IMG/VR virus record: IMGVR_UViG_3300042367_000228
Location: 248,001-312,000 of that record
Direction: 5' to 3' (one strand)
Length of the DNA stretch: 64,000 nt
Shown here: positions 1-64,000 of the stretch, piece by piece
How the letters are laid out: each line of letters begins with the position of its first letter
Position numbering within the stretch: the stretch's first letter is position 1
Notes under the pieces: generated by a model
Told to the model about the DNA's origin: nothing
The model's input: the letters and a program-made list of their open reading frames with translations, nothing else
Database searches by the model: none
Program-made: the position numbers and the translations under genes

Positions 1-435
1 TTCATTTCCTATTACACTAACACCTGGGCGAAATGCAATAGTATCTAATTTTACAGGTTCGTTAGTTGCGGTCTGCGGTAGTACAACAGGAGAAATTGAA
101 ATAACGTTAGCTAAGTCTGCATCTCTTTTAAATCTATCTGCATCTGGCATAAAGATATTAAACACTACTAATCCTGCACCTCTAGCATATAAGTCTTCAA
201 TTATCTGTGCGTATATGTCGCGAGAGAACGGAAATTGCCCATACTTCTCTAATGCAGCATCGTCAATGTTTACTGTAGTAACTGATGAGTCTTGTATTGG
301 TTTACTTGTAATTAATGTATCAAAGTATCTTAGTCGCATACTTTCTACAAATGACGGATCTGCTATACGTACACCCGCTACTAACATAACTGTTAGTAGC
401 GCAGTCCAGGGGTTTAATAATATTTTTTTAATCAT
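1..435 (-). CDS. CHASE2-domain membrane protein, probably an adenylate/guanylate cyclase (5' part; runs off the window)
   Basis: Not in ORF track. Manual translation from ATG 435: MIKKILLNPWTALLTVMLVAGVRIADPSFVESMRLRYFD...VNIDDAALEKYGQFPFSRDIYAQII..., an N-terminal TM helix plus the CHASE2 'v.IDe.sl...GqwPwpR..ya.li' pattern. The cyclase domain is inferred, not visible. Confidence 0.8.
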   Translation of the reverse strand, partial: MIKKILLNPWTALLTVMLVAGVRIADPSFVESMRLRYFDTLITSKPIQDSSVTTVNIDDAALEKYGQFPFSRDIYAQIIEDLYARGAGLVVFNIFMPDADRFKRDADLANVISISPVVLPQTATNEPVKLDTIAFRPGVSVIGNE

Positions 436-1436
436 TTTATTTTTGGCACCAAGTTGTCTTTAAATATTTCCCAACAATTTTCCCAAGTCCATCTAAATGA
501 ACTTATATATACACGGTGTCTATCAAGTTTTAAACATTCTTCAATTGCTGTTTCTAAGTTAGTATCCATAATACCATTACGACCTTGTTCTATAATATCA
601 ATAGGACCTGGCACTGGATATGCAGCAACTGGACAACCTAACGACATTGCTTCAATTATTACAATACCAAACGTATCAGCTGCACTTGGAAAAACAAATA
701 CATCAGCATTAACATAATAATCAGCTAACTCTGATCCTGACTTGTATCCTACAAATTCTACTAATGGATATTTCTTTTCTAATCGTTTACGATAAGGACC
801 ATCTCCTACAATTTGCACATGATACTTTTCGTTTTTAGATAATACACATAGATCATCTAATGATTTTTCTTTAGACACTCTGCCTACATATAGCAAAACA
901 GTTTTGTCTGAATCTGCTTTGTGTGCAGTTGGTTGTAGTAATTCTCTATCAACACCGCGTGTCCATGGTATAACATTTGGTCTAAACTTATGTTCTTTAA
1001 GTTCTTCAACCATTGTTTGTGTAGTAGTTAATACTACAGTTGAATCTTTATGAAACCAACGCACGTATGCGTATGTAATCCATTTTGGTATTCCGTATAT
1101 TTTTTTAATAAACTCGGGAAACTTTGTATGATAGGACGTATTATAGTTAAACTTACGGTTGCGACAATATCCACGAGCTGCTAGCCCAATTGGCCCTTCT
1201 GTGCAAATATGAATATAATCTGGATTGATCCTGTCAATCATTTTTCTAATACCAGAGGTACGGCTAAGTTTTACTTCTGGATATTTTGGAGCATCTATAT
1301 AACGGAAATGACTAGGGTTTATAATTTCTATTTCATATCCGTTTAATTCTGCTTGTTTTTTTATATTAGTGAACGTAGTCACTACGCCGTTAACTTGATC
1401 AAACAAGTTGTCGGAAACTATTAAAATTTTTTTCAT
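432..1436 (-). CDS. GT4 (GT-B) family glycosyltransferase
   Basis: QVNGVVTT, YHTKFPEF, LLYVGRVSKEK and DTFGIVIIEAMSLGCPV motifs. Confidence 0.9.
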   Translation of the reverse strand: MKKILIVSDNLFDQVNGVVTTFTNIKKQAELNGYEIEIINPSHFRYIDAPKYPEVKLSRTSGIRKMIDRINPDYIHICTEGPIGLAARGYCRNRKFNYNTSYHTKFPEFIKKIYGIPKWITYAYVRWFHKDSTVVLTTTQTMVEELKEHKFRPNVIPWTRGVDRELLQPTAHKADSDKTVLLYVGRVSKEKSLDDLCVLSKNEKYHVQIVGDGPYRKRLEKKYPLVEFVGYKSGSELADYYVNADVFVFPSAADTFGIVIIEAMSLGCPVAAYPVPGPIDIIEQGRNGIMDTNLETAIEECLKLDRHRVYISSFRWTWENCWEIFKDNLVPKIK

Positions 1437-2035
1437 TTGATTACCTTACAATTTTCAAAGTGCCAACGTTTCATAGAACTGTTTACTCCTGTTGTGTTGC
1501 AATGCGGGCAAGAGATATGTTGTCTATTTTGTTGAGAAGCAGACATTTTAGCTCTAGTTTCTATTGAGTGCGGTTTACCTGTATTATGTGCAGGTTTACC
1601 TGTTTTAATGCCTTTATTCCAAGCAGGCTTAGTTGCTTTGATTCCTTTATTTGGACCAGGTTTACCTTTCTTTGAATCACGTATTTTAGATTTAGTTTCT
1701 TCTGTACACGGTTTTCCTTGAACTGCTCCACTAATACCGTTTTCAGGTATTAAGTTAGCCCACTCTTTAGATTCTACTATATTATTTTCTTTTGAAAAGG
1801 TTAATGCAAATTCAGTTAACATAGTTTTATTTGTATATGGATCTGAAACCCAAATAGTTTCTACAAATTCCCTTCCGTGTGCAGTAATATGATTTTTCCA
1901 ATGTTTTCCTGATCCTAAATATCTTTTAGGATCTTGAGAAGTAGTTTTGCCGAAATATTTTAAACCTGTTACTGAATGTTGTTTGATATACAGATAAGTT
2001 GGTTTTATATCTATATAAATAATTGTGCTGGGCAT
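1433..2035 (-). CDS. Free-standing GIY-YIG homing endonuclease with NUMOD3 repeats and C-terminal CPHC zinc finger
   Basis: YLYIKQH...KYFGKT...YLGSG; NUMOD3-like TEETKSKIR and HSIETRAKMS; CPHC...MKRWHFENCK. Start moved to ATG 2035 because SD AAGGAG precedes it. Confidence 0.8.
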   Translation of the reverse strand: MPSTIIYIDIKPTYLYIKQHSVTGLKYFGKTTSQDPKRYLGSGKHWKNHITAHGREFVETIWVSDPYTNKTMLTEFALTFSKENNIVESKEWANLIPENGISGAVQGKPCTEETKSKIRDSKKGKPGPNKGIKATKPAWNKGIKTGKPAHNTGKPHSIETRAKMSASQQNRQHISCPHCNTTGVNSSMKRWHFENCKVIK

Positions 2036-2115
2036 TAGTGTCTCCTTAGATAACATATATAATGTTTAGTGCTAGTGGATGATAGTGCATCGCGACTAGC
2101 TTTTTTTATTTAGTA
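2036..2115 (-). promoter_or_regulatory. Late promoter plus structured 5' leader of the homing endonuclease
   Basis: CTAAATA, A-run, then hairpin GCTAGT-CGC-GATG...CATC-C-ACTAGC; same architecture as 41696-41765. Confidence 0.6.
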
Positions 2116-2123
2116 AATTGTTA

Positions 2124-2294
2124 TTATGATTTTGTACACTCGGCAGTAACTTTAAACCAATCAAATTTTACTGTATATGTTAGTGATGATGCTACATGCA
2201 CACACTCTTGTTCTGTAGGAAAAAACAATTTCATTCTTCCAGGCACGTCTGTTGGATCGTGTATGTTAACTACTAGCATTATTAATGTCCACAT
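2124..2294 (-). CDS. Small hypothetical protein (56 aa)
   Basis: MWTLIMLVVNIHDPTDVPGRMKLFFPTEQECVHVASSLTYTVKFDWFKVTAECTKS*; below ORF-track cutoff. Confidence 0.6.
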   Translation of the reverse strand: MWTLIMLVVNIHDPTDVPGRMKLFFPTEQECVHVASSLTYTVKFDWFKVTAECTKS

Positions 2295-3051
2295 TACTTT
2301 TTATCTCCGTCCAGTATATAATTTCCCATTCACCTGTGTGGTGTTCAACTAATGCTGACATAGATTCAACCCAGTCACCATCATTCATTAGTATAATGCT
2401 GTTAATCTCTTTAATAAGTGGTGTATGTGTATGTCCACATATTACACCGTCATAGTTTCTTTTTTTACAGTAGTCAGTTAAGTTAATCTCAAACTGAAAG
2501 ATAAAATCTACAGCCTTCTTAACTTTATGTTTTAGGTATTTACTTAAACTCCAGTATCCGAACCCTAACTTGTGACGCACCCAATTAAAATGATTGTTAA
2601 GTCCTAAGATAAAGTCGTAGCCTTTATCACCTAAGAAACCTAACCATGGTGCTAATCTAGTTATACCGTCAAACAAGTCGCCGTGTGTAACTAAGTAACG
2701 CTTTCCATCTACGCCAATATGATCACACTGATTAACAATAGATATCTTTCCAAATGATATTCCTAATCGTAGCATAGGTCTTAAAAATTCATCATGATTA
2801 CCTGCTATGTAGATAACTTGAGTGTGTTGTCTTGAAATTTTTAAAAATCTACGTATGATATCAGTATGGCTTTGTTTCCATCTTAGTTTATTTTGCTGAA
2901 CTTTCCAACCATCTATAATGTCACCTACTAAGTATAGTGTTTCGCAAGTGTTATGTTTAAGGAAGTCGTTAAGTTGTTCTGCTTTACAATCTCGAGTACC
3001 TAAGTGTATATCCGAGATAAAGATTGATTTATAAGTTTTAAGTTTTTTCAT
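2266..3051 (-). CDS. Calcineurin-like metallophosphoesterase (LpxH/UDP-2,3-diacylglucosamine diphosphatase-like)
   Basis: SDIHLG, GDIID, GNHD, HGD, GHTH and NDGDWVES motifs; commonly paired with a GT4 gene. Confidence 0.9.
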   Translation of the reverse strand: MKKLKTYKSIFISDIHLGTRDCKAEQLNDFLKHNTCETLYLVGDIIDGWKVQQNKLRWKQSHTDIIRRFLKISRQHTQVIYIAGNHDEFLRPMLRLGISFGKISIVNQCDHIGVDGKRYLVTHGDLFDGITRLAPWLGFLGDKGYDFILGLNNHFNWVRHKLGFGYWSLSKYLKHKVKKAVDFIFQFEINLTDYCKKRNYDGVICGHTHTPLIKEINSIILMNDGDWVESMSALVEHHTGEWEIIYWTEIKSNVDINNASS

Positions 3052-3052
3052 A

Positions 3053-3370
3053 TTATTTTTGATGACTCTCTAATGCAGAAATACGCCATTCTAAAACTTT
3101 AACTGAACTTTTATTGTCTGCAGAACGTTCAATGTTTTCAGTTTGCAAGGTTAATAAATCTTGACGTAGTTTTTCACGAGCTAGATCTAATCTGTTATTC
3201 ATTTAGTGTAATGCATCAGCAGTAACTATAGTTTGATTTTTTGCCTCTAACATAGTAATGCGTTCATTAGCACTGGACAATGAGTTAATTAAATACACTA
3301 TACACGAGAATAAGATTGGTATTAGTGCAAACATTATCTTTTCAATAAGTGCGCCTCTTGAAGTTTCCAT
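3053..3370 (-). pseudogene. TM/coiled-coil protein interrupted by an in-frame TAA
   Basis: One frame from ATG 3370 to TAA 3053 with a single internal TAA at 3203-3205 (..DALH*MNNRLDLAREKLRQD..). Confidence 0.55.
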
Positions 3371-3379
3371 ATTAATTCC

Positions 3380-3703
3380 TTATTTACATTTTAATTTCCT
3401 AATAGCCTTAACTAAAAGTTTTTTTTCTTTCCAGCAACTTAATATTGGCTCGTCTATTCCACAGTGTATAAAATATGCACCGGGACTATCCTTCCATCGT
3501 TCTGTACTAGACCAATATTCGTCTTTTAAAAATTCAGTTGGATATTCTACCGAAAGTTGACCTAAATCGTATATATTTGGCAATTGCCAATCTGTATGCC
3601 CGTATGTTGTTAGACTCTCACAATATTTGATTGCTGCATACCAGCTTAATCTTACTTCTGTTTCTTTTGGTGCAAGTATTAAATGCATTGTTCGCTCCTT
3701 CAA
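3380..3703 (-). CDS. DUF1566 (Lcl C-terminal-like) protein
   Basis: LSWYAAIKYC...DWQLPNIYDL...YWSSTE pattern. Confidence 0.7.
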   Translation of the reverse strand: MKERTMHLILAPKETEVRLSWYAAIKYCESLTTYGHTDWQLPNIYDLGQLSVEYPTEFLKDEYWSSTERWKDSPGAYFIHCGIDEPILSCWKEKKLLVKAIRKLKCK

Positions 3704-3709
3704 TAAAAA

Positions 3710-4867
3710 TTATTGCCCTTGTTGAACTTGAATTGGTGCGCATCCTCCGGCTGTAGCACAATTAAAGTTTATTGAGTAGTACTGTTGAGTAGCACCACTC
3801 TGTTGTAGACTTAAGTCTACTGGTTGTCCTGATAAGGTAATATCAGTTATATGATTTGCTGCACCTTGTTGTAATACATCAACATGTTTATTACCACCAG
3901 ATAATTCAATATTAGCATAATAATTTCCACTACCCTTTTGTTGTAAAATTAAACTGTTGTTATTATCAGTTATATTTATAAAAGCACCTTTACTAAACCC
4001 GGCAGTATATGTATCTTGATCTATACTAAGCAAATTAGAATTGCCATTTACTGTTAAGTCAATAAAGTTTACTTGTAAGTTATTGGCTGCAGTTTGATTA
4101 ATAGTAGTAGTGTTAGACGAGCCATTACTGCTGTAATTTACATAATTGTTGTTAGTACCTTTTTGATCAATTGTAATCTTGTTATTGTTTCCTAACTGAT
4201 CTATATATACTTGATTGTCAGTAGTTGATCTAGATGTAAAAGCCGTTACTTTTGCAGTATTAGCAGGAGCGGCATTAAATGAAGATCCACTGCCACCGCA
4301 GCAATATACACTTGGAAACGTAGTCCATGGTAACGTACTTCCTAAGTCAATGCTAGTAGTAGGATCATTTTGATCGTACAAGAATGTTATTTCTGCAATT
4401 TGCATAGAGTTAGCAGCACCTGCGTCTTTAACAATTGGAAACGTTATATTATAATACACGTATGCTTCTGTATTGTTAATAGGGTATACTGGACTAACTG
4501 CAAGTCTATTATTAGGTAATGCAATAAGTTGAGAAGTTATTAACGTCCAACCTCCTGATGTATCATTACTTCCAAATAAACTAAAACTAGCAGGATCTCG
4601 TTCTGGAGAATCATTTGCTGTAGTAAATTGTACTTGACTAATAACTTTACCTTGTGACAGTTTAAGCATAACACCTGCATTAAGTTTATCAAAGTTAAGA
4701 TACTTAGTTCCGGGATTACCGTCAAACGCATTACTAAAGAACTCACCACCTGGACTATTCATACTTGATGGAATATATCCTAACATTAATGGTCTAAGTG
4801 GTACATAGTTAGGAACAGCATCTACATTTGAATACCATAACAACAATATGAAAAATAAAATTCTCAT
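3710..4867 (-). CDS. Secreted protein: galactose-binding/F5-8-like domain plus curlin-like repeats
   Basis: Signal peptide; AFDGNPGTKY...TANDSPERDP...GSND domain; C-terminal repeats of the I-x-Q-x-G-x-x-N type. Confidence 0.7.
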   Translation of the reverse strand: MRILFFILLLWYSNVDAVPNYVPLRPLMLGYIPSSMNSPGGEFFSNAFDGNPGTKYLNFDKLNAGVMLKLSQGKVISQVQFTTANDSPERDPASFSLFGSNDTSGGWTLITSQLIALPNNRLAVSPVYPINNTEAYVYYNITFPIVKDAGAANSMQIAEITFLYDQNDPTTSIDLGSTLPWTTFPSVYCCGGSGSSFNAAPANTAKVTAFTSRSTTDNQVYIDQLGNNNKITIDQKGTNNNYVNYSSNGSSNTTTINQTAANNLQVNFIDLTVNGNSNLLSIDQDTYTAGFSKGAFINITDNNNSLILQQKGSGNYYANIELSGGNKHVDVLQQGAANHITDITLSGQPVDLSLQQSGATQQYYSINFNCATAGGCAPIQVQQGQ

Positions 4868-5949
4868 CGTCTTAACACTCCAGTAGTTTGTGTAATACTT
4901 ATTGTATTACCGCCACTGCTGTCGCCTATTATTGTAGATGCAGCAGTATCATTTTGAATAATAGATATAGCAGTATTAGAAGTATACCCTTGTGTTTTTA
5001 TTTCAGCATAGTGTTCATCTGGGGTTATACGATATGCAGTACCTTTACCTTTTTGTGTACCGTCTGCATTAGGTTGTTCCCACATTACACATACATGCGA
5101 TGTTGGGTCGCAAGGTGCAATAGATTGTATAGTTTCTGCAATCTGTTCTATTCTAGCAGCAATAGTTTCTTGAGTTTTAGCTACTTGATTTGCTAATCGT
5201 CTAGTTGCTTCTTTTTCTAAATCTTCTTGTTCTTCATCTTTCTTTGTTCTAGCTGCTTGTTTAATTGCGTTAACAATTTCTTTTGGCGCAGAAATGATTA
5301 AGTTATTATTGATTTTAGATTCTACCAAACTAATAACTTCCGGAGCAGTTGGCATTGCAGTTCTACTACTAACATAAGTTGCATGAAACGCTTGATCTAA
5401 AGTAACTTCCCCTGCATCATTTGTAACTACAATTTTACCTACTTTACAAATATTCTCTTGTAGTTCGTATTGTTTAACATCTTTTTCATCTTTACAACTT
5501 GGAAGTAGTACAATAAGAGATTGACCAGTTTCATCTACTGTCATAGTAAAGTCAGTACCACGTACTGCAATTGTAGCAGTGGGAGTTTGTATACCTACTT
5601 GCTGTGGATTAGCTTTTGCTATTTGACCACTTGCGTATCTAACAGTACCTAATCCAACTTTTAATGCAAGTTTACCTGCATCTGATTGTTTTGGATCGTA
5701 TACAAAGTCATCTATTACTAATCTACTATTCTCTGTAATTTTAACTTTTGTTTCATCTTTAAATAAAATGTTACTAACACACCCGCCGGTAATGTATGCA
5801 TCCATACTTTCTATAGATGCGCCTTTATCACCTGCAAGTTTTTCTTTGTTACGTTCAATGCTGCATGCAGTGCCTTTAGCGTCTGAAACTGCACCAATTC
5901 CTGCATAAGCATTATTAACAACTAATAATAAAAAAACTAAGAACCACAT
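4864..5949 (-). CDS. FecR-domain protein
   Basis: Signal peptide; F.DETKVKITENSRLVID, GTVRYASG and IQTPTATIAVRGTDF are FecR-domain signatures. Confidence 0.85.
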   Translation of the reverse strand: MWFLVFLLLVVNNAYAGIGAVSDAKGTACSIERNKEKLAGDKGASIESMDAYITGGCVSNILFKDETKVKITENSRLVIDDFVYDPKQSDAGKLALKVGLGTVRYASGQIAKANPQQVGIQTPTATIAVRGTDFTMTVDETGQSLIVLLPSCKDEKDVKQYELQENICKVGKIVVTNDAGEVTLDQAFHATYVSSRTAMPTAPEVISLVESKINNNLIISAPKEIVNAIKQAARTKKDEEQEDLEKEATRRLANQVAKTQETIAARIEQIAETIQSIAPCDPTSHVCVMWEQPNADGTQKGKGTAYRITPDEHYAEIKTQGYTSNTAISIIQNDTAASTIIGDSSGGNTISITQTTGVLRR

Positions 5950-5950
5950 A

Positions 5951-6718
5951 TTACCTCGAAACGGCTGTATTTGAATTTACAATACTGCTTGAATTAGTTG
6001 ACCTTACAGTAATTGTATTATGATCTCCAATTGTACTAATATCTATCATAGAATCGTTAGTACCTTGCTGCTGTGTTACAACAGAGTTGTAACTCCCAGT
6101 AAAATCTTGTACTAGATGATGCCCGATACCTCCATCGTCTTGTTCGTTAATGAAACTGTTAAACCCGCCACTTACTGTTGTATCTACTACACCGTTAGTG
6201 CTATTTAATCGTGTTGTAACTTCATTGTTACTGCCATTAATATCAATTGTACTATGTATGCTACCTTTAGTTAAACTTTGTATAACATAGTTTAAATCAC
6301 CAGTAATTGTTTCAGTAACAACATTAGCATTTACTGGAGTACCAAGTCCAATGTTAAGTAACGTTTGATTTTGATTACCTTTAATGATACTAGAATATAT
6401 ATTATTTGCTCCGCTAATATTATATTGTGCCCAGTTAGTATCTCCAGTGTGCGACAATGTTACTTGGTTAGAATTACCCGTAATAGTCGCATAATTTGAT
6501 GAGCTTGCAGCAGCTGGTACAAAAGCTGTAATAGTGTTACTGGAACTATATAACAAAGGATTGTTAAGAGTTGTACCACTAACGTTATTAGCTCCGCCAA
6601 TCTGATCAATAACGATTGTATTTGCATTTCCGACTTGTTCAATGTATACATTGTTTACTCCTGTACTTGCTGCAAACACTGGACTACTTATTAGTAGTAG
6701 TAGTATTAGTTGTTTCAT
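5951..6718 (-). CDS. Curlin-like repeat protein (CsgA/CsgB-like)
   Basis: Signal peptide; N/Q/G/S-rich repeats (VYIEQVGNANTIVIDQIG, TGSYNSVVTQQQGTN); directly downstream of csgG. Confidence 0.65.
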   Translation of the reverse strand: MKQLILLLLISSPVFAASTGVNNVYIEQVGNANTIVIDQIGGANNVSGTTLNNPLLYSSSNTITAFVPAAASSSNYATITGNSNQVTLSHTGDTNWAQYNISGANNIYSSIIKGNQNQTLLNIGLGTPVNANVVTETITGDLNYVIQSLTKGSIHSTIDINGSNNEVTTRLNSTNGVVDTTVSGGFNSFINEQDDGGIGHHLVQDFTGSYNSVVTQQQGTNDSMIDISTIGDHNTITVRSTNSSSIVNSNTAVSR

Positions 6719-7538
6719 TTTTTAGCTCCTGTGGCGCTTCTTTAAAAGCCCAATGACCTTTCTTAGCACCTTCTTTAATAGTTTCGACCACAGCGGCTTG
6801 AATAGCTTTGTTAGTCGCTTTGTTAATACTTTCATTTATACTTCCGCCCACTTCTGTTTCTAATGCTTTAGTATCTGAAGAGAACATTCTTAATACACCG
6901 ACTTTATCCATATAACTTAGTACGGTTTTAGTTACTACAACTGATGTTAGAATTTCACCAGATGTTACTGATACAATTCTTAAACTTACTGTAACAGTAT
7001 CGCTTTGATATTGAGTTTCACCACCTATGCCAAATATCCTTACACCTGCTCCGCCTGTGATTGTATTTGAATCGTAGCCAACAACTGCGCCTTCTGCAAT
7101 AATTCCAGCAAATGTCATAGCTGGTAATGAAGTAGCATCTTTGCCTTGGAACTGTTCGCGTGTTTGGCGAATCATTTGACGCTCTTTAACTAGGTTGTCT
7201 AAGCCAACGCGTTCTAGTACTACAAACCAACGACTATCACCGACTTCTTTTAATGACTTGATTAAATAGTTTTCAGCACCTTGAGTAATTGCAGAACTTA
7301 AACTAGCAATGTTTGGTATTGATTTGCGTTGTCCAGTTTTATCCGTAAAACCGTATACTGCAATTGGAATAGGTCCACCTTGCGGCGGAGCTAAATAATT
7401 TTCTTCTTTTTTTAAATACGGTGTATTGTCAACGATTGGATCGTCAAACTGTTCACCTGTTATAAGTTTTTCAATTGAACTACTTGCTGCACATCCTTGT
7501 AGTAGTAGAATAATTGCTAATAATAGTAATTTTTTCAT
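6684..7538 (-). CDS. csgG: Curli secretion channel lipoprotein CsgG
   Basis: Lipobox LQGC; IAVYGFTDKTGQRK, SAITQGAENYLI, WFVVLERVGLDNLVKERQMIR, EGAVVGYDSN. Confidence 0.92.
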   Translation of the reverse strand: MKKLLLLAIILLLQGCAASSSIEKLITGEQFDDPIVDNTPYLKKEENYLAPPQGGPIPIAVYGFTDKTGQRKSIPNIASLSSAITQGAENYLIKSLKEVGDSRWFVVLERVGLDNLVKERQMIRQTREQFQGKDATSLPAMTFAGIIAEGAVVGYDSNTITGGAGVRIFGIGGETQYQSDTVTVSLRIVSVTSGEILTSVVVTKTVLSYMDKVGVLRMFSSDTKALETEVGGSINESINKATNKAIQAAVVETIKEGAKKGHWAFKEAPQELKNETTNTTTTNK

Positions 7539-7545
7539 AGTTACC

Positions 7546-8022
7546 TCAAAAATAGAAAGTACCGGCCGGTACTTTCATTGTTGTTGTTTGATTTGGATTA
7601 CTATTACTTGTAATATTGATAATAATTAGTCCATTATCTGTACCTGATCCTAATCCCCATGTAACCGTGTTTCCACCTAAGTCTGGAATATTTCCACAAG
7701 TTGCACCTGGGATAGTACATGTAGACCCTTCGGCAAACATGCTATCAGTAAGTTGTTTTGCTAGTTGTGAATAGATCCTTGATTCTAAGTTTGCTAAGAA
7801 TTTAGCCGCTGGCGTATTAGCTGCTGCTGATGCTGCTTTAGCTGCTAATGAATCTGCAAGTGATTTGTTTTTTTCAACACCTTGTTGTTCTAACTGTTGG
7901 ATAGTTAGAATGTGATTGCTATACCCAATTCCGCTAAATGATGGACTATTAAATGAGTGTTGGAGTTCAGCAGAAAATGCTGATGATGATACTAGTAGTA
8001 ATAATACTAAGATTTTGTTCAC
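7546..8022 (-). CDS. csgF: Curli assembly protein CsgF
   Basis: Signal peptide then ELQHSFNSPSFSG (CsgF N-terminal F.NPsFgG motif), F..NLESRIYSQLAKQL; adjacent to csgG. Confidence 0.85.
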   Translation of the reverse strand: MNKILVLLLLVSSSAFSAELQHSFNSPSFSGIGYSNHILTIQQLEQQGVEKNKSLADSLAAKAASAAANTPAAKFLANLESRIYSQLAKQLTDSMFAEGSTCTIPGATCGNIPDLGGNTVTWGLGSGTDNGLIIINITSNSNPNQTTTMKVPAGTFYF

Positions 8023-8129
8023 TTCTCTCTCTCTCCTTGATAAAGTTACTAACGTATTTACCTACAAAAAGAGTAAAAATAAAGCCAGCAGAAATAATGA
8101 TAAATATAGAATATGATTAAGGATACAAC

Positions 8130-8921
8130 ATGAGAATTTCTGAATTACTTGAAAATGATGGACAATTAGGACTTCCGTTTCAAGATGAACCTACAGATTT
8201 ACAACCAAGAGTAAAACAAAAACGTGTTAAAAAAGACTACGGTCAGACACCTGAAAGACCAGAATTAAGATTTAGTTTAGAAGATCATCCAGAATTAAAA
8301 GCTGCAGCTCAAGCTGTTAAAGCTGGAAAGATGTCTAGAGCAGAATATACAGCATTAGTAAAAAAATATAAACCAGTAAGACCGTATGATTATGTTCCTA
8401 CACCTGCAAGTGAAAAAGATATGAATCGCGGGTTAGATGCTGATAAACGTCATAAGATTAATTCACATATTGCAGACGGTGATGTGGTGCAATTACGATT
8501 AGACATCCCTGCGTATAATCATAAAAATGTGTGGGTTCCAACTATTCACAATAAAGCTGGAATTGCTATTTCTCATAGAGGAGCAGCAGTTATTAATAAT
8601 GTAACCATTAAGTTACCGCAAAAAGGTTCAATGAACATTGCAACAGGCGAAACTAGTAAAGTTCCAATTGCTACTCTAAAAGGTTTTTGGGAAGAAGTAT
8701 CGCCTGAAGATGCAAAGACAGAAGCAATGGCTGCGTTACATGATAAGAATTGGGCTCAGGTAGGTATGGATCCTAAACGACATGCATTCTTCTATGATAG
8801 AAAAACTGAAAGACCTATTATTGGTGGATCACGTGCTGTACAAGTAGGACCGTTAGTGTTAATTAAAGATCCTATCTATGACGATGATGGTGAATATATT
8901 TACGAACGAAATAAAAGATAA
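8130..8921 (+). CDS. Hypothetical late protein with N-terminal MRISELLE tag
   Basis: 263-aa ORF; TAAATA at 8101-8106 and AAGGA SD. Confidence 0.75.
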   Translation: MRISELLENDGQLGLPFQDEPTDLQPRVKQKRVKKDYGQTPERPELRFSLEDHPELKAAAQAVKAGKMSRAEYTALVKKYKPVRPYDYVPTPASEKDMNRGLDADKRHKINSHIADGDVVQLRLDIPAYNHKNVWVPTIHNKAGIAISHRGAAVINNVTIKLPQKGSMNIATGETSKVPIATLKGFWEEVSPEDAKTEAMAALHDKNWAQVGMDPKRHAFFYDRKTERPIIGGSRAVQVGPLVLIKDPIYDDDGEYIYERNKR

Positions 8922-8929
8922 ATAACTTT

Positions 8930-9035
8930 AACAACTTAGGACCGTCACAGTTATCTGTGCCTAAGGCGTCAAGGTTGCCCTACCTAACAGTTTGAGATTC
9001 GCTACCTCTTACAACTGTAAACAGGGCTTTTTTTT
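8930..9035 (+). ncRNA. Candidate structured small RNA
   Basis: TAAATA at 8919-8924; stems CTTAGG/CCTAAG, CACAG/CTGTG, AGGT/ACCT, ACAGTT/AACTGT, GCCCT/AGGGC; ends in T8; no ORF. Confidence 0.5.
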
Positions 9036-9037
9036 GA

Positions 9038-9844
9038 CTAGACTAATCTAGCTCTATAATCGTCTAAAGTTTGATAAATTGATTTTAAGTATCTACGATA
9101 TGCTTTTTCGTATCCCGGTTCGGCTCTACCTTTAAAATCACTATAAGTATGTGATTGTTTTGATATTTCTTTTAAGAATACATTAATAGCAGTGGATTGT
9201 TCTTGAGGTGATAGTTTATGAATCTTACTAATTAGATCTGATGCCGCTTCTTGTGCGTATGCTGCGATTTCGTCAGGTTGTGATTTATATATTTCTCTAG
9301 CACGAATCTGTTCTTCTTCACTTTTAAATTCATCTTGTATTAACGCTGTAAAGAATTTAATTTTATCTCTTTCAACATATCCATGTTTGTATTCGTATCG
9401 TTGTCCGTGACTTACTTGTTTAGCATGTGTTACTTCGTGTAAGAATACAGAAGTTAAGTGATTAATGATAGTGTTAATATCGTTAGCATCGATATTATCA
9501 GTATAATGTTTAAATAATAATTTAATTAAGTTTGCAATTACTTTTGGAGCAATTGTTATAGTATTAGTATCTTCAATATATTGTCCAGTACCTTGTGCTA
9601 ACGATTTAAATTGTATAGTAACATCAGTATTTGTTATTTGTTTTGCGTAGTGTGTTAGAATAGGTTTAATAGAATTAACAAATAACGTATTGTACTTAAC
9701 CATAAATTGCATATCCATTTTTTGGATAGGAGTTTGAGGTCGGGTATTAAACACATTCATAACCGCATCATGCAATGCATTATTAATTTCTGGAGCAACG
9801 TTTGTTAATGATATACGTTCGTATAATAATTCTCTAATTTTCAT
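9038..9844 (-). CDS. Zincin-like metallopeptidase with MKIRELLYE tag
   Basis: FLHEVTH (HExxH) plus downstream DEIAAYA; TATAAATA upstream (~9866-9873). Confidence 0.65.
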   Translation of the reverse strand: MKIRELLYERISLTNVAPEINNALHDAVMNVFNTRPQTPIQKMDMQFMVKYNTLFVNSIKPILTHYAKQITNTDVTIQFKSLAQGTGQYIEDTNTITIAPKVIANLIKLLFKHYTDNIDANDINTIINHLTSVFLHEVTHAKQVSHGQRYEYKHGYVERDKIKFFTALIQDEFKSEEEQIRAREIYKSQPDEIAAYAQEAASDLISKIHKLSPQEQSTAINVFLKEISKQSHTYSDFKGRAEPGYEKAYRRYLKSIYQTLDDYRARLV

Positions 9845-9874
9845 GTATAGTCCTAATTGTATACTATTTATACA

Positions 9875-10495
9875 CTAATTCTCATCACCCATTGTGTTGA
9901 AAAAATCATCTAAAAGCATATTAATAGTACGGGTTGATACGCTTCTAGATTTTAACAATTCAGCTTCGGCAGGTGTAATAGTGGCTAATTTTTTAAAATC
10001 TTCAACTATGAATGCAGTCCATTTACCTTTCGGAATTCCGGTAGGTTCTTTAAAACCAATACTCCTATCTAATGAAATCTCAACTCGATCTCTTCCTTTA
10101 TACATACTGTTTGGAATAGCAAGACAGTAAAATTCGTCCGAATATTTAGAATAACATAAAGCTCTAATTAAACCAGTTTTATTTTTAAGACCACTAATAG
10201 CAATAGAATTAGTCCATTCATCTTTTGCAATATTATTGTTTCTAAAACAACTTACTGCTTTTTTAGCATCGGACAAACATGGATAAAAATCATGTCCAAC
10301 TTCGGCAACACGAACATAAGCCCCTTGTGATGTTATCGCTAACGCATTTTCTAATACAGTTTCAATTTGAAGATCGCCAGTTTCTACTAGTTTTCTATAT
10401 AATGCAATTTCGTACTTTGGTGCATTTGGCCAACGATATGGTGCTAAAAAATCAAAAAATTTATAATCTTCGGGTGTAACAAGTGCTGTACTCAT
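9875..10495 (-). CDS. Hypothetical early protein
   Basis: 206-aa ORF behind a sigma70-type promoter. Confidence 0.7.
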   Translation of the reverse strand: MSTALVTPEDYKFFDFLAPYRWPNAPKYEIALYRKLVETGDLQIETVLENALAITSQGAYVRVAEVGHDFYPCLSDAKKAVSCFRNNNIAKDEWTNSIAISGLKNKTGLIRALCYSKYSDEFYCLAIPNSMYKGRDRVEISLDRSIGFKEPTGIPKGKWTAFIVEDFKKLATITPAEAELLKSRSVSTRTINMLLDDFFNTMGDEN

Positions 10496-10564
10496 AATTT
10501 AATTTTAATGTATAATGTGTTTAATAGATTTAATGTATAGATACTCTTTGTATCTAATGTCTAT

Positions 10565-10592
10565 ATTATACAGTAATTACTTCGATTGTCAA
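10565..10592 (-). promoter_or_regulatory. Sigma70-type early promoter
   Basis: TTGACA-16 nt-TATAAT. Confidence 0.7.
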
Positions 10593-11474
10593 TCAGTTAC
10601 TCAATTTTTTAACAATATATTCAACCATCTCTCCTGCTATGTTAGTACCACAATAATGATCAAAACCGTTAAATCCAGGATTTGAATTAGCTTCACATAC
10701 TCTAAATCCGCGATTATCAAATAATAGATCAATACCTGCTATTTCTAATCCTAACGCTTTAGCGGTAGCCAATGCAATTTCTTCTATTTCGGGAGTTACA
10801 GTATAAGGTTCGCCTTTACCACCTATTGTAATGTTTGCACGAAAGTCGCCTTCAGGAGCAATACGTTTCATAGCTCCGAGTACTTTATCTCCTACTACAA
10901 ATACTCTTAAATCTACACCAGGGTAATCATTAAGATATTCTTGTACTAGTAGTTTTTTTTCATTATCTAAATTTTTAAGGAATTCGATTAATTTATGATA
11001 TTCTTTTTCTGTTTGACACAGATATACACCCTCACCGAAACTACCAACTAATACTTTTATTACGCAAGGAAATCCTATATGTGTTGCGATTAAGTTGTGT
11101 GTAATTGGAAAGTGTACTAACATTGTTGTCGGTACTGCTATGTTAGCGTTTGAAAGAATTTGACCAGTGTGGAATTTATTTTGTACTATATGTATACTGT
11201 TGCTCGAGTTAACGCATGGGATGCCTAGTAATTCAAAATACCTAATTACAGCTAATTCAACCGAAGTGATACCGGCACCTAATCTTATTAACACTAGGTC
11301 AGGGAGAGAAAACTCTTTGCCGTCGTATTTGATTGACTCACCAATGATGATATCAAAGTTAGAAAATTGACATACAGATGCGTCGATGTTAGAATCCATG
11401 AAACTAATAAGTAGTTTACTAGTTTCATAGTCTATTGTAGTTTGTTTTGTAAGAATTATAACAGAATGTTTCAT
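10593..11474 (-). CDS. rimK: RimK-family ATP-grasp ligase
   Basis: NKFHTGQIL, GSFGEGVYL, QEYL, DLRVFVVG, FRANITIGG, AGIDLL, EANSNPGF. Confidence 0.88.
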   Translation of the reverse strand: MKHSVIILTKQTTIDYETSKLLISFMDSNIDASVCQFSNFDIIIGESIKYDGKEFSLPDLVLIRLGAGITSVELAVIRYFELLGIPCVNSSNSIHIVQNKFHTGQILSNANIAVPTTMLVHFPITHNLIATHIGFPCVIKVLVGSFGEGVYLCQTEKEYHKLIEFLKNLDNEKKLLVQEYLNDYPGVDLRVFVVGDKVLGAMKRIAPEGDFRANITIGGKGEPYTVTPEIEEIALATAKALGLEIAGIDLLFDNRGFRVCEANSNPGFNGFDHYCGTNIAGEMVEYIVKKLSN

Positions 11475-11500
11475 ACTGTATTTATCAGTATTTGCGCACT

Positions 11501-12178
11501 CTAAATCTCAGGGAATAAACACTCATGAACAAAGCGAGTAACGTCTTCTTCGTTTAAGCCAAGTGCAGCCATTACTCGCGGTGTATGCGGGATTTGTTTT
11601 TGTTGTATTGCATAGTAGTTTTGTGCTTCTACAGTGCTTTTAACTGTGTTATTAGTGCTTGCTACGTTAAATAAGTAGTGTTTGCTAGTAAGATCTATAA
11701 TGCTGTGTATTTGCGCTATTTCACTGTCTTTTTGAATATTGCTTGCTGCAATCATATGTGGGGAAAAGATCTTTTGTCCCCACTCTGGAATATCTCTAAC
11801 TTTATCCCATTTTAACAACCCAGCCTCTGATCCAAAAAAATCTATCATTGGATGATTAGAATTACCAGCCGGACTGTAGTCATGGAAAAAACCAGTTATC
11901 TTATTGCGACCTGCAACAACATCACAACCAAAGATAGGTGCAGGATTATGGATATGTGGGAAAATGCAGCAATGCATCATCCACAATCCGTTTGAATCAC
12001 TTGCGTCTACTATATTAAGATGTGCGCGACGATAAGACTTACTAGACCAAATTCTATTAATCCAACCGTTATAATTAAAACGATCAATACCAGGTTCTGC
12101 TATTTCAGTTCCTGAACTGTTAAATCGATCTATAAGTAAGTCTTGTATTTTAACTAACTGAGATTTTAGATCACTCAT
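11501..12178 (-). CDS. Ferredoxin-dependent bilin reductase (PcyA/PcyX-like)
   Basis: RRAHLNIVD, WMMHCCIFP, PIFGCDVV, FHDYSP, PEWGQKIFS, QKQIPHTPRVM; coupled to heme oxygenase. Confidence 0.85.
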   Translation of the reverse strand: MSDLKSQLVKIQDLLIDRFNSSGTEIAEPGIDRFNYNGWINRIWSSKSYRRAHLNIVDASDSNGLWMMHCCIFPHIHNPAPIFGCDVVAGRNKITGFFHDYSPAGNSNHPMIDFFGSEAGLLKWDKVRDIPEWGQKIFSPHMIAASNIQKDSEIAQIHSIIDLTSKHYLFNVASTNNTVKSTVEAQNYYAIQQKQIPHTPRVMAALGLNEEDVTRFVHECLFPEI

Positions 12179-12708
12179 GCTAACTCTTCAAATAACTTTG
12201 TAGCAAAACTAAAACAAATTAATGCTTCTTCTGCTAGTGAATCATCTAACTTAGCACGTATTGCGTCTTTAAGTTCATTGGTATTTTCAAACTTATAGAA
12301 ATTACCTAAACCGGGAACTTTTTTAGCAATCATTTGACCGCCATACAAATCTCCCATATGCCTGACATAAATATGAGCCATTAGTTTCTTAGGATCGTCT
12401 TTAATTGTTAAAAGATGTCTCAAATACTCGTGAGTAGATTCTAATATTTTAAAATTTGGTAAATCTGGAACATCGGCTTCTAACTCAAGAAGATCTTGTT
12501 TAATTTTTTCAGCACGTTTAATGCCAGGTAGATCATCTAGTATACCTGCATCATTTGCAAATGCTTCTAAGGTTGCGTATGCAAGTTCTTGGTTAAGCAA
12601 ATAATGTGCGTACTGTTCTTTACTAATATTTCCAGAGAAAATTAGGTTAACAAATGGTTGAGATTCTGCTAGTTTATGTGCTTCTGCAGTTAGTTCTTTT
12701 AAACTCAT
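12175..12708 (-). CDS. hemO: Heme oxygenase
   Basis: LKELTAEAHKLAE (proximal His) and AHIYVRHMGDLYGGQMI signature. Confidence 0.92.
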   Translation of the reverse strand: MSLKELTAEAHKLAESQPFVNLIFSGNISKEQYAHYLLNQELAYATLEAFANDAGILDDLPGIKRAEKIKQDLLELEADVPDLPNFKILESTHEYLRHLLTIKDDPKKLMAHIYVRHMGDLYGGQMIAKKVPGLGNFYKFENTNELKDAIRAKLDDSLAEEALICFSFATKLFEELA

Positions 12709-13010
12709 AGATCTTCTTCCATTTTAATTTGTAAAGGATACCCGGCTGATCTAGCAAGTGTAGTTGATTCAACTGCCTTAATTTCTGCAATTTCAAAACT
12801 ATACACACCTGCAATGCCAGATCCAGTTTCGTGTACTTGCATAGTAATATTACCTGCAGAATTAGGATCATGTTTAAACACATCCATTAATAAAGTTACT
12901 ACAAAGTCAACAGGAGTAACGTCGTCATTAATAAGAATAACTTTCCAACGCTTTGGTTCTGAAACCTTAATTCTAACTTTTTCGTCTACTGCTACATCTG
13001 TATTTGCCAT
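12705..13010 (-). CDS. clpS: Clp protease adaptor ClpS
   Basis: WKVILINDDVTPVDFVV...MQVHETGSGIAGVY...AEIK. Confidence 0.93.
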   Translation of the reverse strand: MANTDVAVDEKVRIKVSEPKRWKVILINDDVTPVDFVVTLLMDVFKHDPNSAGNITMQVHETGSGIAGVYSFEIAEIKAVESTTLARSAGYPLQIKMEEDL

Positions 13011-13018
13011 TTGGGCTC

Positions 13019-13465
13019 CTATTTAATTTGAATTTGTCGGGGTTGTAATGCAGTTGGCATTAATCGTTCAATACCAATTGTAAGCATACCGTTTTCTACT
13101 TTAGCATCTTTAACTTCCATATATTCTGCAAGCGTAAAGGTTTGTTCAAAATCTCTAAATGCTAATCCTCGATGTAAGAATTCTTTTCTTTCATTTAGAT
13201 CAGGATTGTATTTTTCGTTATTACGTTTTTTACCTGTTATAACGAGTAAATCTTGATTAACTTCGATGTTAATATCGTACTTAGTAAAACCAGCAACTGC
13301 TACTTCTATTTCGTAGTAAGTATCGTTGTATTTTACAATGTTGTGTGGTGGATAATTGTTAGCTGCGGTTGCTGTTAATACGTTTGAAAATAAAGTATCA
13401 AACCCTATTAGTGCTTTATTTAATAATGCTAATTCTGCATTGCTTATTGTTTTTAATTGTGACAT
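13019..13465 (-). CDS. ibpA: Small heat-shock protein (Hsp20/IbpA family)
   Basis: NYPPHNI, IEVAVAGF, FLHRGLAFRDF, A..ENGMLTI. Start moved to ATG 13465 after SD AAGGAG. Confidence 0.92.
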   Translation of the reverse strand: MSQLKTISNAELALLNKALIGFDTLFSNVLTATAANNYPPHNIVKYNDTYYEIEVAVAGFTKYDINIEVNQDLLVITGKKRNNEKYNPDLNERKEFLHRGLAFRDFEQTFTLAEYMEVKDAKVENGMLTIGIERLMPTALQPRQIQIK

Positions 13466-13520
13466 AAAAATCTCCTTATTGTAAGCGAGGACTATATAAA
13501 CCCTTATGGCGTTTATTTGC
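13466..13520 (-). promoter_or_regulatory. ROSE-like RNA thermometer in hsp20 5' UTR
   Basis: CUC-G-CUU-ACAAU-AAG-GAG hairpin sequesters the SD with a bulged G (UCGCU motif); upstream hairpin AAAC-GCC-AUAA-GG-GUUU. Confidence 0.7.
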
Positions 13521-13574
13521 GTATATAATAACACAGCTGTTAACAAATGTCAACAGCTGTGTTTAAATTGTGTG

Positions 13575-14807
13575 TTACTCTTTTGGTTCTTCTGGAGTTA
13601 CTTCAGTAAAATCTGCACTAACTGTTTCTTCAGTACTCGTTGCTTCAGTAGCAGCAGCTGCAGCAGCGTTGGCTGCATCGGCTTCTTGTTTTTTAGTAAA
13701 TACCGGAGCTGCAGCTTCAAACAGTTTATTAGTTGCTTCAGTAATAGGTTCAACTTCTTCACCGTCTCTTGCAGTTTCTAATGCTAGTAACGCGTCTTCA
13801 AACGCAGTACGTTCTTCTTCAGTTAATTGATCTTTTACTTCGTCATAATCTTTCTTCAATGAATGAGATTGTGCTTCTGCACTGTTACGTGCTTCAATTA
13901 ATGACTTAGCTTTAGCATCTGCTTCTGCATTTTCCTCAGCTTCTTTAACCATACGTTCAATCTCAGCATCTGTTAGTCCTGAATCAGATTTAATAGTAAT
14001 TTTGTTCTCTTTGCCGGTAGTTTTATCTTTAGCACTTACATGCATAATACCGTTAGCATCAATATCAAAAGTTACTTCAATCTGTGGTTGACCGCGTGGA
14101 GCTGCGTCAATCCCTTCTAAGTTAAACTCACCAAGTTGTTTATTGTAACGATACAATTCACGTTCACCTTGACCTACTTTAATAGTAACTGCAGGTTGAT
14201 TATCTTCTGCTGTTGAGAATGTCTGGCTTGCTTTAGTTGGAATGGTTGTATTTTTCTGAATTAACTTAGTAAATACCCCGCCCATTGTTTCAATACCTAA
14301 ACTTAATGGAGTAACGTCAAGTAACAATACGTCAGTTTTATCACCTGCTAATACTGCACCTTGGATAGCAGCACCTGCAGCAACAGCTTCATCTGGATTA
14401 ACGTCTTTACGTGGTGCTTTTCCAAAGAATGCTTCAACAGCTTCTTGTACTTTAGGCATACGTGTTTGACCACCTACTAAAATAACTTCGTCAATATCTG
14501 ACAAACTAACTTTAGCATCAGCAATTGCAATTTTACATGGTTCGATTGAACGTTGTACTAAATCGTCTACTAATGCTTCAAACTTAGCACGAGTTACTGT
14601 TACGTTTAAGTGTTTCGGACCTGTGGCATCTGCAGTAACATATGGTAAGTTAACATTTGTTTGTGCAGTGCTTGACAATTCAATTTTAGCTTTTTCAGCA
14701 GCTTCTTTTAAACGTTGCAACGCCATTGTATCAGATTTAAGATCAACACCTGAGTCTTTCTTAAATTCGTCAATCAAATGATCCATTAATCGTTGGTCAA
14801 AGTCTTC
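13575..14807 (-). CDS. dnaK: DnaK (Hsp70) exon 2
   Basis: Starts [11 protein letters not shown]; [42 protein letters not shown]. Spliced product is 641 aa. Confidence 0.95.
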
Positions 14808-15955
14808 CAGTTATGTTATCGTTAAGCTCTTTATCTTAACTTCTTATACTTTCATATAAGCTCAGACTATATCTTAATTATAGACTTGCAATTATCAAAG
14901 TGCCATCGTTTCATATTTGACGAATCTCCAATTTTATTGCAATGTGGACAAGTTACTTGTTGTCGTTTTTTATTTTGTTTATATCTTTTTCCAGCAGCTA
15001 TACCAACTACCTCTTTAGAAATTAATCTAGGGTCATCTTTATTAACTGTAAATTTATTACCATTAATATCTTTAACAACTATCCGTCCTGCTGAAGTTGA
15101 TGTATACTGCTTTGATAAAAATTTTTCATCAGTAACTGAAACCATAATAATTTTACCAGTTTCATTAAACACTTTTGTTAACCCTTTTGTAATGCCTACT
15201 AACGATGTATCGTTTTTATTGTCAACTACTACAGTTTCGTTAGTTACGGTTTTCATAACTCGTCTACCGGTTGTGTGACCTGCATATCTATCAGGGTTTG
15301 CATCAAATGTACTTTTTGAAATTTTTACCACTGTACCTAATAAATTATCTTTAGCTACTACTTTATCTATAGAGCATTTACGTATTCGTTCAATACCAAA
15401 GGATGAATGTGTAATTACTCCACGACCACCTTCTGTTAAATTATAAACGTCGTCTCGTTTAATAAAGATCGAATCTACTAATTTAGCTTCATATTCATAT
15501 GCATCATGTTTTGAATTGCAAAATTCTAATATGTCGCGTTTGAAATTAGTTTTTCCATATTTCTTTATTGCTTGTTTTAATAATTTTCCAGACCCTATAT
15601 AGCCGTCGTTAATATTAGTAGTTTCATGTACACCAATATAAATGGTGTTATTAATTAAATTAGTTGTTTTGTAAACAAAATATATCTTATCCATATCTTC
15701 CCCTCCTATAATTTTATTTATCATAAGATTAGAAGATCTATAATTTTCCGCACTCTTGGGTCTTTACTGTCCTATCTGGACTCCATGACCTAGTCGTTGA
15801 ACCTTGAACTTATTCCTAAGTCCCTTGGCTGCTGATTTCCCAATCTATTCATTTTTTAACGTTCGCACTTATCATTACTAATTATGCTGTAGTATGAATA
15901 GCTCTAAGGGGTTCCCAGCAATTCACGGAATTTTTATACGGGAGGCTAATACTTA
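14808..15955 (-). mobile_element. Group I intron (phage IA-type) in dnaK, 1148 nt
   Basis: Exon 1 ends in U (GGU), intron ends in G; P1 GGU|UAA..UUAGCC; P GAAUUGCUGGGAA (15911-15924), Q AAUCAGCAG (15829-15837), R GUUCAACGACUA (15791-15802), S AAGAUAUAGUCU (14864-14875); P9 with GAAA loop. Removal restores TFLGG-EDFD. Confidence 0.93.
14867..15694 (-). CDS. Intron-encoded GIY-YIG homing endonuclease
   Basis: FVYKTTNLINNTIYIGVH...YIGSG; C-terminal CPHC...MKRWHFDNCK; internal late promoter GATAAATA ~15715; stop TAG lies inside the S element. Confidence 0.88.
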   Translation of the reverse strand: MDKIYFVYKTTNLINNTIYIGVHETTNINDGYIGSGKLLKQAIKKYGKTNFKRDILEFCNSKHDAYEYEAKLVDSIFIKRDDVYNLTEGGRGVITHSSFGIERIRKCSIDKVVAKDNLLGTVVKISKSTFDANPDRYAGHTTGRRVMKTVTNETVVVDNKNDTSLVGITKGLTKVFNETGKIIMVSVTDEKFLSKQYTSTSAGRIVVKDINGNKFTVNKDDPRLISKEVVGIAAGKRYKQNKKRQQVTCPHCNKIGDSSNMKRWHFDNCKSIIKI

Positions 15956-16728
<773 letters not shown>

Positions 16729-16730
16729 TT

Positions 16731-17039
16731 TTATTTATCTTTTTGAATAATTTCTGAATAATATTCATTAAAGAAATCTAATTTACATGTGAAAAATTCA
16801 CCATTAATATCTTTAACAACATAATCGCCTTCTGTTGCAATATACTTTGCAGGTGGGGCTAAATTATGATTATGCTCTACAACTCCTATCTCCGCCCAAC
16901 CCATTGCATAAGGTTGGCGATCTTTCCCATACTGAATTAGTTCTTCACCAAGGAATTCTTTTAATTGTTCAATACCCTTATCAGAGTATTCAAATTGCAT
17001 TGCTTGTACTACGTGTAGCTTGTTTGTATATTGTTTCAT
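16731..17039 (-). CDS. Conserved-type phage hypothetical protein
   Basis: V.AMQF...ATEGDYVVKD.NGEFF.CK..FF...Y pattern common in phage small proteins. Confidence 0.65.
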   Translation of the reverse strand: MKQYTNKLHVVQAMQFEYSDKGIEQLKEFLGEELIQYGKDRQPYAMGWAEIGVVEHNHNLAPPAKYIATEGDYVVKDINGEFFTCKLDFFNEYYSEIIQKDK

Positions 17040-17263
17040 AATTTTTTAAACACCGGCATTTGATTTGTTATTTCTATAAACTTGTATTTATTTGGGTTCA
17101 AACGTTTTTTAATGTCGTTTACGAGATTGCTAATGCTTACTGGCATTCGTTCAATGTGTCGACCACTATTGTCTATAATCATGTACCACAATAACCCGAC
17201 ACCTGTATCAGCCGGAAATGATTCCAGCTGCGTTTTAAATAATGCATGATATTTTAGTTTCAT
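17036..17263 (-). CDS. Hypothetical protein
   Basis: Start/stop overlap with neighbours. Confidence 0.55.
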   Translation of the reverse strand: MKLKYHALFKTQLESFPADTGVGLLWYMIIDNSGRHIERMPVSISNLVNDIKKRLNPNKYKFIEITNQMPVFKKL

Positions 17264-17820
17264 TTGTATTTCTTAAATGGAGTAATGCCATGTTCCATTA
17301 GTACTTGTGATACATTCTGTACACCGATTGCTTGTGCTACAGCATCTTCTACAGCATTGTGAGCTGTTACTTGTGGCATTTTTGGATCAATGCCTAGATC
17401 AAACATTGTGCGTACATCGCGTATTGCCCAATACTTCCATGGAGCAGCTTTTTGTATACGATCAAAGTAAGTGTCACAGACTACAATATCAAATCCTGCA
17501 CCATTTGACCAAAAGCAACTTGCACCCCAACAGAACTTGTAGAGTTGAGTAAATGCATCAGTTGCTGTTAGTCTACCTTCTTCACCAAACGCTTCTTCTT
17601 GTGCTTCTGGTGATTGTTTAGCCCACCATTCAATAGTGTTATCGTCAATGTGTAGGTCTAAGTCTGCACAACTGTCTAAGTCTATTTTAATATATAGCTT
17701 ATCTTTTTCTTCAATCGGGTCGTTTCCGAGCGGATCAAATCTAACTGCACCGAGAGTTAAGATCGTTGCATTTGTTCTAGTTGACAAAGTTTCCAAATCT
17801 AGCATCACGTGGTTTTTCAT
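17260..17820 (-). CDS. DEDDh 3'-5' exonuclease (RNase AS/ExoVIII-like)
   Basis: MLDLETL, WSNGAGFDI, RDVRT, HNAVEDA. Confidence 0.88.
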   Translation of the reverse strand: MKNHVMLDLETLSTRTNATILTLGAVRFDPLGNDPIEEKDKLYIKIDLDSCADLDLHIDDNTIEWWAKQSPEAQEEAFGEEGRLTATDAFTQLYKFCWGASCFWSNGAGFDIVVCDTYFDRIQKAAPWKYWAIRDVRTMFDLGIDPKMPQVTAHNAVEDAVAQAIGVQNVSQVLMEHGITPFKKYK

Positions 17821-18143
17821 TTCTTACCTTTTTCTAATACTTGTTTACGTTTTGCATCTGCCTTAGCTTTTAAGGTAGCGCGGAATCTTTCATATTTAAG
17901 TTGTAATGGAGATTTACAAACTTCCATTAGTGATACTGCTTCAGTACACTTACCGTTAGTCTTACGTATAGTAGACTTACCTTGTTTACTCTTTGGTATA
18001 TCATAATCAATAGGAGCTATTACATCAGGTAACGGCTGTACTGGATTAGCTGCTGCATATTTCTCAAGCATAGGAGTAATGTCAATATCGTCATTGGCAT
18101 ACGCGGTACTTACTAATAATAAAACCAAAAAGTATTTTTTCAT
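17817..18143 (-). CDS. Hypothetical secreted protein
   Basis: Signal peptide MKKYFLVLLLVSTAYA. Confidence 0.6.
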   Translation of the reverse strand: MKKYFLVLLLVSTAYANDDIDITPMLEKYAAANPVQPLPDVIAPIDYDIPKSKQGKSTIRKTNGKCTEAVSLMEVCKSPLQLKYERFRATLKAKADAKRKQVLEKGKK

Positions 18144-18146
18144 AAA

Positions 18147-18518
18147 TCACCAAGTAATAGTTAATTTGAATGCGTGATCAAATTGCGGAGAATCATGTCC
18201 CTCGGCTCGTAAATGGTAACCGTATTCGTCAAGATCGTCTACTAATTTTGCCATCATTGGTTCAGTAAACCAAGTAGCAACAGATGGCTGATAATACCAA
18301 TCAACGTCAGGCTCTCTAGTTGGGTTGTATTGTCTAGGACTAAACAAGCCTTTATTTTCTTTTATTTTATCGTACATTACTACAGTTAATACACGATCAA
18401 GTCTAGTAGCCTGATCGGACCGTAGTTTGCGGTCTAAATCGTTAATGAACAAGTATGCTGCATGATCTTGTTTTGTGTATTTTTGTAGCTTTCGTGAGTC
18501 TATCATTATTCCTCCCAT
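18147..18518 (-). CDS. Hypothetical protein
   Basis: ORF in a co-directional run. Confidence 0.55.
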   Translation of the reverse strand: MGGIMIDSRKLQKYTKQDHAAYLFINDLDRKLRSDQATRLDRVLTVVMYDKIKENKGLFSPRQYNPTREPDVDWYYQPSVATWFTEPMMAKLVDDLDEYGYHLRAEGHDSPQFDHAFKLTITW

Positions 18519-18994
18519 ACGTTTGGTAATCTGCTTTTGTTACGGATTGCAGTATAAATGTTGATATTCTCGTTATCTGCAAAGTGAATTAGTTTGTTAA
18601 TTATATCTGTACCAACTAAGAAGTCAGCACAGTCAATAACAAGTATGTTTGGCTTAACTGCTAAATCAACACCTTTGTAAAGTTCAAATAAGTAAGGAAC
18701 CATTTCACCATTGTAAATCTCATGTGTAGATTTTACTGCTACACTCATTAAGCTTTCAATAATATGAATGTTTTCAACATTTGAATTTGCGTCATTGAAT
18801 CGTTTTTTAATTGCATCTTCATGCATTTCCATACTAAGAAACACTACTGTGTTACCTCTTAGTGATTCGTGTGCAGCTGCATTAACAAGTAATTGAGTAA
18901 TGCCTCTTTCTTTTTTTGAAAAGTCATAGACCATAACTTTGTTGCGTGATTCTACACCATTGTTCATAGATCTAAATGAAACTTTTTGTATCAT
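18506..18994 (-). CDS. Degenerate DnaB/RecA-like P-loop-fold protein
   Basis: VVFLSMEM and ILVIDCAD resemble DnaB motifs 1a/2; Walker A is degenerate (KKERGIT). Confidence 0.5.
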   Translation of the reverse strand: MIQKVSFRSMNNGVESRNKVMVYDFSKKERGITQLLVNAAAHESLRGNTVVFLSMEMHEDAIKKRFNDANSNVENIHIIESLMSVAVKSTHEIYNGEMVPYLFELYKGVDLAVKPNILVIDCADFLVGTDIINKLIHFADNENINIYTAIRNKSRLPNVWEE

Positions 18995-19018
18995 GTGGAC
19001 TCCTAAGTTAAAAATAAT

Positions 19019-19047
19019 ATTATACTATATTTTGTATACGATGTCAA
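19019..19047 (-). promoter_or_regulatory. Sigma70-type early promoter
   Basis: TTGACA-17 nt-TATAAT. Confidence 0.75.
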
Positions 19048-19188
19048 ACCTTATGAAACACAATTAATAGAGAAAATGCAACTAATCCAGCTGCAACTAG
19101 AGAACCCCCGATAATAGGATTAAAACCAGCAAGTAAAAGAATAATACCAATAAATGATATTAAGTTAAAGAATGTACTAAGCGTAAAA

Positions 19189-19482
19189 TCAGTCATAACG
19201 CTCATGTTTATACCTCGAGTGTTTACGGCTACGCACCCATAGCCAAAAGTTGTGTAAGTAAATGCTTGATACAATACCACATGCACCGCCTAGTACAAAT
19301 ACTATACTTTCGTAAGTAGATGCAGTTGGTGCTAATTTAAATAAAACTAGTTGGCAAGTACCAAGCATTAGTGATGTAATAAATGCAGTTAGAACATGTT
19401 TGTCGCGTACAATTTGAGATTGAAATCCTAACAGCAGTACTGAACAATACGATGAGAAAAACAGCATCAATAACGTTTCCAT
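19189..19482 (-). CDS. Small membrane protein
   Basis: Three hydrophobic segments. Confidence 0.6.
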   Translation of the reverse strand: METLLMLFFSSYCSVLLLGFQSQIVRDKHVLTAFITSLMLGTCQLVLFKLAPTASTYESIVFVLGGACGIVSSIYLHNFWLWVRSRKHSRYKHERYD

Positions 19483-19709
19483 TATGCAGCTGCCTTTTTA
19501 CGTGCTTTAATAATTTTCTTAGCACGCCATCCGATATCAAACCAATATCGTGCAGTCATAAATGGAGAGTTACGTTCAAGTGCAGTTTCATCCATTGAAA
19601 TTAATTGATGATTGCAGATGCTTTTAAAATACTTCCACTGTTTATCAGTAAGTGGACCTTGTAGTTGTTTGTTAAGTGCTTTTTCTAAATCTTTTTTCAT
19701 TATATGCAC
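19482..19709 (-). CDS. Hypothetical protein
   Basis: ORF coupled to neighbours. Confidence 0.5.
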   Translation of the reverse strand: MHIMKKDLEKALNKQLQGPLTDKQWKYFKSICNHQLISMDETALERNSPFMTARYWFDIGWRAKKIIKARKKAAA

Positions 19710-20794
19710 TCCCGTGAATATTCGTGTAAATGGTTGTTTAAAAAGTATTTGGCATACGCAGGTTCTTGACCTTTAAACTTCATCATCAGTAGCCAAAATA
19801 GTGGATGATTATTGTACGTTAACGCAAACTCTTTAAATTGTCCAGTTTCAATACCGCAAGTATTAACAGTAGTGTTTACGTCTTCAATGATTTCAGATAA
19901 TGTTTCGTTTACGCGTGATTCAATTTCTACCACTTTATCAAACAAATCAAAATCTTCAACTGTAGTACAATATGCTTTGAAGTCATCAAGTGTTTCGTCA
20001 AAGATCATTTCAACTATGTTTTTCTCTGTAGTAAATGTTACGTTACGATGTAACGACATATACCACAAAGTTTTCATTTTAATCATTTCGCCAGTATGGA
20101 ACTGAATTACAAAACCTTCAAACGCAGTTAGCGTGTTGATTTTATCTTTGTAGTCTTCAATGTTAGACCATAAGTTAGTACCAACTATAGGCACATTCCA
20201 TGCAGAACCTAACGCTTCAATTTCTCCGCGTGTGATATAGTTACCTGACTCATTGTGTCGTACTGCTAGTAGGGTAAGTTCAGATTCTTTGTATGCTACT
20301 ACAATACGATTTAAAGGAGAAGTTAATTCAAAGATTGGCGTACAATCTAATTGACATAACTCTTTTGACATTTCATATTGCGGAGTACCTGGCCCAAATG
20401 TGTTATTAGCGTGTATTGCTTCATCAGATGTGTAAGTACGTTTAGTTTTGAACTTGATAGTACCATCTGGAAAAAGCACAGGAGATATCATTGAGCCATC
20501 GCGTTTATCCATTACAGATTCAACGTTATTCCAATCTAAGTTAGATTCTAAAGTAGCTTCTTTTTCACCTAAGTTAAAAAACTTGTGAAATGGACGTGAA
20601 ACTAGTTTGCCGTTTTTATCAAATGTAATACCACGACACTCACGCGCATATGGATTGTCAAATACTTTACTATCTAAAATATAGTAAGACGCAACTGTAT
20701 AACCATCCTCATTAGTTTTAAACTCAATGCCAGGTATTTCACCTACATTAGCTTTAAAATCATCTAAGTTAGTTATAGTTGGAAACATGCTCAT
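19700..20794 (-). CDS. T4 Rnl1-like RNA ligase
   Basis: RECRGITFD, RPFHKFFN, KRDGSMI (motif I), FELTSPLNRIVV, EGFV, KMK. Confidence 0.9.
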   Translation of the reverse strand: MSMFPTITNLDDFKANVGEIPGIEFKTNEDGYTVASYYILDSKVFDNPYARECRGITFDKNGKLVSRPFHKFFNLGEKEATLESNLDWNNVESVMDKRDGSMISPVLFPDGTIKFKTKRTYTSDEAIHANNTFGPGTPQYEMSKELCQLDCTPIFELTSPLNRIVVAYKESELTLLAVRHNESGNYITRGEIEALGSAWNVPIVGTNLWSNIEDYKDKINTLTAFEGFVIQFHTGEMIKMKTLWYMSLHRNVTFTTEKNIVEMIFDETLDDFKAYCTTVEDFDLFDKVVEIESRVNETLSEIIEDVNTTVNTCGIETGQFKEFALTYNNHPLFWLLMMKFKGQEPAYAKYFLNNHLHEYSRECI

Positions 20795-21339
20795 TCATCC
20801 TCCTCATTATTATTTAAAAATTTACCTTCAAGTATTTCGTCAATGAATACTTCTAATTTTGCACCTTTTCTAAACTCATCAATTTTAGGATGCAATGAAC
20901 TAAACATACGTATACGGTTATCAGTGTCTGGTTCTAGTGATTGTTTGTAATCATAAATGATAGATCTAATCCGTTTTAATTTAAGTTCTGCAAGTTTAAG
21001 TTTTGGATTAAGTTCTGTTTTAACTATTGCAGTTAGTAGTTGTGCAACAAACTCTGGTCTTTCTTTAAGAGTTGCAAATGTTGTTGTTGTTATTCGCTTT
21101 ACTTCTTCTTCTGTTTGCGCTTTAACTGCATCAATAAATATGTTGTCAATTATAATAAGTCCGTACCATTCCTTAGTTGGCCATGAATCTTCAATTAAGT
21201 AGTAAGTGCCTGTTGGACCGTCAAAGTTGCCTTCGTAGTTAGGAACAGTGTCACCTAACTGAAAACTGCTTAAATTGTTATCAAGAGCTTTTGTTTGTAC
21301 TTCAACGCCTCTCACGTAAAATGAATCAAACATTCCCAT
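20791..21339 (-). CDS. Hypothetical protein (MGMFD-type N-terminus)
   Basis: MGMFD...QTK motif. Confidence 0.65.
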   Translation of the reverse strand: MGMFDSFYVRGVEVQTKALDNNLSSFQLGDTVPNYEGNFDGPTGTYYLIEDSWPTKEWYGLIIIDNIFIDAVKAQTEEEVKRITTTTFATLKERPEFVAQLLTAIVKTELNPKLKLAELKLKRIRSIIYDYKQSLEPDTDNRIRMFSSLHPKIDEFRKGAKLEVFIDEILEGKFLNNNEEDE

Positions 21340-21425
21340 TATTCTTTTCCTGATAGTATAGTTAAAAGTGTAATTATAAGCGGTATTGATATTGATGCTA
21401 TTATAATTAATATGTCTGTGTACAT
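21339..21425 (-). CDS. 28-aa single-TM peptide
   Basis: MYTDILIIIASISIPLIITLLTILSGKE*; SD AAGGAG; TAATG coupling; TATAAT promoter upstream. Confidence 0.55.
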   Translation of the reverse strand: MYTDILIIIASISIPLIITLLTILSGKE

Positions 21426-21483
21426 AAATGAACTCCTTATGTTTTGTATATTATAGCAAATAGTTGCAAGAAATGCAAGAGAT

Positions 21484-21514
21484 AAAAAAGCCGCTTGTAT
21501 AAGCGGCTTGTTTT
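21484..21514 (-). terminator. Intrinsic terminator
   Basis: AAGCCGCTT-GTAT-AAGCGGCTT with flanking A/T runs. Confidence 0.8.
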
Positions 21515-21527
21515 ATACTAATTTATA

Positions 21528-23876
21528 TTATGCTTTAGTTTGCCATGTATTAGGTAACGCTATAAATCCACTATCAATTGCAGTTGATCTATAAGAGTTA
21601 GCAGTAAATACGTTACCGGCGTGGTACACAATTCCTCCTAGTGGACCTTGTACGGCATAACCTGTTCCTGCAGGAACAGTAATTATATTGTTTCCTAATG
21701 TAACAGTACCGCCTGCATCATTTATTAAAATACCAGTACTATTAGCTTTTGCATTAGTTATTGCGCTATTAGTAATAGTTAATGAGCCTGTGCCATACGT
21801 TTCACAGACAATATCACCATTAGCATCTAGTTCAGAACTATCAATTGTTAGTACCGATCCGCTGCGAACTGCAGCAACTTGAGTAGTACCAGTAGTTTCG
21901 ATATCAGTTACATAACAGTTTCCAGTTATAACATTAATACAATATACATCACCAGTACCACTGTGTGCCATATGAGCAGTGTTTACGTGTACAGTAGAAC
22001 CGGTTCCGGAATTGTTAACAACGATGCCAGTTCCAGTTCCGCTAACATCTAACCACAAATCTCTCATAAACAATTTTTGTGGAGCAGTACCTGTAAAATT
22101 AATACAATGGTTATTACCTTCAGCTGCAATTCGTAAATTACTAATAGAATAGTGATTTGATACTGTTGTACCAGTACTAGATGTTACAGTAACAGTTCCT
22201 GCAAGTAGTGGCGAACCGTGTGTACCTGTTCCTAAACTTGTTAAGAATACACCGGGTCTTAATGTAATATTTTCTGCAGTGTTATTCATTAATATAACAG
22301 TAGCCATAAAACTATCGTTAAACCCTGCTGCTACTGCTGCATCAAATGCTGCAGTGATTGTGTTATATGGACTTGTAAATGTGCCAGTACGAGTATATGT
22401 TCCGCTAGTTCTAGTAGGATCAACAAAGAACACGTTAGATGCAACATCACGGAATGCAGTAGTTTGTATAGTAGTGTCAGGGAACGTTAATTGACCGCTT
22501 GAATTAAATTGCCATTGACTTGTTATACCACTGTTAACAATTACTTTGCCGTAGGTGTTATCTTTAACATTACGTCCACCGTTTATATAAATATCGCCAG
22601 GAAGTTTACCTATAGAATCGTTAGTATTTGGTAAATTTGAACCACGAATAAACAATGGTGCTGCAGCATTATTGGGTGTGAGATAATCATTAGTAAACGG
22701 TTGAACTACTATACCATCGTCGTAGTAAATATATAATTCTGGACCAGTACCGCCTGTGTTGTGTGATGGGTGCAATCCAATACCGTGATTAGCATGTATA
22801 TAGTTTGGAGAAGTATCAATGAATGTAGAACCTGGTAATTTTAATTTACCATCTGTGCCAAATTTCCACTGATGTGTATTTAAATTAGTTCCAACAACAA
22901 CATTACCTGCATTTTTCTCAATCTTAACATATTGGTCGTCATCACCTAAATACATGTCAACAGTAGTTGGATTACCAGCTACTAAATGTACGTGATTGTT
23001 TTCAGAACTTGCTGAGCCATTTAATGTAACTGTAATCTCAGGCAACTGTTCAACATAAATTCCGCCAGGTCCTGGAAACCCAGTTCCGCCAGTTAGATCA
23101 AATGTAAATGTAGTCATACTGCTTTGTACAGGTATTGTCCAAGTTACTGCTTTTGTAGACTCTGAACTAAATGTTAGTGTACCAGTTGTTGCACGTCCTA
23201 ATTGTTCAGTAGTAGCCCCAGTGATTGTATAGTACAATTCACCACTATCGCTGCCAAATTGAGTTGATACCGTTATTGTTATAGATTCACCCGGAACAAA
23301 TCCACTTAGATGATCTGTTGATATAGTAAATTGTCCAGCAGTTGGACGAATAACTAAACTTTGACCAGCTGCTGCAGTAGGTGGAGCAAATGCTATAGTA
23401 TTAGATGTTTCACCTACACTGCCACCTTTTGGTAATGTTAAGTTACCATTAGTACCAAATGCCCATTGATGAGAATTAGCTTGTAATGTTAATGCACAGT
23501 TAGCATCTGCAGATAATTTTATGCTACCGTCAATATTAAGATCTAAATTCCCACTCCAACCTGTAAGATGATTTCCGTCTGTAGCAATATTACCAGGAAA
23601 TGTCACAACGCCTGATGAATTTAAAGATACTGTATGTAATCCGTTTACTAACTCATTAGTAGCACCAGCCGGTCCAACATTACCTTGTGGTCCAACATCA
23701 CCTTGTGGTCCAATATCCCCAACAAAGAATGATAATGCAGACCAAGTTGATGTGCCGTTGCCAATTTTAATTTTGTCTAATGTAGTATCTAAGCCAAGTT
23801 CGCCTTCGCTTAGAATAGGATTTACTGCCGTCCAGTTTGTAGTAGTATCCCTTCTTATTTGTATTTTATTTGCCAT
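21528..23876 (-). CDS. Tail fibre/spike protein (Mtd/hyaluronidase-like N-terminus, short collagen repeat, beta-helix C-terminus)
   Basis: IQIRRDTTTNWTAVNPILSEGELGLDT; GPQGDV repeats. Confidence 0.75.
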   Translation of the reverse strand: MANKIQIRRDTTTNWTAVNPILSEGELGLDTTLDKIKIGNGTSTWSALSFFVGDIGPQGDVGPQGNVGPAGATNELVNGLHTVSLNSSGVVTFPGNIATDGNHLTGWSGNLDLNIDGSIKLSADANCALTLQANSHQWAFGTNGNLTLPKGGSVGETSNTIAFAPPTAAAGQSLVIRPTAGQFTISTDHLSGFVPGESITITVSTQFGSDSGELYYTITGATTEQLGRATTGTLTFSSESTKAVTWTIPVQSSMTTFTFDLTGGTGFPGPGGIYVEQLPEITVTLNGSASSENNHVHLVAGNPTTVDMYLGDDDQYVKIEKNAGNVVVGTNLNTHQWKFGTDGKLKLPGSTFIDTSPNYIHANHGIGLHPSHNTGGTGPELYIYYDDGIVVQPFTNDYLTPNNAAAPLFIRGSNLPNTNDSIGKLPGDIYINGGRNVKDNTYGKVIVNSGITSQWQFNSSGQLTFPDTTIQTTAFRDVASNVFFVDPTRTSGTYTRTGTFTSPYNTITAAFDAAVAAGFNDSFMATVILMNNTAENITLRPGVFLTSLGTGTHGSPLLAGTVTVTSSTGTTVSNHYSISNLRIAAEGNNHCINFTGTAPQKLFMRDLWLDVSGTGTGIVVNNSGTGSTVHVNTAHMAHSGTGDVYCINVITGNCYVTDIETTGTTQVAAVRSGSVLTIDSSELDANGDIVCETYGTGSLTITNSAITNAKANSTGILINDAGGTVTLGNNIITVPAGTGYAVQGPLGGIVYHAGNVFTANSYRSTAIDSGFIALPNTWQTKA

Positions 23877-24235
23877 TATGCGGCTCCTCCGTTGATTAGC
23901 ATATCTGTAAATGATGATGTAGCAGAATTGCCACCGTCAAAAATTAGATCCTCAAACACTGTAGATGCATATCCGTTATCTACATTTGCAGATGTATTAT
24001 ATAAATCAAGTGCATTATTTGGGTCGTCATAAGTAGCAGTTAAACCAAGCAGAGTACCGTTGGCTATCATTTCTGCTATTGTGTCTTGTATAAGTTCTTT
24101 TAGATTGGCAGATGATCCGCCAGTGAATGTGTACAATTCCTCAAAGTTAGCATTAACTTTATTAAACGCGGCGAATAAACTATCACCACTTCTGTCGTTT
24201 GGAACTGTACCTGTTTTAATAATTAATCGTGACAT
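23876..24235 (-). CDS. Virion protein with T4 gp9/gp10-like N-terminal motif
   Basis: GTVPNDRSGDSLFAAFNKVNANFEELY. Confidence 0.7.
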   Translation of the reverse strand: MSRLIIKTGTVPNDRSGDSLFAAFNKVNANFEELYTFTGGSSANLKELIQDTIAEMIANGTLLGLTATYDDPNNALDLYNTSANVDNGYASTVFEDLIFDGGNSATSSFTDMLINGGAA

Positions 24236-24366
24236 AAATGATCCTCATTCTAATATTTATCGTAAAATGAGGATCATTAAGGTTACATTATTAAATATGT
24301 CTAAATAATGCATTGCACAATTGTTTAGAACTGATAGTTAAAGGTATTACTACCCTTTTAAATTTG

Positions 24367-24642
24367 TTATACTTCTGTAATAGGTTCTTCTACTACTGCA
24401 TTAGATTCTTCACTAGCGGTTTTTTGTGCTAGTAATTCTGCTGCTGCTAGTAATTCTTCCTCTGTGGGAACAATTTGTTTTTTTTGTAAAACGTTAATTT
24501 CCATATTAGTTCCAATATATTTTATACCATTAAATTCTGTTGCATACATAGCACATGGAATTTTTTCTAATTCTTTTGTTGTTACATCTGCATAGATAAA
24601 TGGTGAGTCTGAAAGAAATTCTTTTAATTGTGTATAGTTCAT
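24367..24642 (-). CDS. Hypothetical protein
   Basis: ORF downstream of the fibre cluster. Confidence 0.55.
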   Translation of the reverse strand: MNYTQLKEFLSDSPFIYADVTTKELEKIPCAMYATEFNGIKYIGTNMEINVLQKKQIVPTEEELLAAAELLAQKTASEESNAVVEEPITEV

Positions 24643-24643
24643 A

Positions 24644-25144
24644 TTAAGTCCATGAAAAAGTTAATGTAGCACCTTTTGAAGATGATGTGCTACTAGGTAA
24701 TCCAGCATAAGTAGCTGTTATATCAGTATAAATAGGTCTACTAATAGATAGACTAGGTATACTTGCAGGGATACTTATAGCTACCTGATCTATTGTACTA
24801 AAAGTACCCATATAAGTATTGACGTTACTTATACCTACATAAGTAGCTGCTATATCAGTATAAATAGGTCTACTAATAGATAGACTAGGTATACTTGCAG
24901 GGATACTTATAGCTACCTGATCTATTGTACTAAAAGTACCCATATAAGTATCGACGTTACTTATACCTACATAAGTAGCTGCTATATCAGTATAAGTAGG
25001 TCTACTAATAGATAGACTAGGTATACTTGCAGGGATAGCAACAATAGTAGTATCTATTGAATCTGTTACCCCTGTCTTTGAACTACTTCCTAGCCCTACA
25101 TAGTCCCCAACAGTTATACTAGTATAATCTGATGCGACTGTCAT
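24644..25144 (-). CDS. Repeat-containing virion-associated protein
   Basis: 44-aa repeat x ~2.5. Confidence 0.6.
   Translation of the reverse strand: MTVASDYTSITVGDYVGLGSSSKTGVTDSIDTTIVAIPASIPSLSISRPTYTDIAATYVGISNVDTYMGTFSTIDQVAISIPASIPSLSISRPIYTDIAATYVGISNVNTYMGTFSTIDQVAISIPASIPSLSISRPIYTDITATYAGLPSSTSSSKGATLTFSWT
24706..25037. repeat. 132-bp tandem repeat, ~2.5 near-identical copies
   Basis: Unit starts at 24706, 24838 and 24970. Confidence 0.9.
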
Positions 25145-27522
25145 ACAGGTATAGCAAACTGAGCAAAGTAGACATTACTGCCATATTGTCCCCCAGGTTT
25201 GTTAGGATTGCCAACGCCTTTAATTACTTTCATACGATCTCCTGCCCATGAGATAATTCTGCTACCATCCATCCGAGCACCATTAAAACTTCCACCTTCC
25301 CAAATATAGTCTATACCATAGTTTGTAGAACCTCTCATAGCGGCGTTAGGTGCGCTGGTTTTGAAACTAAGCAGGTTAACTGTAAGGAAGTATGAGTTAG
25401 TGCCAGTACCTTTACACCACATAAAGAAGCCTCCACCAAATTTCATGAAGCCCATTCTATTAAATCTTGGTTGTTCATTTTGGTTTCCATAACTATTCCA
25501 TGCATTAGGTACAGCCCAGCCTGTAATTGCCACTGCATCAGAGTCATTAATATAAGTAGAAGCACCGTTATTACTTTTATAAAGATATGGAGAGCATCCA
25601 ATATACCAGCCAGATGCGCTAACTGCAGTAGTATTAGAAGAGCTAAATGCAACAGCATAATCTTTATTTATTTGTGACCAACCGTATGGAAAGCCTGAAC
25701 CTGCTAGGTTATTATTTGATGAAGGGCCTGTCACTACACCCCATGTATTACCGTTATCTTTAAATAATGGTATAGTAGTGGAGAAAAGAGTGCCGCTATT
25801 ATGTATCGGTACGAGAACAAAATTACCCTCATGTGTAACTTCAATACAACCTGGATGCCCAGTAGTAGACGTACCGATAGTAGCAGTTACAAGTGTAGTC
25901 CATGGATTGGTAGTAAAAGTACCTGTAAGTGGCAAAGTATAACAAATAGTACTGATACCGCCTACTTGGGTGCCTACCATTAGCGTTTTATTGTTGATAT
26001 TCATGCAAAAAATACTTTGAGCAACAGTAGCTGAACCTGGGTATACTACACTAGTGGCCACAGTCTCATCTGTAATATCTAGCCTTTGAATTCTATCAGT
26101 TCTAGCAATATACACATATCGCTCACCGTCGTATTTAATATCTGCAATACGTGAGGTATTCGCATTAACAGCTGCAATAGGCGTTACTATAAAAGTTCTT
26201 AGATCAACACGAGAAAATTTATTTAGATCATCAAATATATACGCGTAGGTACCTATTACAACACAGTCAGTAACTGCAGAAGCACCAATAGATATTACGC
26301 CAGAACCTAGTTTAGCTACATAACTAAGTGGGTAGTTTTGTATCATATTTGTTAAATTGTTATTAGATACCCAGAGATTATTAAGCAACCAGTGAGGTCT
26401 ACTAGTTCCTGTTTTAGAAGCATTACCATCACTATCAGTAGCTACAGTAATCTTATTCATCTGATAGCCTGCTGGATACAGCATTTTTAGACCATATGCC
26501 GCACCATAATTAATAGGTGGGTTACTTTGCGCATTCATAATAGGCTTAAAAGGCAACGTTTGTGCTATTGATTGATTCCAGCCATTATATCTGAAATAAG
26601 CTTGTGACGGGCCTAGGGTGTACACTACTGGCTCTTGCTTATCAGTAAACGGTGTGGGGTATACACAGACACCTAGATCAAACCCCCATACTCTCTGTAA
26701 TGCATTTTTACCAGTACCGCCATCTTTAGTTCGAGGGAATGAACCTACTTGGTGATAGCTCCCAGCTCCAGGTTTTGTAGATGCGCCACCAGTTGGTGAA
26801 ACTTCTGCGTCACCCCTAACTCCCGCCATCATTGAATATTGGCATAACCAGACATAGCATGGAAAATTAGCAGCAGCAGTATCATAGACGTCTTCACGCT
26901 CTAATTCAAATACGCCAGACCATGGTCCAGGATCTCCGTCAATAAATGAAGTAAGACATAGCCAGCGAGGATTTACCATCACTATAATATCAGCACAGCA
27001 ATTATTAAAACCTATTGGAGAGCAATCAAAGTGTGTCCAGACTTCATTAGTAGGTTGGTGTGTTGTGGTATTCCACGATTCGCATGAAGATGTATTTAAT
27101 ACCATAGTCTGTTTATTATATCTAATAATAAAGTACTTATAGGTGCTACCATCTTTATTTAAAGATCTAAATACTTGTGTAAATAAAATAGAACGTGGGT
27201 CAGGAGTATTAGCCACTACTGCATAAGCTATATCACCGCCCCAGAAAGCATCATAAAGAGACCATCCAGAACTTGCCTGCGCAGTAATGCCAGATGCTTG
27301 AGCAAATGTCACTGAGGTAGATGGTTGAATATTTACATTATAGGCAGTAGAGCCTCCAGCAGAAGTAGCCCCTGCAGCACCTGGCTGTGTGCCGATAATA
27401 GCGTCTGCAATAGTATCTGCAATAGTTGAAAAAGATGTCAGCGTTGCTGCACCCTCTACAGGCGTATAAGCCGTTGTAATTTGGACAGTACTCTGTCCTA
27501 TGTAAGTAGCTGATATTGTCAT
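25141..27522 (-). CDS. Large putative virion/receptor-binding protein
   Basis: 793 aa, G/S/T-rich, propeller-like C-terminal half, inside fibre cluster. Confidence 0.6.
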   Translation of the reverse strand: MTISATYIGQSTVQITTAYTPVEGAATLTSFSTIADTIADAIIGTQPGAAGATSAGGSTAYNVNIQPSTSVTFAQASGITAQASSGWSLYDAFWGGDIAYAVVANTPDPRSILFTQVFRSLNKDGSTYKYFIIRYNKQTMVLNTSSCESWNTTTHQPTNEVWTHFDCSPIGFNNCCADIIVMVNPRWLCLTSFIDGDPGPWSGVFELEREDVYDTAAANFPCYVWLCQYSMMAGVRGDAEVSPTGGASTKPGAGSYHQVGSFPRTKDGGTGKNALQRVWGFDLGVCVYPTPFTDKQEPVVYTLGPSQAYFRYNGWNQSIAQTLPFKPIMNAQSNPPINYGAAYGLKMLYPAGYQMNKITVATDSDGNASKTGTSRPHWLLNNLWVSNNNLTNMIQNYPLSYVAKLGSGVISIGASAVTDCVVIGTYAYIFDDLNKFSRVDLRTFIVTPIAAVNANTSRIADIKYDGERYVYIARTDRIQRLDITDETVATSVVYPGSATVAQSIFCMNINNKTLMVGTQVGGISTICYTLPLTGTFTTNPWTTLVTATIGTSTTGHPGCIEVTHEGNFVLVPIHNSGTLFSTTIPLFKDNGNTWGVVTGPSSNNNLAGSGFPYGWSQINKDYAVAFSSSNTTAVSASGWYIGCSPYLYKSNNGASTYINDSDAVAITGWAVPNAWNSYGNQNEQPRFNRMGFMKFGGGFFMWCKGTGTNSYFLTVNLLSFKTSAPNAAMRGSTNYGIDYIWEGGSFNGARMDGSRIISWAGDRMKVIKGVGNPNKPGGQYGSNVYFAQFAIPV

Positions 27523-27523
27523 A

Positions 27524-28234
27524 TTATCCGTGTGTAAATGTTAGTGAAAGATCTTTGCCAGTTGTTAAATTACAAGTGACAGTTAAAAACTCGGTAGTAC
27601 TTAACGATAGGATTAACGGGATATTTGCAATCCTAGTAACACCTGCGGCTATTGGTATAGTTAACACAGGAGTAGCGTTTTTATTTACTACAACTGTACT
27701 TGCAATAGTCGGTGCTACACCTACGTCAACTGATACACTAGTTATTCCTATATTATTTGCCGGATAATATTTTATGTTACTACTCATAATCTCCAATAGC
27801 CCTGAAAAATTTGCCCTAAAACTTGAGTTAACTGTTTTATTTATCCATTTGCTAGTAGTACTATCATAGCGTAAAAAGTCAGAATTTAACGGAGTAGTTA
27901 ATGTTACATCTGTTAAGTTAGCAATAGAAGAATTACCACTAATTGTTGAAATAACACCATTGATTATGCTTATTGAAGTGCCATCTACTCGTACACCGCC
28001 TAACGCAGTTGTTGATGCAGTTGGTAAAACATAATTATTAGCAGCGATAGTAATATCACCCGTTCCTAAAATTGAAGAACCGTTAATTGTTTTAATATTA
28101 GTATTTGAAATTAATGTAGGTTGCGCGCCTAATGCCGTTAATGCATCTGCTGCAGATGCAGCGCCGGTGCCACCGTTTGCTAACGGCAAGGTTCCGTAGT
28201 TCGTGCCCCTTAAAATTGAAGATAAATTTTTCAT
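27524..28234 (-). CDS. Tail fibre-like protein
   Basis: GTLPLANGGTGA, NIKTINGSSILG, LPTASTTALGGV fibre motifs. Confidence 0.7.
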   Translation of the reverse strand: MKNLSSILRGTNYGTLPLANGGTGAASAADALTALGAQPTLISNTNIKTINGSSILGTGDITIAANNYVLPTASTTALGGVRVDGTSISIINGVISTISGNSSIANLTDVTLTTPLNSDFLRYDSTTSKWINKTVNSSFRANFSGLLEIMSSNIKYYPANNIGITSVSVDVGVAPTIASTVVVNKNATPVLTIPIAAGVTRIANIPLILSLSTTEFLTVTCNLTTGKDLSLTFTHG

Positions 28235-28266
28235 TATTATACAATTCCTTTATTACGTATTTAGTA

Positions 28267-28545
28267 TCATACAGTTGGCCAGCTTACATCAAAAGGAAAA
28301 CCTTCTTGTGTAGTAATAGTAAACGTACCTGATGTGCAATTTATAATTTTACCCAAGTCACCTGCTACAACTGTATATGCGCCTGTTATATTTGAAATGG
28401 TTTTTGTAGCACTTACTCCAGATGCTGCTGGAGCAGAACTAGTCCATGTATTTCCTGTGCTTGTTAAAACGTTTCCAGTATTTCCAGGCAACGGTAATAC
28501 AATAGAAGTTGTACCTTTTAATACGGTTGACAAATTTTTTGACAT
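28267..28545 (-). pseudogene. Deletion remnant: fibre N-terminus fused to a fibre-assembly-chaperone C-terminus
   Basis: Middle duplicates 29741-29835 (TKTI.NIT.AYTVVAGDLGKIINCTSGTFTI), then jumps to TTQEGFPFDVSWPTV. Confidence 0.55.
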
Positions 28546-28580
28546 TACTATCCCTGTTTAATTATATCTTTTGTTAATAT

Positions 28581-30275
28581 TTATGCGTATACAACTTCAG
28601 CTGAATTAATAGCTGCAACCCATCGGATATTTACACCGGCCTGTCCTGTACCTCTAATTAATAAGCCACCGTAGGTAGTATCAGCAACAAGCGTAAGACT
28701 CCACCCATTGGCATTGCTGATTGCAGTGACTGTGCCAACAACTAAGGTTGTAGTTGCTTCACTGGCACCTCTAACAATCATACCTTCTACTTTCCAAGCT
28801 GACGCATTGGTTGTTCCTTGTCGTTTAGCTACAACTGTACCTATAAATGAATAAGCACATTGGTTAGTCATCAACATTATATATGCAGGACTACCTGTTG
28901 ATCCAGTTGATGTTAGCGTTGTAGTTGTAGCATCAGTTGTATTTGCTACAAAAATGAAATGACCTGTTTGCGCATTTCCTACACCTAACGCACCAATAGT
29001 TCCAAATGCCTGCCTATTGTGTTGACCCCTATCAGAAGCACAACCTCCTCCCAATGTTGCGCTGTATGGTCCATTTATCACGCTACTGTAAGAACCTATT
29101 GCTGCAGAATTATCCCCTGCTGTAGACGCATAACCACCTATTACAACGCTTCTATTCCCTGCTTGAGCACCCCATCCAATAGCCACTGAATAAGAACTAT
29201 ATGCGCTTGCTTGAGGACCAATAGCCACGCTATTAGTACCAGTTGCTCCATAACTACTTGTATTATTCCCAATACCTGCAGCAAAACTGTCTGTACCAGA
29301 AGCGTAAGAGCCACCTAATGCCATTGCTCCTGCGCCTGTGGCGGTGACTGAACCATTAAATCCGGAATTGTGACCTAATGCAAAAGACGCAGATGCTCCG
29401 GCATTTGATAGATGACCAAACGCATATGCACCTTCTCCAGACGCGGTTGCACTATTTCCCAATGCCATAGATACATTGCCAGTAGATGTACTCCTACCAA
29501 TAGTTTGACCCATATTTTCAGTATACCCACGCATTGGCTTTTTATTATTAATTTGCCAATTTGTTCCGTCACATACTATGTCTAGACCTTCACCACGTCT
29601 TAATATAAGCGTGGCTACACCGTCAATTGTGCCTGTTGCAGGAGAAATAGTAATTGCAGCTGTAGCAGTATTAGAAGTATTCCAAATAGTACAAGTAAAC
29701 CCACTTCCGAGTGTAGCAGCGGCAGTTAAACTAATAGTAAACGTACCTGAGGTACAATTAATGATTTTACCCAAGTCACCAGCTACTACCGTGTATGCAG
29801 CTGTTATATTGGCAATTGTTTTAGTAGCACTTGCTCCTCCGCTAATAACCAAATCACCACTACCTAGTAATGTTGTGCCATTGACAGTTTTAATATTAGT
29901 TGCAGATACTAGAGCAGCTTGCTTAGAGTTAAATGTATTCCAATCTGTAGATGTCAGATAACCACTTACTGATGCACTAGCTGTACCTAATGCAGCTTGC
30001 TTAGAGTTAAATGTATTCCAATCTGTAGATGTTAATATACCACTTACAGTTGCACTAGCATTACTTAAAGCAGCTTGCGCACCTAATGCAGTTAGCGCAG
30101 CTGATGCTGATGTTGCACCAGTTCCGCCTTGCGCTACACTTAATGCAGTAGTTAACCCAGTTAACGAGGTAATATCACTGTTAGCTCCAGAAGCAGCCAT
30201 TCCAGCAACTGTGTCCCCTGTTTGTAATTCTTGTATTGTAGTGCCGTTAAGCACTAATGGATATCTTGCTGTCAT
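28581..30275 (-). CDS. Tail fibre/adhesin with YadA-like head repeats
   Basis: SVAIG/SMALG/AYAFG repeats; duplicated STDWNTFNSKQAAL. Confidence 0.7.
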   Translation of the reverse strand: MTARYPLVLNGTTIQELQTGDTVAGMAASGANSDITSLTGLTTALSVAQGGTGATSASAALTALGAQAALSNASATVSGILTSTDWNTFNSKQAALGTASASVSGYLTSTDWNTFNSKQAALVSATNIKTVNGTTLLGSGDLVISGGASATKTIANITAAYTVVAGDLGKIINCTSGTFTISLTAAATLGSGFTCTIWNTSNTATAAITISPATGTIDGVATLILRRGEGLDIVCDGTNWQINNKKPMRGYTENMGQTIGRSTSTGNVSMALGNSATASGEGAYAFGHLSNAGASASFALGHNSGFNGSVTATGAGAMALGGSYASGTDSFAAGIGNNTSSYGATGTNSVAIGPQASAYSSYSVAIGWGAQAGNRSVVIGGYASTAGDNSAAIGSYSSVINGPYSATLGGGCASDRGQHNRQAFGTIGALGVGNAQTGHFIFVANTTDATTTTLTSTGSTGSPAYIMLMTNQCAYSFIGTVVAKRQGTTNASAWKVEGMIVRGASEATTTLVVGTVTAISNANGWSLTLVADTTYGGLLIRGTGQAGVNIRWVAAINSAEVVYA

Positions 30276-31852
30276 TAATTTACTCCTACCTGTGTAGTTG
30301 TTGAGTTGTTATTTAGTATTGGTAATATTCCCAATACTGCTAATACGCATATCGTTCCGTATGCCTGTGAGGTTAGTATAGGAAGTAATCCTGCTGATAT
30401 AACTACTGATATAGTAGAAGCTGATCTAGTTAAAATTGAAATAGATCCAACTCCTGCAGATGATCCTGCTACCCAACTAGCAGTAGTTCCGTTTGTAGTT
30501 AAATACTTACCGTTGTTACCAGTTTGACTTGGCAATGATATAGGCGCAGCTTGTGACACCCATGCAGTTCCGTTACTAGTTAACACATTACCGGATGCAC
30601 CAACTACAGTTAACCCAGTGCCACCGTTTGCTACAGTCAATGCAGTAGATAATGTGATTGATGTAGCAGATGCTGTACCTAAAATAGGTGTAACTAATGT
30701 CGGACTTGTCGAAAGTACAACATTACCTGATCCAGTAAACCCGTTCCAAAATGCAGACGACGTGCCTGATGGTGTTTCTAACAACTTCCAATTTGCTGTA
30801 GACGTTGTGTACATAAACGACACATACGTACCACTTACATCTAACATAAATCCAACACTGTCATCTTCAATAGTATTACCGTTTGCTAATAATGTAATTG
30901 CATTATTAGCAAACGTATTATTAATGTCAATTATACCAATAATAGCACCATCATTTGGAGATGCAGGGAATGTTATATTAAACGCACTTGAAATAGTATT
31001 ACATCTTACTAATTCATTTGCACTTGCAGTATAGGATGCAGTTTTGATTGCAGTTGCAACCAAACCGGAACTAATTGTACTCCAAAGTGCAGTAGTTCCG
31101 TCTGTTGTTAGGTACTTACCTGAATTACTAGTTTGTGTTGGCAACGAGACAGGTGCAGATTGTGATACCCAGGTAGTCCCGTCTGATGTTAATACATTAC
31201 CAGATATTCCAGGAGCAACTGATTGTACTGCACTCAGGCCATTACCTAAAATTACACTGTTAGCCACAAGTGACGTAGCACCAGTACCGCCTTTAGTTAC
31301 TGACAATGTTGCACTAAGTCCGGCTGCAGTACCTGTTGTGTTCTGATTAAAAGTAGGCCATGTAAATGTACCGGTACTAAAGTTACCGCTTACAGGTGTG
31401 CCTAATGCGGGTGTGGTATTAAACAACACACTAGCACCAGATTGATTAACAATATCTCCACCGGGTGGTAATGTAATCTTACCACTATTATTAAACGCCC
31501 AAGTGTAGCCGTTATTTGTAACTGATAAACCACCACCGACTTGTAATGCGCCACCAATGCCAACCCCACCAGATACGGTTAATGCACCAGTAGACGGAGA
31601 AGTCGAACTAGTTGCAGCAGTAACTGATAAATTCGTAAATGCAGGACTTGCAGATGTTTGCAAGTCCTGAGGAGTATTAATTAAATCACTATAGTTATTA
31701 CTAAGTGTGGCAATTGATTGGACACCACTAGCTGTTTTTTTAATAAACAGTCGTCCATCATATGTATTAATTGATATTTCACCATCTAATAAATCGGTAA
31801 CCAACGGTACCTTTGCAGATACCGAACTTCGTTTATGTAAAATGTGTGCCAT
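30275..31852 (-). CDS. Tail fibre-like protein
   Basis: KRSSVSAKVP...GEISINTYDGRLF N-terminus; LPTQTSNSGKYLTTDG repeats. Confidence 0.7.
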   Translation of the reverse strand: MAHILHKRSSVSAKVPLVTDLLDGEISINTYDGRLFIKKTASGVQSIATLSNNYSDLINTPQDLQTSASPAFTNLSVTAATSSTSPSTGALTVSGGVGIGGALQVGGGLSVTNNGYTWAFNNSGKITLPPGGDIVNQSGASVLFNTTPALGTPVSGNFSTGTFTWPTFNQNTTGTAAGLSATLSVTKGGTGATSLVANSVILGNGLSAVQSVAPGISGNVLTSDGTTWVSQSAPVSLPTQTSNSGKYLTTDGTTALWSTISSGLVATAIKTASYTASANELVRCNTISSAFNITFPASPNDGAIIGIIDINNTFANNAITLLANGNTIEDDSVGFMLDVSGTYVSFMYTTSTANWKLLETPSGTSSAFWNGFTGSGNVVLSTSPTLVTPILGTASATSITLSTALTVANGGTGLTVVGASGNVLTSNGTAWVSQAAPISLPSQTGNNGKYLTTNGTTASWVAGSSAGVGSISILTRSASTISVVISAGLLPILTSQAYGTICVLAVLGILPILNNNSTTTQVGVN

Positions 31853-31861
31853 ATTAAGTTT

Positions 31862-34573
31862 TTAGAAAGTACCACCGTCTATGTCAGACCATGTAGGTAA
31901 GCCACCACTTAGCATTAAGACTTGACCATCGGTCGCCTTTGCTAATTTTGATAATGTGTTAGTTGCAGATGCATATAGAATGTCCCCTGCAGCATATGAA
32001 GTAATACCAGTACCGCCATATGTAGCACCAATTGCAGTACCGTTCCAAGTACCAGTTCCAACTGTACCTAATGTTGTAATACTAGTTTGACCGACGTATG
32101 TACTTGCGATATCAATGCTTGTACCAGATGATGTAATTCTATTTGCAGTACCGCCAACTGTTAATACACCTGATGCATATGATAAACCGTTACCAGCAAC
32201 TGATGATGCAAGTTGTACATTTCCGCCACTTATTGTAATACCGTTAGCAGTGTTGACACTAAACGAGTTACCAGTTAGTGTTAAACCTGCACCTGCTTGC
32301 CACGAACCTTGTCCAGCAAACTGTGTAAATATAACATTAGAAGAACCAAAAATTACACCTTCGGTTGTTTGTACATAACCATATCCGCTGTCAGACACAT
32401 AAAAATAGTCACCACCACCAAAGTTACCATAACCGGCTGCAATGTTAATTGCACCTGCAGTAGCATGGTTAACTGTTAATGTAATTTGGGTAGCACTATT
32501 AATACTTAAAATACGTGCATTTGAACCTAAAATACCAGTTCCACCAACTTTAAATACAGGCATACCTTCTGACAATGCTGAAGTATTACCAGATGTTAAT
32601 GTTACAACTGCAGTTAGTGTTGATAATGTAGCTGACAGACTGTTAACTGCATATGATGAATCGGCGTCAATTGCACGAACAAATGTAGTAGCAGTTGCCC
32701 AAACATAAACACCATTTTGTTTAGCATCAGTTTGACCAATAACTAATACACGGCATTGACTATGACTAGTAAATGTTGCAACTTCGCTGCCGCCATCCCA
32801 ACTATATGTAAATTGCGGAGCAGTTGCAAATGTTAAGTAAGAACCAGGTCCTACGTCTCCTAAGTTTGGAGCAGTACCGGCACCTGGAGTATATGATGCA
32901 GCACCTACGTCAGTTGATGTTACAAAATCTACAGTTTCATGTACACGTAAACCCTGTGCTAACGTGTCAACATAATTTTTAGTTGCAGCGTCTTGTGCAA
33001 CAACTGGATCTGCTAATCCGGTAATTTTGTAACCACCCATTGCTACAGTATTGCCAAATGTAGTAGCACCTGTTACACTTAATGTACCAGCAACTGCAGT
33101 ATTACCTGTTGCAGACGCAACTGTAAATTTATCAGTAGCAACAGATAAGTTACCTGAGAATGAACCAGTTGACGCACTTAATGTACCTAATGTAGAGTTA
33201 CCAGCATTTAATGTACCAGCAATCGTAGTGTTACCTGATGATGCAACTACTTGAAATTTATTTGTATTAACGTTAAAGTTACCAGTAACATCAGCTTGTC
33301 CAGTTACACCTAATGTGCCAGCAATTACAGTGTTACCTGTTGCAGCAGCAATTGTAAATTTATTAGTAGCAACTGCAAAATCACCTGTTGCATTTAATGT
33401 ACCAGCAACTGCAGTATTACCTGTTGCAGAAGCAACTGTGAATTTATTAGTAGCGACAGATAAGTCACCTGTTGCATTTAAAGAAGATACCGTAGTACTA
33501 CCAGTTACACCTAATGTGCCAGCAATTACAGTGTTACCTGTTGCAGCAGCAATTGTAAATTTATTAGTAGCAACTGCAACATCACCTGAGAATGAACCAG
33601 TTGTTGCACTTAATGTACTAAGTGTAGTATTACCTGCGCTCAACGTGCCTGATATAGTTGTATTGCCAGATGTTGTATCTACTAAGAATTTAGTAGCCAC
33701 ACTATCAGTAATTCTAAAATATTCAGAAGCAGCAGTTGTGTTACCGGAAATTGTAACACCGTTATTAAATGTAGCAGTATCAGTGAATGTCGAAACACCG
33801 GTAGTCGTTAACGCACCGCCAATCCATAAATTGCCCCCAATACCTGCACCGCCTGCAACTTGTAACGCACCCGAAGTAGCATTGCCTGCGTTTGCAGTAG
33901 ATTGTAGTAATTTTAATCCGGTAGTATCTAATTTTGAAACTTCAACTGCAGATGTGCCATTGCTTGCATAAAAATGTAATATATCATCACTTGCGCCCGG
34001 TGCTGATTCTGCAATAATGTAAGTAAGACCGTCAACTGATCTAACACCGCCTAACGATGCCCAGTTGCCGCTTCCGCTAGTTCCGGTATACCCTTCAAAT
34101 GTTGAACGTTCTGAATTATAACGAACCGCGCCGGCTAATGCAGGACTTTGTTGAGCAGTAGTACCTGATGGTAGTATTAATGCGTTGGTTCCTTCAATAA
34201 TAACATAACCAGCGCCATTTGGTTTGAGTTTAATATTACCGTCAGTATTTGTTGAACTAATAACACCTGTGCTACCAGTAATTGTGATATTACCAATGTT
34301 AATTGCATCAATTTTACTATTAGCATCAACAAGAATTGCTGAACTTGCAGTTAATGTACCAGGAACATGACTCATCATGTCTGTAAAATATTTACCACCT
34401 AATAGTACCGGAGTAGTTGTTGCGTCAGCTGCACCTATCCCGATATATAATCTGTCGCCAGTATTTGACTGGGTACCTGCTAACGATGAATATCCTAATT
34501 CACCAATTGCAAGTGTACCAGTAGTTATTGCACTGGTACTGGTTCTTTTAATTCTGATTTTTGAGCTTGCCAT
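31862..34573 (-). CDS. Long tail fibre-like protein with internal repeats
   Basis: VATNKFTIAAATGNTVIAGTL repeats; DAATKNYVD; ends IDGGTF. Confidence 0.75.
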   Translation of the reverse strand: MASSKIRIKRTSTSAITTGTLAIGELGYSSLAGTQSNTGDRLYIGIGAADATTTPVLLGGKYFTDMMSHVPGTLTASSAILVDANSKIDAINIGNITITGSTGVISSTNTDGNIKLKPNGAGYVIIEGTNALILPSGTTAQQSPALAGAVRYNSERSTFEGYTGTSGSGNWASLGGVRSVDGLTYIIAESAPGASDDILHFYASNGTSAVEVSKLDTTGLKLLQSTANAGNATSGALQVAGGAGIGGNLWIGGALTTTGVSTFTDTATFNNGVTISGNTTAASEYFRITDSVATKFLVDTTSGNTTISGTLSAGNTTLSTLSATTGSFSGDVAVATNKFTIAAATGNTVIAGTLGVTGSTTVSSLNATGDLSVATNKFTVASATGNTAVAGTLNATGDFAVATNKFTIAAATGNTVIAGTLGVTGQADVTGNFNVNTNKFQVVASSGNTTIAGTLNAGNSTLGTLSASTGSFSGNLSVATDKFTVASATGNTAVAGTLSVTGATTFGNTVAMGGYKITGLADPVVAQDAATKNYVDTLAQGLRVHETVDFVTSTDVGAASYTPGAGTAPNLGDVGPGSYLTFATAPQFTYSWDGGSEVATFTSHSQCRVLVIGQTDAKQNGVYVWATATTFVRAIDADSSYAVNSLSATLSTLTAVVTLTSGNTSALSEGMPVFKVGGTGILGSNARILSINSATQITLTVNHATAGAINIAAGYGNFGGGDYFYVSDSGYGYVQTTEGVIFGSSNVIFTQFAGQGSWQAGAGLTLTGNSFSVNTANGITISGGNVQLASSVAGNGLSYASGVLTVGGTANRITSSGTSIDIASTYVGQTSITTLGTVGTGTWNGTAIGATYGGTGITSYAAGDILYASATNTLSKLAKATDGQVLMLSGGLPTWSDIDGGTF

Positions 34574-34587
34574 TTAATTACCCTTAT

Positions 34588-35363
34588 TTAAAATTCGCCA
34601 CCGTCCATGTTTTGATTTAACAGTGAAGATTGAACGTCCCATTGACTTGTTGTTTCGTTGTATACTAATAATGAGCCGTCTAATAACCCTGTGCTGTTCA
34701 CGTCAGGAATGTCTATAACTTTATTTATCTGGTTTCCGGGAATACCTTGATCCCCTTTCTCACCCGATACATATGGAAGATCATTCCAATGTAATATGCC
34801 ATCTCCAAGTTTGAATGTATTTGTATCTATTTCAAATGCTAATTCACCGTCACTTAATATTGGATTTACATCTGTCCATAATTGTGCAGTTGCTCTGCGA
34901 ATTGGCGCACTTGTAGTAGTGCCGGTAACATTTATTATACCATTATTGATTTCTAAACCGGCGCCAATCTTAACACCACCTAATGTGGTACTAGATGCAA
35001 CTGGTAATGTATAGGTTGACCCCGATGATCCTGATGATCCAAATGTAACTTCGCTCCAATTTATTTCAGCATTAGGAACTGCACCTGTAGAAGTACTTCT
35101 AACTTCTCCGCTTTGTAATTTGTATGTATAGTACCGATCACCTGTTCTAGTATATGATCCAGATACGTACTCGTTTTTAATATACACTAACATACCTTCT
35201 TGTATGCGTTGTCCAGGTATATTAGTTAGTTGATCATTAGGTAATCCAGTAATACTTTGTAGTGTACCACGAAGTTCTGTATCTAATGCAATTGGCGCAT
35301 TAGTAGCAGGACTCCACGTACCTGGCCAAGTGTTTCTTGTTAACCCGTCATAGTTAGCTGCCA

Positions 35364-35364
<1 letters not shown>
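34588..35364 (-). CDS. Virion fibre-associated protein (Mtd-N-like domain)
   Basis: IRRATAQLWTDVNPILSDGELAFEIDT...KLGDG. Confidence 0.65.
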
Positions 35365-37448
<2,084 letters not shown>

Positions 37449-37496
37449 ACTGTATTTATTGTATGCTAAACAAAAGATCAATCAGTAGTTATGTGA

Positions 37497-37742
37497 TTAG
37501 TACATGCGTTTACGATTTGCAGATACTGGATTTGCTTCTTTTTGCAGTTTTTTACGATAGCGTGCTTTAGCTGCACCTGCTTCTCGTTTACGTTTCGTAG
37601 TTGGTTTTTCATAAAACTCTTTTTTACGTAACGTTTCTAATTTTCCAGAATCTTCAACTTTGCGCTTAAATCGTCTTAACGATTGTGTAATGTTTTCATT
37701 TTCGCGCATTGTTACTTTAACTCTATTCTGCGTTGTTATCAT
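37497..37742 (-). CDS. rpsU: Ribosomal protein bS21
   Basis: RENENITQSLRRFKRKVEDSGKLETLRKKEFYEKPTTKRKR. Confidence 0.92.
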   Translation of the reverse strand: MITTQNRVKVTMRENENITQSLRRFKRKVEDSGKLETLRKKEFYEKPTTKRKREAGAAKARYRKKLQKEANPVSANRKRMY

Positions 37743-38133
37743 CGTCTTCCTCTTTGTTGATTTGTTCTACAATCCAATCTAAATCAAATATTCTATTTTT
37801 AGAGATTAAATTGTAAGGTGTTAGTTCGTCATTAGTTATATAGTATGCATTAGGATGTGTAAGCATAAATGTGACAAACGATTTTGTAATCGGATCACAA
37901 TTATCAATATCGATAATTACTACTGCTACTTGATTTGTAACACTTAGTAACCAATCAATATCTGCCTCATCAGTGTCATAGATAAAAATATTAATATCTT
38001 CATCGCTTTCGCCAATAATTGCATGAAACTGTTCTAGTACATGCGTTGATGGTTTTACTAACAAATAACCAACATCTAAATTAAAAAATTTATCAGGAGG
38101 GGTAATAACCGTAATTCTTCCTAATGGATTCAT
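37723..38133 (-). CDS. Hypothetical protein
   Basis: 136-aa ORF (ITPPD motif). Confidence 0.65.
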   Translation of the reverse strand: MNPLGRITVITPPDKFFNLDVGYLLVKPSTHVLEQFHAIIGESDEDINIFIYDTDEADIDWLLSVTNQVAVVIIDIDNCDPITKSFVTFMLTHPNAYYITNDELTPYNLISKNRIFDLDWIVEQINKEEDDDNNAE

Positions 38134-38141
38134 GTGACCTT

Positions 38142-38648
38142 CTATGTGGTAATTAATTTTGCCTTGTATTTATCAGAGAAGGACTTGACCGCTAATGATA
38201 CTTTCTGTACCCCAGCTATTCCAATTGCTTTTGCAGCAGCCTTTGATAAATCAATAATTCTACCTTTAGAAAAGGGACCTCTATCATTTATTCTAACTAA
38301 TACTGTTTGGTTATTAGCTAAATTAGTTACTTCAACTATAGTTCCAAATGGCAATGTTTTATGTGCTGCAGTTAGTTCTTTTGGACTAAAATATTCTCCG
38401 TTTGCAGTTTTAGGTCTGCGTCGATATCTAGGTCCAGATTCGTAACCATACCAACTAGCTATACCTTGCATTTCGTTAGATGTATGTGCTGATCTAAGTC
38501 TATGCTTATAATGCAGGTGTTTAGTTTTTTTATGTACACTGTGTTGTATTGAATGATTGTCAGTCGAATGTTTAGTAGCTGCATCTACTGGAGCTACGGT
38601 GGTAATTATTGAGAGGGCAAGGATCCCTGTTATTAGTGAATTTTTCAT
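38142..38648 (-). CDS. rlpA: RlpA-like DPBB lytic transglycosylase
   Basis: [39 protein letters not shown]; start moved to MKNSL after SD AAAGGAG. Confidence 0.9.
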
Positions 38649-38654
38649 TTTTTC

Positions 38655-38890
38655 TCCTTTCACTTGGTGTGTATTAAAACAACTACACATTACATTAAGG
38701 GAGTAAACTGCACGAGGTTCTTCGAACCCATTTTGTTCGTGACGTCTTCTCCATCAGCCACAACATAAACTGCATGTTGCACCTTTGGCAAGCCTGGCTT
38801 CCCGAATTTCGCGGGTTTCTACTTTGGCCAAGACTCGCAGGATTGATTACATCTCTCAATCCAACTATCTTAGTTTCTCTCGAAACATAT
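38655..38890 (-). ncRNA. Long structured 5' leader of rlpA (candidate cis-regulatory RNA)
   Basis: GC-richer ORF-free region with at least six hairpins, e.g. GTTTC-GAGA-GAAAC, GGATTGA/TCAATCC, CCCG-CGAAATT-CGGG, CAACAT/ATGTTG, CACGA..GGTTC-GAA-GAACC-TCGTG. Confidence 0.6.
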
Positions 38891-38963
38891 AATATATAGC
38901 ATTGAACTTTAAAATTCTGTTAAAAAAGTGACTTTTTAACGAATTAAACTATACTATTTGCAC

Positions 38964-38992
38964 ATTATACGCTTGTTATTATATTTTGTCAA
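38964..38992 (-). promoter_or_regulatory. Sigma70-type promoter upstream of the rlpA leader
   Basis: TTGACA-17 nt-TATAAT. Confidence 0.75.
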
Positions 38993-39029
38993 GCAAAAAC
39001 TACTAAATATAAGATAATAGGAGTTTTTA

Positions 39030-40016
39030 ATGAAAATACAAGATTTAATGGAAGGATATATTGCTGATTCACTTCCAGATTTAATTAATCACGCAAAATC
39101 GTTAATTATAATGTATACGAAAACATTACCTGAAATAGTACACAAATATGATTTCTCAGTTAATGATCCATATAATCCAACTGAACTTGGATTAGCAAAT
39201 AGAGATATCAATGCATGTAAATTACAAGTAGGTAGTGTTAGATCAGTCTGGTTTACTAACAATTATTTGTCAGTTACTAAAAACAGAGCAGGTACCGGAA
39301 TGCAAGGCGGCAAATCTGCACGCGGTTTGAAAAATGCGTTAGTTACCTTATCAGAAATTCCAGAACTACGTAAAGTACACGGTTTAAATCGTTTAGCGCA
39401 TTTAGATGTAAACATTAATCCAAATAATAAAGTTCAAGCAACTGTATCTCAGCGTGTAAAAGGAACTGCACCAAAAGAAGCTGATATTCAAACATATGGT
39501 GAATTAATGAGGCATCTTGAAAATCTTTTACCAGACGTTATAAAAGCTATTGCTAAAGTGGCTAAGCCGCAGGATTTAGAATCTAGTTTTTTAAATGCAG
39601 AAGAAGTATTCGGAATAGGTGTTAGACTTGAAAATGCTATTGATAGATGGGAAAGTGTAAAAGGTACTATTCCAAAAAAATACGAAGGCGGAACTAGTTA
39701 TAAAAAACAAGGTGACGCATTAGTAGCTACACACAAAAATAAAGGTGCAGACCTAGGTAAAAGTGATATAATGAAACCGGCTGAAAAGCCTGTTAAGAAA
39801 CATGATACACATTCTCAAAATATGAGTGCTGCTCAAGACGCAATTAATCAAGGGTTTGAAGTACTTAAAAAGAATGGTATTAAAGATCATGAACTACATG
39901 CAATTAGACAAAAAGTTCAAAGAAGTGATAATCAACTAATGGCGTTAATGCAAGTATTCCAAGAATTTGGAATCAATCCAAATCCGTTAATGGAAGCTTG
40001 GTTAAAAACATATTAA
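39030..40016 (+). CDS. Hypothetical late protein with MKIQDLME tag
   Basis: TAAATA at 39004-39009, SD AGGAG. Confidence 0.75.
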   Translation: MKIQDLMEGYIADSLPDLINHAKSLIIMYTKTLPEIVHKYDFSVNDPYNPTELGLANRDINACKLQVGSVRSVWFTNNYLSVTKNRAGTGMQGGKSARGLKNALVTLSEIPELRKVHGLNRLAHLDVNINPNNKVQATVSQRVKGTAPKEADIQTYGELMRHLENLLPDVIKAIAKVAKPQDLESSFLNAEEVFGIGVRLENAIDRWESVKGTIPKKYEGGTSYKKQGDALVATHKNKGADLGKSDIMKPAEKPVKKHDTHSQNMSAAQDAINQGFEVLKKNGIKDHELHAIRQKVQRSDNQLMALMQVFQEFGINPNPLMEAWLKTY

Positions 40017-40017
40017 G

Positions 40018-40044
40018 AAAAAAGGGCTAATTAGCCCTTTTTTT
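40018..40044. terminator. Bidirectional intrinsic terminator
   Basis: AAAAAAGGGCTAA-TTAGCCCTTTTTTT between convergent genes. Confidence 0.8.
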
Positions 40045-40117
40045 AACGATTGTGAATATACATAGTAACTTCAAAGCCGAAACGTAAATCAACATATGTT
40101 GGTGTTTCCCATTTCAT
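40043..40117 (-). CDS. pqqA: Coenzyme PQQ precursor peptide PqqA (24 aa)
   Basis: MKWETPTYVDLRFGFEVTMYIHNR*: W-x-x-P...D-x-R-x-G-F-E-V-T-x-Y with the ExxxY cross-link motif; SD AAAGGAGGTGA upstream; terminator downstream. Confidence 0.93.
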   Translation of the reverse strand: MKWETPTYVDLRFGFEVTMYIHNR

Positions 40118-40133
40118 AACTATCACCTCCTTT

Positions 40134-40811
40134 TTATTTTGGTTTTATCGTAATTGTTATTGTACTTTCTGAACTAGTATCTTTACCTTTGTTTAAGGTA
40201 CCGCCTGAATCTTTTATTTTAAATCCTATAGCTGCATGTTGAGTACCATTTTTAGATCCATCTGGATAATACGCTAACAACGATACATTAGCTGATGGAA
40301 CACTTTGATTAGCTTTAACATTAGCTTTTCCTAATTTAAGTCTTCCGACTTTTGGTAATTTTGATATAATAACTGCGCTAATGCTGTTATTATCAATATC
40401 TTTAAATTTAAAATCAGATTGAGTAAAATGTTTAACAACTCTTTTAGTTATAGTAAACGCATTAGCGATTGCAGTCGGTGGTTCATTAGCAGAAACCGAC
40501 GATGTGCTATCGCCGGCATACACGTTATCACTGCCTGACGAAATTGTTCCAGCATCTGCTTTATCAGTATCTCTTGCAATCGGTATATTATTAACAAACA
40601 CAGTTGCAGATCCAGCTTTAATAGTTTCTGTGTGATTTACACACTTGTCACCTACTTTATGAGTATGAACTTTTATAGCATCTCCTTTTCTACAAACACC
40701 AATGTTATTAACAAATACATTAGTTGAACATTTGTCGGTGTTAGTAGTCGCAGTGCATAAGTGACCTGTTGATACTGTATCTTTACCTTTACCTCTTGCA
40801 ACTCGTGGCAT
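40134..40811 (-). CDS. PAAR spike-tip protein (gp5.4-like) with C-terminal Ig/cadherin-like extension
   Basis: MPRVAR, NVFVNNIGVCRKGD, GSATVFVNNIPIAR, SGSDNVYAG, followed by NEPPTA...DFKFKDIDN. Confidence 0.8.
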   Translation of the reverse strand: MPRVARGKGKDTVSTGHLCTATTNTDKCSTNVFVNNIGVCRKGDAIKVHTHKVGDKCVNHTETIKAGSATVFVNNIPIARDTDKADAGTISSGSDNVYAGDSTSSVSANEPPTAIANAFTITKRVVKHFTQSDFKFKDIDNNSISAVIISKLPKVGRLKLGKANVKANQSVPSANVSLLAYYPDGSKNGTQHAAIGFKIKDSGGTLNKGKDTSSESTITITIKPK

Positions 40812-40832
40812 AATATTATCCTAAAATAATAT

Positions 40833-41120
40833 TTATACAATAAGACCTGTAGTAGCTTTAGTGTAAGAAGATGCTGATTCTTTTTCAGTTGGTTCTAATA
40901 CTACTACCGTTGCGATTGCAATCTTAATTGTTTTATCTGGATCAACAGTAAACAAATAAGGTGCCATTCCAATTCCACCTTGTGCAGCTGCTAATACACG
41001 TGGTTTTGAAACTTTAATGTATTTGTCAGTTTCTTCAACTAATGATGCAATTAGTTCTTCGCCTGAAGTAAGTTTAATTGTAACTACTTCGCCTGGTGAT
41101 ACACCTTTATCTATAATCAT
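40833..41120 (-). CDS. Conserved phage protein (Sm-like fold suspected)
   Basis: GEVVTIKLTSGEELIA...KP pattern. Confidence 0.55.
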   Translation of the reverse strand: MIIDKGVSPGEVVTIKLTSGEELIASLVEETDKYIKVSKPRVLAAAQGGIGMAPYLFTVDPDKTIKIAIATVVVLEPTEKESASSYTKATTGLIV

Positions 41121-41349
41121 AATTTGCCTTTAAGTATTGTTGTAATTCTGAAAACCCACCGATGTAATTGCCATCAATTTGAATCTGTGGTAATGTTCTT
41201 GCTGTTGGTACATCTTCTAACAGTTGTTCTTTAGTCCAACCTCCATTAGAGATATTTCTTTCTTCAAAGTTAATGTTTTTCATTTGTAACAAGCTCTTAG
41301 CTTGCACGCAGTACGGGCACTGGTCTTTCGACCAAATTATTGCTGTCAT
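41107..41349 (-). CDS. grx: Glutaredoxin
   Basis: CPYC, RTLPQI, YIGGF. Confidence 0.93.
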   Translation of the reverse strand: MTAIIWSKDQCPYCVQAKSLLQMKNINFEERNISNGGWTKEQLLEDVPTARTLPQIQIDGNYIGGFSELQQYLKANYDYR

Positions 41350-41454
41350 TTAATAAAATCCTTGTACGGGGTTGACCAATCAATTTTTGCTATATTTTTC
41401 ATCATAGCACCTATTGCTTGTTGTTTGGCAACATTGATTGCATTGTTACCAATT

Positions 41455-41631
41455 TTACGTCTTTTTTTCAAATATCTGTCTGAGCGCATCTATCAAAGCC
41501 TTTTCGTCTGTCGTAGTCCATAATCTATATGATGGGTGTTTTCCTTCTCTAAGCATTGCGCATGGACATACAGGATCCTCGCCCTGCGGTCCCATGCATG
41601 CACAAATGGTTAAATCGTTGTATTCTTTCAT
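41455..41631 (-). CDS. Small Cys-rich hypothetical protein (58 aa)
   Basis: MKEYNDLTICACMGPQGEDPVCPCAM...; SD AAGG; sigma70-type promoter at 41660-41688. Confidence 0.55.
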   Translation of the reverse strand: MKEYNDLTICACMGPQGEDPVCPCAMLREGKHPSYRLWTTTDEKALIDALRQIFEKKT

Positions 41632-41695
41632 AATTACCTTATGATGTTTAAAAAACTGTATTATACAATATTATTATCATCCTGTCAATAATATT

Positions 41696-41765
41696 GATAA
41701 ATAAAAAAATGTAGTTCACGATATGGGGATATCTAACTACTCTAACGCCGCGGGAGGCATCAGCA
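41696..41765 (+). promoter_or_regulatory. Late promoter plus structured leader of HNH endonuclease
   Basis: GATAAATA, A-run, GTAGTT-CAC-GATAT-GGGG-ATATC-T-AACTAC, then GCC-GCGGGA-GGC around the SD. Confidence 0.6.
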
Positions 41766-42545
41766 ATGATATTTATCGATAACAAATACACACGATTATA
41801 TTTTAAAATAATCAATCGCGCTAACTCTAAAAGATTGTCTGAGTATTCAGAAAATCATCATATTATTCCAGAATCATTTTTTATTAATCGATCTAGAAAA
41901 GGACCTGCCGGATGGCTTAATGGAAACCCAGAAGATTCATCAAATATTGTGTCGTTAACTGCAAGAGAACATTTTATTTGTCATTGGTTACTTATTAAAA
42001 TGACTACCGGAGATGCTAAACACAAAATGATATTTGCTATAACGATGATGAAACGTAAAGGCACAAATCAACAAAATAGATATAACACTATGATTACTAG
42101 TAGAGTTTATGCAATTTATAAGGAACAATCTGCTAAAATAAAAAGTGAGATATATTTTGGTCGAGTGCGGAATAAAACACTATATACATTTTGTCATTCT
42201 AATGGAACAGTAGAAACTTGCTCTATACTAGAATTATCTCACAAATATAATCTAGAGCGTTCTAGTATTGCGCATCTTGTTAAAAAACCGTTTGGAAAGC
42301 ATCATGTAAAAGGATGGTCTATTAACCATCCTATATTAGATACTGCTAGAAGTGTATTATATTCCGGCTCAGGAGGACCAAAGTATGATCATACTGTTTA
42401 TTCATTTAAACATAAAAGTGGAATAACTGAACAATGTACTAAGTATGATTTATTTTCTAAATATAATTTAGCTAGAGACGGAATATATTACATTTGTAAT
42501 GGTAAACAAAAATCATCACAAGGATGGTTTTTAGATATCAGGTAA
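41766..42545 (+). CDS. Free-standing HNH (MobE-like) homing endonuclease
   Basis: ENHHIIPES...NIVSLTAREHFICHWLL; two C-terminal HTH-like repeats ending KGW/QGW; convergent on the nrdB 3' end. Confidence 0.85.
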   Translation: MIFIDNKYTRLYFKIINRANSKRLSEYSENHHIIPESFFINRSRKGPAGWLNGNPEDSSNIVSLTAREHFICHWLLIKMTTGDAKHKMIFAITMMKRKGTNQQNRYNTMITSRVYAIYKEQSAKIKSEIYFGRVRNKTLYTFCHSNGTVETCSILELSHKYNLERSSIAHLVKKPFGKHHVKGWSINHPILDTARSVLYSGSGGPKYDHTVYSFKHKSGITEQCTKYDLFSKYNLARDGIYYICNGKQKSSQGWFLDIR

Positions 42546-43634
42546 CTCGGCGTAGTTAACGTCGCCGCCCATTACTCCTACTACATAATTTACACTCTCC
42601 GACTCTTGTAAAGCAGTTTGTTTTTTACTGGGGTCGGAATGTTTTGTAAACCACGGTATAGGTGTTGATTTAGGGGCTATTGCTTTATATTTAATACCAA
42701 CTTCTTTTAAAGCGTGTACTGCAGTATAGTCAACAAATTCTTTTAAGATGTTAGCGTTAAGTCCAATTACTGGACCTTTTAAGAACAAGTAGTCTGCCCA
42801 TTCTTTTTCCTCGCGGATCACATCGAGATACATGCTATAAACTTCTTCTTCACATTCTGCTTTAATTTCGGTAAAACGCGGATCATCTTTAATTACTAAA
42901 TTAATCATGTAAGCAGTCCATTCTTTATGTAACAGCTCATCTTGTAATATAAGTGCAATAATGTTACCGTTACCGATAAACAACTTATTTTCGACCATTG
43001 CTAAACTAGTAGCAAACGATACCATAAATCTAAATGCTTCTAATGCGTAACTTGCATGTAGCGCAAGCCAAATAGCTTTAATATGATCTCTTTCATCTAC
43101 AGGTAATCCGAGTTCTTTTTGACAGTTAAATATGTGTAATTTATTATAGTATCTACCGACACTGCTTGCCATGTCAACAATCGGTGTAGTATCATGAATA
43201 GTATTAAATATCTCTTTTGGAACATTATAGATATTACGAATAATATGACTATAACTGCGACTATGAATATTTGATTCATAGAATCCCCAATTAAGCATTA
43301 ACAGTTCTGCTTCAGGTACACTTACTACAGGTGTAAACACTTGGGTAGGCCCACGTCCTTGTAAGCTGTCTAATGCAGTTTGTCTTAATAAGTTGCTAGT
43401 AAATATATGTTTAACCGCATCACTAGCATCTTTGAAATCATTAGCGTCTTTGCTTAATGAGATCTCTTCCGGAGTCCAAAAGAATCCTCTAGCAGTTGCC
43501 TCGAACTTTTGAATACGTGGATATCGTACTTCTTCAAATCGTTGAATTGTAACTGTTCCGTCTAGAAACAATTTTCTAGACAGATAGTTAGTTTGTTCTC
43601 CTAGGTTATATTGTTCTTCACTCATAGCCGTCAC
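42531..43634 (-). CDS. nrdB: Class Ia ribonucleotide reductase beta subunit
   Basis: FFWTPEE, DSLQGR, ESNIHSRSY, LEAFRFMVSFA, DELLH. Confidence 0.95.
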   Translation of the reverse strand: MTAMSEEQYNLGEQTNYLSRKLFLDGTVTIQRFEEVRYPRIQKFEATARGFFWTPEEISLSKDANDFKDASDAVKHIFTSNLLRQTALDSLQGRGPTQVFTPVVSVPEAELLMLNWGFYESNIHSRSYSHIIRNIYNVPKEIFNTIHDTTPIVDMASSVGRYYNKLHIFNCQKELGLPVDERDHIKAIWLALHASYALEAFRFMVSFATSLAMVENKLFIGNGNIIALILQDELLHKEWTAYMINLVIKDDPRFTEIKAECEEEVYSMYLDVIREEKEWADYLFLKGPVIGLNANILKEFVDYTAVHALKEVGIKYKAIAPKSTPIPWFTKHSDPSKKQTALQESESVNYVVGVMGGDVNYAELPDI

Positions 43635-43836
43635 CTGAGTAATTTATACATAACCCGTTTTCTTTATCGATGTAAACACTTAAGATGTCATCGGCAGATA
43701 ATGCAGCAAGTACCGGGCCTTTAACTTCATCTTCGATTATATAATTATCAGGAACACCCCATAATTTTAATTTTTCTTTAAGTCTTTCATCTAACAGTTC
43801 GTCGTTTGTTAGTTCTCTTGTTACAAGTTCGTTCAT
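43618..43836 (-). CDS. Hypothetical protein
   Basis: Short ORF coupled to neighbours. Confidence 0.5.
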   Translation of the reverse strand: MNELVTRELTNDELLDERLKEKLKLWGVPDNYIIEDEVKGPVLAALSADDILSVYIDKENGLCINYSGDGYE

Positions 43837-44192
43837 GTTGTCACCTGTTGTTCTTTAACCTGAATAAAAATAGACTCAGGTTCTTTTTCAAAATATTTGT
43901 ATAGAGAACCGCATAACCAACCATCGAGCCCTAATTTTTCACAGGTATACCAGTTGCCATGTAGTTCATCTCCACGCAGTTTTAATTTTAACTCATATTG
44001 ATGAGTTGGGAATGTGTTTTTAGAAAATATGCAAGTAAATCCTGTTTTTGCATTTGGAATATCTCTAACCATAAGATCAATGATTACATCTGCACCTGAT
44101 ACAAACGCTTCGCGAACTAATCCAGTCGACTCGTCATCGAATACCCATGTGCCGTTATAGTTATAAATTGTAATAACGTTAATTGTATTCAT
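43833..44192 (-). CDS. Conserved hypothetical protein
   Basis: WVFDD...LVREAFVSGAD...GNWY...GWLC; sigma70-type promoter at 44222-44250. Confidence 0.7.
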   Translation of the reverse strand: MNTINVITIYNYNGTWVFDDESTGLVREAFVSGADVIIDLMVRDIPNAKTGFTCIFSKNTFPTHQYELKLKLRGDELHGNWYTCEKLGLDGWLCGSLYKYFEKEPESIFIQVKEQQVTT

Positions 44193-44256
44193 AATGCACC
44201 TCGTAAGTTAAGTAAAAATATATTATACACTAACTTACGAGTAATGTCAACAATAA

Positions 44257-44790
44257 TTAGTGTCTTACTTGTAATACAAACATCGATTCTTTACTAGTAC
44301 CAGTAACATCTGAGAATGCTTTAAATCCATATTTCTTAGTCATAAGATGTGATAACGCACGATATGCACCTGGTCTATCGTTAGTGCCATCATTAGATGC
44401 AGCAGTGTACACAAGGTACGGAACACTTGGATGTTTTTTAAGCCAATCTAATGTGCATGCAACTACTGTTGATAATATCTGGCGAGCGAACCCTTGTGTA
44501 TTAAAACCTCGAAACTCTTCATCTATCGAATATTGTAAATAACCATAGTATACATCTTTTGTAGAATCGATTATAGTTGTGATTCGTTCATTAAATGGAG
44601 ACCTTTGCTCGGCACCACGTCTCGGTGTAGTTGTACCTTCATCTATTGCGACTTCACCGTGATGAAAGTTTCCATCTGGTGTTCTAAATGAAAAGAAATA
44701 CGAACCAGGTGATATTTCTTTAAATGGTAACGGATTGTTTAAATCAGTTTCTATTAAGTCTATTGACTCTAAAAGTTCGCTTATTAACAT
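44257..44790 (-). CDS. Hypothetical late protein with MLISELLE tag
   Basis: TATAAATA at ~44813-44820. Confidence 0.7.
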   Translation of the reverse strand: MLISELLESIDLIETDLNNPLPFKEISPGSYFFSFRTPDGNFHHGEVAIDEGTTTPRRGAEQRSPFNERITTIIDSTKDVYYGYLQYSIDEEFRGFNTQGFARQILSTVVACTLDWLKKHPSVPYLVYTAASNDGTNDRPGAYRALSHLMTKKYGFKAFSDVTGTSKESMFVLQVRH

Positions 44791-44815
44791 TGCTAATCCT
44801 TGTATAATTTAATAT

Positions 44816-45001
44816 TTATACAATTCTTATTGTGCTTTTTTCATCTAATGCATACCACGCACTTTCAAGATATTTTGTTATGTCGGTTAATGTTTCTTCT
44901 GGAAGACGCATTACCCATTCGTTAGTGTTAACATCGTGTTTAAGTGGTAATTCAACTTTTAAATTATGTCTCATTGAGATTACTAACTTTTTATCTTTCA
45001 T
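44816..45001 (-). CDS. Hypothetical protein
   Basis: 61-aa ORF with SD AGGAG. Confidence 0.5.
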   Translation of the reverse strand: MKDKKLVISMRHNLKVELPLKHDVNTNEWVMRLPEETLTDITKYLESAWYALDEKSTIRIV

Positions 45002-45151
45002 TTCTTAAGTACTCCTAATGATACTAACAGTAAGCATAATGCAATTAGAATCATTTCAAATTTTAATTGAACATGTTCTACTGTGCGTCTTGTTAAATAA
45101 GCAGCCTTCCACTTATAATACGGAAGGCCTCCGTTTTCTATTGCGTGTAAA

Positions 45152-45703
45152 TTAACTAACTGTTTCATTTATGTAGTTCCAGTTTATTATTTTCCATTGA
45201 TTTTCTAAGTACTTTTTCTTGTCTGATTGATAGTCTAACGCCCATGAATGTTCCCACCAATCAACTAACAATACAATGTCTTTTTTAATAGCATGATTAG
45301 TTATTGTTTTGATCTTGCCATCTTTAGCAAGATAGACCCAACCACTGCCTTGTATGCCCATTGCTACTTTTAAAAACTCTTCTTTAAACTTATCAAAAGT
45401 TTTATAATGTGTTTCAATTAAATCTAAAACTTTGCCAACTGGTTTGTTTAAGTTGCCAGTTGACTCTTGATATTGTTGGAATAAGATATTGTGTAAAAAT
45501 ACACCTGCTTCATTAAACACAGGATCACCTTCACCTGCATTATAACGCTTTGCGTATGTTTTAGCAAGACGTTCATAATGATAATCTAATGTTGCTTTTG
45601 ATATAGCAGGACTTAACTCATCCATTCCGTATGGTAGAGGATCTATTTTTAATGATGCAGGTTTACCTTCAGTTATGAATTGCTTAATAAAACTATAGCT
45701 CAT
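45152..45703 (-). CDS. sod: Fe/Mn superoxide dismutase
   Basis: LPY...TLDYHY, LHNILF, QGSGWVYL, DWWEHSW. Confidence 0.88.
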   Translation of the reverse strand: MSYSFIKQFITEGKPASLKIDPLPYGMDELSPAISKATLDYHYERLAKTYAKRYNAGEGDPVFNEAGVFLHNILFQQYQESTGNLNKPVGKVLDLIETHYKTFDKFKEEFLKVAMGIQGSGWVYLAKDGKIKTITNHAIKKDIVLLVDWWEHSWALDYQSDKKKYLENQWKIINWNYINETVS

Positions 45704-46662
45704 AGCTTACAGGCCTCGCAGGATTCTTCATCGTCTTCAATAATTGCACTAGGTAAATCAACTTCGGCTTCTTCTTTACTACCTGTTTTATCAATTAAAC
45801 TATAGTAGAAAGTTTTCAAACCCCAATAGTGACCTAACATTAAGTTTTTAGCAATTAGTGTAGTTGGGACTTTTCTACCTTCAAAGTGTCTAGGTGAATA
45901 AAATGTATTTGTGCTAATACTTTGATCTACGTATGCAGCCAATACAGCAGCAGTTTTCAAATAACCTACACAATCAGTTTGTTCCCACATAAGTTGATAT
46001 TTGTTTTTCAATTTATGATATTCCGGAACTACTTGTGTAAGTGAACCAGCTTTTGATTCTTTAACTTGAATAAGTTGCATTGGCATTTCAATTCCATTAG
46101 TTGAATTAATTACAACTGAACTTGATTCTACTGGAGCTATAGCCATTTGAGTCGCATTTCGTACACCGTATTTTTTCATTTCAACACGCAATGGTTCCCA
46201 ATCAAGTTCTGGTGTAAAATCAGTCAATTCATTAACACCGTCTGCACGTAGTTCCCATGGAAATATACCTTGTCCGTATCGAGTTTTATCACTATCTAAA
46301 CATGGTCCACGCTCCTTAGCCAGTTCAACCGATATTTCAGTAGTATAAAATGCTAAATGTTCCATCCAGCTTTTAACTTCAGCAAGCATATCTGCGTCTC
46401 CGTATTTAAAATTGCGTTTAGCTGCCCAGTATGCTAAATTTGTAACTCCAATTCCTAATGGTCGAATTTCATCATTACTTAGTTTACTGTGGATTGACAG
46501 ATAATCTTGGTAATCTAAAATATTGTTTAAACTGCGGTGAAGAATACGACAAGCTCTGCGCATATCTTCCGGATTTCTAAAACTCCCCCAATTAATACTG
46601 CCTAAGGTGCATAAGGCTATTTTTGGAACTTTACGCACACATTCTTTTTTAATTATTTTCAT
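45700..46662 (-). CDS. nrdA: RNR alpha subunit C-terminal fragment (NrdA-b)
   Basis: IALCTLGSINWG, RPLGIG, AIAPVESSS, DQSISTN, KTFYY, CEACKL; preceded by non-NrdA MKIIKKECVRKVP. Confidence 0.93.
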   Translation of the reverse strand: MKIIKKECVRKVPKIALCTLGSINWGSFRNPEDMRRACRILHRSLNNILDYQDYLSIHSKLSNDEIRPLGIGVTNLAYWAAKRNFKYGDADMLAEVKSWMEHLAFYTTEISVELAKERGPCLDSDKTRYGQGIFPWELRADGVNELTDFTPELDWEPLRVEMKKYGVRNATQMAIAPVESSSVVINSTNGIEMPMQLIQVKESKAGSLTQVVPEYHKLKNKYQLMWEQTDCVGYLKTAAVLAAYVDQSISTNTFYSPRHFEGRKVPTTLIAKNLMLGHYWGLKTFYYSLIDKTGSKEEAEVDLPSAIIEDDEESCEACKL

Positions 46663-47425
46663 GATTTATTGTTCTTCCTATACGCCAATTTGTATTTTCT
46701 AAAAGATACTCATTAATAGACGATGAGTCAATCCTAATATTAGTGTACCCATCTGTTATCCATCTCCATTTTGAAGACTGTATTGATAACAAACTTTTTT
46801 GTGTTGGGCTTCTATAATGCGGGTTGTATTTAACTTGTTCAGTGGCAGTTAATGTAGCGTTAACTAAGTTAATCAAATCTGTATGATTTTTAATTCCTCG
46901 ATTAGATATCAATCTACTGCTAATAGATAGCTCAGATTTTAATACAGAATCAATTTCATTTCGAAGTAAATAACTACCGTATTTGAAATTTTCATGTATA
47001 TAATTAACTATAGTGTTAATAATATCGATAGCTGTAATATCAGGCCGAGCATTTCCGTTATTCATACCTGCACTTAGCTTACTTCTATTTTTACCCCATT
47101 CTATTAATTGTTTTTTAGAATATCGTTCTTTTGTGTTGCCGCCATCACCGCCACGGGTCATATTGTACCCGTAGCTAAACGTATCAAGCAAGTCTATATA
47201 ATATATTTCTTTTGATTTTGCATCAGATTGTGTACTACATTCATCTAATTTTTCAGTTATAATAGTATTTTCACCATATTTTCTAATTGCACGATGAAAA
47301 TATGTATCAGAACCGTTTCTACTATCTTGAATGTGTTCGTCTAATCGAACGTTAATATTTTTTTCAGTGTATCCTATGTATTTTTTGTTATTAATAGTGT
47401 GACAATATATATTATAAGTTTTCAT
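46649..47425 (-). CDS. GIY-YIG homing endonuclease inserted in nrdA
   Basis: NIYCHTINNKKYIGYT...RLDEH...FHRAIRKYG...E.YYI...GYNMTRGGDG; own late promoter CTAAATA at ~47446-47452. Confidence 0.88.
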   Translation of the reverse strand: MKTYNIYCHTINNKKYIGYTEKNINVRLDEHIQDSRNGSDTYFHRAIRKYGENTIITEKLDECSTQSDAKSKEIYYIDLLDTFSYGYNMTRGGDGGNTKERYSKKQLIEWGKNRSKLSAGMNNGNARPDITAIDIINTIVNYIHENFKYGSYLLRNEIDSVLKSELSISSRLISNRGIKNHTDLINLVNATLTATEQVKYNPHYRSPTQKSLLSIQSSKWRWITDGYTNIRIDSSSINEYLLENTNWRIGRTINHENN

Positions 47426-47463
47426 AAATATCTTCCTCTTGCTTGTATTTAGCAGAGATACTA

Positions 47464-48993
47464 CTACCCACTTATTAAAAGATTATCAATATCGTCATCT
47501 TCAGACAACTCTCGAACTTTCTTTTTCTCACCTGATTTTAATAATACCGTGTGTTCTCCTGCTAATGTTACTTCCTCTCCAGTGTCAAGTGTGAGTTTAA
47601 ATCCACCTTCATCGGATAACGAATTAAACGGTGCAGTTGGTAAAAGTATTTCGCAGCATAAATTACTTTGATAAATTGTATGCCATAACGGATCAAATGG
47701 TCCTTGCTTAATTACGTTATCTATAAAGACTAAGTAGATGCGCCCGGTGTCAGTTCGTTCTTTTAGGAGTCCTCCTTTGAATACTTCTTCCGCAGACATG
47801 GTCTTCTTCCGAACTCCTGTATTTTTTTCATACTGTAGGTACAGTTTTTCAAAGAGAGCTGTATCAGTGTAAAACGCTTCGTATAAGTCTGGAACTTCAT
47901 TAGGATCAAAAAATGTTATGTTTTCTTTGTTTTTAAATCTACGCCAAAAGAACGCGCTTAATACAACGCTGTAATCTAAATGACGCACCCGTGTTTCATC
48001 TGTGCCTTGATTGTTTTTAAGTACAATTAAGTCGTCGAACTGATAATGCCAAATCGGATATGTTACAGTAGCACTAGCATTTCTAATACCACCTTGTGAA
48101 CAGCAACGCAAGTCACCAAACCATTTCTTTAAAAATGGAATCATACCTGTGTGCATAATTTCACCACCGCGTATAGGACTTCCTAGTGCGCGTACACGAC
48201 CAATTTCTAAACCTATGCCAGCACGTTTGCTAGCATATTTTGCCATCATCTCGCCACTAGCAAATATAGAATCCAAATCGTCATCACTGCGTATGAGAAC
48301 GCAGCTGCTGAATTGTTTAGTTGGAGTTCCGAGCCCAGCAAGAACGGGTGTAGCAAGAGTAAATAAGCCATCGGATGCAGCATTATAATATTCCTTAATA
48401 TATTTCATTCTAGCTGCATTTGGTTCTTCCTTATGGAACACAGTTGCAGCTGCAATCATATACCTAACTTGTGGAGTTTCGTAAATGTCTTTAGTAGATC
48501 GATTACGGACTAAGTATTTCTCAATAAGCTGTTCAATTGCAGCATATGAGTAAGTTTCATCTTTTGAATGATCAAGCATGTCATTCATTTTGTTCCATTC
48601 TTCAGTTGAATACCACTCTAATAACTCTGGTGTGTATAATCCAACTTCGATGTTCTTTTTAACTATTGTAAATAGATGCGGTGGCTCGTATTGGCCGTAT
48701 ACATCTTTGCGGAGCATAGACAAACGCTGTTTGCCTGCAACGTATTGATAATTTGTATGACCTACATCTGGGTTGGCGTCAACATCAATTAAGTTAACGA
48801 TTGCTCGCAGTGTAATTTCGTCAATTTCAGATGTAGTAATATTATCGTAAAATTGTGGCTGGCTTTTAATTTCGATCATTGATTGACTAACATCGGCAAT
48901 TCCACTGCAAATCTTTGCAATCTGCGCCTGCCATTTGTCAATTGTTAGTTCTACTTTAGTGCCATTTCTTTTTGTAACTGTTATTTTATTCAT
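47464..48993 (-). CDS. nrdA: RNR alpha subunit N-terminal fragment (NrdA-a)
   Basis: ATP cone VTKRNG, QFSSCVL, CSQGGIRN, QSNLCCEILLP, then a ~47-aa non-NrdA tail. Confidence 0.93.
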   Translation of the reverse strand: MNKITVTKRNGTKVELTIDKWQAQIAKICSGIADVSQSMIEIKSQPQFYDNITTSEIDEITLRAIVNLIDVDANPDVGHTNYQYVAGKQRLSMLRKDVYGQYEPPHLFTIVKKNIEVGLYTPELLEWYSTEEWNKMNDMLDHSKDETYSYAAIEQLIEKYLVRNRSTKDIYETPQVRYMIAAATVFHKEEPNAARMKYIKEYYNAASDGLFTLATPVLAGLGTPTKQFSSCVLIRSDDDLDSIFASGEMMAKYASKRAGIGLEIGRVRALGSPIRGGEIMHTGMIPFLKKWFGDLRCCSQGGIRNASATVTYPIWHYQFDDLIVLKNNQGTDETRVRHLDYSVVLSAFFWRRFKNKENITFFDPNEVPDLYEAFYTDTALFEKLYLQYEKNTGVRKKTMSAEEVFKGGLLKERTDTGRIYLVFIDNVIKQGPFDPLWHTIYQSNLCCEILLPTAPFNSLSDEGGFKLTLDTGEEVTLAGEHTVLLKSGEKKKVRELSEDDDIDNLLISG

Positions 48994-49171
48994 ATAATTT
49001 CACTTCTGGTTAGGATAGTATTTATTTGGCAGACAACTCTCTAAAATAAGTTTAGATTGTAAAAAAATACTAATTAAAACAATAAGATATAAATGTAAAA
49101 CGGTAGACTTATCTCTTATCATTTAGAGCAATTATACGCTCTTTTTTCTGATAAGTCTACCGTTATGGTAA

Positions 49172-50755
49172 TTAGGAAGTAGCGATATACGAGTAAGTTA
49201 GTGTACCGTCGTTACCTGAAATTGTATTAGTATACGAAACAACTATTGAATTGTTAACAATAGCTGCTGTAAATTTTAAAAGCATAGCAGTTCCGGAAAT
49301 ACCAGTACAAGTATAATCATCGGAAGAGTTAATAGAAGGAGGAGACGCAATTAATGAAATTTGTCCTTGTCTAATATAATTCCCGTTAAAAATGTAATTT
49401 ATAGTATATGACATAAATCCAGCGACTGTTCCGGTGCTGTCTGTTTTTAATGGTAATCTAAATAAATCTACACTTTCTACAGATTGAGCAATATCTACAG
49501 TTAAAGGTGTACTAGTATATACTGCAGATCCTGATACTTCTGGAACGTATTGTAAAGCTGATAACGGATCTGATAACGCTATTGATCTATCAGATGTGAT
49601 ACTTGAATTATAATTTCCAAGTTGGCTAAAGTAAATTTGCGGAACTGTTGACTCTGTATCGCCACCTTCTCCAACATTAGTTAAGTTACAATTTATAACC
49701 GTGTTCTTAATACTATTATCGCTGTTAATTGCATGCGCTATAATATTATCAAATTTATAATTAGAGATATTAATATTAGATGGGCCGTCAGATACTAAAT
49801 CAACCCCTAAAGAAAACCCAGTATGTGCTGTCGAAATAACACCATTAATAAAATTAATATCTGTAGATGCATTGCCTATAAACACACCGCAGAAATAATT
49901 GTTAATTACAACATTGTCAAATATAATGTCAGACGAAGTTGTAGCTAATAAACTTGAAATACTAATTCCTTTATTATCAGGTCTAGACCCAGAATCCCAA
50001 GTTCCGATAATTTTTATATTTTGAAATTTACTATTACTAGTATTAGCAAGATCTAAACCGATAGTTGCAGTTGTTTCTGTTGACTGAATAGTAATATCTT
50101 GAATATTAATATATCGTGGATTAGTAAGCGGATAAGATGATCCAACATCTGATATACATCTAAATGCAGTTTCTAAACCAGTATATTGGATAATAGTTTT
50201 ATCTATGCCTGCTCCGATAATTGTAGTGTAGCTTGGAATAGTAATTGCATTAATTGTTTTAAAAATGCCAGCTGGCATTTTTAGTATAACTCGTCGTTTA
50301 ACTCCTTCAGATGTATTAGAGAACGATTTAATACCACTGTTTGCAAACAACTGAGTAATTGCACGTTGAATTGCACTTGAATCATCAGTGATGCCGTCGC
50401 CTTTTGCTCCAAAATCATAGACATTTACAGTATCATCTAAAATATTCTGTAATGATCGAACTACTGGAAAACTAATTGACGGTCCGGTAGTTATTAACGT
50501 ATCAGATAATTTGTAAGTATGTTCTAATAATGATATTAATCCAGTTCCGCCTGATCCAGATATAATATCTTTAGATGTTAAAATTTTTGTATTACCTACA
50601 GTAGGTGCGCCTTCTGATACAGAACCATTACCGATGTACAGTTCTTGAGAATCAACTGCCCATCCTAATTCTCCAGATGCTAACTGTGGAAACCCGGGGC
50701 CGGTTCTAGCCTTTCCTCTTCGTATTTGAATTTTTGAAATTTGATAAACTGCCAT
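49172..50755 (-). CDS. Virion protein with pectate-lyase-like beta-helix
   Basis: PQLASGELGWAVD N-terminus; VYDFGAKGDGITDDSSAIQRAI. Confidence 0.75.
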   Translation of the reverse strand: MAVYQISKIQIRRGKARTGPGFPQLASGELGWAVDSQELYIGNGSVSEGAPTVGNTKILTSKDIISGSGGTGLISLLEHTYKLSDTLITTGPSISFPVVRSLQNILDDTVNVYDFGAKGDGITDDSSAIQRAITQLFANSGIKSFSNTSEGVKRRVILKMPAGIFKTINAITIPSYTTIIGAGIDKTIIQYTGLETAFRCISDVGSSYPLTNPRYINIQDITIQSTETTATIGLDLANTSNSKFQNIKIIGTWDSGSRPDNKGISISSLLATTSSDIIFDNVVINNYFCGVFIGNASTDINFINGVISTAHTGFSLGVDLVSDGPSNINISNYKFDNIIAHAINSDNSIKNTVINCNLTNVGEGGDTESTVPQIYFSQLGNYNSSITSDRSIALSDPLSALQYVPEVSGSAVYTSTPLTVDIAQSVESVDLFRLPLKTDSTGTVAGFMSYTINYIFNGNYIRQGQISLIASPPSINSSDDYTCTGISGTAMLLKFTAAIVNNSIVVSYTNTISGNDGTLTYSYIATS

Positions 50756-50829
50756 GAAATATATCCTCTTTGCTATATTTATGATAATTTAGCCATAAAA
50801 AAGCCCTAGTAAAAACTAGGGCTAATTAA

Positions 50830-51387
50830 TTAAGCGATTGTAATTGATGCAGCTGGAGCCACTGTAGTACCAGTAATATCAAATGACAATGTGAATACTA
50901 CTGCAGTTGCGTTAGTAGTAGTTGCGGCAGCTGAAAGGGTTAAACTAGTTCCTGCACTAACAGATGATACTGTAGTACCAGCAGGAATACCAGGTCCGAT
51001 AACAGTTGCACCGACCATGGTAGCAAGAGCAGCCGATGTTGTTAAGGTAGTAGTTCCAGCAGTTGTGCCTAAAATGTCGGCACCTGTAATTCTACGAATA
51101 CGTGTTTGTAATTCAGTAGCATCATTAATTGCTTTATCCATAATTACGTGAATTACACCAGTCGATGCTGCAGGAGCATAATATGCTAGTGGGTTAATTT
51201 CTTTAATAATCATTTCATACAAACTATTTGGCATTTGTGTAGATGCATCAATATAGCTGTCTTCTACTTGTAAATCAATAGCAGTAGCTGATGTGTTTTT
51301 CACTGTAATTAAGTAAGCGTTTGCGTTTGGGGTATATAAGGTTCCTGTTTTTGCAAGGGAACCGTTAATTCTGGTAATGGTTTGCAT
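50830..51387 (-). CDS. Putative abundant structural protein
   Basis: Late promoter GATAAATA, SD, own terminator (GCCCTAGT/ACTAGGGC at ~50803-50823), A/T/G-rich. Confidence 0.6.
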   Translation of the reverse strand: MQTITRINGSLAKTGTLYTPNANAYLITVKNTSATAIDLQVEDSYIDASTQMPNSLYEMIIKEINPLAYYAPAASTGVIHVIMDKAINDATELQTRIRRITGADILGTTAGTTTLTTSAALATMVGATVIGPGIPAGTTVSSVSAGTSLTLSAAATTTNATAVVFTLSFDITGTTVAPAASITIA

Positions 51388-51412
51388 TATAAATCTCCGT
51401 TTGTTATATTTA

Positions 51413-52129
51413 TCAGTTCATACTGTAATACATATCAACTCGATCCCACCATTTATTAACGTATTTGTTAAACTCGCTACCTTCTAATATAAATTCTTGA
51501 TATTGTGGTTCTCCCCATACCCACGGTTTAAGTTCAGGAGGTTTAACACACATTAGAACTACACCTTTTTGTATATTAGTTTCGTGTATCTTATTATGTG
51601 CAATAGAATATGCAGCTAGTTGAAGATAGTAATCTTCAATGTACTCACGTTTTTTAGGTTTATTAGATTGTTTATAATCAAGGATAGCAGGTTCACCTTT
51701 ATGTAATCCTACAGCATCTGTAGTACCTGCATACAGTTCTGGATAGTAAAGTGCAACTTCATTACCCCAAACTTCGTTGACGTTTTTTAATCCGTGATCT
51801 ATAATGTGTTGAGCCATTTTATGACTTTGCTGACTATATGGATTAGAGCCAGATTCATTTAGAAATCCTTGTGCGACAAAATCTTCCAAAAATTTATGCA
51901 TACGAGTTCCGCGACTAGCAGCTTCAGTTGTAATTTGTTGTGCTTTGTCATAGCCAACAGCTTTACGCCATGCTTGTAGTGCAGCTTTATCTTCTTCTGG
52001 TTTTGTTGCTGATAGTATTGTAGTTACGGAAGGAACTTTAGATCCATCAGGGCAAGAATATAAACGCTTGCCCTTAACGGATTGTCTGTTTATTGGTGTG
52101 TATTGATATTTTTCAGTTAGTAGTTTCAT
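51413..52129 (-). CDS. PD-(D/E)XK exonuclease (Cas4/RecB-like)
   Basis: PSVTTILS, RGTRMH, AGTTD...ILDYKQS, LQLAAY; sigma70-type promoter at 52136-52164. Confidence 0.85.
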   Translation of the reverse strand: MKLLTEKYQYTPINRQSVKGKRLYSCPDGSKVPSVTTILSATKPEEDKAALQAWRKAVGYDKAQQITTEAASRGTRMHKFLEDFVAQGFLNESGSNPYSQQSHKMAQHIIDHGLKNVNEVWGNEVALYYPELYAGTTDAVGLHKGEPAILDYKQSNKPKKREYIEDYYLQLAAYSIAHNKIHETNIQKGVVLMCVKPPELKPWVWGEPQYQEFILEGSEFNKYVNKWWDRVDMYYSMN

Positions 52130-52160
52130 AACATAATTATAATACATTTAACTGTCAATG

Positions 52161-52490
52161 TCAATCTTTATTTTTTCTTCTGTTAAATGCTTCTCTAGAT
52201 CTTTTAGAAAAGTCACTTTCAACTTCTTTATGTTGAGTTAATGGATCCGGCATAGCTTGATTTGTTTTAATTACTAACCCTGATTCGTCATACCGATCAA
52301 CAAATTGTTGAACTAACGGGTCTGATTCGTAACGTTGAGCAAAGCTTTCAAAATCAATAAACGGTGCACCACCTGTTCTGTCTACTCTATTAAGAGCGTC
52401 CCATGTTAGTGATGCACTCGATTTATTGTTGTTTGCTGCAGATTGAATTGTCCGTAGTGTATTAATTAACGGATCAATTGATTCATTTAC
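52161..52490 (-). CDS. Start-less 109-codon ORF, predicted -1 frameshift extension of 52487-53467
   Basis: Open from the A9-G run (VNESIDPLINTLRT...FNRRKNKD*); no ATG/GTG/TTG near the 5' end; fills the intergenic gap exactly. Confidence 0.7.
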   Translation of the reverse strand, partial: VNESIDPLINTLRTIQSAANNNKSSASLTWDALNRVDRTGGAPFIDFESFAQRYESDPLVQQFVDRYDESGLVIKTNQAMPDPLTQHKEVESDFSKRSREAFNRRKNKD

Positions 52491-53467
52491 TTTTTTTTTG
52501 AGCTTAACATCATACCTAATTTACGGCTGTATTCAACGCTTTCACGTTTCATACGACCTGCATCAGGAGCTGCGCTTGCTAATTCTTCAGGTGAACCAGG
52601 TTGTTCTTCACCAGGAGCTGCGCCGCCAAAATTAGGAGCTGGAGCACCTGCTACTTGAGCTGCTGCACCGATCGGTGCAGTTTCACCGGCTACTGGCGCA
52701 CCTAACATTTCTGGTTCATCGCCGGTTACAACTGCTAGCCCTTGGTTTAAACCTTGACGTGATGTTTCTAATGCTGTGTAGATATTATCCATTGCAGGTC
52801 TAACAACACTATCGTATCTTTGAGCAACGTCACTACCGGCTACACGTTTAATATTATCTAACAATTCTAAGAATTGCTCAGAACGCATAGCAGCCATATC
52901 TTCTAACCATCCTGTGATACGTTGTACAATGTCACGTGTTTGGATAATTACATCGGCCTTTGTTTCTTCATCTTCTAATAAAATCCAGCTAGCTTGTGAT
53001 TCGTTTAAATCATAACGTACTTTTAATTCTGCAGACAATTCACGACGATCAGATTCGCCTAATGAAATTCTACGAATTGCACTATTGATCCAACTTTCTG
53101 GAACTGATAATTTTGTAGCACGTTGGCGTAATCTACTTTGAGCATACCCTTCGTCTGTTTTTTCTTTTTTCTTTTTACGAGGTGCATCATCTTCAACATC
53201 TACTTCATCACAGTTTTCACGTTCAAAAATTTCTTGATTTAATACATCAAGAAACATACGTGTTTTTTGATATGTAGCATTTTCGACAACTGAGTTATAG
53301 CTTTCATTCATTTCAAATTGGCTAATTTTAGTACGTAATTTATTACGTGCATCTTCAAGCTGTGCATCTGTAAAATTTTCTAATTTTACCGTATAACCAA
53401 AGTTTTTAGCTAAACTTTCGTTTAGTTTTAAACTAGTTAACGGTTGATTTAAATCATTAATTTGCAT
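52487..53467 (-). CDS. Acidic helical head/core-like protein with MQINDL tag
   Basis: TATAAATA upstream; repeated LNES/MNES/KRES motifs; ends TCA AAA AAA AAG TAA. Confidence 0.7.
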   Translation of the reverse strand: MQINDLNQPLTSLKLNESLAKNFGYTVKLENFTDAQLEDARNKLRTKISQFEMNESYNSVVENATYQKTRMFLDVLNQEIFERENCDEVDVEDDAPRKKKKEKTDEGYAQSRLRQRATKLSVPESWINSAIRRISLGESDRRELSAELKVRYDLNESQASWILLEDEETKADVIIQTRDIVQRITGWLEDMAAMRSEQFLELLDNIKRVAGSDVAQRYDSVVRPAMDNIYTALETSRQGLNQGLAVVTGDEPEMLGAPVAGETAPIGAAAQVAGAPAPNFGGAAPGEEQPGSPEELASAAPDAGRMKRESVEYSRKLGMMLSSKKK

Positions 53468-53499
53468 AATTGGTTCCTAGGTTATTTCTTATTACGTAT

Positions 53500-53937
53500 T
53501 TATATAAAAGACTGACGAAACAATCGAAAAATTAGCTGCTGATAGTATTGAGTCAATGCTGTACTTTCTTCTAACCGTGTTAACATTATTTGATATCTGT
53601 TTTCGTCAGCTACTAACGCTATGTTATTTTTAAAAACTACAGCATCTGTAGAAACTGACGCATACTTATTATCTAACATTTTGATATTTTGATATTTTTC
53701 GTAGTGCCTGTTATTGTATTCTTTTGCAGCAATTAAGGCACAGCTTTTAAGATAGTAATCGTTTATCAATTCTTTTGAAGTTGTATTATACACACCCCAA
53801 TACTTGTTGTCAAGTTGTTTAACTAAGAATCCTTTATAAACTAATGACCCATCAGGTAATACTGAAATTGGTAACGACGCTTGTAATTCTTGATCAAAGT
53901 ACGAAGCTAATTCTTTAATTGATTTCTTGTTTTTCAT
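53500..53937 (-). CDS. Hypothetical protein
   Basis: ORF in the late cluster. Confidence 0.65.
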   Translation of the reverse strand: MKNKKSIKELASYFDQELQASLPISVLPDGSLVYKGFLVKQLDNKYWGVYNTTSKELINDYYLKSCALIAAKEYNNRHYEKYQNIKMLDNKYASVSTDAVVFKNNIALVADENRYQIMLTRLEESTALTQYYQQLIFRLFRQSFI

Positions 53938-54127
53938 TTGCTACAACTGTAGGATCGTTAAATCCGATCTTTTTCAGTAAACTTTTTCGTATCATAGTTT
54001 CTGCAATACACTGTTCACGGTCTGTAAGATTTGCTAACTTAATTGGAGTTTTTAATCTTTCAAATAACTTCTTTTCTTCGTTAGTGATGAAGATTTCAAA
54101 ATCTGATATAAGCTCGTTTATTTTCAT
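53915..54127 (-). CDS. Hypothetical protein with MKINELISD tag
   Basis: ITNEE...L...REQ..A...RK pattern. Confidence 0.65.
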   Translation of the reverse strand: MKINELISDFEIFITNEEKKLFERLKTPIKLANLTDREQCIAETMIRKSLLKKIGFNDPTVVANEKQEIN

Positions 54128-54762
54128 CTTAAACCTGCGATAGTTAACATTGCTATTAATTCTTCTGATTCTTTTATAGGTGTTGGGTGTACAACATTAC
54201 GGTGATTTCTACCAGAATTCTTTTCAAACTTTTTATCAACTACATCGTTAATAAAGTCATCAGTTGGATCACCACTAATGTCTTTATTCTCATGTGACGC
54301 TATAAGATCTGCATCATCTTTGTCATCAAGCATCTCTTGCATAGTAGAACCAATATTATCAGGTAATTCTATTTCGGAACCAACTTTAGGTAATTGTGCT
54401 TGTTGCTGCTGCTGAGGAGCAGGTTGTCCAGGCTGTTGTTGTCCCGGTGCAGGTTGTTGTCCGTTAGCAACTGGAATTTGTCCTTGTTGCGGTTGTCCAT
54501 CTTGAGGAACTTGTCCTTGTTGTGCAGGTGCAGGTTGTTGCCCTGGTACAGGCTGACCCATTGTTTCGTTACCTTGTTGACCTTGCGGTGCATTTGCAGG
54601 ATTAAGGTTTAATGTTGATATGTTAGGTGTATTTGGTTTTGGCTGAATAGCAGCCGGTGTTGTAGTTATTTTAGTAGCACCGTCAGCTGACGAGATTTCA
54701 ACTTTTTCGGGGTCACTTTGTGTTACTTTGTAATTACTTTCTGTAATTTCTTTAATCTTCAT
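54124..54762 (-). CDS. Q/P-rich low-complexity protein with MKIKEITE tag
   Basis: PGQQ repeats; ends ESEELIAMLTIAGLR. Confidence 0.7.
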   Translation of the reverse strand: MKIKEITESNYKVTQSDPEKVEISSADGATKITTTPAAIQPKPNTPNISTLNLNPANAPQGQQGNETMGQPVPGQQPAPAQQGQVPQDGQPQQGQIPVANGQQPAPGQQQPGQPAPQQQQQAQLPKVGSEIELPDNIGSTMQEMLDDKDDADLIASHENKDISGDPTDDFINDVVDKKFEKNSGRNHRNVVHPTPIKESEELIAMLTIAGLR

Positions 54763-55454
54763 ATTTGTTCTCCAAGGCTTAATTCTGCACTTTGTAATTT
54801 GTCGATATGTTTGCGCAAGTTATTAATTTTGCCGTTAGCCCGAAGCAACTTAAACGCTAGATTTTCTACACTAAACTCGCCGCCTTTCTCTAAACCAGAT
54901 TTTCTTAATCGAGCTATATCATTTAACGTATCAGTAGCTAGTGTTAGATTTGATGATGTTAATGCTTGATCAATTTGACTTTGGTAAGTGTCGGCTTTGC
55001 TTTCAACTTCTTCGTTGTTTACAGAAGGCGGTCGATGTTTTGGTTTGTTAATCCATTTTTCGTCTATGATACTGTATATACCAGCCGAATGATGGGGTTG
55101 TTTACTATCTTGTACATATACTTCTACAGCAATATCTTTAATTTTTAAATCGTATTTAAAATTGTAATGATTCTTTTTAGCATTGAACAATTCTGCCATA
55201 TTTGGATCATCAATATCAACTATTAAATGTAGATCAATGTCTGAATATTCAGAATATCCAAAACTTGCATTACTACCGCTAACAGTAATATCTTTTAAAT
55301 GTAACTGTGTAACATTTAAGAATTGTGCAAAGTGTTTAGCTATAAGAAGTAACTTATAACGAACATCAGTTTTTAAATGATTATCCGTCCATAATACTGG
55401 ATTTAATGTATCATGATAAGGTACAGCTTTTTCGGATAATTCGGTAAATCTCAT
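54759..55454 (-). CDS. Pol-beta-type nucleotidyltransferase with MRFTELSE tag
   Basis: ITVSGSNA...SDIDLHL (GS...DxD), VEVYVQD, ENLAFKLLR. Confidence 0.75.
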   Translation of the reverse strand: MRFTELSEKAVPYHDTLNPVLWTDNHLKTDVRYKLLLIAKHFAQFLNVTQLHLKDITVSGSNASFGYSEYSDIDLHLIVDIDDPNMAELFNAKKNHYNFKYDLKIKDIAVEVYVQDSKQPHHSAGIYSIIDEKWINKPKHRPPSVNNEEVESKADTYQSQIDQALTSSNLTLATDTLNDIARLRKSGLEKGGEFSVENLAFKLLRANGKINNLRKHIDKLQSAELSLGEQI

Positions 55455-55455
55455 A

Positions 55456-55692
55456 TTAAAATTTTATTAAAATAGTTACTACTGTTGATAACAATCCGGC
55501 GATAATTGTTGCAGTTGCTCCGATAACTACTTTACTCATGCTAGATTGGCTTTCTTGAATCTTTTCAGCGAGTGATACTACTTTTGATTCGATCGTTGTT
55601 AAACGTGTTTCTAAATTTTGATAGCGCAACGCGCATAATTCTACGTGGCTTTCTAAATTATTTTTTTCTATATCTGTTGGTTTTAATGACAT
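55456..55692 (-). CDS. Coiled-coil plus C-terminal TM protein
   Basis: LESHVELCALRY..LETRL; hydrophobic C-terminus. Confidence 0.65.
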   Translation of the reverse strand: MSLKPTDIEKNNLESHVELCALRYQNLETRLTTIESKVVSLAEKIQESQSSMSKVVIGATATIIAGLLSTVVTILIKF

Positions 55693-55742
55693 CTCATCGC
55701 TCCAGTGGTCGTTCGGTGAGTTACTTCACGTAACGTTAATAT

Positions 55743-56150
55743 TTATTGCTTTTTGTGAAAAACAATATTCTTATTTTTTCCGTGTGTTAGAAATACTGCA
55801 TGTGTTTGGTGTAACCATTCATCTAACCCTTGTATGTACGGCACTAACTCAAAGTCATCTTTAAGAAACGAAATTGGATCACCGTTTTCTTCATAAACAA
55901 AATCGCGTTCAGTAGCAAAGTCAAATCGCCAAAGTCTAACAATTTCATCAGTATCAAAACCTACTAAACTACCTCTTACTTCAGTAGCTTGTGGACTCTG
56001 AGAGTACAAGATGTTACAACGAATGCCTAATGTTTGAACAATCGTATTAAAGTTTTGTTCCTTCCATCGGGCAGCCTCTTTACCTGGTTCAGCTCTGTAT
56101 TGACCAGTATGCGTTATATCAACAAATGTATAAAGTTTATAATCTTCCAT
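55743..56150 (-). CDS. Hypothetical protein
   Basis: TFVDITHTG...QNFNTIVQTLGIR motif. Confidence 0.65.
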   Translation of the reverse strand: MEDYKLYTFVDITHTGQYRAEPGKEAARWKEQNFNTIVQTLGIRCNILYSQSPQATEVRGSLVGFDTDEIVRLWRFDFATERDFVYEENGDPISFLKDDFELVPYIQGLDEWLHQTHAVFLTHGKNKNIVFHKKQ

Positions 56151-56168
56151 GTTGTATTTAACAGTCAT

Positions 56169-56200
56169 AAAAAAAGGGTTCACAAAATGTGAACCCTTTT
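56169..56200 (-). terminator. Intrinsic terminator
   Basis: AAAGGGTTCAC-AAAAT-GTGAACCCTTT with U-run on the minus strand. Confidence 0.8.
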
Positions 56201-56223
56201 AATCCCATCCCTAAGAAGGTTAA

Positions 56224-56721
56224 TTAAGCAACTGCGCCTAATACAGTACCTGTTGCGTCAACAGTTAATGCAGTAATTGTAGTAGCTGCACCTGTACCAG
56301 TTGCAACTGCTGCTGTGATTGCAGCTTCTAAGTCGCCGTATGAAGCGCCTGAAACTGGACCGCCAGCTGTGTTACCTGATGTATCAGAATCGTTAATTGT
56401 ATCTTCTGAAACTGCAACTAAGAAACCAGTTGTACCTGGTACCCAAATTTGATAAATTTCTGCACCAACTTGCAATGCACGAACTGCTAATGCAAATTTG
56501 CTAGCAGCTGATTGATAGTTAACTGAAAAATCAACAGCTGTTGTAGAACCTGAAGCACCAGTAACTGCTGTAATTTTCAATAGACGTAATTGGCGTGTAC
56601 CGAAGTTGCTGTAAACTTGACCAACACCATATGTATGTTGTGGGGTCATTTTCAAATAGTTTGTTGTAGCTAGGCTGTTACCGCCGGTTACTAATAAATC
56701 TGAACTGATTAATGATGGCAT
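56224..56721 (-). CDS. Putative abundant structural (decoration-like) protein
   Basis: Late promoter CTAAATA, SD GAGGAG, A/G/T-rich, own terminator. Confidence 0.6.
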   Translation of the reverse strand: MPSLISSDLLVTGGNSLATTNYLKMTPQHTYGVGQVYSNFGTRQLRLLKITAVTGASGSTTAVDFSVNYQSAASKFALAVRALQVGAEIYQIWVPGTTGFLVAVSEDTINDSDTSGNTAGGPVSGASYGDLEAAITAAVATGTGAATTITALTVDATGTVLGAVA

Positions 56722-56800
56722 GATATTTCTCCTCTATTACCATAACTTACTACTCTGTAAGTGTTATAATTATTTAGCATCTATATTAAAAATGCTTGTG

Positions 56801-57052
56801 TTATTGCTTATTTTCCTGAATACGTTTAATACTACGCTTAAACTTATTAGTATCGCCTGTTTTAATACTATTAATAAAACGGCGTTCTAATTCAGCAGCA
56901 GTTTCTAGATCATAGTTTTCTCTTATTAATTCTAATAAATTAATTGCGCTTTCTATTAGGTTAGAACCGCGGCTTTCTATAACTAAATTTGTATCACGGC
57001 TAATTCCAATGTCGCTGAGTTCTTGTAATATTGATCGAGTGCTTTTTCTCAT
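56801..57052 (-). CDS. Conserved hypothetical protein
   Basis: TRSILQEL...IESR...LERRFINSIK..D..KF.R. Confidence 0.7.
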   Translation of the reverse strand: MRKSTRSILQELSDIGISRDTNLVIESRGSNLIESAINLLELIRENYDLETAAELERRFINSIKTGDTNKFKRSIKRIQENKQ

Positions 57053-57054
57053 AG

Positions 57055-57456
57055 TTAGTCCACTGCTGGCTGTTTAAACAGATTAGGATGCATTTTACCC
57101 CACTTTCTCATAACCACAGCTGCTTGCGCATTTGCTTCATTTTCATGTGGACTGCCATCTTTACCACTATCTGGTGTTAATTCATTATTTAAATCTTGTC
57201 TATAGTGTACAAGTTCATGTGCTAATGTTCTGCACACATCCATAATATGTCTGTTAGATAAAGTAACAGTAATATGCTTATTACCGTATCCTCCGAATGA
57301 ACTATGCTTTACACTAATCTCATTACCGTCTTGTAAATCGATATCAGGCAATTCATCTAGTTGCAGTTCGCTAGCAGCAAACTCAATGAACTTATCAATA
57401 ATGCGTGTAGCTTTATTGTACTGTAAACCTTCTGTTAAAATTTCTTGTACTTTCAT
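57055..57456 (-). CDS. Zincin-like metallopeptidase with MKVQEILTE tag
   Basis: RTLAHELVHYRQ...ENEANA. Confidence 0.75.
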   Translation of the reverse strand: MKVQEILTEGLQYNKATRIIDKFIEFAASELQLDELPDIDLQDGNEISVKHSSFGGYGNKHITVTLSNRHIMDVCRTLAHELVHYRQDLNNELTPDSGKDGSPHENEANAQAAVVMRKWGKMHPNLFKQPAVD

Positions 57457-57464
57457 AACAATAC

Positions 57465-57746
57465 TTATCGTTTTAACAGTTGAAGTATACGAGAAAGATC
57501 GTCAATTTCATCAGTCGGTTCTGCACCGACATCTTCAGGTTCAGTCAATTTATCAATTACTGCACTGTCTTTGCCAGCATCAGCTTTTTTAAGTTCTAAC
57601 TCTTGCTGCAATGGTGAAACAAAGATTGGATTTTCATCAGGTTCTGCTGAATCAGATCCATTGCCTGCTACGTCAATCTCAGGATCGCCGTCACCGTTTA
57701 TTTTAATGTTAATCGGTACATTGATTGTAAATTCTTTTGCTCTCAT
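57465..57746 (-). CDS. Acidic hypothetical protein with MRAKEF tag
   Basis: Start moved to ATG after SD AAAGGA; FVSPLQQELELKK. Confidence 0.6.
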   Translation of the reverse strand: MRAKEFTINVPINIKINGDGDPEIDVAGNGSDSAEPDENPIFVSPLQQELELKKADAGKDSAVIDKLTEPEDVGAEPTDEIDDLSRILQLLKR

Positions 57747-57778
57747 TATAAATCCTTTAGCTATACTATACTTATCTT

Positions 57779-59815
57779 TTATATATGCTCTTGCCAAGTG
57801 ACCACGCCTACAGCACGATCGTTATTAGTAGTGGCAATAGCAGCCAAACACCATATATCTGATACTCCGGCAATAGTGCGTCCTAGTTGTTGACTAAAGT
57901 CTACGTCATTTGAAGTAATAGAGGCTGATCCTCCTTTGTTTAATCCCACAAATATTCCTTGATCAATCACAGTTCCACCTGACAATTCGGTAGCAGAAAG
58001 GTCATACTCTACTGAACTGTCTGCGCTAGCACTAGTCCAACTAGCATTAGTTAATGTTGGATTTATAATTATCCGATAGACAAATGCAGCCTGTTGTAGA
58101 CCAAACAGATCAAACTTAACAGGGACAACAACTGAATCAAGATTAGCTGCTTTGAGTCTAATACATACTAGAGGTCTATATACTGTGTTGCTGAGATCCT
58201 TGCCTGTTAGACTAGTTCCATTACTTCGACTAACACTACGATTCATGTAGCCACCTTCGGATATCACAGTTGAACATATGGCTCGCATGGTGCCCGCAGC
58301 TCCGGTGCTTGTTAGTTCATATCTAACAGGTAATGAAGCAGTAGTCATGTAAACTTTGTTAAAGCTGACTTGGTTAGCGTGATGGAATGTATGACAGAGT
58401 ATAAACTGCCCATCGATAACAAATCCGCAACGAACTGATCCTACGCCCAGCCATTCAATATCACACCAAAAAATCTGTGCTCTACTTACAACTAACGTGA
58501 TGCCGCTTGGCCCGGTTCCATTAAGTTTATCACCATTCCAATTTGCTTGAGCAAACTTTTCTGTAGTATTGTCTACAGACCCTGATGTATATTTTCTAAT
58601 CACAAGATTTAATGTATTACCATCTACTTCAAAGTATACACCGTTCTGTGCTCCAAACAATCCTACCCGCTGACGCAAGCCTGCGGTAGGTGTGGTCATA
58701 ACAAAAGTAGCCAACGTCAGCAAACTCTTACCAGGCTGATAAGCAAACACTGATTTGGTTTGTCTCAAACTTTCATCGCCGTTGCCTAACACCGACATTA
58801 ATACTGAACTTTCATTAGGTAGAAATACACTTGTAGCCGCACCAGTATCTACTTGATTCCATTTGAATGGGTCATCTCTGTATCGTTGAGCACCATCAAA
58901 CAAAGTAAACGGATTACTAACTCGTAATCTGCCAAACGCATCTAGATTTGCTCCACCAAACGATACAACAGGTGTACCTGTAATCGTAGCATTAACATTT
59001 CCACTAATAGGAACTGGATTGCCACTGTCGTTCTTAATCTCTACTTCAGGTATAGTACCGATGTTAACTGTAGGTGTTCCACTAATAGTAACTGTAGTAT
59101 TCTCTAAGGCTGATAATGTACTAGCACCTAGTTCTACTGTGCCACTCACAGTTGCTGATACTGTACCGTCTACTGTTATGCTACCACCGCCATCTTGTAC
59201 TGTAACTGTGCCAGTAACACCTACATTTTCTAATGCTGTTAATGTTGTACTACCTAACTCAACTGTACCGCTTACTATGGCATTGATGTTTTCAAGTGCT
59301 GACAAACTTCCGCTGTCTAACGTAACTGTGCCACTTACTTGTTGGGTAGTTGGGAATGTTACATTAGCTGTTACAGTTCCGCTAACTGGTTGTGTAGTTT
59401 GCCAAAATGTTCCTGTAACCGGAGTAGTTGGCATGCTTGCAATAGATACTGGTTGGGTAGTTTGCCAAAATGTTCCAGTTACTGCAATTGGATTAGTATT
59501 AGAAACATTAGCATCAACATATATACGATTATTTACAGTGTTGTCATTACTATCTTTAGATACTTTGATTAATGTTGGAAATGCTGGGAAGTTACCTACA
59601 TCAATATCACTTGTTAAATGAACTGGAATACTTTGTAATTCGGTGTTATTAATTTTAATTTCAGATGCAATGTTAACATTTCCAGTTACTGTAATATTAT
59701 CAGATCCTAACGTAACTCGAACATGTGGAAGTTCGTCAACGAGTTCCATTGCATGATGTAAATTATTTAAATTAGGATTTTTATTGTCGTGTTCGTACGC
59801 CATTATGTAATCCAA
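57779..59815 (-). CDS. Virion structural protein with T/V/G-rich repeats
   Basis: VTGTFWQTTQPVS repeats; DAFGRLRVSNPFTLFD; DIEWLGVGSVRCGF. Confidence 0.7.
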   Translation of the reverse strand: MDYIMAYEHDNKNPNLNNLHHAMELVDELPHVRVTLGSDNITVTGNVNIASEIKINNTELQSIPVHLTSDIDVGNFPAFPTLIKVSKDSNDNTVNNRIYVDANVSNTNPIAVTGTFWQTTQPVSIASMPTTPVTGTFWQTTQPVSGTVTANVTFPTTQQVSGTVTLDSGSLSALENINAIVSGTVELGSTTLTALENVGVTGTVTVQDGGGSITVDGTVSATVSGTVELGASTLSALENTTVTISGTPTVNIGTIPEVEIKNDSGNPVPISGNVNATITGTPVVSFGGANLDAFGRLRVSNPFTLFDGAQRYRDDPFKWNQVDTGAATSVFLPNESSVLMSVLGNGDESLRQTKSVFAYQPGKSLLTLATFVMTTPTAGLRQRVGLFGAQNGVYFEVDGNTLNLVIRKYTSGSVDNTTEKFAQANWNGDKLNGTGPSGITLVVSRAQIFWCDIEWLGVGSVRCGFVIDGQFILCHTFHHANQVSFNKVYMTTASLPVRYELTSTGAAGTMRAICSTVISEGGYMNRSVSRSNGTSLTGKDLSNTVYRPLVCIRLKAANLDSVVVPVKFDLFGLQQAAFVYRIIINPTLTNASWTSASADSSVEYDLSATELSGGTVIDQGIFVGLNKGGSASITSNDVDFSQQLGRTIAGVSDIWCLAAIATTNNDRAVGVVTWQEHI

Positions 59816-60063
59816 GGACGACCTAATACTAGTCCGCCTGCATTAGGATTGTCTGTAATTCCGTCACCGTTATATTTTGTTGGTAATTGCGTAATATCAT
59901 AATTGTTTCTATCACGATAGTATTGTTTAGTAGGATCTACACTTCCTGTAACTGTACCATCAGCTGCTACAATTTTACCTTGACGTTTAGCTTTTGCTAA
60001 CGCAAGTTTAGCTGCTTGTTTTGCTTCTTTGGTTGATAACCATGCGATTCCGTTAGCTGACAT
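59803..60063 (-). CDS. Hypothetical virion-associated protein
   Basis: MSANGI...LPTKY...GRPW. Confidence 0.6.
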   Translation of the reverse strand: MSANGIAWLSTKEAKQAAKLALAKAKRQGKIVAADGTVTGSVDPTKQYYRDRNNYDITQLPTKYNGDGITDNPNAGGLVLGRPWIT

Positions 60064-60437
60064 TATTGCCCCCTCATTGCTTTAATCATTACAATATGTT
60101 CAGGATGATCGTCTGTTGGTTCAAATTCTGTATCAATTAAATGCGGATACGCACTTGGATCTTTAACTCTTATATCAGCAGGATGTTTTGGACCATTCAT
60201 TCCGCCACCTGCATGTATTGTAACTGAATCTACACCTGCATACGCCGGATTAGGTTCATTAATAAATCTGTGTCGTTCTGGACTATCTGCCAAATCAACA
60301 ATTTGCCTAAATCTGTTAATGTCATCACCTGCTGTTACTTTGTGATCAGGTTTAAGTATAAACTCTGGCTCAATAGGTTGTTGTTCTCCCCCGTCTAAAA
60401 CGTTTAATATGTTTCTAATAATATCTTGAACTCTCAT
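60063..60437 (-). CDS. Hypothetical late protein with MRVQDII tag
   Basis: CTAAATA and SD GAGGA upstream. Confidence 0.65.
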   Translation of the reverse strand: MRVQDIIRNILNVLDGGEQQPIEPEFILKPDHKVTAGDDINRFRQIVDLADSPERHRFINEPNPAYAGVDSVTIHAGGGMNGPKHPADIRVKDPSAYPHLIDTEFEPTDDHPEHIVMIKAMRGQ

Positions 60438-60490
60438 TTTTGTGTCCTCTTAGTATATTTAGCGTAAGAATAAACAATACAGAATGAATT

Positions 60491-60622
60491 TATAAATATC
60501 ATGTCGCAGTAAAGTCTACGATTTAGGATGATAAGATATTACATGGATGGTAGACATAGTCAATGCCAATGTAGGTAGGTGTAATGAGACAATAATAGGA
60601 GCTTACGCTCCTATTTTATTTT
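60491..60622 (+). ncRNA. Candidate late small RNA with GGA motifs
   Basis: TATAAATA at 60491-60498, ~115 nt without a credible ORF, terminator ATAGGAGC-TTAC-GCTCCTAT-TTT. Confidence 0.45.
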
Positions 60623-60666
60623 AAGTCAATTTTTAATTAAATACATATAAAACTAAGGAGCATAAT

Positions 60667-60810
60667 ATGGACTTAATTAAAAGTATTATCCACAATGTAT
60701 TAGTACACCCTATTCTACCATTCTTACCACGCAGATTAGCAAGAACAATACATGAAAAGAATGCGCTATGGGCGTATGGAAAAGATGGCCCGTTTAACGG
60801 CTTAGACTAG
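60667..60810 (+). CDS. Small hypothetical protein (47 aa)
   Basis: MDLIKSIIHNVLVHPILPFLPRRLARTIHEKNALWAYG...; TAAATA and SD AAGGAG. Confidence 0.65.
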   Translation: MDLIKSIIHNVLVHPILPFLPRRLARTIHEKNALWAYGKDGPFNGLD

Positions 60811-60819
60811 GAGAGTATT

Positions 60820-61557
60820 ATGATATCAGATTTGACGTTTGAGCAAAAATCATTAACAATGGCAACATTAAGCAGTCTTGCATATAATGACGATCAAGAA
60901 TTTAAAGAATTAGGATATGACAGTAAATTTATAAGCCATGGTGGGTCAGACTTGTATGTATTATGGGACAACGATGATTTAATAGTAGTGTGTCGTGGAA
61001 CACAACCAACTCACTTTAATGATGTTGCACATGACATAGAATTTGCACTAGTACCAAGTAGATCAGGATACGGGTTAGTGCATCATGGATTTAGAACAAG
61101 TGTAGATCTTATTTGGGTTGACTTATTAAAGATGTTACAAAAATACGGTGCTAATCGTAAAGTATGGTGTACAGGTCATAGTTTAGGTGCAGCAATGGCA
61201 ACCCTTATAACTGCAAGATGTGCGCGTACAGAAAAATTAACTACGCCGTTTTTATATACATACGGTAGTCCGCGTGTTGGTGATATGACATTTATTAAAC
61301 ACATGAATAGCTTAAACATTGAACATCATAGATGGGTAAACAATGCAGATGCAGTTACACGGAATCCAATATTTCCATATAAGCATCATGGTCAGCTACA
61401 CTACTTTGATCATCATGGTAATGTAAGAGTTTTTACAAGATGGCAGACAATCAAAGATAGAGTAAAAGGTTTTTATATTGGACTTAAAAAAGGTAAGATT
61501 AATTTCTTTGTTAATCACGATATTGGAAATTACATTAAAAATTTAGGAAGGTTATAA
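60820..61557 (+). CDS. Class 3 lipase
   Basis: CRGT, VHHGF, TGHSLGAA (GxSxG), YTYGSPRVG, NNADAV. Confidence 0.9.
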   Translation: MISDLTFEQKSLTMATLSSLAYNDDQEFKELGYDSKFISHGGSDLYVLWDNDDLIVVCRGTQPTHFNDVAHDIEFALVPSRSGYGLVHHGFRTSVDLIWVDLLKMLQKYGANRKVWCTGHSLGAAMATLITARCARTEKLTTPFLYTYGSPRVGDMTFIKHMNSLNIEHHRWVNNADAVTRNPIFPYKHHGQLHYFDHHGNVRVFTRWQTIKDRVKGFYIGLKKGKINFFVNHDIGNYIKNLGRL

Positions 61558-62307
61558 ACCTTTCCATAAGTTACGATTAATAGTTTGTTCAATTGGACTA
61601 GTCCCAAGTGCCGGAAAGAAGTTAATGTTTACTACGTTTTGTAACTGCTCAACAGTTAAAATAAACTTAGGTAACTCTCTAGCAGAAATTCCGTCATTTG
61701 GTATTAAGAATGCAATTGTTTGATTATTAGTTGCATCATAAATTGCCTTCCATAAGTAATCAGGAATAGCTACACCTTTACCAATTGTTTTAATTTGTTT
61801 ACTAGGTTGATAATAAGTTCCAGAAGTTACATAAATGTCACGCCCTTCCCCTGCCCAGTTACGAACAGTTGATTCTAACTTATTCCAAATACCTCTGTTG
61901 TTGGCAGGTACTTGTGGAACCATATTAGTAAGTGCAAAACTTTCACTCATAATTTCTTTAGTTTGAGTACTGTCACCTGCAGGAACTAGGTGTCCTCTGT
62001 CATATGGATGACCTGCATAGTCGTGTAGTGTTGCTCTAAATTGTTCCGGTACATCTAAGTCTGGATGAAAGTCGTCTTGACGATGAACTACTCCACTCAT
62101 ATCTTCAGGTGATACATGTTCAACTACATACTCTGCAGTTTTAGTATCGTAACGATAATGAATAGCATAATTTTGTTTACACAAGTATTGTGAAGCAGTA
62201 AGTTGCGACACTGGAGCACCGTGTATAGAAAACTGTGGACATTTGTCATCAATGGGATTTGCTGCTACCGTTAAAGGTAACAGGAGTAATAATAAAAGTT
62301 TTTTCAT
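61552..62307 (-). CDS. DNA/RNA non-specific endonuclease (NucA/EndoG family)
   Basis: YDRGHLVP, TNMVPQ...NRGIW..LE; signal peptide. Confidence 0.92.
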   Translation of the reverse strand: MKKLLLLLLLPLTVAANPIDDKCPQFSIHGAPVSQLTASQYLCKQNYAIHYRYDTKTAEYVVEHVSPEDMSGVVHRQDDFHPDLDVPEQFRATLHDYAGHPYDRGHLVPAGDSTQTKEIMSESFALTNMVPQVPANNRGIWNKLESTVRNWAGEGRDIYVTSGTYYQPSKQIKTIGKGVAIPDYLWKAIYDATNNQTIAFLIPNDGISARELPKFILTVEQLQNVVNINFFPALGTSPIEQTINRNLWKGL

Positions 62308-62720
62308 TTAAACCAGCCTATTCGTTTGTTGTTAGTAATACGGAAGTTGTAGTCTTCTACACTTCCGGGGAATCTCCATGCCCATATTGCAACTAGTATC
62401 ATAAATCCACCAGAACCAATTATAGCATGTAAATTATGTGTTGTGAACCAAATTATAAGTAATGAACTAGACATTACAAGTAACATCATGTATTTCATTT
62501 TAGTTGGAAAAACTTGTTTGTTTACCCAATTAGTTAAAAATGGTCCAAAATGTTTGTGATCATAAATCCATTTATGCATAGTAGGACTGCCTTTGCTAAA
62601 TGCATAAGCAGCTCCTACTAAGAACGGACTAAAAGGAATACCTGGAGTAACAACTCCAATGTATGCTAGTCCTAATAATATAAAACCTAGTATTTTCCAA
62701 AGGCCTGCTTTTAATTTCAT
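62304..62720 (-). CDS. ybaN: DUF454/YbaN membrane protein
   Basis: LAYIGVVTPGIPFSPF...FSKGSP..HKW..H..FGP. Confidence 0.8.
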   Translation of the reverse strand: MKLKAGLWKILGFILLGLAYIGVVTPGIPFSPFLVGAAYAFSKGSPTMHKWIYDHKHFGPFLTNWVNKQVFPTKMKYMMLLVMSSSLLIIWFTTHNLHAIIGSGGFMILVAIWAWRFPGSVEDYNFRITNNKRIGWFK

Positions 62721-63268
62721 AGCATAAAGTTTTGTGCAAATTCTAAACTACATCTTTCTAATGCAATATCCCAGGTGTCGTCGAGATCAGCATCGAAAAT
62801 TAGTTCAGGGTCGCACGTAGATGTACACCAGTTGATATAACTATTACCAGTAATGTCACCAGTTATTTGTTTTGTAAGTTTTTCAACAGGCCAAACACAC
62901 ATGCCTAAAAACATTCTCCATTGATTCGGTTCGTCACCTTCTTGGAATCTTTTAAGTACATCGTCATTTGACGTAATAGAAAAGTGTTTTGATATTCTAT
63001 ATGTATTTTTACACTTCCATTCTGGCGAATGTAAAATTGTAAAACTTGTCTGTCTTTCAGGTCCACCGATGTGTAACATTCCTGAAACATGATCTAAGTC
63101 ATAACCAAGTCTATCACCGAACTCAGAAAGTGACATTCGACTAATTTTATTTGTAATTAGTCCTATTGCGTTGTCCCCTTCGATATCTGTAATTAATATG
63201 GTCGAACTACCCCATAAATTATGTTGTACTGACGGTGGAGCTATTAATAATGTTCCTTGTTTTATCAT
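62717..63268 (-). CDS. YqgE/AlgH (DUF179) family protein
   Basis: GTLLIAPP, GLITNK, IGGP, LHS, RMFLGMCVW. Confidence 0.8.
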   Translation of the reverse strand: MIKQGTLLIAPPSVQHNLWGSSTILITDIEGDNAIGLITNKISRMSLSEFGDRLGYDLDHVSGMLHIGGPERQTSFTILHSPEWKCKNTYRISKHFSITSNDDVLKRFQEGDEPNQWRMFLGMCVWPVEKLTKQITGDITGNSYINWCTSTCDPELIFDADLDDTWDIALERCSLEFAQNFML

Positions 63269-63349
63269 TGTTTATTATGTGTTATAATGTTTAAAATAAT
63301 TGATTACATCACCGTTAGTGTAATAATCTTGTCATTTGTACCGATTAAG

Positions 63350-64000
63350 TTAGACCGTAGTTACTGTTCCAACTTTAAAACCTTCCAACTTAGCTTGTTT
63401 CTTAAGCATGTTCTTTAATTGCTCATCAGACAAGTCAGATACTTTAGTGTGTATCGAAGCGCCAGCGGCATTGGCCATGTCAATAGTATACTGACTAGTT
63501 CCTGTCTTTTTACCCACTCCAGTTGCCCACGTTCTACACGCTTGGTTGATAGTTAAATTGTTGTATTTAGGTCGTCTCCACTGCACCATTTGCAATTTCA
63601 ATCCGTCCTCTAATGTAGGCATGATAGCAACCGGTTCACCATCAGCTGCACGAATATAACCTAATGCGCCATAACTTTTAGCAATACCGCTGTACGCAAT
63701 ATTACCTGGATTGTTTGTTCTCCAAGAGATAGACCCGCCGGTGCGTCTTTCGTTGCCAATAATAACTTCTCTGCCTTTTGCAGATGCGGTCGTTGGTGCA
63801 GGTCCTGATCTCGACGGTTCAAGTTCTGCTCCTACATCTACAGACGCTTTAGATTTTACTTCAGGTTTCGATGGAGCTGGCTCGCTCTTAACTATACTTA
63901 ATGAACTCGGTAATGCACCTTTACTCATGTAATCTGACATGCCTGGTACTTGTTTAATCGCACCATTCATTGCGTCAATTGTAGTAGCATCCGGTTTGCC
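63350..64000 (-). CDS. Lysozyme-like virion/cell-wall protein, C-terminal part (starts beyond the window)
   Basis: Frame open to the window edge; WRTNNPGNI motif; ends ...LEG. Confidence 0.55.
   Translation of the reverse strand, partial: GKPDATTIDAMNGAIKQVPGMSDYMSKGALPSSLSIVKSEPAPSKPEVKSKASVDVGAELEPSRSGPAPTTASAKGREVIIGNERRTGGSISWRTNNPGNIAYSGIAKSYGALGYIRAADGEPVAIMPTLEDGLKLQMVQWRRPKYNNLTINQACRTWATGVGKKTGTSQYTIDMANAAGASIHTKVSDLSDEQLKNMLKKQAKLEGFKVGTVTTV

Follow-up and report, generated by a model that had tools for sequence, protein, structure and literature searches.

The DNA analysed here, called the window, is a stretch of 64,000 nucleotides corresponding to bases 248,001–312,000 of an IMG/VR phage genome that is 372,016 bp long and has direct terminal repeats. 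The promoter, the leader and its operon are on the minus strand of the window, and their positions are collected in Table 1. The locus contains an operon that begins with an rlpA-like gene, the product of which is predicted to consist of an N-terminal signal peptide and a lytic transglycosylase domain. A gene for an acidic protein and the gene for ribosomal protein S21 (rpsU) complete the operon. It is preceded by a long leader, and we propose that rlpA is the gene under the control of this leader. A collagen-repeat tail-fibre protein (705 aa, 35364–37481, minus strand) is encoded on one side of the operon and a PAAR-domain protein (225 aa, 40134–40811, minus strand) on the other, so that the hydrolase locus is surrounded by tail and baseplate genes and does not belong to an obvious lysis cassette. 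Neither a regulator nor a holin was found among the neighbouring genes in the PHROG annotation.

Table 1. Positions of the leader, its structural elements and the surrounding genes, in window coordinates unless stated otherwise
Feature	Position	Strand	Remarks
Divergent 328-aa gene	from 39030		opposite direction to leader operon
Sigma70-type promoter, TTGACA-17-TATAAT	38992..38964	-	12/12 match to consensus
Leader	about 38957 to 38649	-	~310 nt; no conserved ORF
Clade-specific 5' stem-loop	38896..38957	-	between promoter and family core; consensus fold of 8 close relatives
Conserved core of leader RNA (span of model R1)	38668..38895	-	~230 nt; 283.7 bits to R1
P2	38873..38886	-	5-bp stem GUUUC/GAAAC, 100% conserved; GNRA-type loop, GAGA here (38881-38878)
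P3 hairpin, variable loop	38840..38862	-	compensatory changes in 5-6 of 6 pairs
P4/P4b	38788..38838	-	near-invariant long helix, conserved internal loop, CCCG/CGGG hairpin
P5 hairpin, variable loop	38756..38784	-	compensatory changes in 10 of 12 pairs
AUGGAGA	38748..38754	-	5' strand of P6 base; invariant; proposed anti-anti-Shine-Dalgarno
P6-P8 arm	38700..38752	-	base GGAG/CUCC, AGAC/GUUU, CACGA/UCGUG, terminal GGUUC/GAACC hairpin
Tail CUCCCUUAAUGUAAU	38689..38703	-	putative anti-Shine-Dalgarno CUCC and 3' strand of P1; nearly invariant
P9 hairpin	38669..38688	-	between tail and linker; 5/5 pairs covary
Linker CCAAGUGAAAGGAG	38654..38667	-	Shine-Dalgarno GGAG at 38657-38654
rlpA-like gene	38142..38648	-	168 aa; start codon at 38648; DPBB_1 PF03330 1.5e-23; phrog_7930 1e-29
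Downstream operon genes (136-aa and S21)	37497..38133	-	
136-aa acidic protein	38133-37723	-	no family match; directly 3' of rlpA
Ribosomal protein S21 (rpsU)	37742..37497	-	Pfam PF01165 5.4e-15; third gene of leader operon
Permuted beta-type tmRNA	242596-243017 of phage genome		outside the window; corresponds to locus L195, 314-740

An initial annotation of this DNA had described a consensus sigma70 promoter followed by a long, GC-richer leader with many hairpins and no open reading frame, and both parts of the description are borne out. The promoter is also kept in close relatives, and transcription would start near position 38957. The GC content of the leader rises to 0.49 (38700–38849), compared with 0.24–0.36 around it, and the minimum free energy of −81.3 kcal/mol corresponds to a z score of −4.1, with none of 100 shuffled sequences folding as well. 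A protein-coding reading of the leader was considered and rejected. The small open reading frames in it are broken by indels of 1–2 nt in the hairpin loops of close relatives, so the constraint is not on a protein.

The extent given for the leader was only partly right. The core recurs throughout the RNA family described below, but the first 60 nt form a hairpin that is specific to the clade of the window and lies outside the core. Among 8 close relatives, this 5' stem-loop shows compensatory changes at 4–5 pairs. Family members that precede a SleB-type hydrolase gene lack it, and their −10 box is located ~16–20 nt from the core. A promoter-like site scoring ≥10 is present within 130 nt upstream in 49 of the 94 family members. 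At the 5' edge of the core, a CUAUAUA(W) block (38896–38902, minus strand) is conserved family-wide, although helix P1, its proposed partner, is weak. The block resembles a −10 box or a T4-late-promoter-like box.

The phage genome contains 38 promoters of the form TTGACW-N16-18-TAYAAT, with 32 on the minus strand, including that of the leader. So large a set of strong host-type promoters is unusual for a phage of this size. Many of the 38 occur with TGTATAAT or AGTATAAT. The genome also encodes seven tRNAs and a permuted beta-type tmRNA (RF01850, 90.4 bits; RF04321, 101.9 bits); a stronger beta_tmRNA match of 182.9 bits was obtained at 10383–10796 of locus L052. The sequence AGGAG followed by ATG at a distance of 4–9 nt occurs 131 times in the phage genome, compared with 34–62 times in controls of the same composition. 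We infer that the host uses Shine-Dalgarno sequences and is probably betaproteobacterial. In the freshwater bS21 phages reported earlier, S21 is found among head genes and the predicted hosts are Bacteroidetes (PMC9723584), so that both the gene context of S21 and the inferred host differ here.

A leader RNA family of phage and metagenome contigs

Relatives of RlpA and of the divergent gene were taken from IMG/VR for comparison. The leader core is the best-conserved part within 6 kb, and the leader is 87–100% identical in every syntenic locus. This includes the genome that carries loci L013 and L014, in which RlpA and the divergent protein are 69% and 50% identical to the window versions, respectively. 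Compared with L014, from the most distant syntenic genome, the two 100-nt bins of the core (38700–38899) are 94% and 100% identical, whereas the bins of rlpA are 53–84% and those of the divergent neighbour gene (39100–39799) 36–60% identical. The leader region is conserved far beyond chance and far beyond its neighbouring genes.

A covariance model of the core (R1; 38895–38668, 231 positions, 68 pairs) and three pattern scans identified more than 130 loci, all on phage and lake metagenome contigs. They comprise 94 distinct core sequences, and the length of the element is about 210–260 nt. A scan of IMG/VR using a pattern from the P6 arm produced 27 new loci, 24 of which match R1 at 100–153 bits, and a scan of JGI metagenome contigs with a P6-arm pattern produced 34 loci, all matching R1. 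The third scan, again of IMG/VR but with a pattern from J2/3 and P4, corrected the ascertainment bias of the P6-arm pattern; it returned 105 stretches, and all 66 new loci among those listed match R1. Over the candidates of the three scans the R1 scores range from 45 to 290 bits. Among the members from the J2/3–P4 scan, CCAAUGGAGA is the commonest form and CUGAUGGAGA a minority variant. The R1 search of the phage genome and related genomes revealed one copy of the RNA per genome and no extra copies, and the more distant RlpA loci L017–L019 are without the RNA. About half of all positions are nearly invariant over the 94 sequences, including those in junctions and internal loops. There is little doubt in our view that this is a genuine, functionally constrained family of cis-acting RNAs.

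The leader family was previously uncatalogued and occurs in large freshwater phages, on phage and metagenome contigs. None of the Rfam 15 models matched at gathering score over the 64-kb window, nothing relevant appeared at E ≤ 10 on positions 38400–39200, and nothing at E ≤ 1 on seven divergent members. The nearest matches, STnc420 (E 3.3) and PreQ1 (E 6.1), are far below gathering score, and one of the two is outside the leader. In GenBank phage records, BLASTN gave no match for the 1-kb locus, the window leader or a SleB-type leader, and no cultured phage bearing this RNA was found there. A set of 185,579 species genomes of bacteria and archaea was scanned with two patterns and gave no matches; both patterns were narrow and used the minority CUGAUGGAGA variant, so that absence from bacteria is only weakly shown. 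No description of the family was found in Rfam 15 or in the literature searched.

The gene that follows the RNA encodes a SleB-like Hydrolase_2 protein for 55 of the 94 distinct sequences and an RlpA/DPBB protein for 23; one truncated locus has no such gene, and for the remaining 15 the contig ends. Eight examples of the Hydrolase_2 proteins gave Pfam matches at 1e-21 to 1e-26. The two hydrolase families are unrelated, and members of both have an N-terminal signal or membrane segment as judged by sequence. In 78 of the 79 distinct members with downstream sequence, the RNA runs directly into the Shine-Dalgarno sequence of the hydrolase gene, with a fixed spacing of RNA, Shine-Dalgarno sequence and start. 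P9 is followed by CCAARUSAAAGGAG (present in 83 of 97 extended sequences), then by 5–9 nt and the start codon.

Common to all loci is a synteny of RNA, hydrolase, optional genes, 136-aa gene, S21 and tail fibres. The order hydrolase, 136-aa gene, S21 is kept in 17 of 30 long loci, and in several SleB-type loci S21 is as far as 4.7 kb downstream with many genes between. The family marks a single locus in a single, diverse phage lineage, where the leader stayed in place while one hydrolase gave way to another. Since all members come from one syntenic locus, the association with two hydrolases may be the outcome of one exchange of genes and not of recruitment on several occasions. A location in the 5' UTR of related, partly non-homologous genes is a generic trait of riboswitches, and it is found here with all members in one syntenic locus.

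In loci L120 (6226–6457, minus strand) and L136 (5103–5334, plus strand) the RNA is kept up to the tail, but P9 has lost its 3' strand, and linker, Shine-Dalgarno sequence and hydrolase gene are gone. A convergent terminator-like hairpin is located after the RNA in both. The locus has probably decayed in these two cases.

Parts of a 2.7-kb stretch of the operon region are present in four metatranscriptome runs from three studies, in the form of assembled contigs from which strand, 5' end and a reliable level are not readable and in which DNA carry-over is possible. Contigs of close relatives from two studies cover the leader at 38649–38899 (5 differences), 38674–38838 (3 differences) and 38654–38828 (8 differences, estuary sample), and such contigs are also found on rlpA, the 136-aa gene and S21. 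In two lake runs (X21 and X22) there is no contig on 38947–39757, which contains the promoter and the divergent gene; this uneven coverage argues for RNA over DNA carry-over. One loose contig end carries a SleB-type linker, which indicates that other members of the family are present in the same RNA.

The first of these contigs covers the leader alone (253 nt), as might be expected if the element were an independent stable ncRNA, trans-acting or processed from the mRNA, that merely happens to lie upstream of the hydrolase gene. The ends of the contig coincide, however, with points of strain divergence, as expected for unitigs. The retention of the RNA without the hydrolase in L120 and L136 would also suit such an RNA, but in both loci the 3' strand of P9 is missing and the locus looks decayed. 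The absence of a terminator between the RNA and the Shine-Dalgarno sequence and the fixed spacing up to the start codon in 78 of 79 members both argue for a part of the mRNA, and an independent ncRNA is very improbable.

Conserved and covarying helices

The comparative alignment of related leaders, a check proposed with the initial annotation, shows that the structure is conserved. Alignment A5 contains 48 distinct sequences and has 93.4% of its cells paired, with double changes at 32 pairs and in 295 cells, compared with 86 after shuffling and 25–36 in slid controls. Alignment A6, which was ascertained independently, contains 46 distinct sequences with 91.3% paired and shows double changes at 31 pairs and in 253 cells, compared with 68 after shuffling and 18–38 in slid controls. 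Both alignments were fitted to the model, and a plain MAFFT alignment of 89 sequences was used as a model-free check. In this alignment the top mutual-information pairs are those of P9 and P3, with P9 the strongest.

Covariation strongly supports P3, P5, distal P6, P8 and P9. Compensatory changes are found in the distal pairs of P6 and in P8, and the base of P6 is invariant. P4 and P4b are 93–95% paired, and the changes in them are compatible one-sided ones only (GC/GU, UG/UA). P2, P4, P4b and the P6 base are too conserved for a covariation test. P1, which would close the upstream domain, is weak, with ~80% of cells paired and almost no covariation in either A5 or A6. The many G–U pairs show that the RNA is read from the same strand as the hydrolase gene. 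A structured domain backed by covariation, with conserved nucleotides in its junctions and loops, is a further generic trait of riboswitches that the family displays.

An extended P1 of 14 bp in the window clade, which would disrupt P9, was rejected as a feature of the family; its 5' block is conserved while P9 varies. A terminator-like match on the plus strand (38716–38728), GGTTCTTCGAACC followed by a T-run, is the reverse complement of P8 and not a terminator.

Several pairings suggested in the initial annotation can be compared with this fold. The hairpin with a GNRA loop corresponds to P2, where nearly all members keep either a GNRA loop or GCAAA; across the family the loop is GCAAA in 45 sequences, GAAA in 16, GAGA in 9, GUAA in 8 and GCAA in 7. 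No tertiary or receptor partner of this loop was found by mutual information. A proposed GGAG/CTCC pairing is also present in the consensus fold, between 38752–38749 and 38703–38700, and is compensated in L166. A long-range GTCTT/AAGAC pairing, by contrast, is not supported, GUCUU being invariant and part of P4 while AAGAC varies and is part of P6. The segment thought to resemble the P2 arm of c-di-GMP-I riboswitches turns out to be a hairpin inside P4 in which the stem is invariant and the loop variable, and it has no Rfam match.

A cyclic-dinucleotide riboswitch related to c-di-GMP-I had been suggested on the basis of this segment and of the gene downstream. A relationship to c-di-AMP/ydaO, the riboswitch class with the classical link to cell-wall hydrolases, was considered as well. 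Cell-wall hydrolase genes are indeed known targets of ydaO and related motifs (PMC5737381), and the leader contains a GNRA-capped helix. The covariance-model search, however, gave no match to c-di-GMP-I in the 64 kb, in 38400–39200 or in seven divergent members, and the leader matches no other Rfam 15 model, including those for c-di-GMP-II and c-di-AMP. With five or more helices in ~210 nt, it is also unlike the two-arm GEMM-I fold. Membership of these known classes is therefore most unlikely, but a cyclic dinucleotide could be the ligand of a new fold. From the original proposal of a riboswitch or an independent ncRNA, what stands is a conserved, structured, cis-acting leader of a lytic transglycosylase gene with riboswitch-like anatomy. 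The cyclic-dinucleotide class is set aside for want of an Rfam match, and fusion to the Shine-Dalgarno sequence makes the independent ncRNA less likely.

The tail, the linker and a proposed Shine-Dalgarno switch

The tail, P9, the linker and the Shine-Dalgarno sequence follow the upstream domain. The tail can pair with the linker and the Shine-Dalgarno sequence around P9, and its CUCC has an alternative partner in the internal GGAG (38752–38749), with the 3' part of the tail on the 5' strand of P1. The first of these helices has 15 Watson-Crick or wobble positions, which are 98.8% pairable in a set of 78 distinct sequences, and both CUCC pairings may partly be artefacts of the invariant GGAG and CUCC. 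AUGGAGA, which contains the internal GGAG, is invariant even among the members from the scan whose pattern omitted that motif.

Sequence changes in the two helices are frequently matched. A U–G pair in the tail–linker helix is changed to U–A 25 times. In L142 and L172 an extra U in the tail is matched by an extra A in the linker, and in L163 the Shine-Dalgarno variant AAGGGA pairs perfectly with UCCCUU in the tail. L166, the most divergent member, has the internal GGAG:CUCC swapped to GAGG:CCUC. About ten sequences have U and C in place of the facing nucleotides A (38696) and G (38661). When mapped on an upstream-domain tree, this joint change represents ~4 independent events and none opposing, but the sign test reaches a p of only about 0.125 and A·G is not a standard pair.

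In the RlpA-type members a further hairpin can be drawn, in which AGUGAA of the linker (38664–38659) pairs with UUCACU (38640–35) in codons 4–5 (MKNSL), with the Shine-Dalgarno sequence and AUG in its loop. The MKNSL codons in this stretch (38635–38664, minus strand) are conserved at the nucleotide level.

By constrained folding, the energies of the two pairing states of the tail differ by 3.1 kcal/mol on average (−1.5 to +8.6), and the states are close to isoenergetic. In the window clade the state with a free Shine-Dalgarno sequence is favoured by 3.5–8.6 kcal/mol, which may leave the site constitutively open in this clade. The leader might then be a constitutive structural element without switching, a 5' domain that stabilises the mRNA or enhances translation and presents the Shine-Dalgarno sequence. 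The predicted ensemble of the window clade, in which the Shine-Dalgarno sequence is left unpaired (paired probability 0.05–0.12), fits such a role, as does the position of this sequence and the AUG in the loop of the AGUGAA/UUCACU hairpin. Yet about half of the positions are nearly invariant, far more than a stabilising hairpin needs, and the complementarity of tail and Shine-Dalgarno sequence is kept through sequence change. A purely constitutive element is improbable on these grounds.

The anatomy, as far as it can be read from sequence, is that of a translational switch, with a putative anti-anti-Shine-Dalgarno, an anti-Shine-Dalgarno and a Shine-Dalgarno segment. The two pairings would alternate, in the direction set out below, in response to a presumed effector. 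That the leader controls translation by masking of the Shine-Dalgarno sequence seems to us rather probable.

Interpretation and comparison with known systems

In the mechanism that we propose, host RNA polymerase would transcribe the leader of the rlpA/136-aa/rpsU operon from the consensus sigma70 promoter. The leader RNA would fold into a multi-helix P2–P8 domain, in which the junctions and internal loops are very highly conserved, and a 3' switch module made up of tail, P9, linker and Shine-Dalgarno sequence would come after it. Pairing of CUCC with the internal AUGGAGA would close the upstream domain and leave the ribosome-binding site free, whereas pairing of CUCC with the GGAG of the Shine-Dalgarno sequence would mask the site in an extended, irregular hairpin built around P9. 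An effector, either a small molecule or a protein, would bind or stabilise the upstream domain and so gate translation of the secreted peptidoglycan hydrolase. We regard a riboswitch-like translational control leader of the hydrolase operon, gated by a putative effector, as the best reading, with a probability of roughly 0.6. It builds on the observed RNA family with its conservation and covarying helices, its fixed place before two unrelated hydrolases and its presence in RNA libraries.

Translation could also be controlled by a phage or host protein that binds the conserved domain of the leader. Possible binders are the co-transcribed S21, the acidic 136-aa protein, a repressor similar to RegA and a GGA-binding protein of the CsrA type. 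Downstream linkage of S21 and the 136-aa gene is seen in 17 of 30 long loci, and in the ribosome S21 adjoins the anti-Shine-Dalgarno sequence of 16S rRNA. By inspection, the tail resembles the 3' end of 16S rRNA (CUCCCUUA compared with CCUCCUUA), only over CUCC..UUA, and there are two GGA motifs, one of them within the Shine-Dalgarno sequence. In several SleB-type loci, however, S21 is separated from the leader by many genes and over 4 kb, and the ribosomal-protein leaders known so far tend to be shorter, with less sequence conservation. We consider a protein-binding leader of this kind unlikely.

Within the riboswitch-like reading, it is tentatively suggested that the leader represents a phage-specific riboswitch class, in which P2–P8 would be an aptamer that binds a small molecule; a product of cell-wall turnover, a marker of the nucleotide pool and a signalling nucleotide are conceivable ligands. 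To our knowledge, most of the riboswitches found in phages to date are copies of host classes. If the suggestion is true, the level of a metabolite during infection would decide when the secreted lytic transglycosylase is translated, and the phages would gate the remodelling or lysis of the cell wall through a metabolite sensor of their own making. This large and very highly conserved phage leader, associated with two peptidoglycan hydrolases that are unrelated to each other and organised around a putative switch that masks the Shine-Dalgarno sequence, would then constitute a new class of regulator. The locus makes it testable how large freshwater phages set the timing and amount of an exported enzyme that cuts the cell wall. 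The 94 sequences, the covariance model and the mutational targets (internal GGAG, tail CUCC and Shine-Dalgarno sequence) are a starting point for ligand screens, reporters and structure determination.

Structured leaders of cell-wall hydrolase genes have been described in bacteria, where the orphan lysM, M23 and NLPC_P60 motifs are without an identified ligand; these and ydaO occur in Firmicutes, Actinobacteria, TM7 and Prevotella (PMC5737381). The leader described here is similar to ydaO and the orphan motifs in being a conserved, structured 5' leader of peptidoglycan-hydrolase genes. It differs from them in that it is found only on phage and metagenome contigs, and it does not match the ydaO model RF00379.

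The adenine riboswitch of Vibrio vulnificus add is a translational ON type and a three-part switch of anti-anti-Shine-Dalgarno, anti-Shine-Dalgarno and Shine-Dalgarno segments. As proposed for the phage leader, the closing helix of its upstream domain competes with the masking helix for a shared strand; both are without a terminator and have the start codon within ~20 nt. The domain of the phage leader is much larger, with ~210 nt and five or more helices, and it shares neither sequence nor fold with any catalogued aptamer in Rfam 15. The c-di-GMP-I (GEMM-I) riboswitch, RF01051, also occurs in some phages and likewise has a GNRA-capped helix. The phage leader is distinguished from it by P2–P9, five helices around a junction, and by a GNRA loop for which mutual information points to no receptor partner.

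A simpler arrangement is known from phage T4, where a hairpin masks the ribosome-binding site in the early mRNAs of gene e (lysozyme) and soc, and a late promoter inside the hairpin relieves the masking. In both systems, complementary sequence upstream can hide the translation start of a phage cell-wall enzyme in transcripts from early-type promoters. In contrast to T4 e and soc, the putative mask is preceded here by a large, conserved multi-helix domain.

What the first reader, a model, noticed from the sequence alone, without database searches (positions are those of the whole stretch)
40043..40133. Phage-encoded PqqA, the PQQ cofactor precursor peptide, missed by the ORF track
Seen: a 75-nt minus-strand ORF, MKWETPTYVDLRFGFEVTMYIHNR, with SD AGGAGGTGA, placed after the PAAR gene and closed by a terminator. 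Established: PqqA is the ribosomal peptide whose ExxxY Glu and Tyr are cross-linked by PqqE/PqqD to make PQQ, the cofactor of methanol dehydrogenases (MxaF/XoxF) and other quinoprotein dehydrogenases; one peptide is consumed per cofactor. Inference: the phage supplies only the stoichiometric substrate (no pqqBCDE in this window) to the host pathway to sustain quinoprotein-driven energy flux, a minimal auxiliary metabolic gene. From memory the sequence resembles PqqA of gammaproteobacterial methanotrophs. I know of no description of phage pqqA but cannot verify that.
Basis: partly seen in the sequence, partly recalled or inferred. Interest (0 to 1): 0.92.

Follow-up and report, generated by a model that had tools for sequence, protein, structure and literature searches.

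The report
Orphan pqqA cassette in lake jumbo phage
A 372-kb lake phage carries a real, stand-alone copy of pqqA, the tiny gene for the peptide that bacteria turn into the cofactor PQQ. The gene is of the methane-oxidiser type, but phage pqqA has been reported before, so this is a well-documented new example and not a first.

Summary
Window 40043-40117 (-) is a 24-codon ORF with a strong Shine-Dalgarno site and a hairpin terminator. It scores twice the curated cut-off of both PqqA models.

- **Where it sits.** It is in a T4/cyanophage-like jumbo phage, identical to a 372,016-bp IMG/VR contig. The phage occurs in at least 21 lake or freshwater DNA runs. An independent 2016 contig bridges both junctions with no differences.
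- **Orphan status.** No pqqB-E, PmoC or PQQ dehydrogenase is present in the 64 kb.
- **Host type.** The peptide is of the Methylococcales/Cycloclasticus type (21-22 of 24 residues). It is identical to no annotated bacterial PqqA, and its GC3 is phage-like.
- **Cassette structure.** In relatives it is a discrete unit of about 92 nt lying between the PAAR stop codon and the terminator. It follows several different PAAR alleles and is precisely absent from three close relatives.
- **Wider pattern.** Orphan pqqA is common in viruses: more than 160 IMG/VR contigs, none with pqqB/C nearby. It is also present but unannotated in cultured Methylophilales phages, three of whose peptides are identical to annotated Methylophilaceae PqqA.

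Function, as a precursor fed to the host PqqBCDE enzymes, is inferred and untested. No transcript evidence was obtained.

The parts
40043..40117 (-). pqqA: 24-codon ORF plus TAA stop. It carries the invariant W3, P6, R12, G14 and the cross-link pair E16/Y20.
   Evidence: PF08042 42.8 bits, TIGR02107 43.2 bits. It is the only such motif in the window.
40118..40133 (-). Shine-Dalgarno site and spacer (AAAGGAGGTGATAGTT). Together with the ORF it forms the roughly 92-nt cassette that some relatives lack.
   Evidence: Conserved in 14 viral contigs. Absent together with the ORF in L290, L298 and L299.
40018..40044 (.). Terminator hairpin with both an A-tract and a T-tract, shared by pqqA (-) and the convergent ORF 39030-40016 (+). 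The A-tract overlaps the last two bases of the pqqA stop codon.
   Evidence: Fold of -13.6 kcal/mol, z = -3.6. The stem is kept and only the loop varies in relatives. The hairpin is present directly after the PAAR stop in relatives without pqqA.
40134..40811 (-). PAAR-domain protein gene (225 aa), probably co-transcribed with pqqA. The allele differs between related phages.
   Evidence: At least four different 3' ends precede the same cassette.
40830..40837 (-). T4-type late-promoter-like TATAAATA, 19 nt upstream of the PAAR start. This is the candidate promoter of a PAAR-pqqA unit.
   Evidence: Four of five minus-strand copies in the window lie roughly 15-30 nt upstream of a gene start, but the overall count is not above chance.
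41660..41688 (-). Perfect sigma-70 consensus (TTGACA-17-TATAAT) upstream of orf58, glutaredoxin, the phrog_527 gene, PAAR and pqqA. This is an alternative, earlier promoter.
   Evidence: 12 of 12 matches. A consensus match only.
39030..40016 (+). Convergent 328-aa ORF of unknown function that ends at the shared terminator. It is replaced by other sequence in several relatives.
   Evidence: No Pfam or PHROG hit..

Best explanation
This is a genuine phage-borne, stand-alone pqqA gene, carried as a minimal cassette of about 92 nt (ribosome-binding site plus 24 codons). The cassette is slotted between the stop codon of a PAAR spike gene and a pre-existing terminator in a 372-kb freshwater T4/cyanophage-like jumbo phage. 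It has no promoter of its own and is read through from the PAAR transcription unit.

The most likely mechanism is as follows. The peptide is made in the infected cell and handed to the host's own PqqD/PqqE, protease, PqqB and PqqC enzymes. These consume one peptide per PQQ molecule. PQQ supply for periplasmic methanol dehydrogenases and other quinoproteins therefore continues after host pqqA expression declines. The peptide type points to a Methylococcales-like gammaproteobacterial methane or C1 oxidiser as host.

Shown: identity as PqqA, phage location, orphan status in the window, cassette structure, presence/absence polymorphism, and host-type resemblance.

Inferred: transcription, processing by host enzymes, benefit to the phage, and host identity.
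For: - **Identity.** Both curated HMMs score at twice their cut-off with full model coverage. E16 and Y20 and all family-invariant residues are kept in every phage copy.
- **Real phage DNA.**
  - The window is 100% identical to IMG/VR contig 3300042367_000228 (372,016 bp).
  - At least 21 lake or freshwater DNA runs from 2016-2025 hold the region.
  - An independent 851-nt contig spans 39974-40824 with 0 differences.
  - The flanks encode tail fibres, baseplate wedge, PAAR, RNR, glutaredoxin, homing endonucleases and a T4 gp9/10 N domain.
  - GC is uniformly about 0.34.
- **Not host contamination.** 0 of 160 viral pqqA loci have a PqqB or PqqC homologue nearby, against 80 of 120 bacterial loci (queries Pfam-verified).
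- **Long residence and selection.** pqqA GC3 is 0.25 in the phage family against 0.44 in bacteria. There are synonymous differences between relatives, with pN/pS of 0.33. The SD site and terminator stem are conserved. The exact peptide is found in no annotated bacterial protein.
- **Cassette nature.** The same unit follows at least 4 different PAAR 3' ends. It is precisely absent, with the PAAR TAA abutting the terminator, in L290, L298 and L299.
- **Host type.** The peptide pattern is dominated by Methylococcales: 69 of 120 loci overall, and 62 of those 69 are of the DLR..I-x-NR type. Cycloclasticus is nearest at 22 of 24 residues.
- **Calibration.** In cultured phage-host pairs the phage PqqA is identical to a peptide that NCBI annotates as PqqA of the host's family or genus: P19250A with Ca. 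Methylopumilus, and Venkman with Methylophilaceae.
- **Orphan copies work in trans.** Methylotroph genomes carry several stand-alone pqqA copies, some highly expressed (PMC9851590).
- **Precedent.** Viral PqqA was proposed as an AMG in Lake Baikal viruses (PMC7678222).
Against: - **No expression evidence.** No RNA run was listed for the PAAR-pqqA stretch. The two metatranscriptome assemblies laid on the region covered only relatives' conserved flanks.
- **Not essential.** 6 of 14 close relatives at this locus lack the cassette.
- **Need is unclear.** PQQ is a reusable cofactor, so the need for new synthesis during one infection is not established. Over-expression of pqq genes gives only limited PQQ gains in bacteria (PMC9851590).
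- **Host inference is limited.** The search pattern fixed 17 positions, which inflates the identity figures.
- **Biased selection measure.** pN/pS was measured on sequences found through the conserved motif, which is an ascertainment bias.
- **Promoters.** Promoter assignments are consensus matches only.
Confidence: 0.65

Rival explanations
1. Neutral passenger. The cassette is a captured host fragment that spreads among related phages by recombination but gives the phage no benefit.
For: Distribution among close relatives is patchy, with 8 further carriers and 6 non-carriers. There is a clean indel at A-rich junctions. No expression data exist.
Against: GC3 has shifted to phage composition. 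There are synonymous but few non-synonymous differences, and every family-invariant residue is kept. The strong SD site is conserved. Unrelated phage lineages (myo-, sipho- and podoviruses) acquired it independently, each with the peptide type of its own host's family.
Confidence: 0.12
2. Decoy or regulator. The phage peptide ties up PqqD/PqqE, or otherwise modulates host PQQ synthesis, without yielding cofactor. This might limit formaldehyde production or SAM use.
For: Nothing direct. The window variant (H22) and the family variants are identical to no annotated bacterial PqqA.
Against: The differences lie only at positions that also vary among bacterial PqqA (7, 9, 11, 22). E16, Y20 and the whole core are intact. 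In phages of Methylophilaceae the peptide is identical to annotated Methylophilaceae PqqA, which fits a substrate and not an inhibitor.
Confidence: 0.06
3. Untranslated element. The conserved segment acts only as RNA or DNA, for example as part of the terminator or a recombination site, and the ORF is incidental.
For: The cassette abuts a terminator. Its nucleotide identity among relatives (about 95.7%) is higher than that of its flanks.
Against: A full-length match to two curated peptide HMMs cannot arise incidentally. Relatives that lack the cassette keep a working terminator on its own. The substitutions present are biased to synonymous sites.
Confidence: 0.04
4. Assembly chimera or bacterial contamination of a viral contig.
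For: None found. One database 'phage' hit (Acinetobacter phage MD-2021a) is indeed a bacterial pqqABCDE contig.
Against: There are identical independent assemblies and a bridging contig from another run. Fourteen related viral contigs carry the same junctions. No PqqB/C lies nearby. None of the 43 bacterial loci checked (all 40 without PqqB/C nearby, plus three low-GC ones) shares anything with the window except pqqA.
Confidence: 0.01

Closest known systems
Bacterial PqqA of Methylococcales (NCBI 'MULTISPECIES PqqA [Methylococcales]') and of Cycloclasticus
   Same: Same length (24 aa) and the same N-terminal MKWETP, core RFGFEVTMYI and C-terminal NR. Identity is 21 of 24 and 22 of 24.
   Different: The phage copy is an orphan, whereas the bacterial copy usually precedes pqqB and pqqC. 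It has T7, V9 and H22. Its GC3 is 0.25 against 0.44. The best nucleotide identity is 88%.
Viral PqqA reported in Lake Baikal viral population VP_266 (Coutinho et al. 2020, PMC7678222)
   Same: A phage-encoded PqqA precursor interpreted as an auxiliary metabolic gene supporting methanol oxidation.
   Different: That virus was assigned to methylotroph (Methylophilaceae-type) hosts, and related populations also carried methanol dehydrogenase. Here the peptide is of the methanotroph (Methylococcales) type, the phage is a 372-kb jumbo phage, and no dehydrogenase lies in the window.
Unannotated pqqA in cultured Methylophilales phages (Melnitz, Venkman, MEP301, MEP401/402, P19250A)
   Same: Orphan pqqA with its own SD site, passing PF08042. 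The peptide type matches the host's family. Melnitz is also a T4/cyanophage-like myovirus with Hsp20 and curli genes.
   Different: These are the 23-24 aa 'MWT..EMR..VMNK' type, in different genomic positions. The records leave the ORF unannotated or call an antisense ORF there.
pmoC-phages (Chen et al. 2020, PMC7674155)
   Same: Large freshwater phages (159-527 kb, GC 32-44%) related to cyanophages, carrying Hsp20 and predicted to infect methanotrophs and boost methane oxidation.
   Different: No PmoC lies in this window, and the rest of the genome was not seen. That paper does not mention PQQ.
Cyanophage psbA (own knowledge, analogy only)
   Same: The phage supplies the one component of a host energy pathway that is consumed or turned over fastest.
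   Different: psbA encodes a whole protein subunit. pqqA encodes a sacrificial 24-residue substrate.

Membership tests
PqqA (PF08042 / TIGR02107 equivalog) | Score above the curated cut-off of the family HMMs over the full model | tested here: met
   42.8 bits against 21.1, and 43.2 bits against 20, with the model covered end to end.
PqqA (PF08042 / TIGR02107 equivalog) | Short ribosomal peptide (about 20-40 aa) with Glu and Tyr in an E-x-x-x-Y arrangement for the cross-link | tested here: met
   24 aa with E16 and Y20. These are invariant in all 26 unique viral sequences of this length.
PqqA (PF08042 / TIGR02107 equivalog) | Typical but not defining: location next to pqqB-E | tested here: not met
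   No PqqB/C/D/E was found in the 64-kb window. Orphan copies are also normal in bacteria: 40 of 120 loci lack PqqB/C nearby, and stand-alone copies are described in PMC9851590.
PqqA (PF08042 / TIGR02107 equivalog) | Converted to PQQ by PqqD/E, a protease, PqqB and PqqC | not testable with these tools
   Needs complementation or an in vitro assay.
Phage auxiliary metabolic gene (orphan viral pqqA) | Encoded in a bona fide viral genome with viral genes on both sides | tested here: met
Phage auxiliary metabolic gene (orphan viral pqqA) | Expressed during infection and alters host metabolism | tested here: inconclusive
   No RNA run was listed for the gene. The RNA contigs covered only neighbouring conserved genes of relatives.
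Phage auxiliary metabolic gene (orphan viral pqqA) | The host has the rest of the pathway | tested here: inconclusive
   The host is only inferred. Methylococcales genomes do carry pqqA-pqqB-pqqC.
pmoC-phages | Encodes PmoC | tested here: inconclusive
   No AmoC/PmoC hit among the window ORFs of at least about 80 aa that were scanned. The other 308 kb of the contig was not available.

The most novel reading that the evidence does not exclude
Orphan pqqA may be a general signature gene of phages that infect C1 oxidisers, matched to the host lineage, and it would extend here to methanotroph-infecting jumbo phages. It has been largely overlooked because 70-75-nt ORFs are not called. It moves as a minimal cassette of about 92 nt that is gained and lost within populations. 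That would imply precursor-peptide supply is the step of PQQ-dependent energy metabolism that fails first in infected cells. The peptide type could then serve as a host barcode for uncultured phages.
Probability: 0.45. Interest if true: 0.65.

Novelty: new member of a known kind. Interest (0 to 1): 0.5.

Why it matters
If the phage peptide is used, viruses of methane and methanol oxidisers act on the cofactor supply of methanol dehydrogenase, a central step of the freshwater C1 cycle. They would do so with the smallest auxiliary gene imaginable. There are two practical points. First, the gene is systematically missed by gene callers, even in published isolate genomes. Second, its sequence type tracks the host family in cultured pairs, so it could help assign hosts to uncultured phages. 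The clean with/without variants among natural relatives offer a ready comparison for testing its value to the phage.

Tried and rejected
- **Megablast of 5 kb against the GenBank phage collection:** no match.
- **'Acinetobacter phage MD-2021a' tblastn hits:** rejected as evidence for phage pqqA. The record carries ppk and pqqBCDE and is a bacterial contig.
- **Simple terminator scanner:** it did not flag the hairpin. Folding did.
- **RNA evidence:** no run was listed for the PAAR-pqqA stretch. Contigs from two metatranscriptomes matched only relatives' conserved genes at 37500-38900 and 40870-41310, which says nothing about pqqA.
- **Host clues from other host-like genes:** CsgG and SOD gave only viral clusters in the protein atlas.
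- **Phage contigs in bacterial bins:** I asked whether bacterial loci lacking pqqB/C, or of low GC, were really phage contigs. Apart from pqqA, none shares anything with the window.
- **TATAAATA count in the window:** not above chance (10 against 13.7 expected). Only the positions of the copies are suggestive.

Full report
**1.

On the minus strand, 40117 to 40043 reads ATG, 23 further codons and TAA. Sixteen bases (AAAGGAGGTGATAGTT) separate it from the stop codon of the upstream gene at 40134-40136, so a near-perfect Shine-Dalgarno site sits 5 nt before the ATG.

Immediately after the stop there is an A-run, a GGGC/GCCC stem and six T. This folds at -13.6 kcal/mol (z = -3.6). With A- and T-tracts on either side it can terminate both pqqA and the convergent plus-strand ORF 39030-40016.

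The peptide hits Pfam PqqA at 42.8 bits (cut-off 21.1) and NCBIfam TIGR02107 at 43.2 bits (cut-off 20), in both cases over the whole model. The window has 1572 stop-to-stop segments of at least 20 aa, and this is the only one with the motif. Chance is not an explanation.

**2. The surroundings are a phage.**

Flanking genes include:
- a collagen-like tail fibre, a baseplate-wedge-like 903-aa protein, the PAAR protein, a T4 gp9/10 N domain and Mtd_N-domain tail-fibre-like proteins;
- glutaredoxin, NrdA and NrdB, and RNA ligase;
- several HNH and GIY-YIG homing endonucleases.

GC is even at about 0.34 across the site. Structural and Hsp20 proteins are nearest to cyanophage, pelagimyophage and Melnitz-type T4-like phages.

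The window is identical to positions 248001-312000 of IMG/VR contig 3300042367_000228, which is 372,016 bp, so this is a jumbo phage. At least 21 lake-water or freshwater DNA runs dated 2016-2025 hold the region. In a 2016 run an 851-nt contig covers 39974-40824 without a single difference, bridging terminator, pqqA and PAAR gene. Misassembly is excluded.

**3. The gene is an orphan.**

Pfam scans covered about 77 window ORFs. That is every long minus-strand ORF and most plus-strand ORFs that do not overlap one. They found no PqqB, PqqC, PqqD, PqqE, PmoC/AmoC or PQQ-dependent dehydrogenase.

PqqB and PqqC taken from Methylomicrobium lacus were verified by Pfam. With these as queries, tblastn finds nothing in the window.

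**4. The peptide is of the methanotroph type.**

Of these, 69 are named Methylococcales (Methylobacter, Methylomonas, Crenothrix, Methylomicrobium, Methylovulum and others) and 5 are Cycloclasticus or Piscirickettsiaceae.

The window's D-L-R ... I-x-N-R form is the Methylococcales form (62 of 69). A different D-I-R ... I-N-N-K form belongs to other, mostly unnamed, gammaproteobacterial MAGs.

The nearest bacterial peptides are:
- the Cycloclasticus one, at 22 of 24 residues;
- the one NCBI names 'MULTISPECIES PqqA [Methylococcales]', at 21 of 24 residues and present on 227 contigs.

Because the pattern fixed 17 positions, these identities are partly built in. The informative result is which taxa satisfy the pattern.

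The exact phage peptide, and the commoner ...IYNR variant of its relatives, are absent from the 15-billion-protein collection. The phage copy has also drifted to phage composition. GC3 is 0.25 against 0.44 in bacteria, and the best nucleotide identity is 88%.

**5. Anatomy in relatives.**

Fourteen IMG/VR contigs related to the window carry the same SD-ORF-hairpin unit at about 95.7% nucleotide identity. They include a 372,173-bp, a 171.6-kb and an 88.6-kb contig.
- The unit lies behind at least four different PAAR-gene 3' ends and in front of two alternative downstream sequences.
- Differences inside the ORF are mostly synonymous (F13, V17, T7, V9, R12), or fall at positions 7, 9, 11 and 22, which also vary among bacteria.
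- pN/pS is 0.33. The caveat is that these sequences were found through the conserved core.

To remove that bias I anchored on the neighbouring phrog_527-like gene. Among relatives with at least 83% anchor identity and enough downstream sequence, eight further contigs carry pqqA and six do not. None of the more distant relatives has it at this site.

In three non-carriers (L290, L298, L299) the orthologous PAAR gene ends in TAA and is followed at once by the same terminator. The window therefore differs from them by an insert of about 92 nt made only of the SD site and pqqA, with A-rich junctions at both ends. The cassette has no promoter of its own.

Candidate promoters are a T4-late-type TATAAATA 19 nt before the PAAR start and a perfect sigma-70 consensus at 41688-41660. 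Both are consensus matches only.

**6. Orphan pqqA is common in viruses.**

tblastn of the peptide against GenBank phages hits the Methylophilales phages Melnitz (four isolates), Venkman, MEP301, MEP401, MEP402 and P19250A, plus a spring-water podovirus.
- In every case the ORF is unannotated or overlapped by an antisense 'hypothetical protein'.
- All pass the Pfam cut-off.

A second scan for the W-E-T-P type found 42. None of these 160 loci has PqqB or PqqC nearby, against 80 of 120 bacterial loci.

For cultured pairs the phage peptide equals a peptide annotated for the host's family or genus:
- P19250A (host LD28) carries the peptide NCBI annotates for Candidatus Methylopumilus universalis;
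- Venkman (host OM43) carries one annotated for Methylophilaceae;
- the spring podovirus carries the 'MULTISPECIES [Methylophilaceae]' peptide.

A distant relative of the window phage, L329, carries a Methylophilaceae-type pqqA elsewhere in the same gene neighbourhood. These facts support repeated acquisition matched to the host lineage, and they give some calibration for reading host lineage from the peptide type.

**7. Mechanism.**

Established knowledge of the pathway is summarised in PMC7678222 and PMC9851590 and the work they cite by Barr et al. 2016 and Koehn et al. 2019. PqqD presents PqqA to the radical-SAM enzyme PqqE, which links Glu and Tyr. Proteolysis, PqqB and PqqC then complete PQQ, and one peptide is spent per cofactor. 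Methylotrophs keep several stand-alone pqqA copies, some strongly expressed, so a copy supplied in trans is plausible as substrate.

The best reading is that the phage tops up the sacrificial precursor while the longer-lived host enzymes persist. This would keep methanol dehydrogenase and other quinoproteins supplied during a long jumbo-phage infection.

Against this reading:
- no transcript evidence was obtained;
- the gene is dispensable in close relatives;
- PQQ is reusable;
- raising pqq gene expression has given only limited PQQ gains in bacteria.

The rival readings are a neutral passenger, a decoy, an untranslated element and an artefact. Each fits the data less well, for the reasons listed under the rival explanations.

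**8. Novelty.**

The literature search found two:
- Coutinho et al. 2020 (PMC7678222) describe PqqA in a Lake Baikal viral population infecting methylotrophs and propose the same role.
- A 2026 reservoir study lists viral pqqA, pqqD and pqqE (PMC13188868).

Neither the pmoC-phage paper (PMC7674155) nor a survey of viral methane-metabolism genes (PMC10904782) mentions PQQ. The Melnitz paper mentions PQQ only as a medium supplement.

The case here is therefore a new member of a known kind. What is new is the methanotroph-type peptide, the jumbo-phage carrier, the defined minimal cassette with natural presence/absence variants, and the evidence that the gene is far more widespread and less annotated than the literature suggests.

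I rate interest at 0.5. The finding is solid and useful, but it is not the first of its kind and has no functional proof.

Noticed in passing
window 3710-8022 (-): A curli-type secretion cluster in a phage. It comprises CsgG (6684-7538, 164.6 bits), a weak CsgF hit (7546-8022), a FecR-domain protein (4864-5949) and a protein with a curlin repeat (3710-4867). The atlas places the CsgG in large viral clusters.
   Followed up: partly
window 10593-13546 (-): A run of host-like genes: RimK ATP-grasp ligase, a ferredoxin-dependent bilin reductase (11501-12178) next to heme oxygenase (12175-12708), ClpS (12705-13010) and Hsp20 (13019-13546). Bilin-synthesis genes are unexpected in a phage that does not appear to infect cyanobacteria.
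   Followed up: no
window 13575-16648 (-) and 45700-48993 (-): Two essential-type genes are each split by a GIY-YIG homing endonuclease gene. DnaK/Hsp70 is split into an N part at 15953-16648 and a C part at 13575-14786, with the endonuclease at 14867-15724. NrdA is split into an N part at 47464-48993 and a C part at 45700-46662, with the endonuclease at 46649-47425. An HNH-type endonuclease (41766-42545, +) lies beside nrdB.
   Followed up: no
window 37497-37742 (-) and 45152-45703 (-): A phage-encoded ribosomal protein S21 (55.3 bits) and a Fe/Mn superoxide dismutase. The SOD falls in all-viral clusters in the atlas.
   Followed up: partly
window 40134-40811 (-); L290, L292, L294, L301, L303: The PAAR spike gene upstream of pqqA is highly variable among close relatives. 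There are at least four unrelated 3' halves, and some relatives have an extra gene between the phrog_527 gene and PAAR. The neighbouring genes stay 85-95% identical, which suggests a host-range or effector module under diversifying exchange.
   Followed up: partly
L329 7161-7229 (+): A distant relative of the window phage (anchor protein 61% identical) carries a Methylophilaceae-type pqqA with an R-Y-G core. It lies after a cold-shock gene and a beta-barrel-like gene, not after PAAR. This is an independent acquisition of a different host type.
   Followed up: partly
L001 3967-4072 (Melnitz MZ577097.1 76100-76205); L007 2067-2195: In published phage records the pqqA ORF is not annotated, and an antisense 'hypothetical protein' is called over it. 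In Melnitz it sits just before tRNA-Leu and the gp5 baseplate hub genes.
   Followed up: yes
L002 (CAKLQF020000010.1 104204-112275): The record named 'Acinetobacter phage MD-2021a' carries ppk and a complete pqqA-B-C-D-E operon at this place. Here it looks like bacterial chromosome and not phage.
   Followed up: partly
L129-L167 (viral); L177, L184, L204, L211 and others (genomes): A second large group of viral orphan pqqA has the D-I-R ... I-N-N-K peptide type. It matches peptides annotated in marine 'Legionellales' and unnamed gammaproteobacterial MAGs. The hosts of these phages are unknown.
   Followed up: partly
window 38964-38992 (-) and 41660-41688 (-): Two perfect 12-of-12 sigma-70 consensus promoters (TTGACA, 17 nt, TATAAT) lie within 3 kb, each in front of a minus-strand gene group.
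   Followed up: no

What the first reader, a model, noticed from the sequence alone, without database searches (positions are those of the whole stretch)
45700..48993. Fractured nrdA whose halves carry non-splicing split-intein remnants
Seen: nrdA is split between active-site NLCCE and IALCTL by a GIY-YIG gene, with no room for a ribozyme. NrdA-a ends in FKLTLDTGEEVTLAGEHTVLLKSGEKKKVRELSEDDDI (intein block-B-like, acidic). NrdA-b starts MKIIKKECVRKVP (IntC first strand-like, basic). There is no N-terminal Cys/Ser nucleophile or C-terminal His-Asn, so splicing cannot occur. Established: Aeromonas phage Aeh1 assembles an active RNR from NrdA-a and NrdA-b split in this region by the HNH gene mobE, using tail interaction domains. 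Inference: a similar arrangement here but with a GIY-YIG endonuclease, where an intein relic acts as a charge-complementary assembly clasp.
Basis: partly seen in the sequence, partly recalled or inferred. Interest (0 to 1): 0.72.

Follow-up and report, generated by a model that had tools for sequence, protein, structure and literature searches.

The report
Split nrdA held by intein relics
A lake-water jumbo phage keeps its ribonucleotide reductase large-subunit gene in two pieces around a homing-endonuclease gene, and the two protein halves carry conserved leftovers of a split intein that cannot splice but probably hold the halves together.

Summary
nrdA is split into nrdA-a (47464-48993, -) and nrdA-b (45700-46662, -) by a GIY-YIG homing endonuclease gene (46649-47425, -). 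About 60 close relatives have an intact gene. In them NrdA-a residue 464 joins NrdA-b residue 14 directly. The insert is therefore a 45-aa tail, the endonuclease gene and a 13-aa head.

A profile of 16 such tails, searched against 1.84 billion proteins, gave 58 significant hits. Most are block-B regions of genuine inteins, including N-fragments of natural split inteins that end where the tail ends. The tail matches positions 53-95 of a 98-position split-intein N-fragment. The first half with the Cys1 nucleophile is absent, and so are the terminal His-Asn and a +1 nucleophile. Splicing is therefore not possible.

Tail and head are under purifying selection as strong as in the enzyme body (pN/pS about 0.2, synonymous sites saturated). 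They persist through five different endonuclease occupants, decayed endonucleases and endonuclease-free loci. Their DNA travels with the endonuclease between divergent nrdA backgrounds.

The clasp function is inferred, not shown. The head alone is too short to prove an IntC origin. Similar 41-45 aa tails with short basic heads occur in split polB and radical-SAM genes.

The parts
47602..48993 (-). nrdA-a extein part (residues 1-464): ATP-cone, all-alpha domain and first half of the barrel, with N444/C446/E448 (E. coli N437/C439/E441)
   Evidence: Pfam. Alignment to E. coli R1 residues 4-457. Intact relatives join residue 464 directly to NrdA-b residue 14.
47467..47601 (-). 45-aa acidic tail of NrdA-a (residues 465-509). 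It is homologous to the second half (block-B region, positions 53-95 of 98) of split-intein N-fragments. It has no Cys1 or block A, and block B keeps only the His.
   Evidence: hmmsearch of tail profile A2 against 1.84e9 proteins. Hit inspection. Reciprocal profile search, E 2e-10. Pfam PF14890 positions 51-92 in 15 of 16 tails. pN/pS 0.22.
47461..47466 (-). Double stop TAG TAG ending nrdA-a
   Evidence: Sequence.
47426..47460 (-). Short spacer with a Shine-Dalgarno-like GAGGAAG before the endonuclease ATG. No significant hairpin.
   Evidence: Sequence. RNA fold z-score -0.69.
46649..47425 (-). Free-standing GIY-YIG homing endonuclease gene (258 aa). The catalytic domain is about residues 3-82. 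The C-terminal domain (residues 120-252) is also found on an HNH-like endonuclease in a relative; a DNA-binding role for it is presumed, not tested.
   Evidence: Pfam PF01541, E 4.5e-9. PHROG 314, E 1e-21. 64% identity to the L087 occupant. 37% identity, E 5e-28, to the C-terminal half of the L133 endonuclease.
46624..46662 (-). 13-aa basic head of NrdA-b (residues 1-13), absent from intact relatives. It occupies the position of the first strand of a split-intein C-fragment. It has no His-Asn, and the next residue is Lys.
   Evidence: Intact relatives start matching at residue 14. Conserved in 20 split lineages, pN/pS 0.31. Resembles IntC starts of L129, L133 and L135-L137, but not significantly.
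45700..46623 (-). nrdA-b extein part (residues 14-320) plus stop: second half of the barrel with C18 (E. coli C462), the YY pair and the C-terminal CxxC
   Evidence: Pfam. Alignment to E. coli R1 residues 458-760.
46306..47688 (-). Recombination (co-conversion-like) tract around the cassette. Nucleotide identity to the nearest intact allele L004 is 96-100% over codons 211-435, falls to 62-68% at codons 436-480, and stays near 75% to about codon 570.
   Evidence: Sliding-window codon alignment. Amino-acid profile.
42531..43634 (-). nrdB (small subunit), the partner needed for an active class Ia enzyme
   Evidence: PF00268 match, E 7.5e-43. ORF list.

Best explanation
The element is a mobile cassette inserted between the codons for G464 and K of an otherwise intact class Ia nrdA. 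It consists of codons for a 45-aa tail, a stop, a homing endonuclease gene, and a start plus codons for a 13-aa head.

The tail is the second half of a split-intein N-fragment. The head sits where the first strand of the C-fragment would be. The first half of the N-fragment (with Cys1), the catalytic end of the C-fragment (His-Asn) and a +1 nucleophile are all missing. No peptide bond can therefore be made.

The proposed mechanism has three steps:
1. [quoted passage not shown]
2. The acidic tail and the basic head find each other as the corresponding parts of natural split inteins do in their charge-driven capture step, and pair as beta strands.
3. This helps the two barrel halves assemble non-covalently into a working alpha subunit, with C446/E448 from one chain and C18 from the other.

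The endonuclease spreads the cassette into intact alleles. The clasp makes each invasion harmless.

Shown: the split, the Hint homology of the tail, the absence of splicing residues, purifying selection, persistence without the endonuclease, and linkage of tail and head DNA to the endonuclease class. Inferred: tail-head binding, its need for assembly or activity, and endonuclease activity and target.
For: Insert boundaries:
- About 60 intact relatives define the insert exactly.

Homology of the tail:
- The tail profile gave 58 library-wide significant hits. Single-stretch matches to split-intein N-fragments of UvsW-like helicases and TerL-like proteins had E 5e-7 to 1e-3.
- All are in the block-B register. 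A block A lies about 55 aa upstream in 29 hits by a separate N-half profile and in further hits by eye.
- Pfam Hint/Intein_splicing covers the matched stretch in 10 of 10 hits checked, and split N-fragments end at profile position 93-94, where the tail ends.
- The reciprocal profile finds only the tail in the window (E 2e-10).

Selection and persistence:
- pN/pS is 0.22 for the tail and 0.31 for the head, against 0.19-0.24 for the exteins, with pS about 0.75.
- Tails and heads are kept with five endonuclease classes, with decayed endonucleases (L101/L109, L115, L133) and with none (L011/L102, stop and start overlapping).

Mobility:
- Tail-plus-head DNA distance follows the endonuclease class and is far below the extein distance: 0.06 vs 0.23, 0.09 vs 0.27, 0.00 vs 0.18.
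- The split state needs at least 4-5 changes on the extein tree. The window nests among intact alleles and has a sharp recombination tract around the cassette.

Binding and persistence in nature:
- Complex prediction gave ipSAE 0.91 against a best control of 0.36. That mark was reached by 51 of 78 solved complexes and 2 of 108 mismatched pairs. All 13 head residues and tail residues 465-471 and 496-502 are in the interface.
- Tail and head have complementary charge.
- An identical split allele is present in lake metagenomes from 2016 to 2024.
Against: - No experiment exists. In Aeh1 the halves associate without their tails (PMC3045599), so a large native interface may suffice here too.
- The complex score may come largely from memory of intact RNR structures. 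It does not give residue pairs, so tail-head contact is not shown.
- The head's likeness to IntC starts is no better than that of many N-termini in this AT-rich genome.
- The tail profile finds no intein among PDB sequences.
- An isolated tail model gives no meaningful fold match.
- 11 of 16 tails also hit Pfam Big_4 about as weakly as they hit the intein model.
- The insertion site has no nucleophile. The intein pieces therefore did not arise in place from an intein that once spliced here, and their route to this site is conjecture.
Confidence: 0.7

Rival explanations
1. The tails are intein-derived and selected, but they work as in Aeh1. They are not needed for a/b association. They promote dimerisation of the heterodimers, binding of NrdB, or the geometry of the composite active site.
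For: Crona 2010 (PMC3045599) found that tail-less Aeh1 halves still form heterodimers but fail to dimerise and lose activity. The split here is in the same loop, about 8 residues away. The predicted a/b interface is very large beyond the tails.
Against: The tails here are unrelated in sequence to those of Aeh1 and have the opposite charge polarity. Their relatives in split inteins are known to bind each other. The head lies wholly in the predicted a/b interface.
Confidence: 0.2
2. Tail and head are functionless relics carried along with the endonuclease gene. The halves assemble unaided.
For: The native interface between the halves is large. Aeh1 halves associate without tails (PMC3045599).
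Against: Synonymous sites are saturated while pN/pS equals that of the enzyme body. 17 tail positions are invariant in 16 variants. Tails persist where the endonuclease is lost or decayed. No locus shows a truncated or frameshifted tail.
Confidence: 0.06
3. The resemblance to inteins is convergent. The tail would be a generic beta-hairpin peptide acquired from random DNA, as first proposed for Aeh1.
For: There is no PDB sequence hit. Pfam hits are weak and shared with Big_4. The segment is short.
Against: Dozens of library-wide significant hits are all in one register of the Hint domain. The C-terminal end coincides with the natural split site, and the loci have the same architecture of a fractured phage gene plus an endonuclease.
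Confidence: 0.03
4. The conservation is at the DNA level, for example endonuclease expression signals or target-site immunity, and not at the protein level.
For: The tail DNA abuts the endonuclease start. The head DNA overlaps the endonuclease's 3' end by 14 nt in the window.
Against: The substitution pattern is codon-structured, with pS 0.75 and pN 0.16. There is no significant hairpin. The tails are conserved with unrelated endonuclease genes, including one on the opposite strand, and with none.
Confidence: 0.02
5. The pieces still splice by an unconventional route, or the RNA is spliced.
For: None, beyond the block-B His being invariant.
Against: There is no Cys1 or Ser1, no block A, no block F/G and no terminal Asn. 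Lys is at +1. Only 58 aa are present against about 130 for a minimal Hint domain. Rfam finds no ribozyme. Each ORF has its own start and stop, and the tails are translated in frame and conserved as protein.
Confidence: 0.01

Closest known systems
Aeromonas phage Aeh1 NrdA-a / MobE / NrdA-b (Friedrich 2007; Crona 2010, PMC3045599)
   Same: A class Ia nrdA is split in the loop between the C439 and C462 equivalents by a free-standing homing endonuclease gene. The halves carry extra C- and N-terminal tails of opposite charge and there is no splicing. Crona et al. speculated that such tails might be remnants of a degenerate split intein.
   Different: The endonuclease here is GIY-YIG, with four other classes in relatives, and not HNH. 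The split is about 8 residues further downstream. Charge polarity is reversed. The Aeh1 tails had no database match, whereas this tail is demonstrably Hint-derived. Here the tails move with the endonuclease as a cassette and occur in many lineages.
Fractured genes with split inteins and free-standing endonucleases (Dassa 2009, PMC2677866; NrdA-1 to -7, gp41-1, NrdJ-1, IMPDH-1)
   Same: The architecture is gene half + IntN, then an endonuclease gene (GIY-YIG or Vsr-like), then IntC + gene half, in phage-like DNA. The N part is acidic and the C part basic, as in NrdA-2. One locus lacks the endonuclease.
   Different: Those inteins are complete and splice. Their NrdA site is directly before the thiyl-radical Cys (NL|C), not G|K 18 residues downstream. 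Here only 45 + 13 aa remain and no catalytic residue except the block-B His.
Natural split inteins such as Npu DnaE and gp41-1, and their capture-and-collapse assembly (Shah 2013, as summarised in PMC11766414)
   Same: A disordered acidic region of IntN and a basic IntC first associate electrostatically. The retained pieces here have those charges. The tail maps to the C-terminal half of IntN.
   Different: The pre-folded N-terminal half and the catalytic C-terminal end, onto which the captured parts collapse, are absent. Any fold formed would be half a Hint domain at most. That the retained parts equal the capture regions of Npu DnaE is my recollection and was not tested here.
T4 topoisomerase gp39/gp60 split by mobA
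   Same: An essential phage gene is split by a homing endonuclease gene, and tail-like extensions of complementary charge were noted by Crona 2010.
   Different: The gene is different and no intein likeness is reported. The gene 60 ribosomal bypass has no counterpart in this nrdA. A possible miniature counterpart was seen in split polB relatives; see noticed in passing.

Membership tests
Class Ia ribonucleotide reductase alpha subunit (NrdA) | ATP-cone, all-alpha domain and ten-stranded barrel domain | tested here: met
   Pfam PF03477, PF00317 and PF02867 positions 1-222 on NrdA-a and 223-522 on NrdA-b. Matches to E. coli R1: E 2e-135 and 6e-61.
Class Ia ribonucleotide reductase alpha subunit (NrdA) | Catalytic and radical-transfer residues (C225, N437, C439, E441, C462, Y730/Y731, C-terminal Cys pair) | tested here: met
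   All align with identical residues. They are divided between the two chains.
Class Ia ribonucleotide reductase alpha subunit (NrdA) | Partner NrdB encoded in the genome | tested here: met
   PF00268, E 7.5e-43, at window 42531-43634.
Intein (protein-splicing Hint domain) | Sequence homology to the Hint domain | tested here: met
   Met for the tail only. The head is too short to test.
Intein (protein-splicing Hint domain) | Block A with N-terminal Cys/Ser/Ala at the upstream splice junction | tested here: not met
   The tail starts at N-fragment profile position 53 and positions 1-52 are absent. The first insert residue is Phe.
Intein (protein-splicing Hint domain) | Block B Thr-x-x-His | tested here: inconclusive
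   His is invariant in 16 tails. The Thr position is Pro or Ala.
Intein (protein-splicing Hint domain) | Blocks F and G ending in His-Asn, followed by Cys/Ser/Thr at +1 | tested here: not met
   The head is 13 aa with no His-Asn and the next residue is Lys. Real partners end in VSN|C or VHN|C.
Intein (protein-splicing Hint domain) | Protein splicing activity | not testable with these tools
   Needs expression and protein analysis. The sequence predicts none.
Naturally split intein in a fractured gene | N and C parts on separate ORFs flanking a free-standing endonuclease gene, N part ending at the canonical split site | tested here: met
   The arrangement is shown. The tail end coincides with the ends of split N-fragments (PF14890 position about 93).
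GIY-YIG homing endonuclease | GIY-YIG catalytic domain plus a separate C-terminal domain; free-standing gene in a conserved host gene with empty alleles in relatives | tested here: met
   PF01541 over cut-off. PHROG homing endonuclease. C-terminal domain shared with another endonuclease. Intact alleles and a recombination tract are present. Cleavage itself was not tested.
Aeh1-type tail-assisted split RNR | Tails required for activity or assembly | not testable with these tools
   There is only indirect support: selection and a predicted interface.
Aeh1-type tail-assisted split RNR | Homology of tails or endonuclease to those of Aeh1 | tested here: not met
   The only Aeh1 tail sequence read here is the two peptides quoted in PMC3045599. 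They show no likeness by eye, the charge polarity is opposite, and the endonuclease is HNH rather than GIY-YIG. The full Aeh1 tails were not fetched or aligned.
Group I intron with endonuclease ORF | Ribozyme core flanking the ORF | tested here: not met
   No Rfam match at E up to 1. Only 38 nt and an overlap flank the ORF.

The most novel reading that the evidence does not exclude
A distinct class of mobile fracturing cassette exists in phages. It consists of a half-Hint clasp (a tail of about 43 aa from the second half of IntN plus a 13-aa head at the place of the IntC start) around an exchangeable homing endonuclease gene. Because it does not splice, it needs no nucleophile at the insertion site. 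It can therefore colonise new essential genes, and has done so at least in nrdA, polB and a radical-SAM gene, all with tails of 41-45 aa and short basic heads (13 aa where intact alleles define them). Half of the Hint fold would then be an autonomous, naturally evolved heterodimerisation module.
Probability: 0.45. Interest if true: 0.8.

Novelty: new variant of a known kind. Interest (0 to 1): 0.7.

Why it matters
- Origin of tails. It turns a 2010 speculation, that tails on endonuclease-fractured genes may be degenerate split inteins, into a sequence-supported case with dozens of natural variants to test.
- How the element persists. It shows how a selfish endonuclease can break an essential active-site loop and still be tolerated: the cassette brings its own non-covalent repair.
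- Evolution of the Hint fold. It suggests that the association step of split inteins can be separated by evolution from the chemistry.
- Possible tool. A 45 + 13 aa natural, charge-complementary pair that joins two protein halves without leaving or needing splice-junction residues could be useful for split-protein design.
- Annotation. Such split genes should not be called pseudogenes.

Tried and rejected
- The tail profile against PDB sequences gave only chance-level hits (ribosomal L23, ataxin AXH) and no intein.
- The word-indexed search of 5.8 billion proteins, restricted to tail residues 462-509, found nothing.
- tblastn of the tail against 50,697 cultured phage records found no match. 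All examples are metagenomic.
- An AlphaFold2 model of the tail alone gave four strands and a short helix at pLDDT 79. It had no meaningful Foldseek match in the PDB, best E 2.3. A 45-aa fragment without its partner is uninformative.
- The head was scored against five real IntC starts and ranked 35th of 108 ORF N-termini. An unrelated Q/P-rich ORF at 54762 scored best, so that likeness is not evidence by itself.
- I first read the polB head of L130 as keeping part of intein block F. Intact polB alleles showed that stretch is extein, so I withdrew that reading.
- Metatranscriptome runs held only relatives' nrdA-a fragments at about 90% identity. They say nothing about this transcript, and no contig skips the cassette.
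- No RNA hairpin hides the endonuclease ribosome-binding site, unlike mobE. The promoter scan was at chance level.
- An origin from the resident nrdA inteins at NL|C was considered. It is unlikely, because their block-B region is not picked up by the tail profile while helicase and TerL split inteins are.


Full report
**What is there.** The window is part of a 372,016-bp virus record with direct terminal repeats, a jumbo phage. Near-identical sequence occurs in many lake-water metagenomes. On the minus strand lie three genes:
- nrdA-a (47464-48993, 509 aa)
- a GIY-YIG homing endonuclease gene (46649-47425, 258 aa)
- nrdA-b (45700-46662, 320 aa)

nrdA-a ends in two TAG codons. Reading on in frame meets more than 30 stops. 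The endonuclease gene starts 38 nt later, behind its own Shine-Dalgarno-like sequence. The nrdA-b ATG lies 14 nt inside the end of the endonuclease gene. Rfam finds no ribozyme. nrdB lies downstream at 42531-43634.

Against E. coli R1, NrdA-a covers residues 4-457 and NrdA-b covers residues 458-760. Every catalytic and radical-transfer residue is kept. N444/C446/E448 are on one chain, and C18, the YY pair and the C-terminal Cys pair are on the other.

**The insert is defined exactly by relatives.** A scan of IMG/VR with NrdA-a gave 80 loci. In about 70 of them (61 distinct extein sequences) nrdA is continuous, and residue 464 of NrdA-a is followed directly by residue 14 of NrdA-b. The foreign material is therefore a 45-aa tail, the endonuclease gene and a 13-aa head.

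A second scan with a tail alignment found 46 loci. All are nrdA and all carry the tail at the same site. Between tail and head sit five different occupants:
- three GIY-YIG-type classes recognised by Pfam or PHROGs
- a fourth class of similar size (L010 type) with no hit in either library, called GIY-YIG-like from its N-terminal motif only
- a 363-aa homing endonuclease on the opposite strand

Other loci hold a 75-aa remnant (L101, L109), a broken gene (L115), or nothing at all, with the nrdA-a stop overlapping the nrdA-b start (L011, L102).

**The tail is part of an intein.**
- Single-sequence Pfam evidence was weak. The intein-splicing model gave E 0.07 for the window. It was hit by 15 of 16 tails, but Big_4 was hit by 11 of 16 at similar strength.
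- The decisive result was a profile of 16 tails searched with HMMER against 1.84 billion representative proteins. It gave 58 hits at library-wide E up to 0.001.
- Five hits are NrdA-a tails and two are repeat proteins.
- Most of the rest lie in the block-B region of inteins, in one register. A block A (C-x-x-x-D/E-T/S type) sits about 55 aa upstream. This was seen by eye, by a separate profile of the N-terminal half in 29 hits and by Pfam in 10 of 10 checked.
- Many hits are C-terminal ends of proteins. These are N-fragments of natural split inteins in UvsW-like helicases and TerL-like proteins.
- I fetched four such loci, with these results:
  - All four have an N-fragment and a C-fragment ending in Asn followed by Cys.
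  - Three of them have an endonuclease gene between the fragments.
  - L135 has none.
- A profile of 16 full N-fragments finds only the NrdA-a tail among the 793 six-frame ORFs of the window, at E 2e-10, aligned to positions 53-95 of 98.

The tail is therefore the second half of a split-intein N-fragment, and it ends where those fragments end. The first 52 positions, with the Cys1 nucleophile, are missing. Of block B only the His remains. The Thr position is Pro or Ala.

**The head.** The 13-aa head is basic and starts much like real C-fragments (M-K-I/V, then Lys-rich). In this AT-rich genome many N-termini look like that. It ranks 35th of 108, so its origin rests on position and context, not on statistics. 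It has no His-Asn and the residue after it is Lys. With 58 aa in all and no splice-junction residues, splicing is excluded on sequence grounds.

**Tail and head are selected, and they move with the endonuclease.**
- Among 20 distinct split lineages, synonymous sites are saturated (pS about 0.75). pN/pS is 0.22 for the tail and 0.31 for the head, the same as for the enzyme body at 0.19-0.24.
- Seventeen tail positions are invariant.
- On the extein tree the split state needs at least 4-5 changes. The window's gene nests, with strong support, among intact alleles that are 92-95% identical.
- Against the nearest intact allele (L004), nucleotide identity is 96-100% over codons 211-435. It falls to 62-68% across the insertion site and stays near 75% for about 100 further codons. 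This is the signature of recombination that brought the cassette in.
- Loci that share an endonuclease class have tail-plus-head DNA far more alike than their exteins: 0.06 vs 0.23, 0.09 vs 0.27, 0.00 vs 0.18.

Tail, endonuclease gene and head therefore behave as one cassette. The occupant can be swapped or lost while tail and head stay.

**How it most likely works.** Natural split-intein fragments first associate through opposite charges of an acidic N part and a basic C part (review PMC11766414; Dassa 2009 for NrdA-2). The tail here has net charge -5 and the head +4. A complex prediction of the two full chains scored ipSAE 0.91 against a best control of 0.36. That mark was reached by 51 of 78 solved complexes and 2 of 108 mismatched pairs. 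All head residues and tail residues 465-471 and 496-502 are in the interface.

That score may largely reflect memory of intact RNR structures, and no residue pairs are given. I therefore take the clasp as the best-supported inference, not as shown. In Aeh1 the unrelated tails were dispensable for heterodimer formation but essential for dimerisation of heterodimers and for activity (PMC3045599). That role is the main rival.

**Comparison with known systems.** Two arrangements are already known. One is a split nrdA with tails and an HNH endonuclease in Aeh1. The other is fractured genes with complete split inteins plus GIY-YIG or Vsr-like endonucleases (PMC2677866). Crona et al. raised, without evidence, the idea that tails might be degenerate split inteins. 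My full-text searches found no paper that shows it.

This locus is the missing intermediate. It has the fractured-gene architecture, but the intein is reduced to its two association pieces. It sits at a site (G|K, 18 residues after the usual NL|C intein site) where no intein could splice. It is not a member of the intein family in the functional sense, because three defining features were tested and not met. It is derived from that family.

**Wider pattern.** The tail profile also hit tails that lack the N-terminal intein half in other fractured genes:
- A polB, with a 41-aa tail, an endonuclease gene and a 13-aa head. Most relatives are intact at that site.
- A radical-SAM gene, with a tail of about 43 aa, an HNH endonuclease and a short basic head.

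These tails have lost the block-B Thr and, unlike the nrdA tail, the His as well. All three types lack the aromatic residue that real inteins have before the K-x-V motif. The similar lengths suggest that the truncated module itself spreads, but I did not test common ancestry.

**Limits.** All examples are metagenomic and no cultured phage has the tail. No transcript or protein data bear on this locus. The structure of the tail-head unit could not be modelled with the jobs available.

Noticed in passing
L130:1261-1380; L138:3625-3745; L139:3683-3800; L140:3623-3740; L143:3625-3745: In split polB relatives the 13-aa head ORF runs into the catalytic Y-x-D-T-D-S motif and stops inside it. Compared with intact alleles there is a 5-nt insert (TGACA or TAACT). 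It puts a stop directly after a Thr codon and creates a second Thr codon 5 nt downstream, followed by GAT TCN. Three of the five loci have no start codon at the junction. A +5 ribosomal hop would restore the motif exactly. This looks like a miniature of the T4 gene 60 bypass, which also sits beside a homing endonuclease in a split gene.
   Followed up: partly
L103:2400-3700; L096:300-1500; P0005: Some relatives carry the tail and also a complete 138-aa mini-intein at the classic NL|C site of the same NrdA-a. They have further inteins before S299 and S307. nrdA in this phage group has at least four insertion sites.
   Followed up: partly
L133:1202-5427: This locus has a three-piece nrdA. The first piece is NrdA-a with a real split-intein N-fragment at NL|C, followed by an HNH-like endonuclease gene. 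The second piece is a 96-aa ORF made of the C-fragment, 19 aa of extein and the tail, followed by a 160-nt remnant of an endonuclease gene. The third piece is NrdA-b with a head.
   Followed up: partly
window 46670-47068 and L133:3450-3857: The C-terminal half of the window's GIY-YIG endonuclease is 37% identical (E 5e-28) to the C-terminal half of an HNH-like endonuclease in another nrdA site. The same C-terminal module is thus shared between different nuclease domains.
   Followed up: partly
L131:3001-5929: A radical-SAM-like gene (CxxxCxxC) has a complete intein inside the cluster motif. Further downstream it is split by a tail/HNH-endonuclease/head module of the truncated kind.
   Followed up: partly
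window 45152-45703 (-): An Fe/Mn superoxide dismutase gene lies directly downstream of nrdA-b, between nrdA and nrdB. This is an unusual companion for a phage RNR operon.
   Followed up: no
L087, L013, L133 tails and heads: Heads ending in ESG or AGG co-occur with tails that have G-T-R/Q-K-K (plus E-N-D-D in L087 and L013; L133 has E-E-D-D). This is seen in different extein clades and endonuclease classes. It could be tail-head covariation or shared cassette ancestry, and there are too few cases to tell.
   Followed up: no
window 49172-50755 (-): A 527-aa protein upstream of nrdA-a has a weak, sub-threshold match to the Mtd N-terminal domain and a pectate-lyase-like beta-helix. It is probably a tail fibre or depolymerase.
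   Followed up: no

What the first reader, a model, noticed from the sequence alone, without database searches (positions are those of the whole stretch)
52161..52520. Predicted programmed -1 frameshift (A_AAA_AAG) extending a head-core-like protein by 109 aa
Seen: ORF 52487-53467 ends TCA AAA AAA AAG TAA. The -1 frame is closed just upstream (CCG TAA), has no start codon near its 5' end, and stays open for 109 codons with protein-like sequence, filling the gap to the next promoter. A stem AATTG-A-TCCGT...ACGGA-CAATT begins ~10 nt downstream. Established: A_AAA_AAG is the most efficient bacterial -1 slippery heptamer (dnaX, IS3 family), and A9 runs also allow transcriptional slippage. Inference: two isoforms (~326 and ~435 aa) of an internal head protein at a fixed ratio, outside the usual tail-chaperone context.
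Basis: partly seen in the sequence, partly recalled or inferred. Interest (0 to 1): 0.78.

Follow-up and report, generated by a model that had tools for sequence, protein, structure and literature searches.

The report
Conserved -1 frameshift in jumbo-phage gene
A gene of an uncultured freshwater jumbo phage ends in a run of nine A's that almost certainly makes some ribosomes (or RNA polymerases) slip back one base. This adds a 109-residue DNA-binding-like domain to part of the protein, and the arrangement is conserved across a very large, previously unannotated phage family.

Summary
On the minus strand, a 326-aa ORF (53467-52487) ends TCA AAA AAA AAG TAA. The -1 frame has no start codon and stays open for 109 more codons.

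- **Conservation:** In 62 distinct relatives, with protein identity down to 32-41%, the A9-A11 run always abuts the stop. The -1 ORF is always open for 104-124 codons. Its peptide is conserved from the third residue, and dN/dS is 0.05-0.2 in close pairs.
- **Codon-level constraint:** The two Lys codons before the last are AAA in 124 of 124 cases, against 32% AAG elsewhere. The preceding codon always ends in A.
- **No fused version:** No in-frame fused homolog was found among 1.84 billion protein representatives.
- **Relatives with two genes:** Sister lineages and cultured Rak2-like phages encode the two parts as separate genes with their own ATG. These include an ATGA overlap in the same -1 frame.

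This is a real programmed -1 recoding site, not an error or gene decay. Ribosomal slippage is favoured because of the A_AAA_AAG heptamer, the adjacent stop and a 3' hairpin. RNA polymerase slippage on A9 is not excluded.

The "head-core" label is unsupported. The upstream protein is an all-helical member of a "virion structural" PHROG, and the extension looks like a winged helix with a basic tail. I class it as a new member of a known kind.

The parts
52487..53467 (-). Gene A: 326-aa zero-frame ORF, stop included. It is all-helical, with a long helical hairpin at residues 167-248, disordered linkers at 87-100 and 253-306, and a conserved C-terminal helix ending ...LSSKKK.
   Evidence: There are 2296 homologs, and the best 120 are all 316-344 aa. 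PHROG 14154 is matched by 82 of 83 members.
52490..52499 (-). Slip site: A9 run (52499->52491) plus G (52490). It contains the heptamer A_AAA_AAG (52496->52490) and an overlapping A_AAA_AAA.
   Evidence: The run is A9 in 51, A10 in 9 and A11 in 1 of 61 unique relatives. Codons -3 and -2 are AAA in 124 of 124 cases, codon -4 always ends in A, and the last codon is AAG in 50, AAA in 10 and AAC in 2.
52487..52489 (-). Zero-frame stop codon TAA, directly abutting the slip site.
   Evidence: A stop follows the run immediately in 61 of 61 unique loci (TAA 60, TAG 1) and in L087.
52161..52490 (-). Extension B: -1 frame, 109 codons (52490->52164) plus TGA (52163-52161). It has no start codon of its own. 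The predicted structure is a winged-helix-like core (residues 1-78) with a disordered basic tail.
52446..52479 (-). 3' stem-loop: 10 bp with one bulge and a 13-nt loop, starting 10 nt after AAG, which is 7 nt after the stop. It is weak here and much stronger in most relatives.
52136..52164 (-). Consensus sigma-70-type promoter (12/12) for the downstream exonuclease gene (51413-52147). It overlaps the stop of B and marks the end of the A/B unit.

Best explanation
This is a programmed -1 recoding site that yields two proteins from one message. Protein A (326 aa) comes from normal termination. Protein A-B (435 aa, junction ...SSKKK-VNESIDPL...) comes from a -1 shift on the A run. The most likely route is ribosomal. 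Lys-tRNA(s) on A_AAA_AAG, or peptidyl-tRNA-Lys on AAG while the adjacent UAA sits in the A site, re-pair one base back. The slow stop codon and a stem-loop about 7-8 nt past the stop would help the shift. RNA polymerase slippage on the A9 run may contribute. I put about 0.9 on recoding of either type, and the confidence given here (0.55) is for the ribosomal route being the main one. Shown by the data: conservation of the signal, the coding status of the -1 ORF, and the absence of a start codon. Inferred: that the shift happens, its route and its efficiency.
For: In 61 unique relatives plus the deep-branching L087 (A protein only 32-41% identical), an A9-A11 run abuts the stop. The -1 frame is open for 104-124 codons, while the +1 frame closes after 1-5 codons. 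The constraint is at nucleotide level: AAA in 124 of 124 at codons -3 and -2 against 32% AAG elsewhere, and codon -4 always ends in A (TCA in 59 of 59 Ser against 34% elsewhere). Codons -5 to -12 vary freely. The last codon is AAG in 50 of 62. That fits A_AAA_AAG, reported as the most shift-prone heptamer in E. coli (PMC5009743), better than simple run length does. The B peptides align end to end and are conserved from residue 3, upstream of every sporadic start codon. In 14 of 61 loci there is no start in the first 40 codons. dN/dS of B is 0.05-0.2 for close pairs. No homolog with B fused in frame behind A exists among 1.84 billion representatives. Predicted folding is most stable (mean MFE about -12.7 kcal/mol) at +5 to +10 after the stop, next to an unstructured stretch. 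In 39 of 61 loci this window ranks in the top 5% of the locus. Some pairs covary, for example Pro CCC/CCG/CCA with AGG/ACG or CGG/ATG. An independent assembly from another study has A9 with no gap.
Against: There is no direct evidence of the trans-frame product or of its amount. The invariant length of at least 9 A exceeds what one heptamer needs and matches the length at which bacterial RNA polymerase slips efficiently. Hairpin spacing is loose: median 11 nt after AAG, range 0-27. In the window itself the hairpin is weak. The fixed 14-bp model gives 64.5% paired cells, and one slid control comes close on the covariation score. Comparable hairpins sit at the 5' end of B in relatives that have their own ATG, so the structure is not specific to frameshifting. 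No SD-like stimulator lies upstream in 57 of 62 loci. The host and its tRNA-Lys set are unknown.
Confidence: 0.55

Rival explanations
1. Transcriptional slippage is the main route. RNA polymerase adds one A in the A9-A11 run, and standard translation of that mRNA subpopulation gives A-B. This is how Thermus thermophilus dnaX works.
For: The run is never shorter than 9 in 62 unique sequences. A9, A10 and A11 are all tolerated, and the base before the heptamer region (third position of codon -4) is invariably A. Runs of 9 A/T slip efficiently in bacteria (PMC5009743). Long homopolymers are otherwise depleted in the window: 1 observed run of 9 or more against 3.6 expected, and 5 of 8 or more against 10. 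Transcripts that lose one A would enter the +1 frame, which closes after 1-5 codons and is therefore harmless.
Against: The preference for G after A9 (50 of 62) and the invariably adjacent stop bring no benefit to polymerase slippage. A stem-loop downstream, rather than upstream, of the run is not a known stimulator of polymerase slippage (the stimulator point is from my own knowledge). Two overlapping heptamers could equally explain the ninth A. RNA contigs were uninformative.
Confidence: 0.3
2. B is a separate protein made by its own initiation or by termination-reinitiation at the A stop, as in the sister clade. The A run would then be nothing more than three lysine codons.
For: The sister lineages do this: an ATGA overlap in L083 and L085, TAA-N-ATG in L081, and SD+ATG in fENko-Kae01. 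Two unique sequences (L005, shared with L006 and L007, and L015) have an ATG in the B frame one codon after the run, as TAATG.
Against: Most loci have no start codon near the 5' end of B, and 14 of 61 have none in 40 codons. Where starts occur, their positions differ and they lie downstream of the conserved E-x-x-DPL motif. This model does not explain AAA in 124 of 124 or the invariant A at codon -4.
Confidence: 0.05
3. The site is an artefact, gene decay or DNA-level phase variation: a homopolymer miscall of a single fused gene, a decaying pseudogene, or replication slippage switching between A and A-B genotypes.
For: Homopolymers are error-prone in sequencing and in replication. Only assembled contigs could be examined, not raw reads.
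Against: Eighty loci from many samples, making 61 unique sequences, all share the same frame relation. An independent study's contig has A9 with no gap. B is under purifying selection. No in-frame fused protein appears among 2296 homologs or 1.84 billion representatives.
Confidence: 0.02

Closest known systems
IS3-family transposase orfA/orfAB frameshift (IS911, IS150, IS3)
   Same: The slippery heptamer is A_AAA_AAG near the end of the upstream ORF. The -1 ORF has no start of its own. The fusion protein is made alongside the short product, and a 3' stem-loop or pseudoknot is often present (PMC4066793; PMC5009743).
   Different: The gene family is unrelated: a jumbo-phage virion-associated helical protein rather than a transposase. 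The zero-frame stop abuts the heptamer directly. The run is always at least 9 A. No SD-like upstream stimulator is present.
E. coli dnaX (tau/gamma) -1 frameshift
   Same: It uses A_AAA_AAG with a downstream stem-loop, and two products in a set ratio come from one gene.
   Different: In dnaX the shifted product is the shorter one, and an upstream SD-like element helps the shift. Here the shifted product is 109 aa longer, and no SD-like element is found.
Thermus thermophilus dnaX transcriptional slippage
   Same: A homopolymer of 9 sits at the recoding point, giving a heterogeneous mRNA population.
   Different: No downstream hairpin or adjacent stop is part of that signal. Whether the polymerase slips here is untested.
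Phage tail assembly chaperone G/GT frameshift (lambda and most tailed phages)
   Same: It is a conserved phage -1 frameshift near the end of a short ORF that yields a C-terminally extended minor product (PMC10885494).
   Different: The gene here is not next to a tape-measure gene, since a PD-(D/E)XK exonuclease, a tailspike and RNR follow it. A is 326 aa and has no match to chaperone families.
Capsid-protein frameshift extensions (T7 10A/10B, T3, Lactobacillus phage A2, Listeria A118/PSA)
   Same: A structural phage protein is made in two lengths by frameshifting near its 3' end.
   Different: A is all-helical and not an HK97-fold capsid protein. The extension looks like a winged helix, not an Ig-like domain.
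Two-gene homologs: L083/L085 (ATGA overlap), L081/P0184 (long B), Rak2-like phages fENko-Kae01 ENKO_328/329 and PHA46
   Same: The neighbourhood is the same: A, B, exonuclease, in the metagenomic relatives a pectate-lyase tailspike, then RNR. A is homologous (hhalign 99.9% to L081, 89.6% to ENKO_328). B is homologous in the metagenomic relatives (99% to P0184). In L083 and L085, B is also 111 aa and in the -1 frame.
   Different: These relatives have their own ATG for B and no A run. In L081 and P0184, B is 463-771 aa. Homology of ENKO_329 to B is not demonstrable (hhalign 2.6%).

Membership tests
Programmed -1 ribosomal frameshift site | A slippery X_XXY_YYZ heptamer in the zero frame at the point of overlap | tested here: met
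   A_AAA_AAG lies at 52496->52490. The heptamer is A_AAA_AAG, A_AAA_AAA or A_AAA_AAC in all 62 unique relatives.
Programmed -1 ribosomal frameshift site | The -1 ORF is coding, lacks its own start, and is conserved with the heptamer at synonymous sites | tested here: met
   There is no conserved start, dN/dS is 0.05-0.2 in close pairs, and codons -3 and -2 are AAA in 124 of 124.
Programmed -1 ribosomal frameshift site | A 3' stimulatory RNA structure at a defined short spacing (about 5-9 nt) | tested here: inconclusive
   Predicted folding is most stable at +5 to +10, and 61 of 62 loci have a helix of at least 5 bp. The spacing ranges from 0 to 27 nt with a median of 11 after AAG. The structure is weak in the window. 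Hairpins also occur in relatives that do not frameshift.
Programmed -1 ribosomal frameshift site | The trans-frame protein is detected | not testable with these tools
   No proteomic data are available, and no cultured phage carries the site.
Transcriptional slippage site | A homopolymeric run of about 9 or more A/T | tested here: met
   The run is A9-A11 in 62 of 62 unique sequences.
Transcriptional slippage site | mRNA is heterogeneous in run length relative to DNA | tested here: inconclusive
   Only Logan contigs were available. RNA contigs barely span the run, and contigs drop rare variants.
Tail assembly chaperone G/GT | The gene lies immediately upstream of the tape-measure gene and is homologous to chaperone families | tested here: not met
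   The downstream gene is a PD-(D/E)XK exonuclease (PHROG 298, 1.6e-51), followed by a pectate-lyase tailspike and RNR. No chaperone family matches.
Capsid protein with frameshifted Ig-like extension | The upstream product is the major capsid protein and the extension is Ig-like | tested here: not met
   The AF2 model of A is all-helical. B has an H-E-H-H-E-E topology, and its nearest folds are winged helices.
PHROG 14154 ('virion structural protein') | A significant profile match | tested here: met
   82 of 83 A members match at E <= 0.01, with a best value of 1.9e-10. The distant A homologs reach 3.6e-17. Only profile positions of about 9-199 of 771 are covered.
PHROG 14154 ('virion structural protein') | Presence in the virion | not testable with these tools
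   The only evidence is indirect. ENKO_328 and ENKO_329 of fENko-Kae01 were detected by LC-MS/MS in an ultrafiltered lysate that also held polymerases and RNR.
Winged-helix domain (for extension B) | An alpha1-beta1-alpha2-alpha3-beta2-beta3 topology and structural similarity to known WH domains | tested here: inconclusive
   The topology is present and pLDDT is 80-92 in the core. The top Foldseek PDB hits are nearly all WH domains (ORC, MCM8, MarR, histone H1), but E is 0.2 or higher and TM is 0.3-0.63. Atlas hits include AbiEi, MksE, FUR and linker histone at TM 0.41-0.51.

The most novel reading that the evidence does not exclude
The slip site arose once, from an ATGA stop/start coupling junction between two adjacent genes. 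It converted a separately made partner into a frameshift-dosed C-terminal domain. That domain (winged helix plus lysine/arginine-rich tail, reminiscent of a linker histone) would be a DNA-binding module attached to a set fraction of a helical internal virion protein. In this reading, a stop-adjacent poly-A frameshift sets the stoichiometry of a DNA-organising component in jumbo-phage particles.
Probability: 0.12. Interest if true: 0.75.

Novelty: new member of a known kind. Interest (0 to 1): 0.55.

Why it matters
The mechanism is textbook. The case is new and unusually clean.

- **Scale of the family:** At least 2296 proteins exist in public data, from freshwater and other metagenomes, on contigs up to about 370 kb. 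All sampled members carry the signal.
- **Annotation gap:** Current gene callers cannot annotate the site. The 109-aa domain is either missed or called from arbitrary internal starts.
- **A natural evolutionary series:** Separate genes, an ATGA overlap in the same -1 frame, and frameshift fusion are all represented. This series can be used to ask why phages swap translational coupling for frameshifting.
- **An experimental model:** The stop-adjacent A9G signal is a good substrate for separating ribosomal from polymerase slippage.
- **A practical rule for annotation:** In this clade, an ORF ending (N)NA AAA AAA AAR-stop and followed by a start-less -1 ORF should be joined.

Tried and rejected
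- **Phage database searches.** Near-identity DNA search against 50,697 phage records gave no match. tblastn of A gave only a weak hit to Sinorhizobium phage Phosso, and B gave none. The Phosso neighbourhood is all hypothetical proteins.
- **Family and structure databases.** Pfam, PDB profile searches and the ESM Atlas gave no functional name for A or B. Foldseek of A against PDB returned only generic helical bundles. Against viral models it returned only uncharacterised jumbo-phage proteins from Atu_ph07, RaK2 and PaBG.
- **Read mapping.** This was intended to test the homopolymer length and RNA slippage. Only assembled contigs were served. They confirm A9 in DNA but cannot show minor RNA species.
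- **Locus retrieval with a mixed B-domain alignment.** This failed because no stretch was conserved enough. Single-protein queries recovered only a few loci of the two-gene clade.
- **Upstream SD-like stimulator.** None was found at a useful spacing.
- **Tail-chaperone and capsid-extension readings.** Both were rejected on gene context and fold.
- **Homology of fENko-Kae01 ENKO_329 to B.** It is not demonstrable by profile comparison. Only synteny, size and a similar C-terminal motif suggest it.
- **Literature searches.** I found no description of this site, nor any paper on DUF3008.
Full report
**What is in the sequence.** The feature lies on the minus strand. An ATG-initiated ORF of 326 codons (53467->52487, gene A) ends TCA AAA AAA AAG TAA. 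The nine A's occupy 52499->52491 and are the only homopolymer of 9 or more in the 64-kb window, against 3.6 expected from a first-order Markov model. The -1 frame is closed by TAA at 52523-52521. It then stays open to TGA at 52163-52161, which is 109 codons past the shift and begins VNESIDPLINTLR. That frame holds no ATG, GTG or TTG from its opening through the first 40 codons after the run. No start-initiated ORF of 40 aa or more is listed there. In this copy it is weak, at -8.0 kcal/mol (z = -2.4) in a 70-nt fold and z = -1.4 in a 91-nt fold whose MFE is -9.7 kcal/mol. A perfect TTGACA-17-TATAAT promoter at 52164->52136 overlaps the stop of the -1 ORF and precedes the next gene, a PD-(D/E)XK exonuclease.

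**Is it an error or gene decay?** No.
- A Logan contig from a different study spans 51948-52561 with six substitutions and no gap, so an independent assembly has A9.
- A has 2296 homologs in the 5.8-billion-protein collection. The best 120 are all 316-344 aa, and the sampled ones end ...SKKK (83-sequence alignment).
- Eighty IMG/VR loci were fetched, with 49-100% protein identity. One is identical over this locus and lies on a 372-kb contig, so the window probably comes from a freshwater jumbo phage of about 370 kb.
- In all 80 loci an A9-A11 run is followed by at most one base and then a stop. The -1 frame is open for 104-124 codons, and the +1 frame closes after 1-5 codons.
- After removing duplicates there are 61 unique sequences: A9 in 51, A10 in 9 and A11 in 1, with TAA in 60 and TAG in 1.

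**Is the -1 ORF translated, and from where?**
- The 61 extension peptides align end to end. Conservation begins at the third residue, with the pattern E-x-x-DPL...L..Q...TW...P.I.DY..F..RW...LVDRFDG.G.V.KT...MAKRATK.
- For closely related pairs, dN/dS in this frame is 0.05-0.2. Window against L004 gives dN 0.02 and dS 0.295.
- Start codons in this frame are sporadic. They sit at varying positions, mostly downstream of the conserved DPL motif. They are absent from the first 40 codons in 14 of 61 loci, and none lies upstream of the run.
- An exhaustive HMMER search of 1.84 billion cluster representatives with the 109-aa piece found 85 proteins. Nearly all are 30-134-aa calls starting at different internal positions. 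None carries the domain in frame behind an A-like protein.

The extension is therefore a coding sequence under purifying selection. It can only be reached from gene A by a change of frame, and nature does not seem to tolerate a permanent fusion.

**Nucleotide-level constraint on the signal.** Across 62 unique genes, including the deep-branching L087:
- Lys codons are 32% AAG elsewhere in A, but codons -3 and -2 are AAA in 124 of 124 cases.
- Ser is TCA in 34% of cases elsewhere, but TCA in 59 of 59 at codon -4. The three non-Ser codons at that position (CCA, CCA, CAA) also end in A.
- The last codon is AAG in 50, AAA in 10 and AAC in 2.
- Codons -5 to -12 vary freely at synonymous sites.

L087's A protein is only 32-41% identical to the window's, yet it carries the identical TCAAAAAAAAAGTAA and a start-less -1 ORF. 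Selection is therefore acting on the RNA or DNA sequence itself, not only on three lysines.

**The downstream structure.**
- Folding 45-nt windows along all 61 loci shows that predicted folding is most stable (mean MFE -12.7 kcal/mol) at +5 to +10 after the stop. This follows an unstructured stretch of about -2 kcal/mol at -45 to -10.
- In 39 of 61 loci this window ranks in the top 5% of stability for its locus. The median z-score against shuffles for the 70 nt after the stop is -3.2.
- The 5' arm always starts at the Asp-Pro codons. Some changes are compensatory. The Pro codon CCC, CCG or CCA pairs with AGG (Arg), ACG (Thr) or CGG (Arg), and ATG (Met) respectively, so the encoded residue changes to keep the pair.
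- A single 14-bp model is paired in 64.5% of cells, against 33-48% in slid controls. Cells with changes on both sides number 42, against 22.8 in shuffles (0 of 500 shuffles reach this). One slid control comes close on the covariation score.

Three caveats apply to the hairpin:
- The spacer is loose. The median is 11 nt after AAG, which is 8 nt after the stop, and the range is 0-27.
- The window's own hairpin is weak.
- Comparable hairpins lie at the 5' end of B in relatives that have their own ATG. The structure may predate the frameshift and may serve translational coupling as well.

No SD-like element lies 10-35 nt upstream in 57 of 62 loci.

**Evolutionary context.** The B domain also occurs at the N-terminus of free-standing proteins with proper starts: P0172 (463 aa), P0184 (771 aa), P0181 and P0174. 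Their contigs are syntenic with the window. The order is an A homolog (453-460 aa, with a DUF3008 insert, hhalign 99.9% to the A profile, ending ...ILSGR with no A run), then B, a PD-(D/E)XK exonuclease, a pectate-lyase tailspike and RNR.

In L083 and L085, B is 111 aa, the same size as here. It starts with an ATG that overlaps the A stop as ATGA, so it lies in the same -1 frame.

Cultured Rak2-like jumbo phages (Klebsiella phage fENko-Kae01, Salmonella phage PHA46) have the same neighbourhood with two separate genes. The first is an A-like protein of 206-210 aa (hhalign 89.6%, E 1.9e-6). The second is a 109-aa protein with its own SD and ATG, whose homology to B cannot be shown (2.6%).

In a maximum-likelihood tree of A, midpoint-rooted so that the Rak2-like pair falls on one side of the root, all frameshift-bearing sequences form one clade with support 97/91. 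This clade is sister to the start-codon clade. The simplest reading is a single origin of the slip site, plausibly from an ATGA-type junction, followed by long maintenance. The non-frameshift sample is small (three metagenomic lineages), so the direction of change is an inference.

**What the proteins are.** The AlphaFold2 model of A (83-sequence alignment, mean pLDDT 72) is entirely helical. It has an N-terminal helical region, a long antiparallel helical hairpin at 167-248 (pLDDT around 90), disordered linkers at 87-100 and 253-306, and a C-terminal helix at 303-323 that runs into the lysines. It has no significant PDB neighbour. Its viral neighbours are uncharacterised proteins of uncultured phages and of the jumbo phages Atu_ph07, RaK2 and PaBG.

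PHROG 14154 ('virion structural protein') is matched by 82 of 83 A members, but only over its first 190 or so of 771 positions.

The only experimental hint of particle association is that ENKO_328 and ENKO_329 were detected by LC-MS/MS in fENko-Kae01. That sample was an ultrafiltered lysate in which 220 proteins were found, including polymerases and RNR (PMC11218385). 'Head-core' or 'internal head protein' is therefore unproven.

B (49-sequence alignment, mean pLDDT 73, core 80-92) folds as helix-strand-helix-helix-strand-strand with a disordered basic tail. Its nearest PDB folds are almost all winged-helix domains (ORC, MCM8, MarR, Rok, histone H1), but at non-significant E values of 0.2 or higher. 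Atlas neighbours include AbiEi, MksE, FUR and linker histone at TM 0.41-0.51. A nucleic-acid-binding role is a lead, not a finding.

**Mechanism.** I put about 0.9 on programmed -1 recoding that yields A (326 aa) and A-B (435 aa).

For the route I favour the ribosome (about 0.55), for these reasons:
- A_AAA_AAG is the preferred ending.
- The stop codon abuts the site in every sequence. However, the A protein of the non-frameshifting L081 ends at about the same position, so conserved protein length explains part of this.
- A structure sits about 7-8 nt beyond the stop. By my own reckoning, that would place it at the mRNA entrance when UAA occupies the A site and peptidyl-tRNA-Lys on AAG can slip back onto AAA. 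This step is inferred.

RNA polymerase slippage (about 0.3 as the main route) is a serious rival. The run is never shorter than nine, which is the length at which bacterial polymerase slips efficiently and which Thermus dnaX exploits (PMC5009743). Two overlapping heptamers, A_AAA_AAA and A_AAA_AAG, could also explain the ninth A. Both processes may act together.

Independent initiation of B (about 0.05) and artefact, decay or DNA-level phase variation (about 0.02) are disfavoured, for the reasons given above.

**Comparison with known systems and verdict.** The signal works like the IS3-family orfA/orfAB and E. coli dnaX sites, and possibly like Thermus dnaX. It is not a tail-chaperone G/GT pair, because of its context, size and lack of family match. 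It is not a capsid extension of the T7/T3/A2 type, because of its fold. I found no description of it in the searchable literature.

It is a new, deeply conserved member of a known kind of recoding, in a very large family of uncultured jumbo phages. It comes with an informative set of two-gene relatives. The mechanism is ordinary and the product's function is unknown. The evidence is clean, the annotation consequence is practical, and the site would be useful for separating ribosomal from transcriptional slippage.

Noticed in passing
window 45700-48993 (minus strand): The ribonucleotide reductase large subunit is in two pieces. One is 47464-48993 (509 aa: ATP-cone, all-alpha domain, first half of the barrel). 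The other is 45700-46662 (320 aa: second half of the barrel). A GIY-YIG homing-endonuclease-like ORF (46649-47425) separates them. Relatives have an unsplit RNR of 764-767 aa. This looks like a genes-in-pieces or intron-type insertion.
   Followed up: partly
window 53500-53937 (minus strand): The 145-aa ORF just upstream of gene A contains a perfect 12/12 sigma-70-type promoter (53813->53785) and a terminator-like hairpin with a T-run (53651->53637). It has no family match. It may not be a real gene, or its true start may lie further downstream.
   Followed up: no
L005-L007 and L015, junction about 3985-3995 and 4014-4020: These loci have an A10 run (L005-L007) or an A9G run (L015) followed by TAATG. 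That places an ATG in the B frame one codon after the slip site. They carry both the slip signal and a coupled start, and may be intermediates between the two expression modes.
   Followed up: partly
L081 4617-5999; L083 1883-3004: The A homologs of the start-codon clade carry an inserted DUF3008 (PF11450) segment of about 55 aa that is absent from the frameshifting clade. No paper mentioning DUF3008 was found.
   Followed up: no
P0184 (771 aa), P0172 (463 aa): In some relatives the B domain heads a much longer protein with Gly/Ala-rich hydrophobic segments and a long helical remainder, somewhat like a tape measure or internal virion protein. P0184 ends with a KESMEYMR motif that echoes the RESVEYSR motif near the C-terminus of A.
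   Followed up: partly
window 45152-45703, 40134-40811, 49172-50755: Other genes in the window include an Fe/Mn superoxide dismutase, a PAAR-motif protein, and a tailspike with an Mtd_N domain plus a pectate-lyase fold.
   Followed up: no
window, whole: Long A/T homopolymers are depleted relative to a first-order Markov expectation. Runs of 8 or more number 5 against 10 expected, and runs of 9 or more number 1 against 3.6. The single run of 9 is the slip site. This fits selection against accidental slippage.
   Followed up: partly
L087/L088 3329-3398: The most divergent frameshift-bearing lineage has two consecutive hairpins after the stop: 7 bp at +14 and 12 bp at +36 (z = -4.7). Their sequences are unrelated to the DPL-encoding hairpin of the main clade.
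   Followed up: partly
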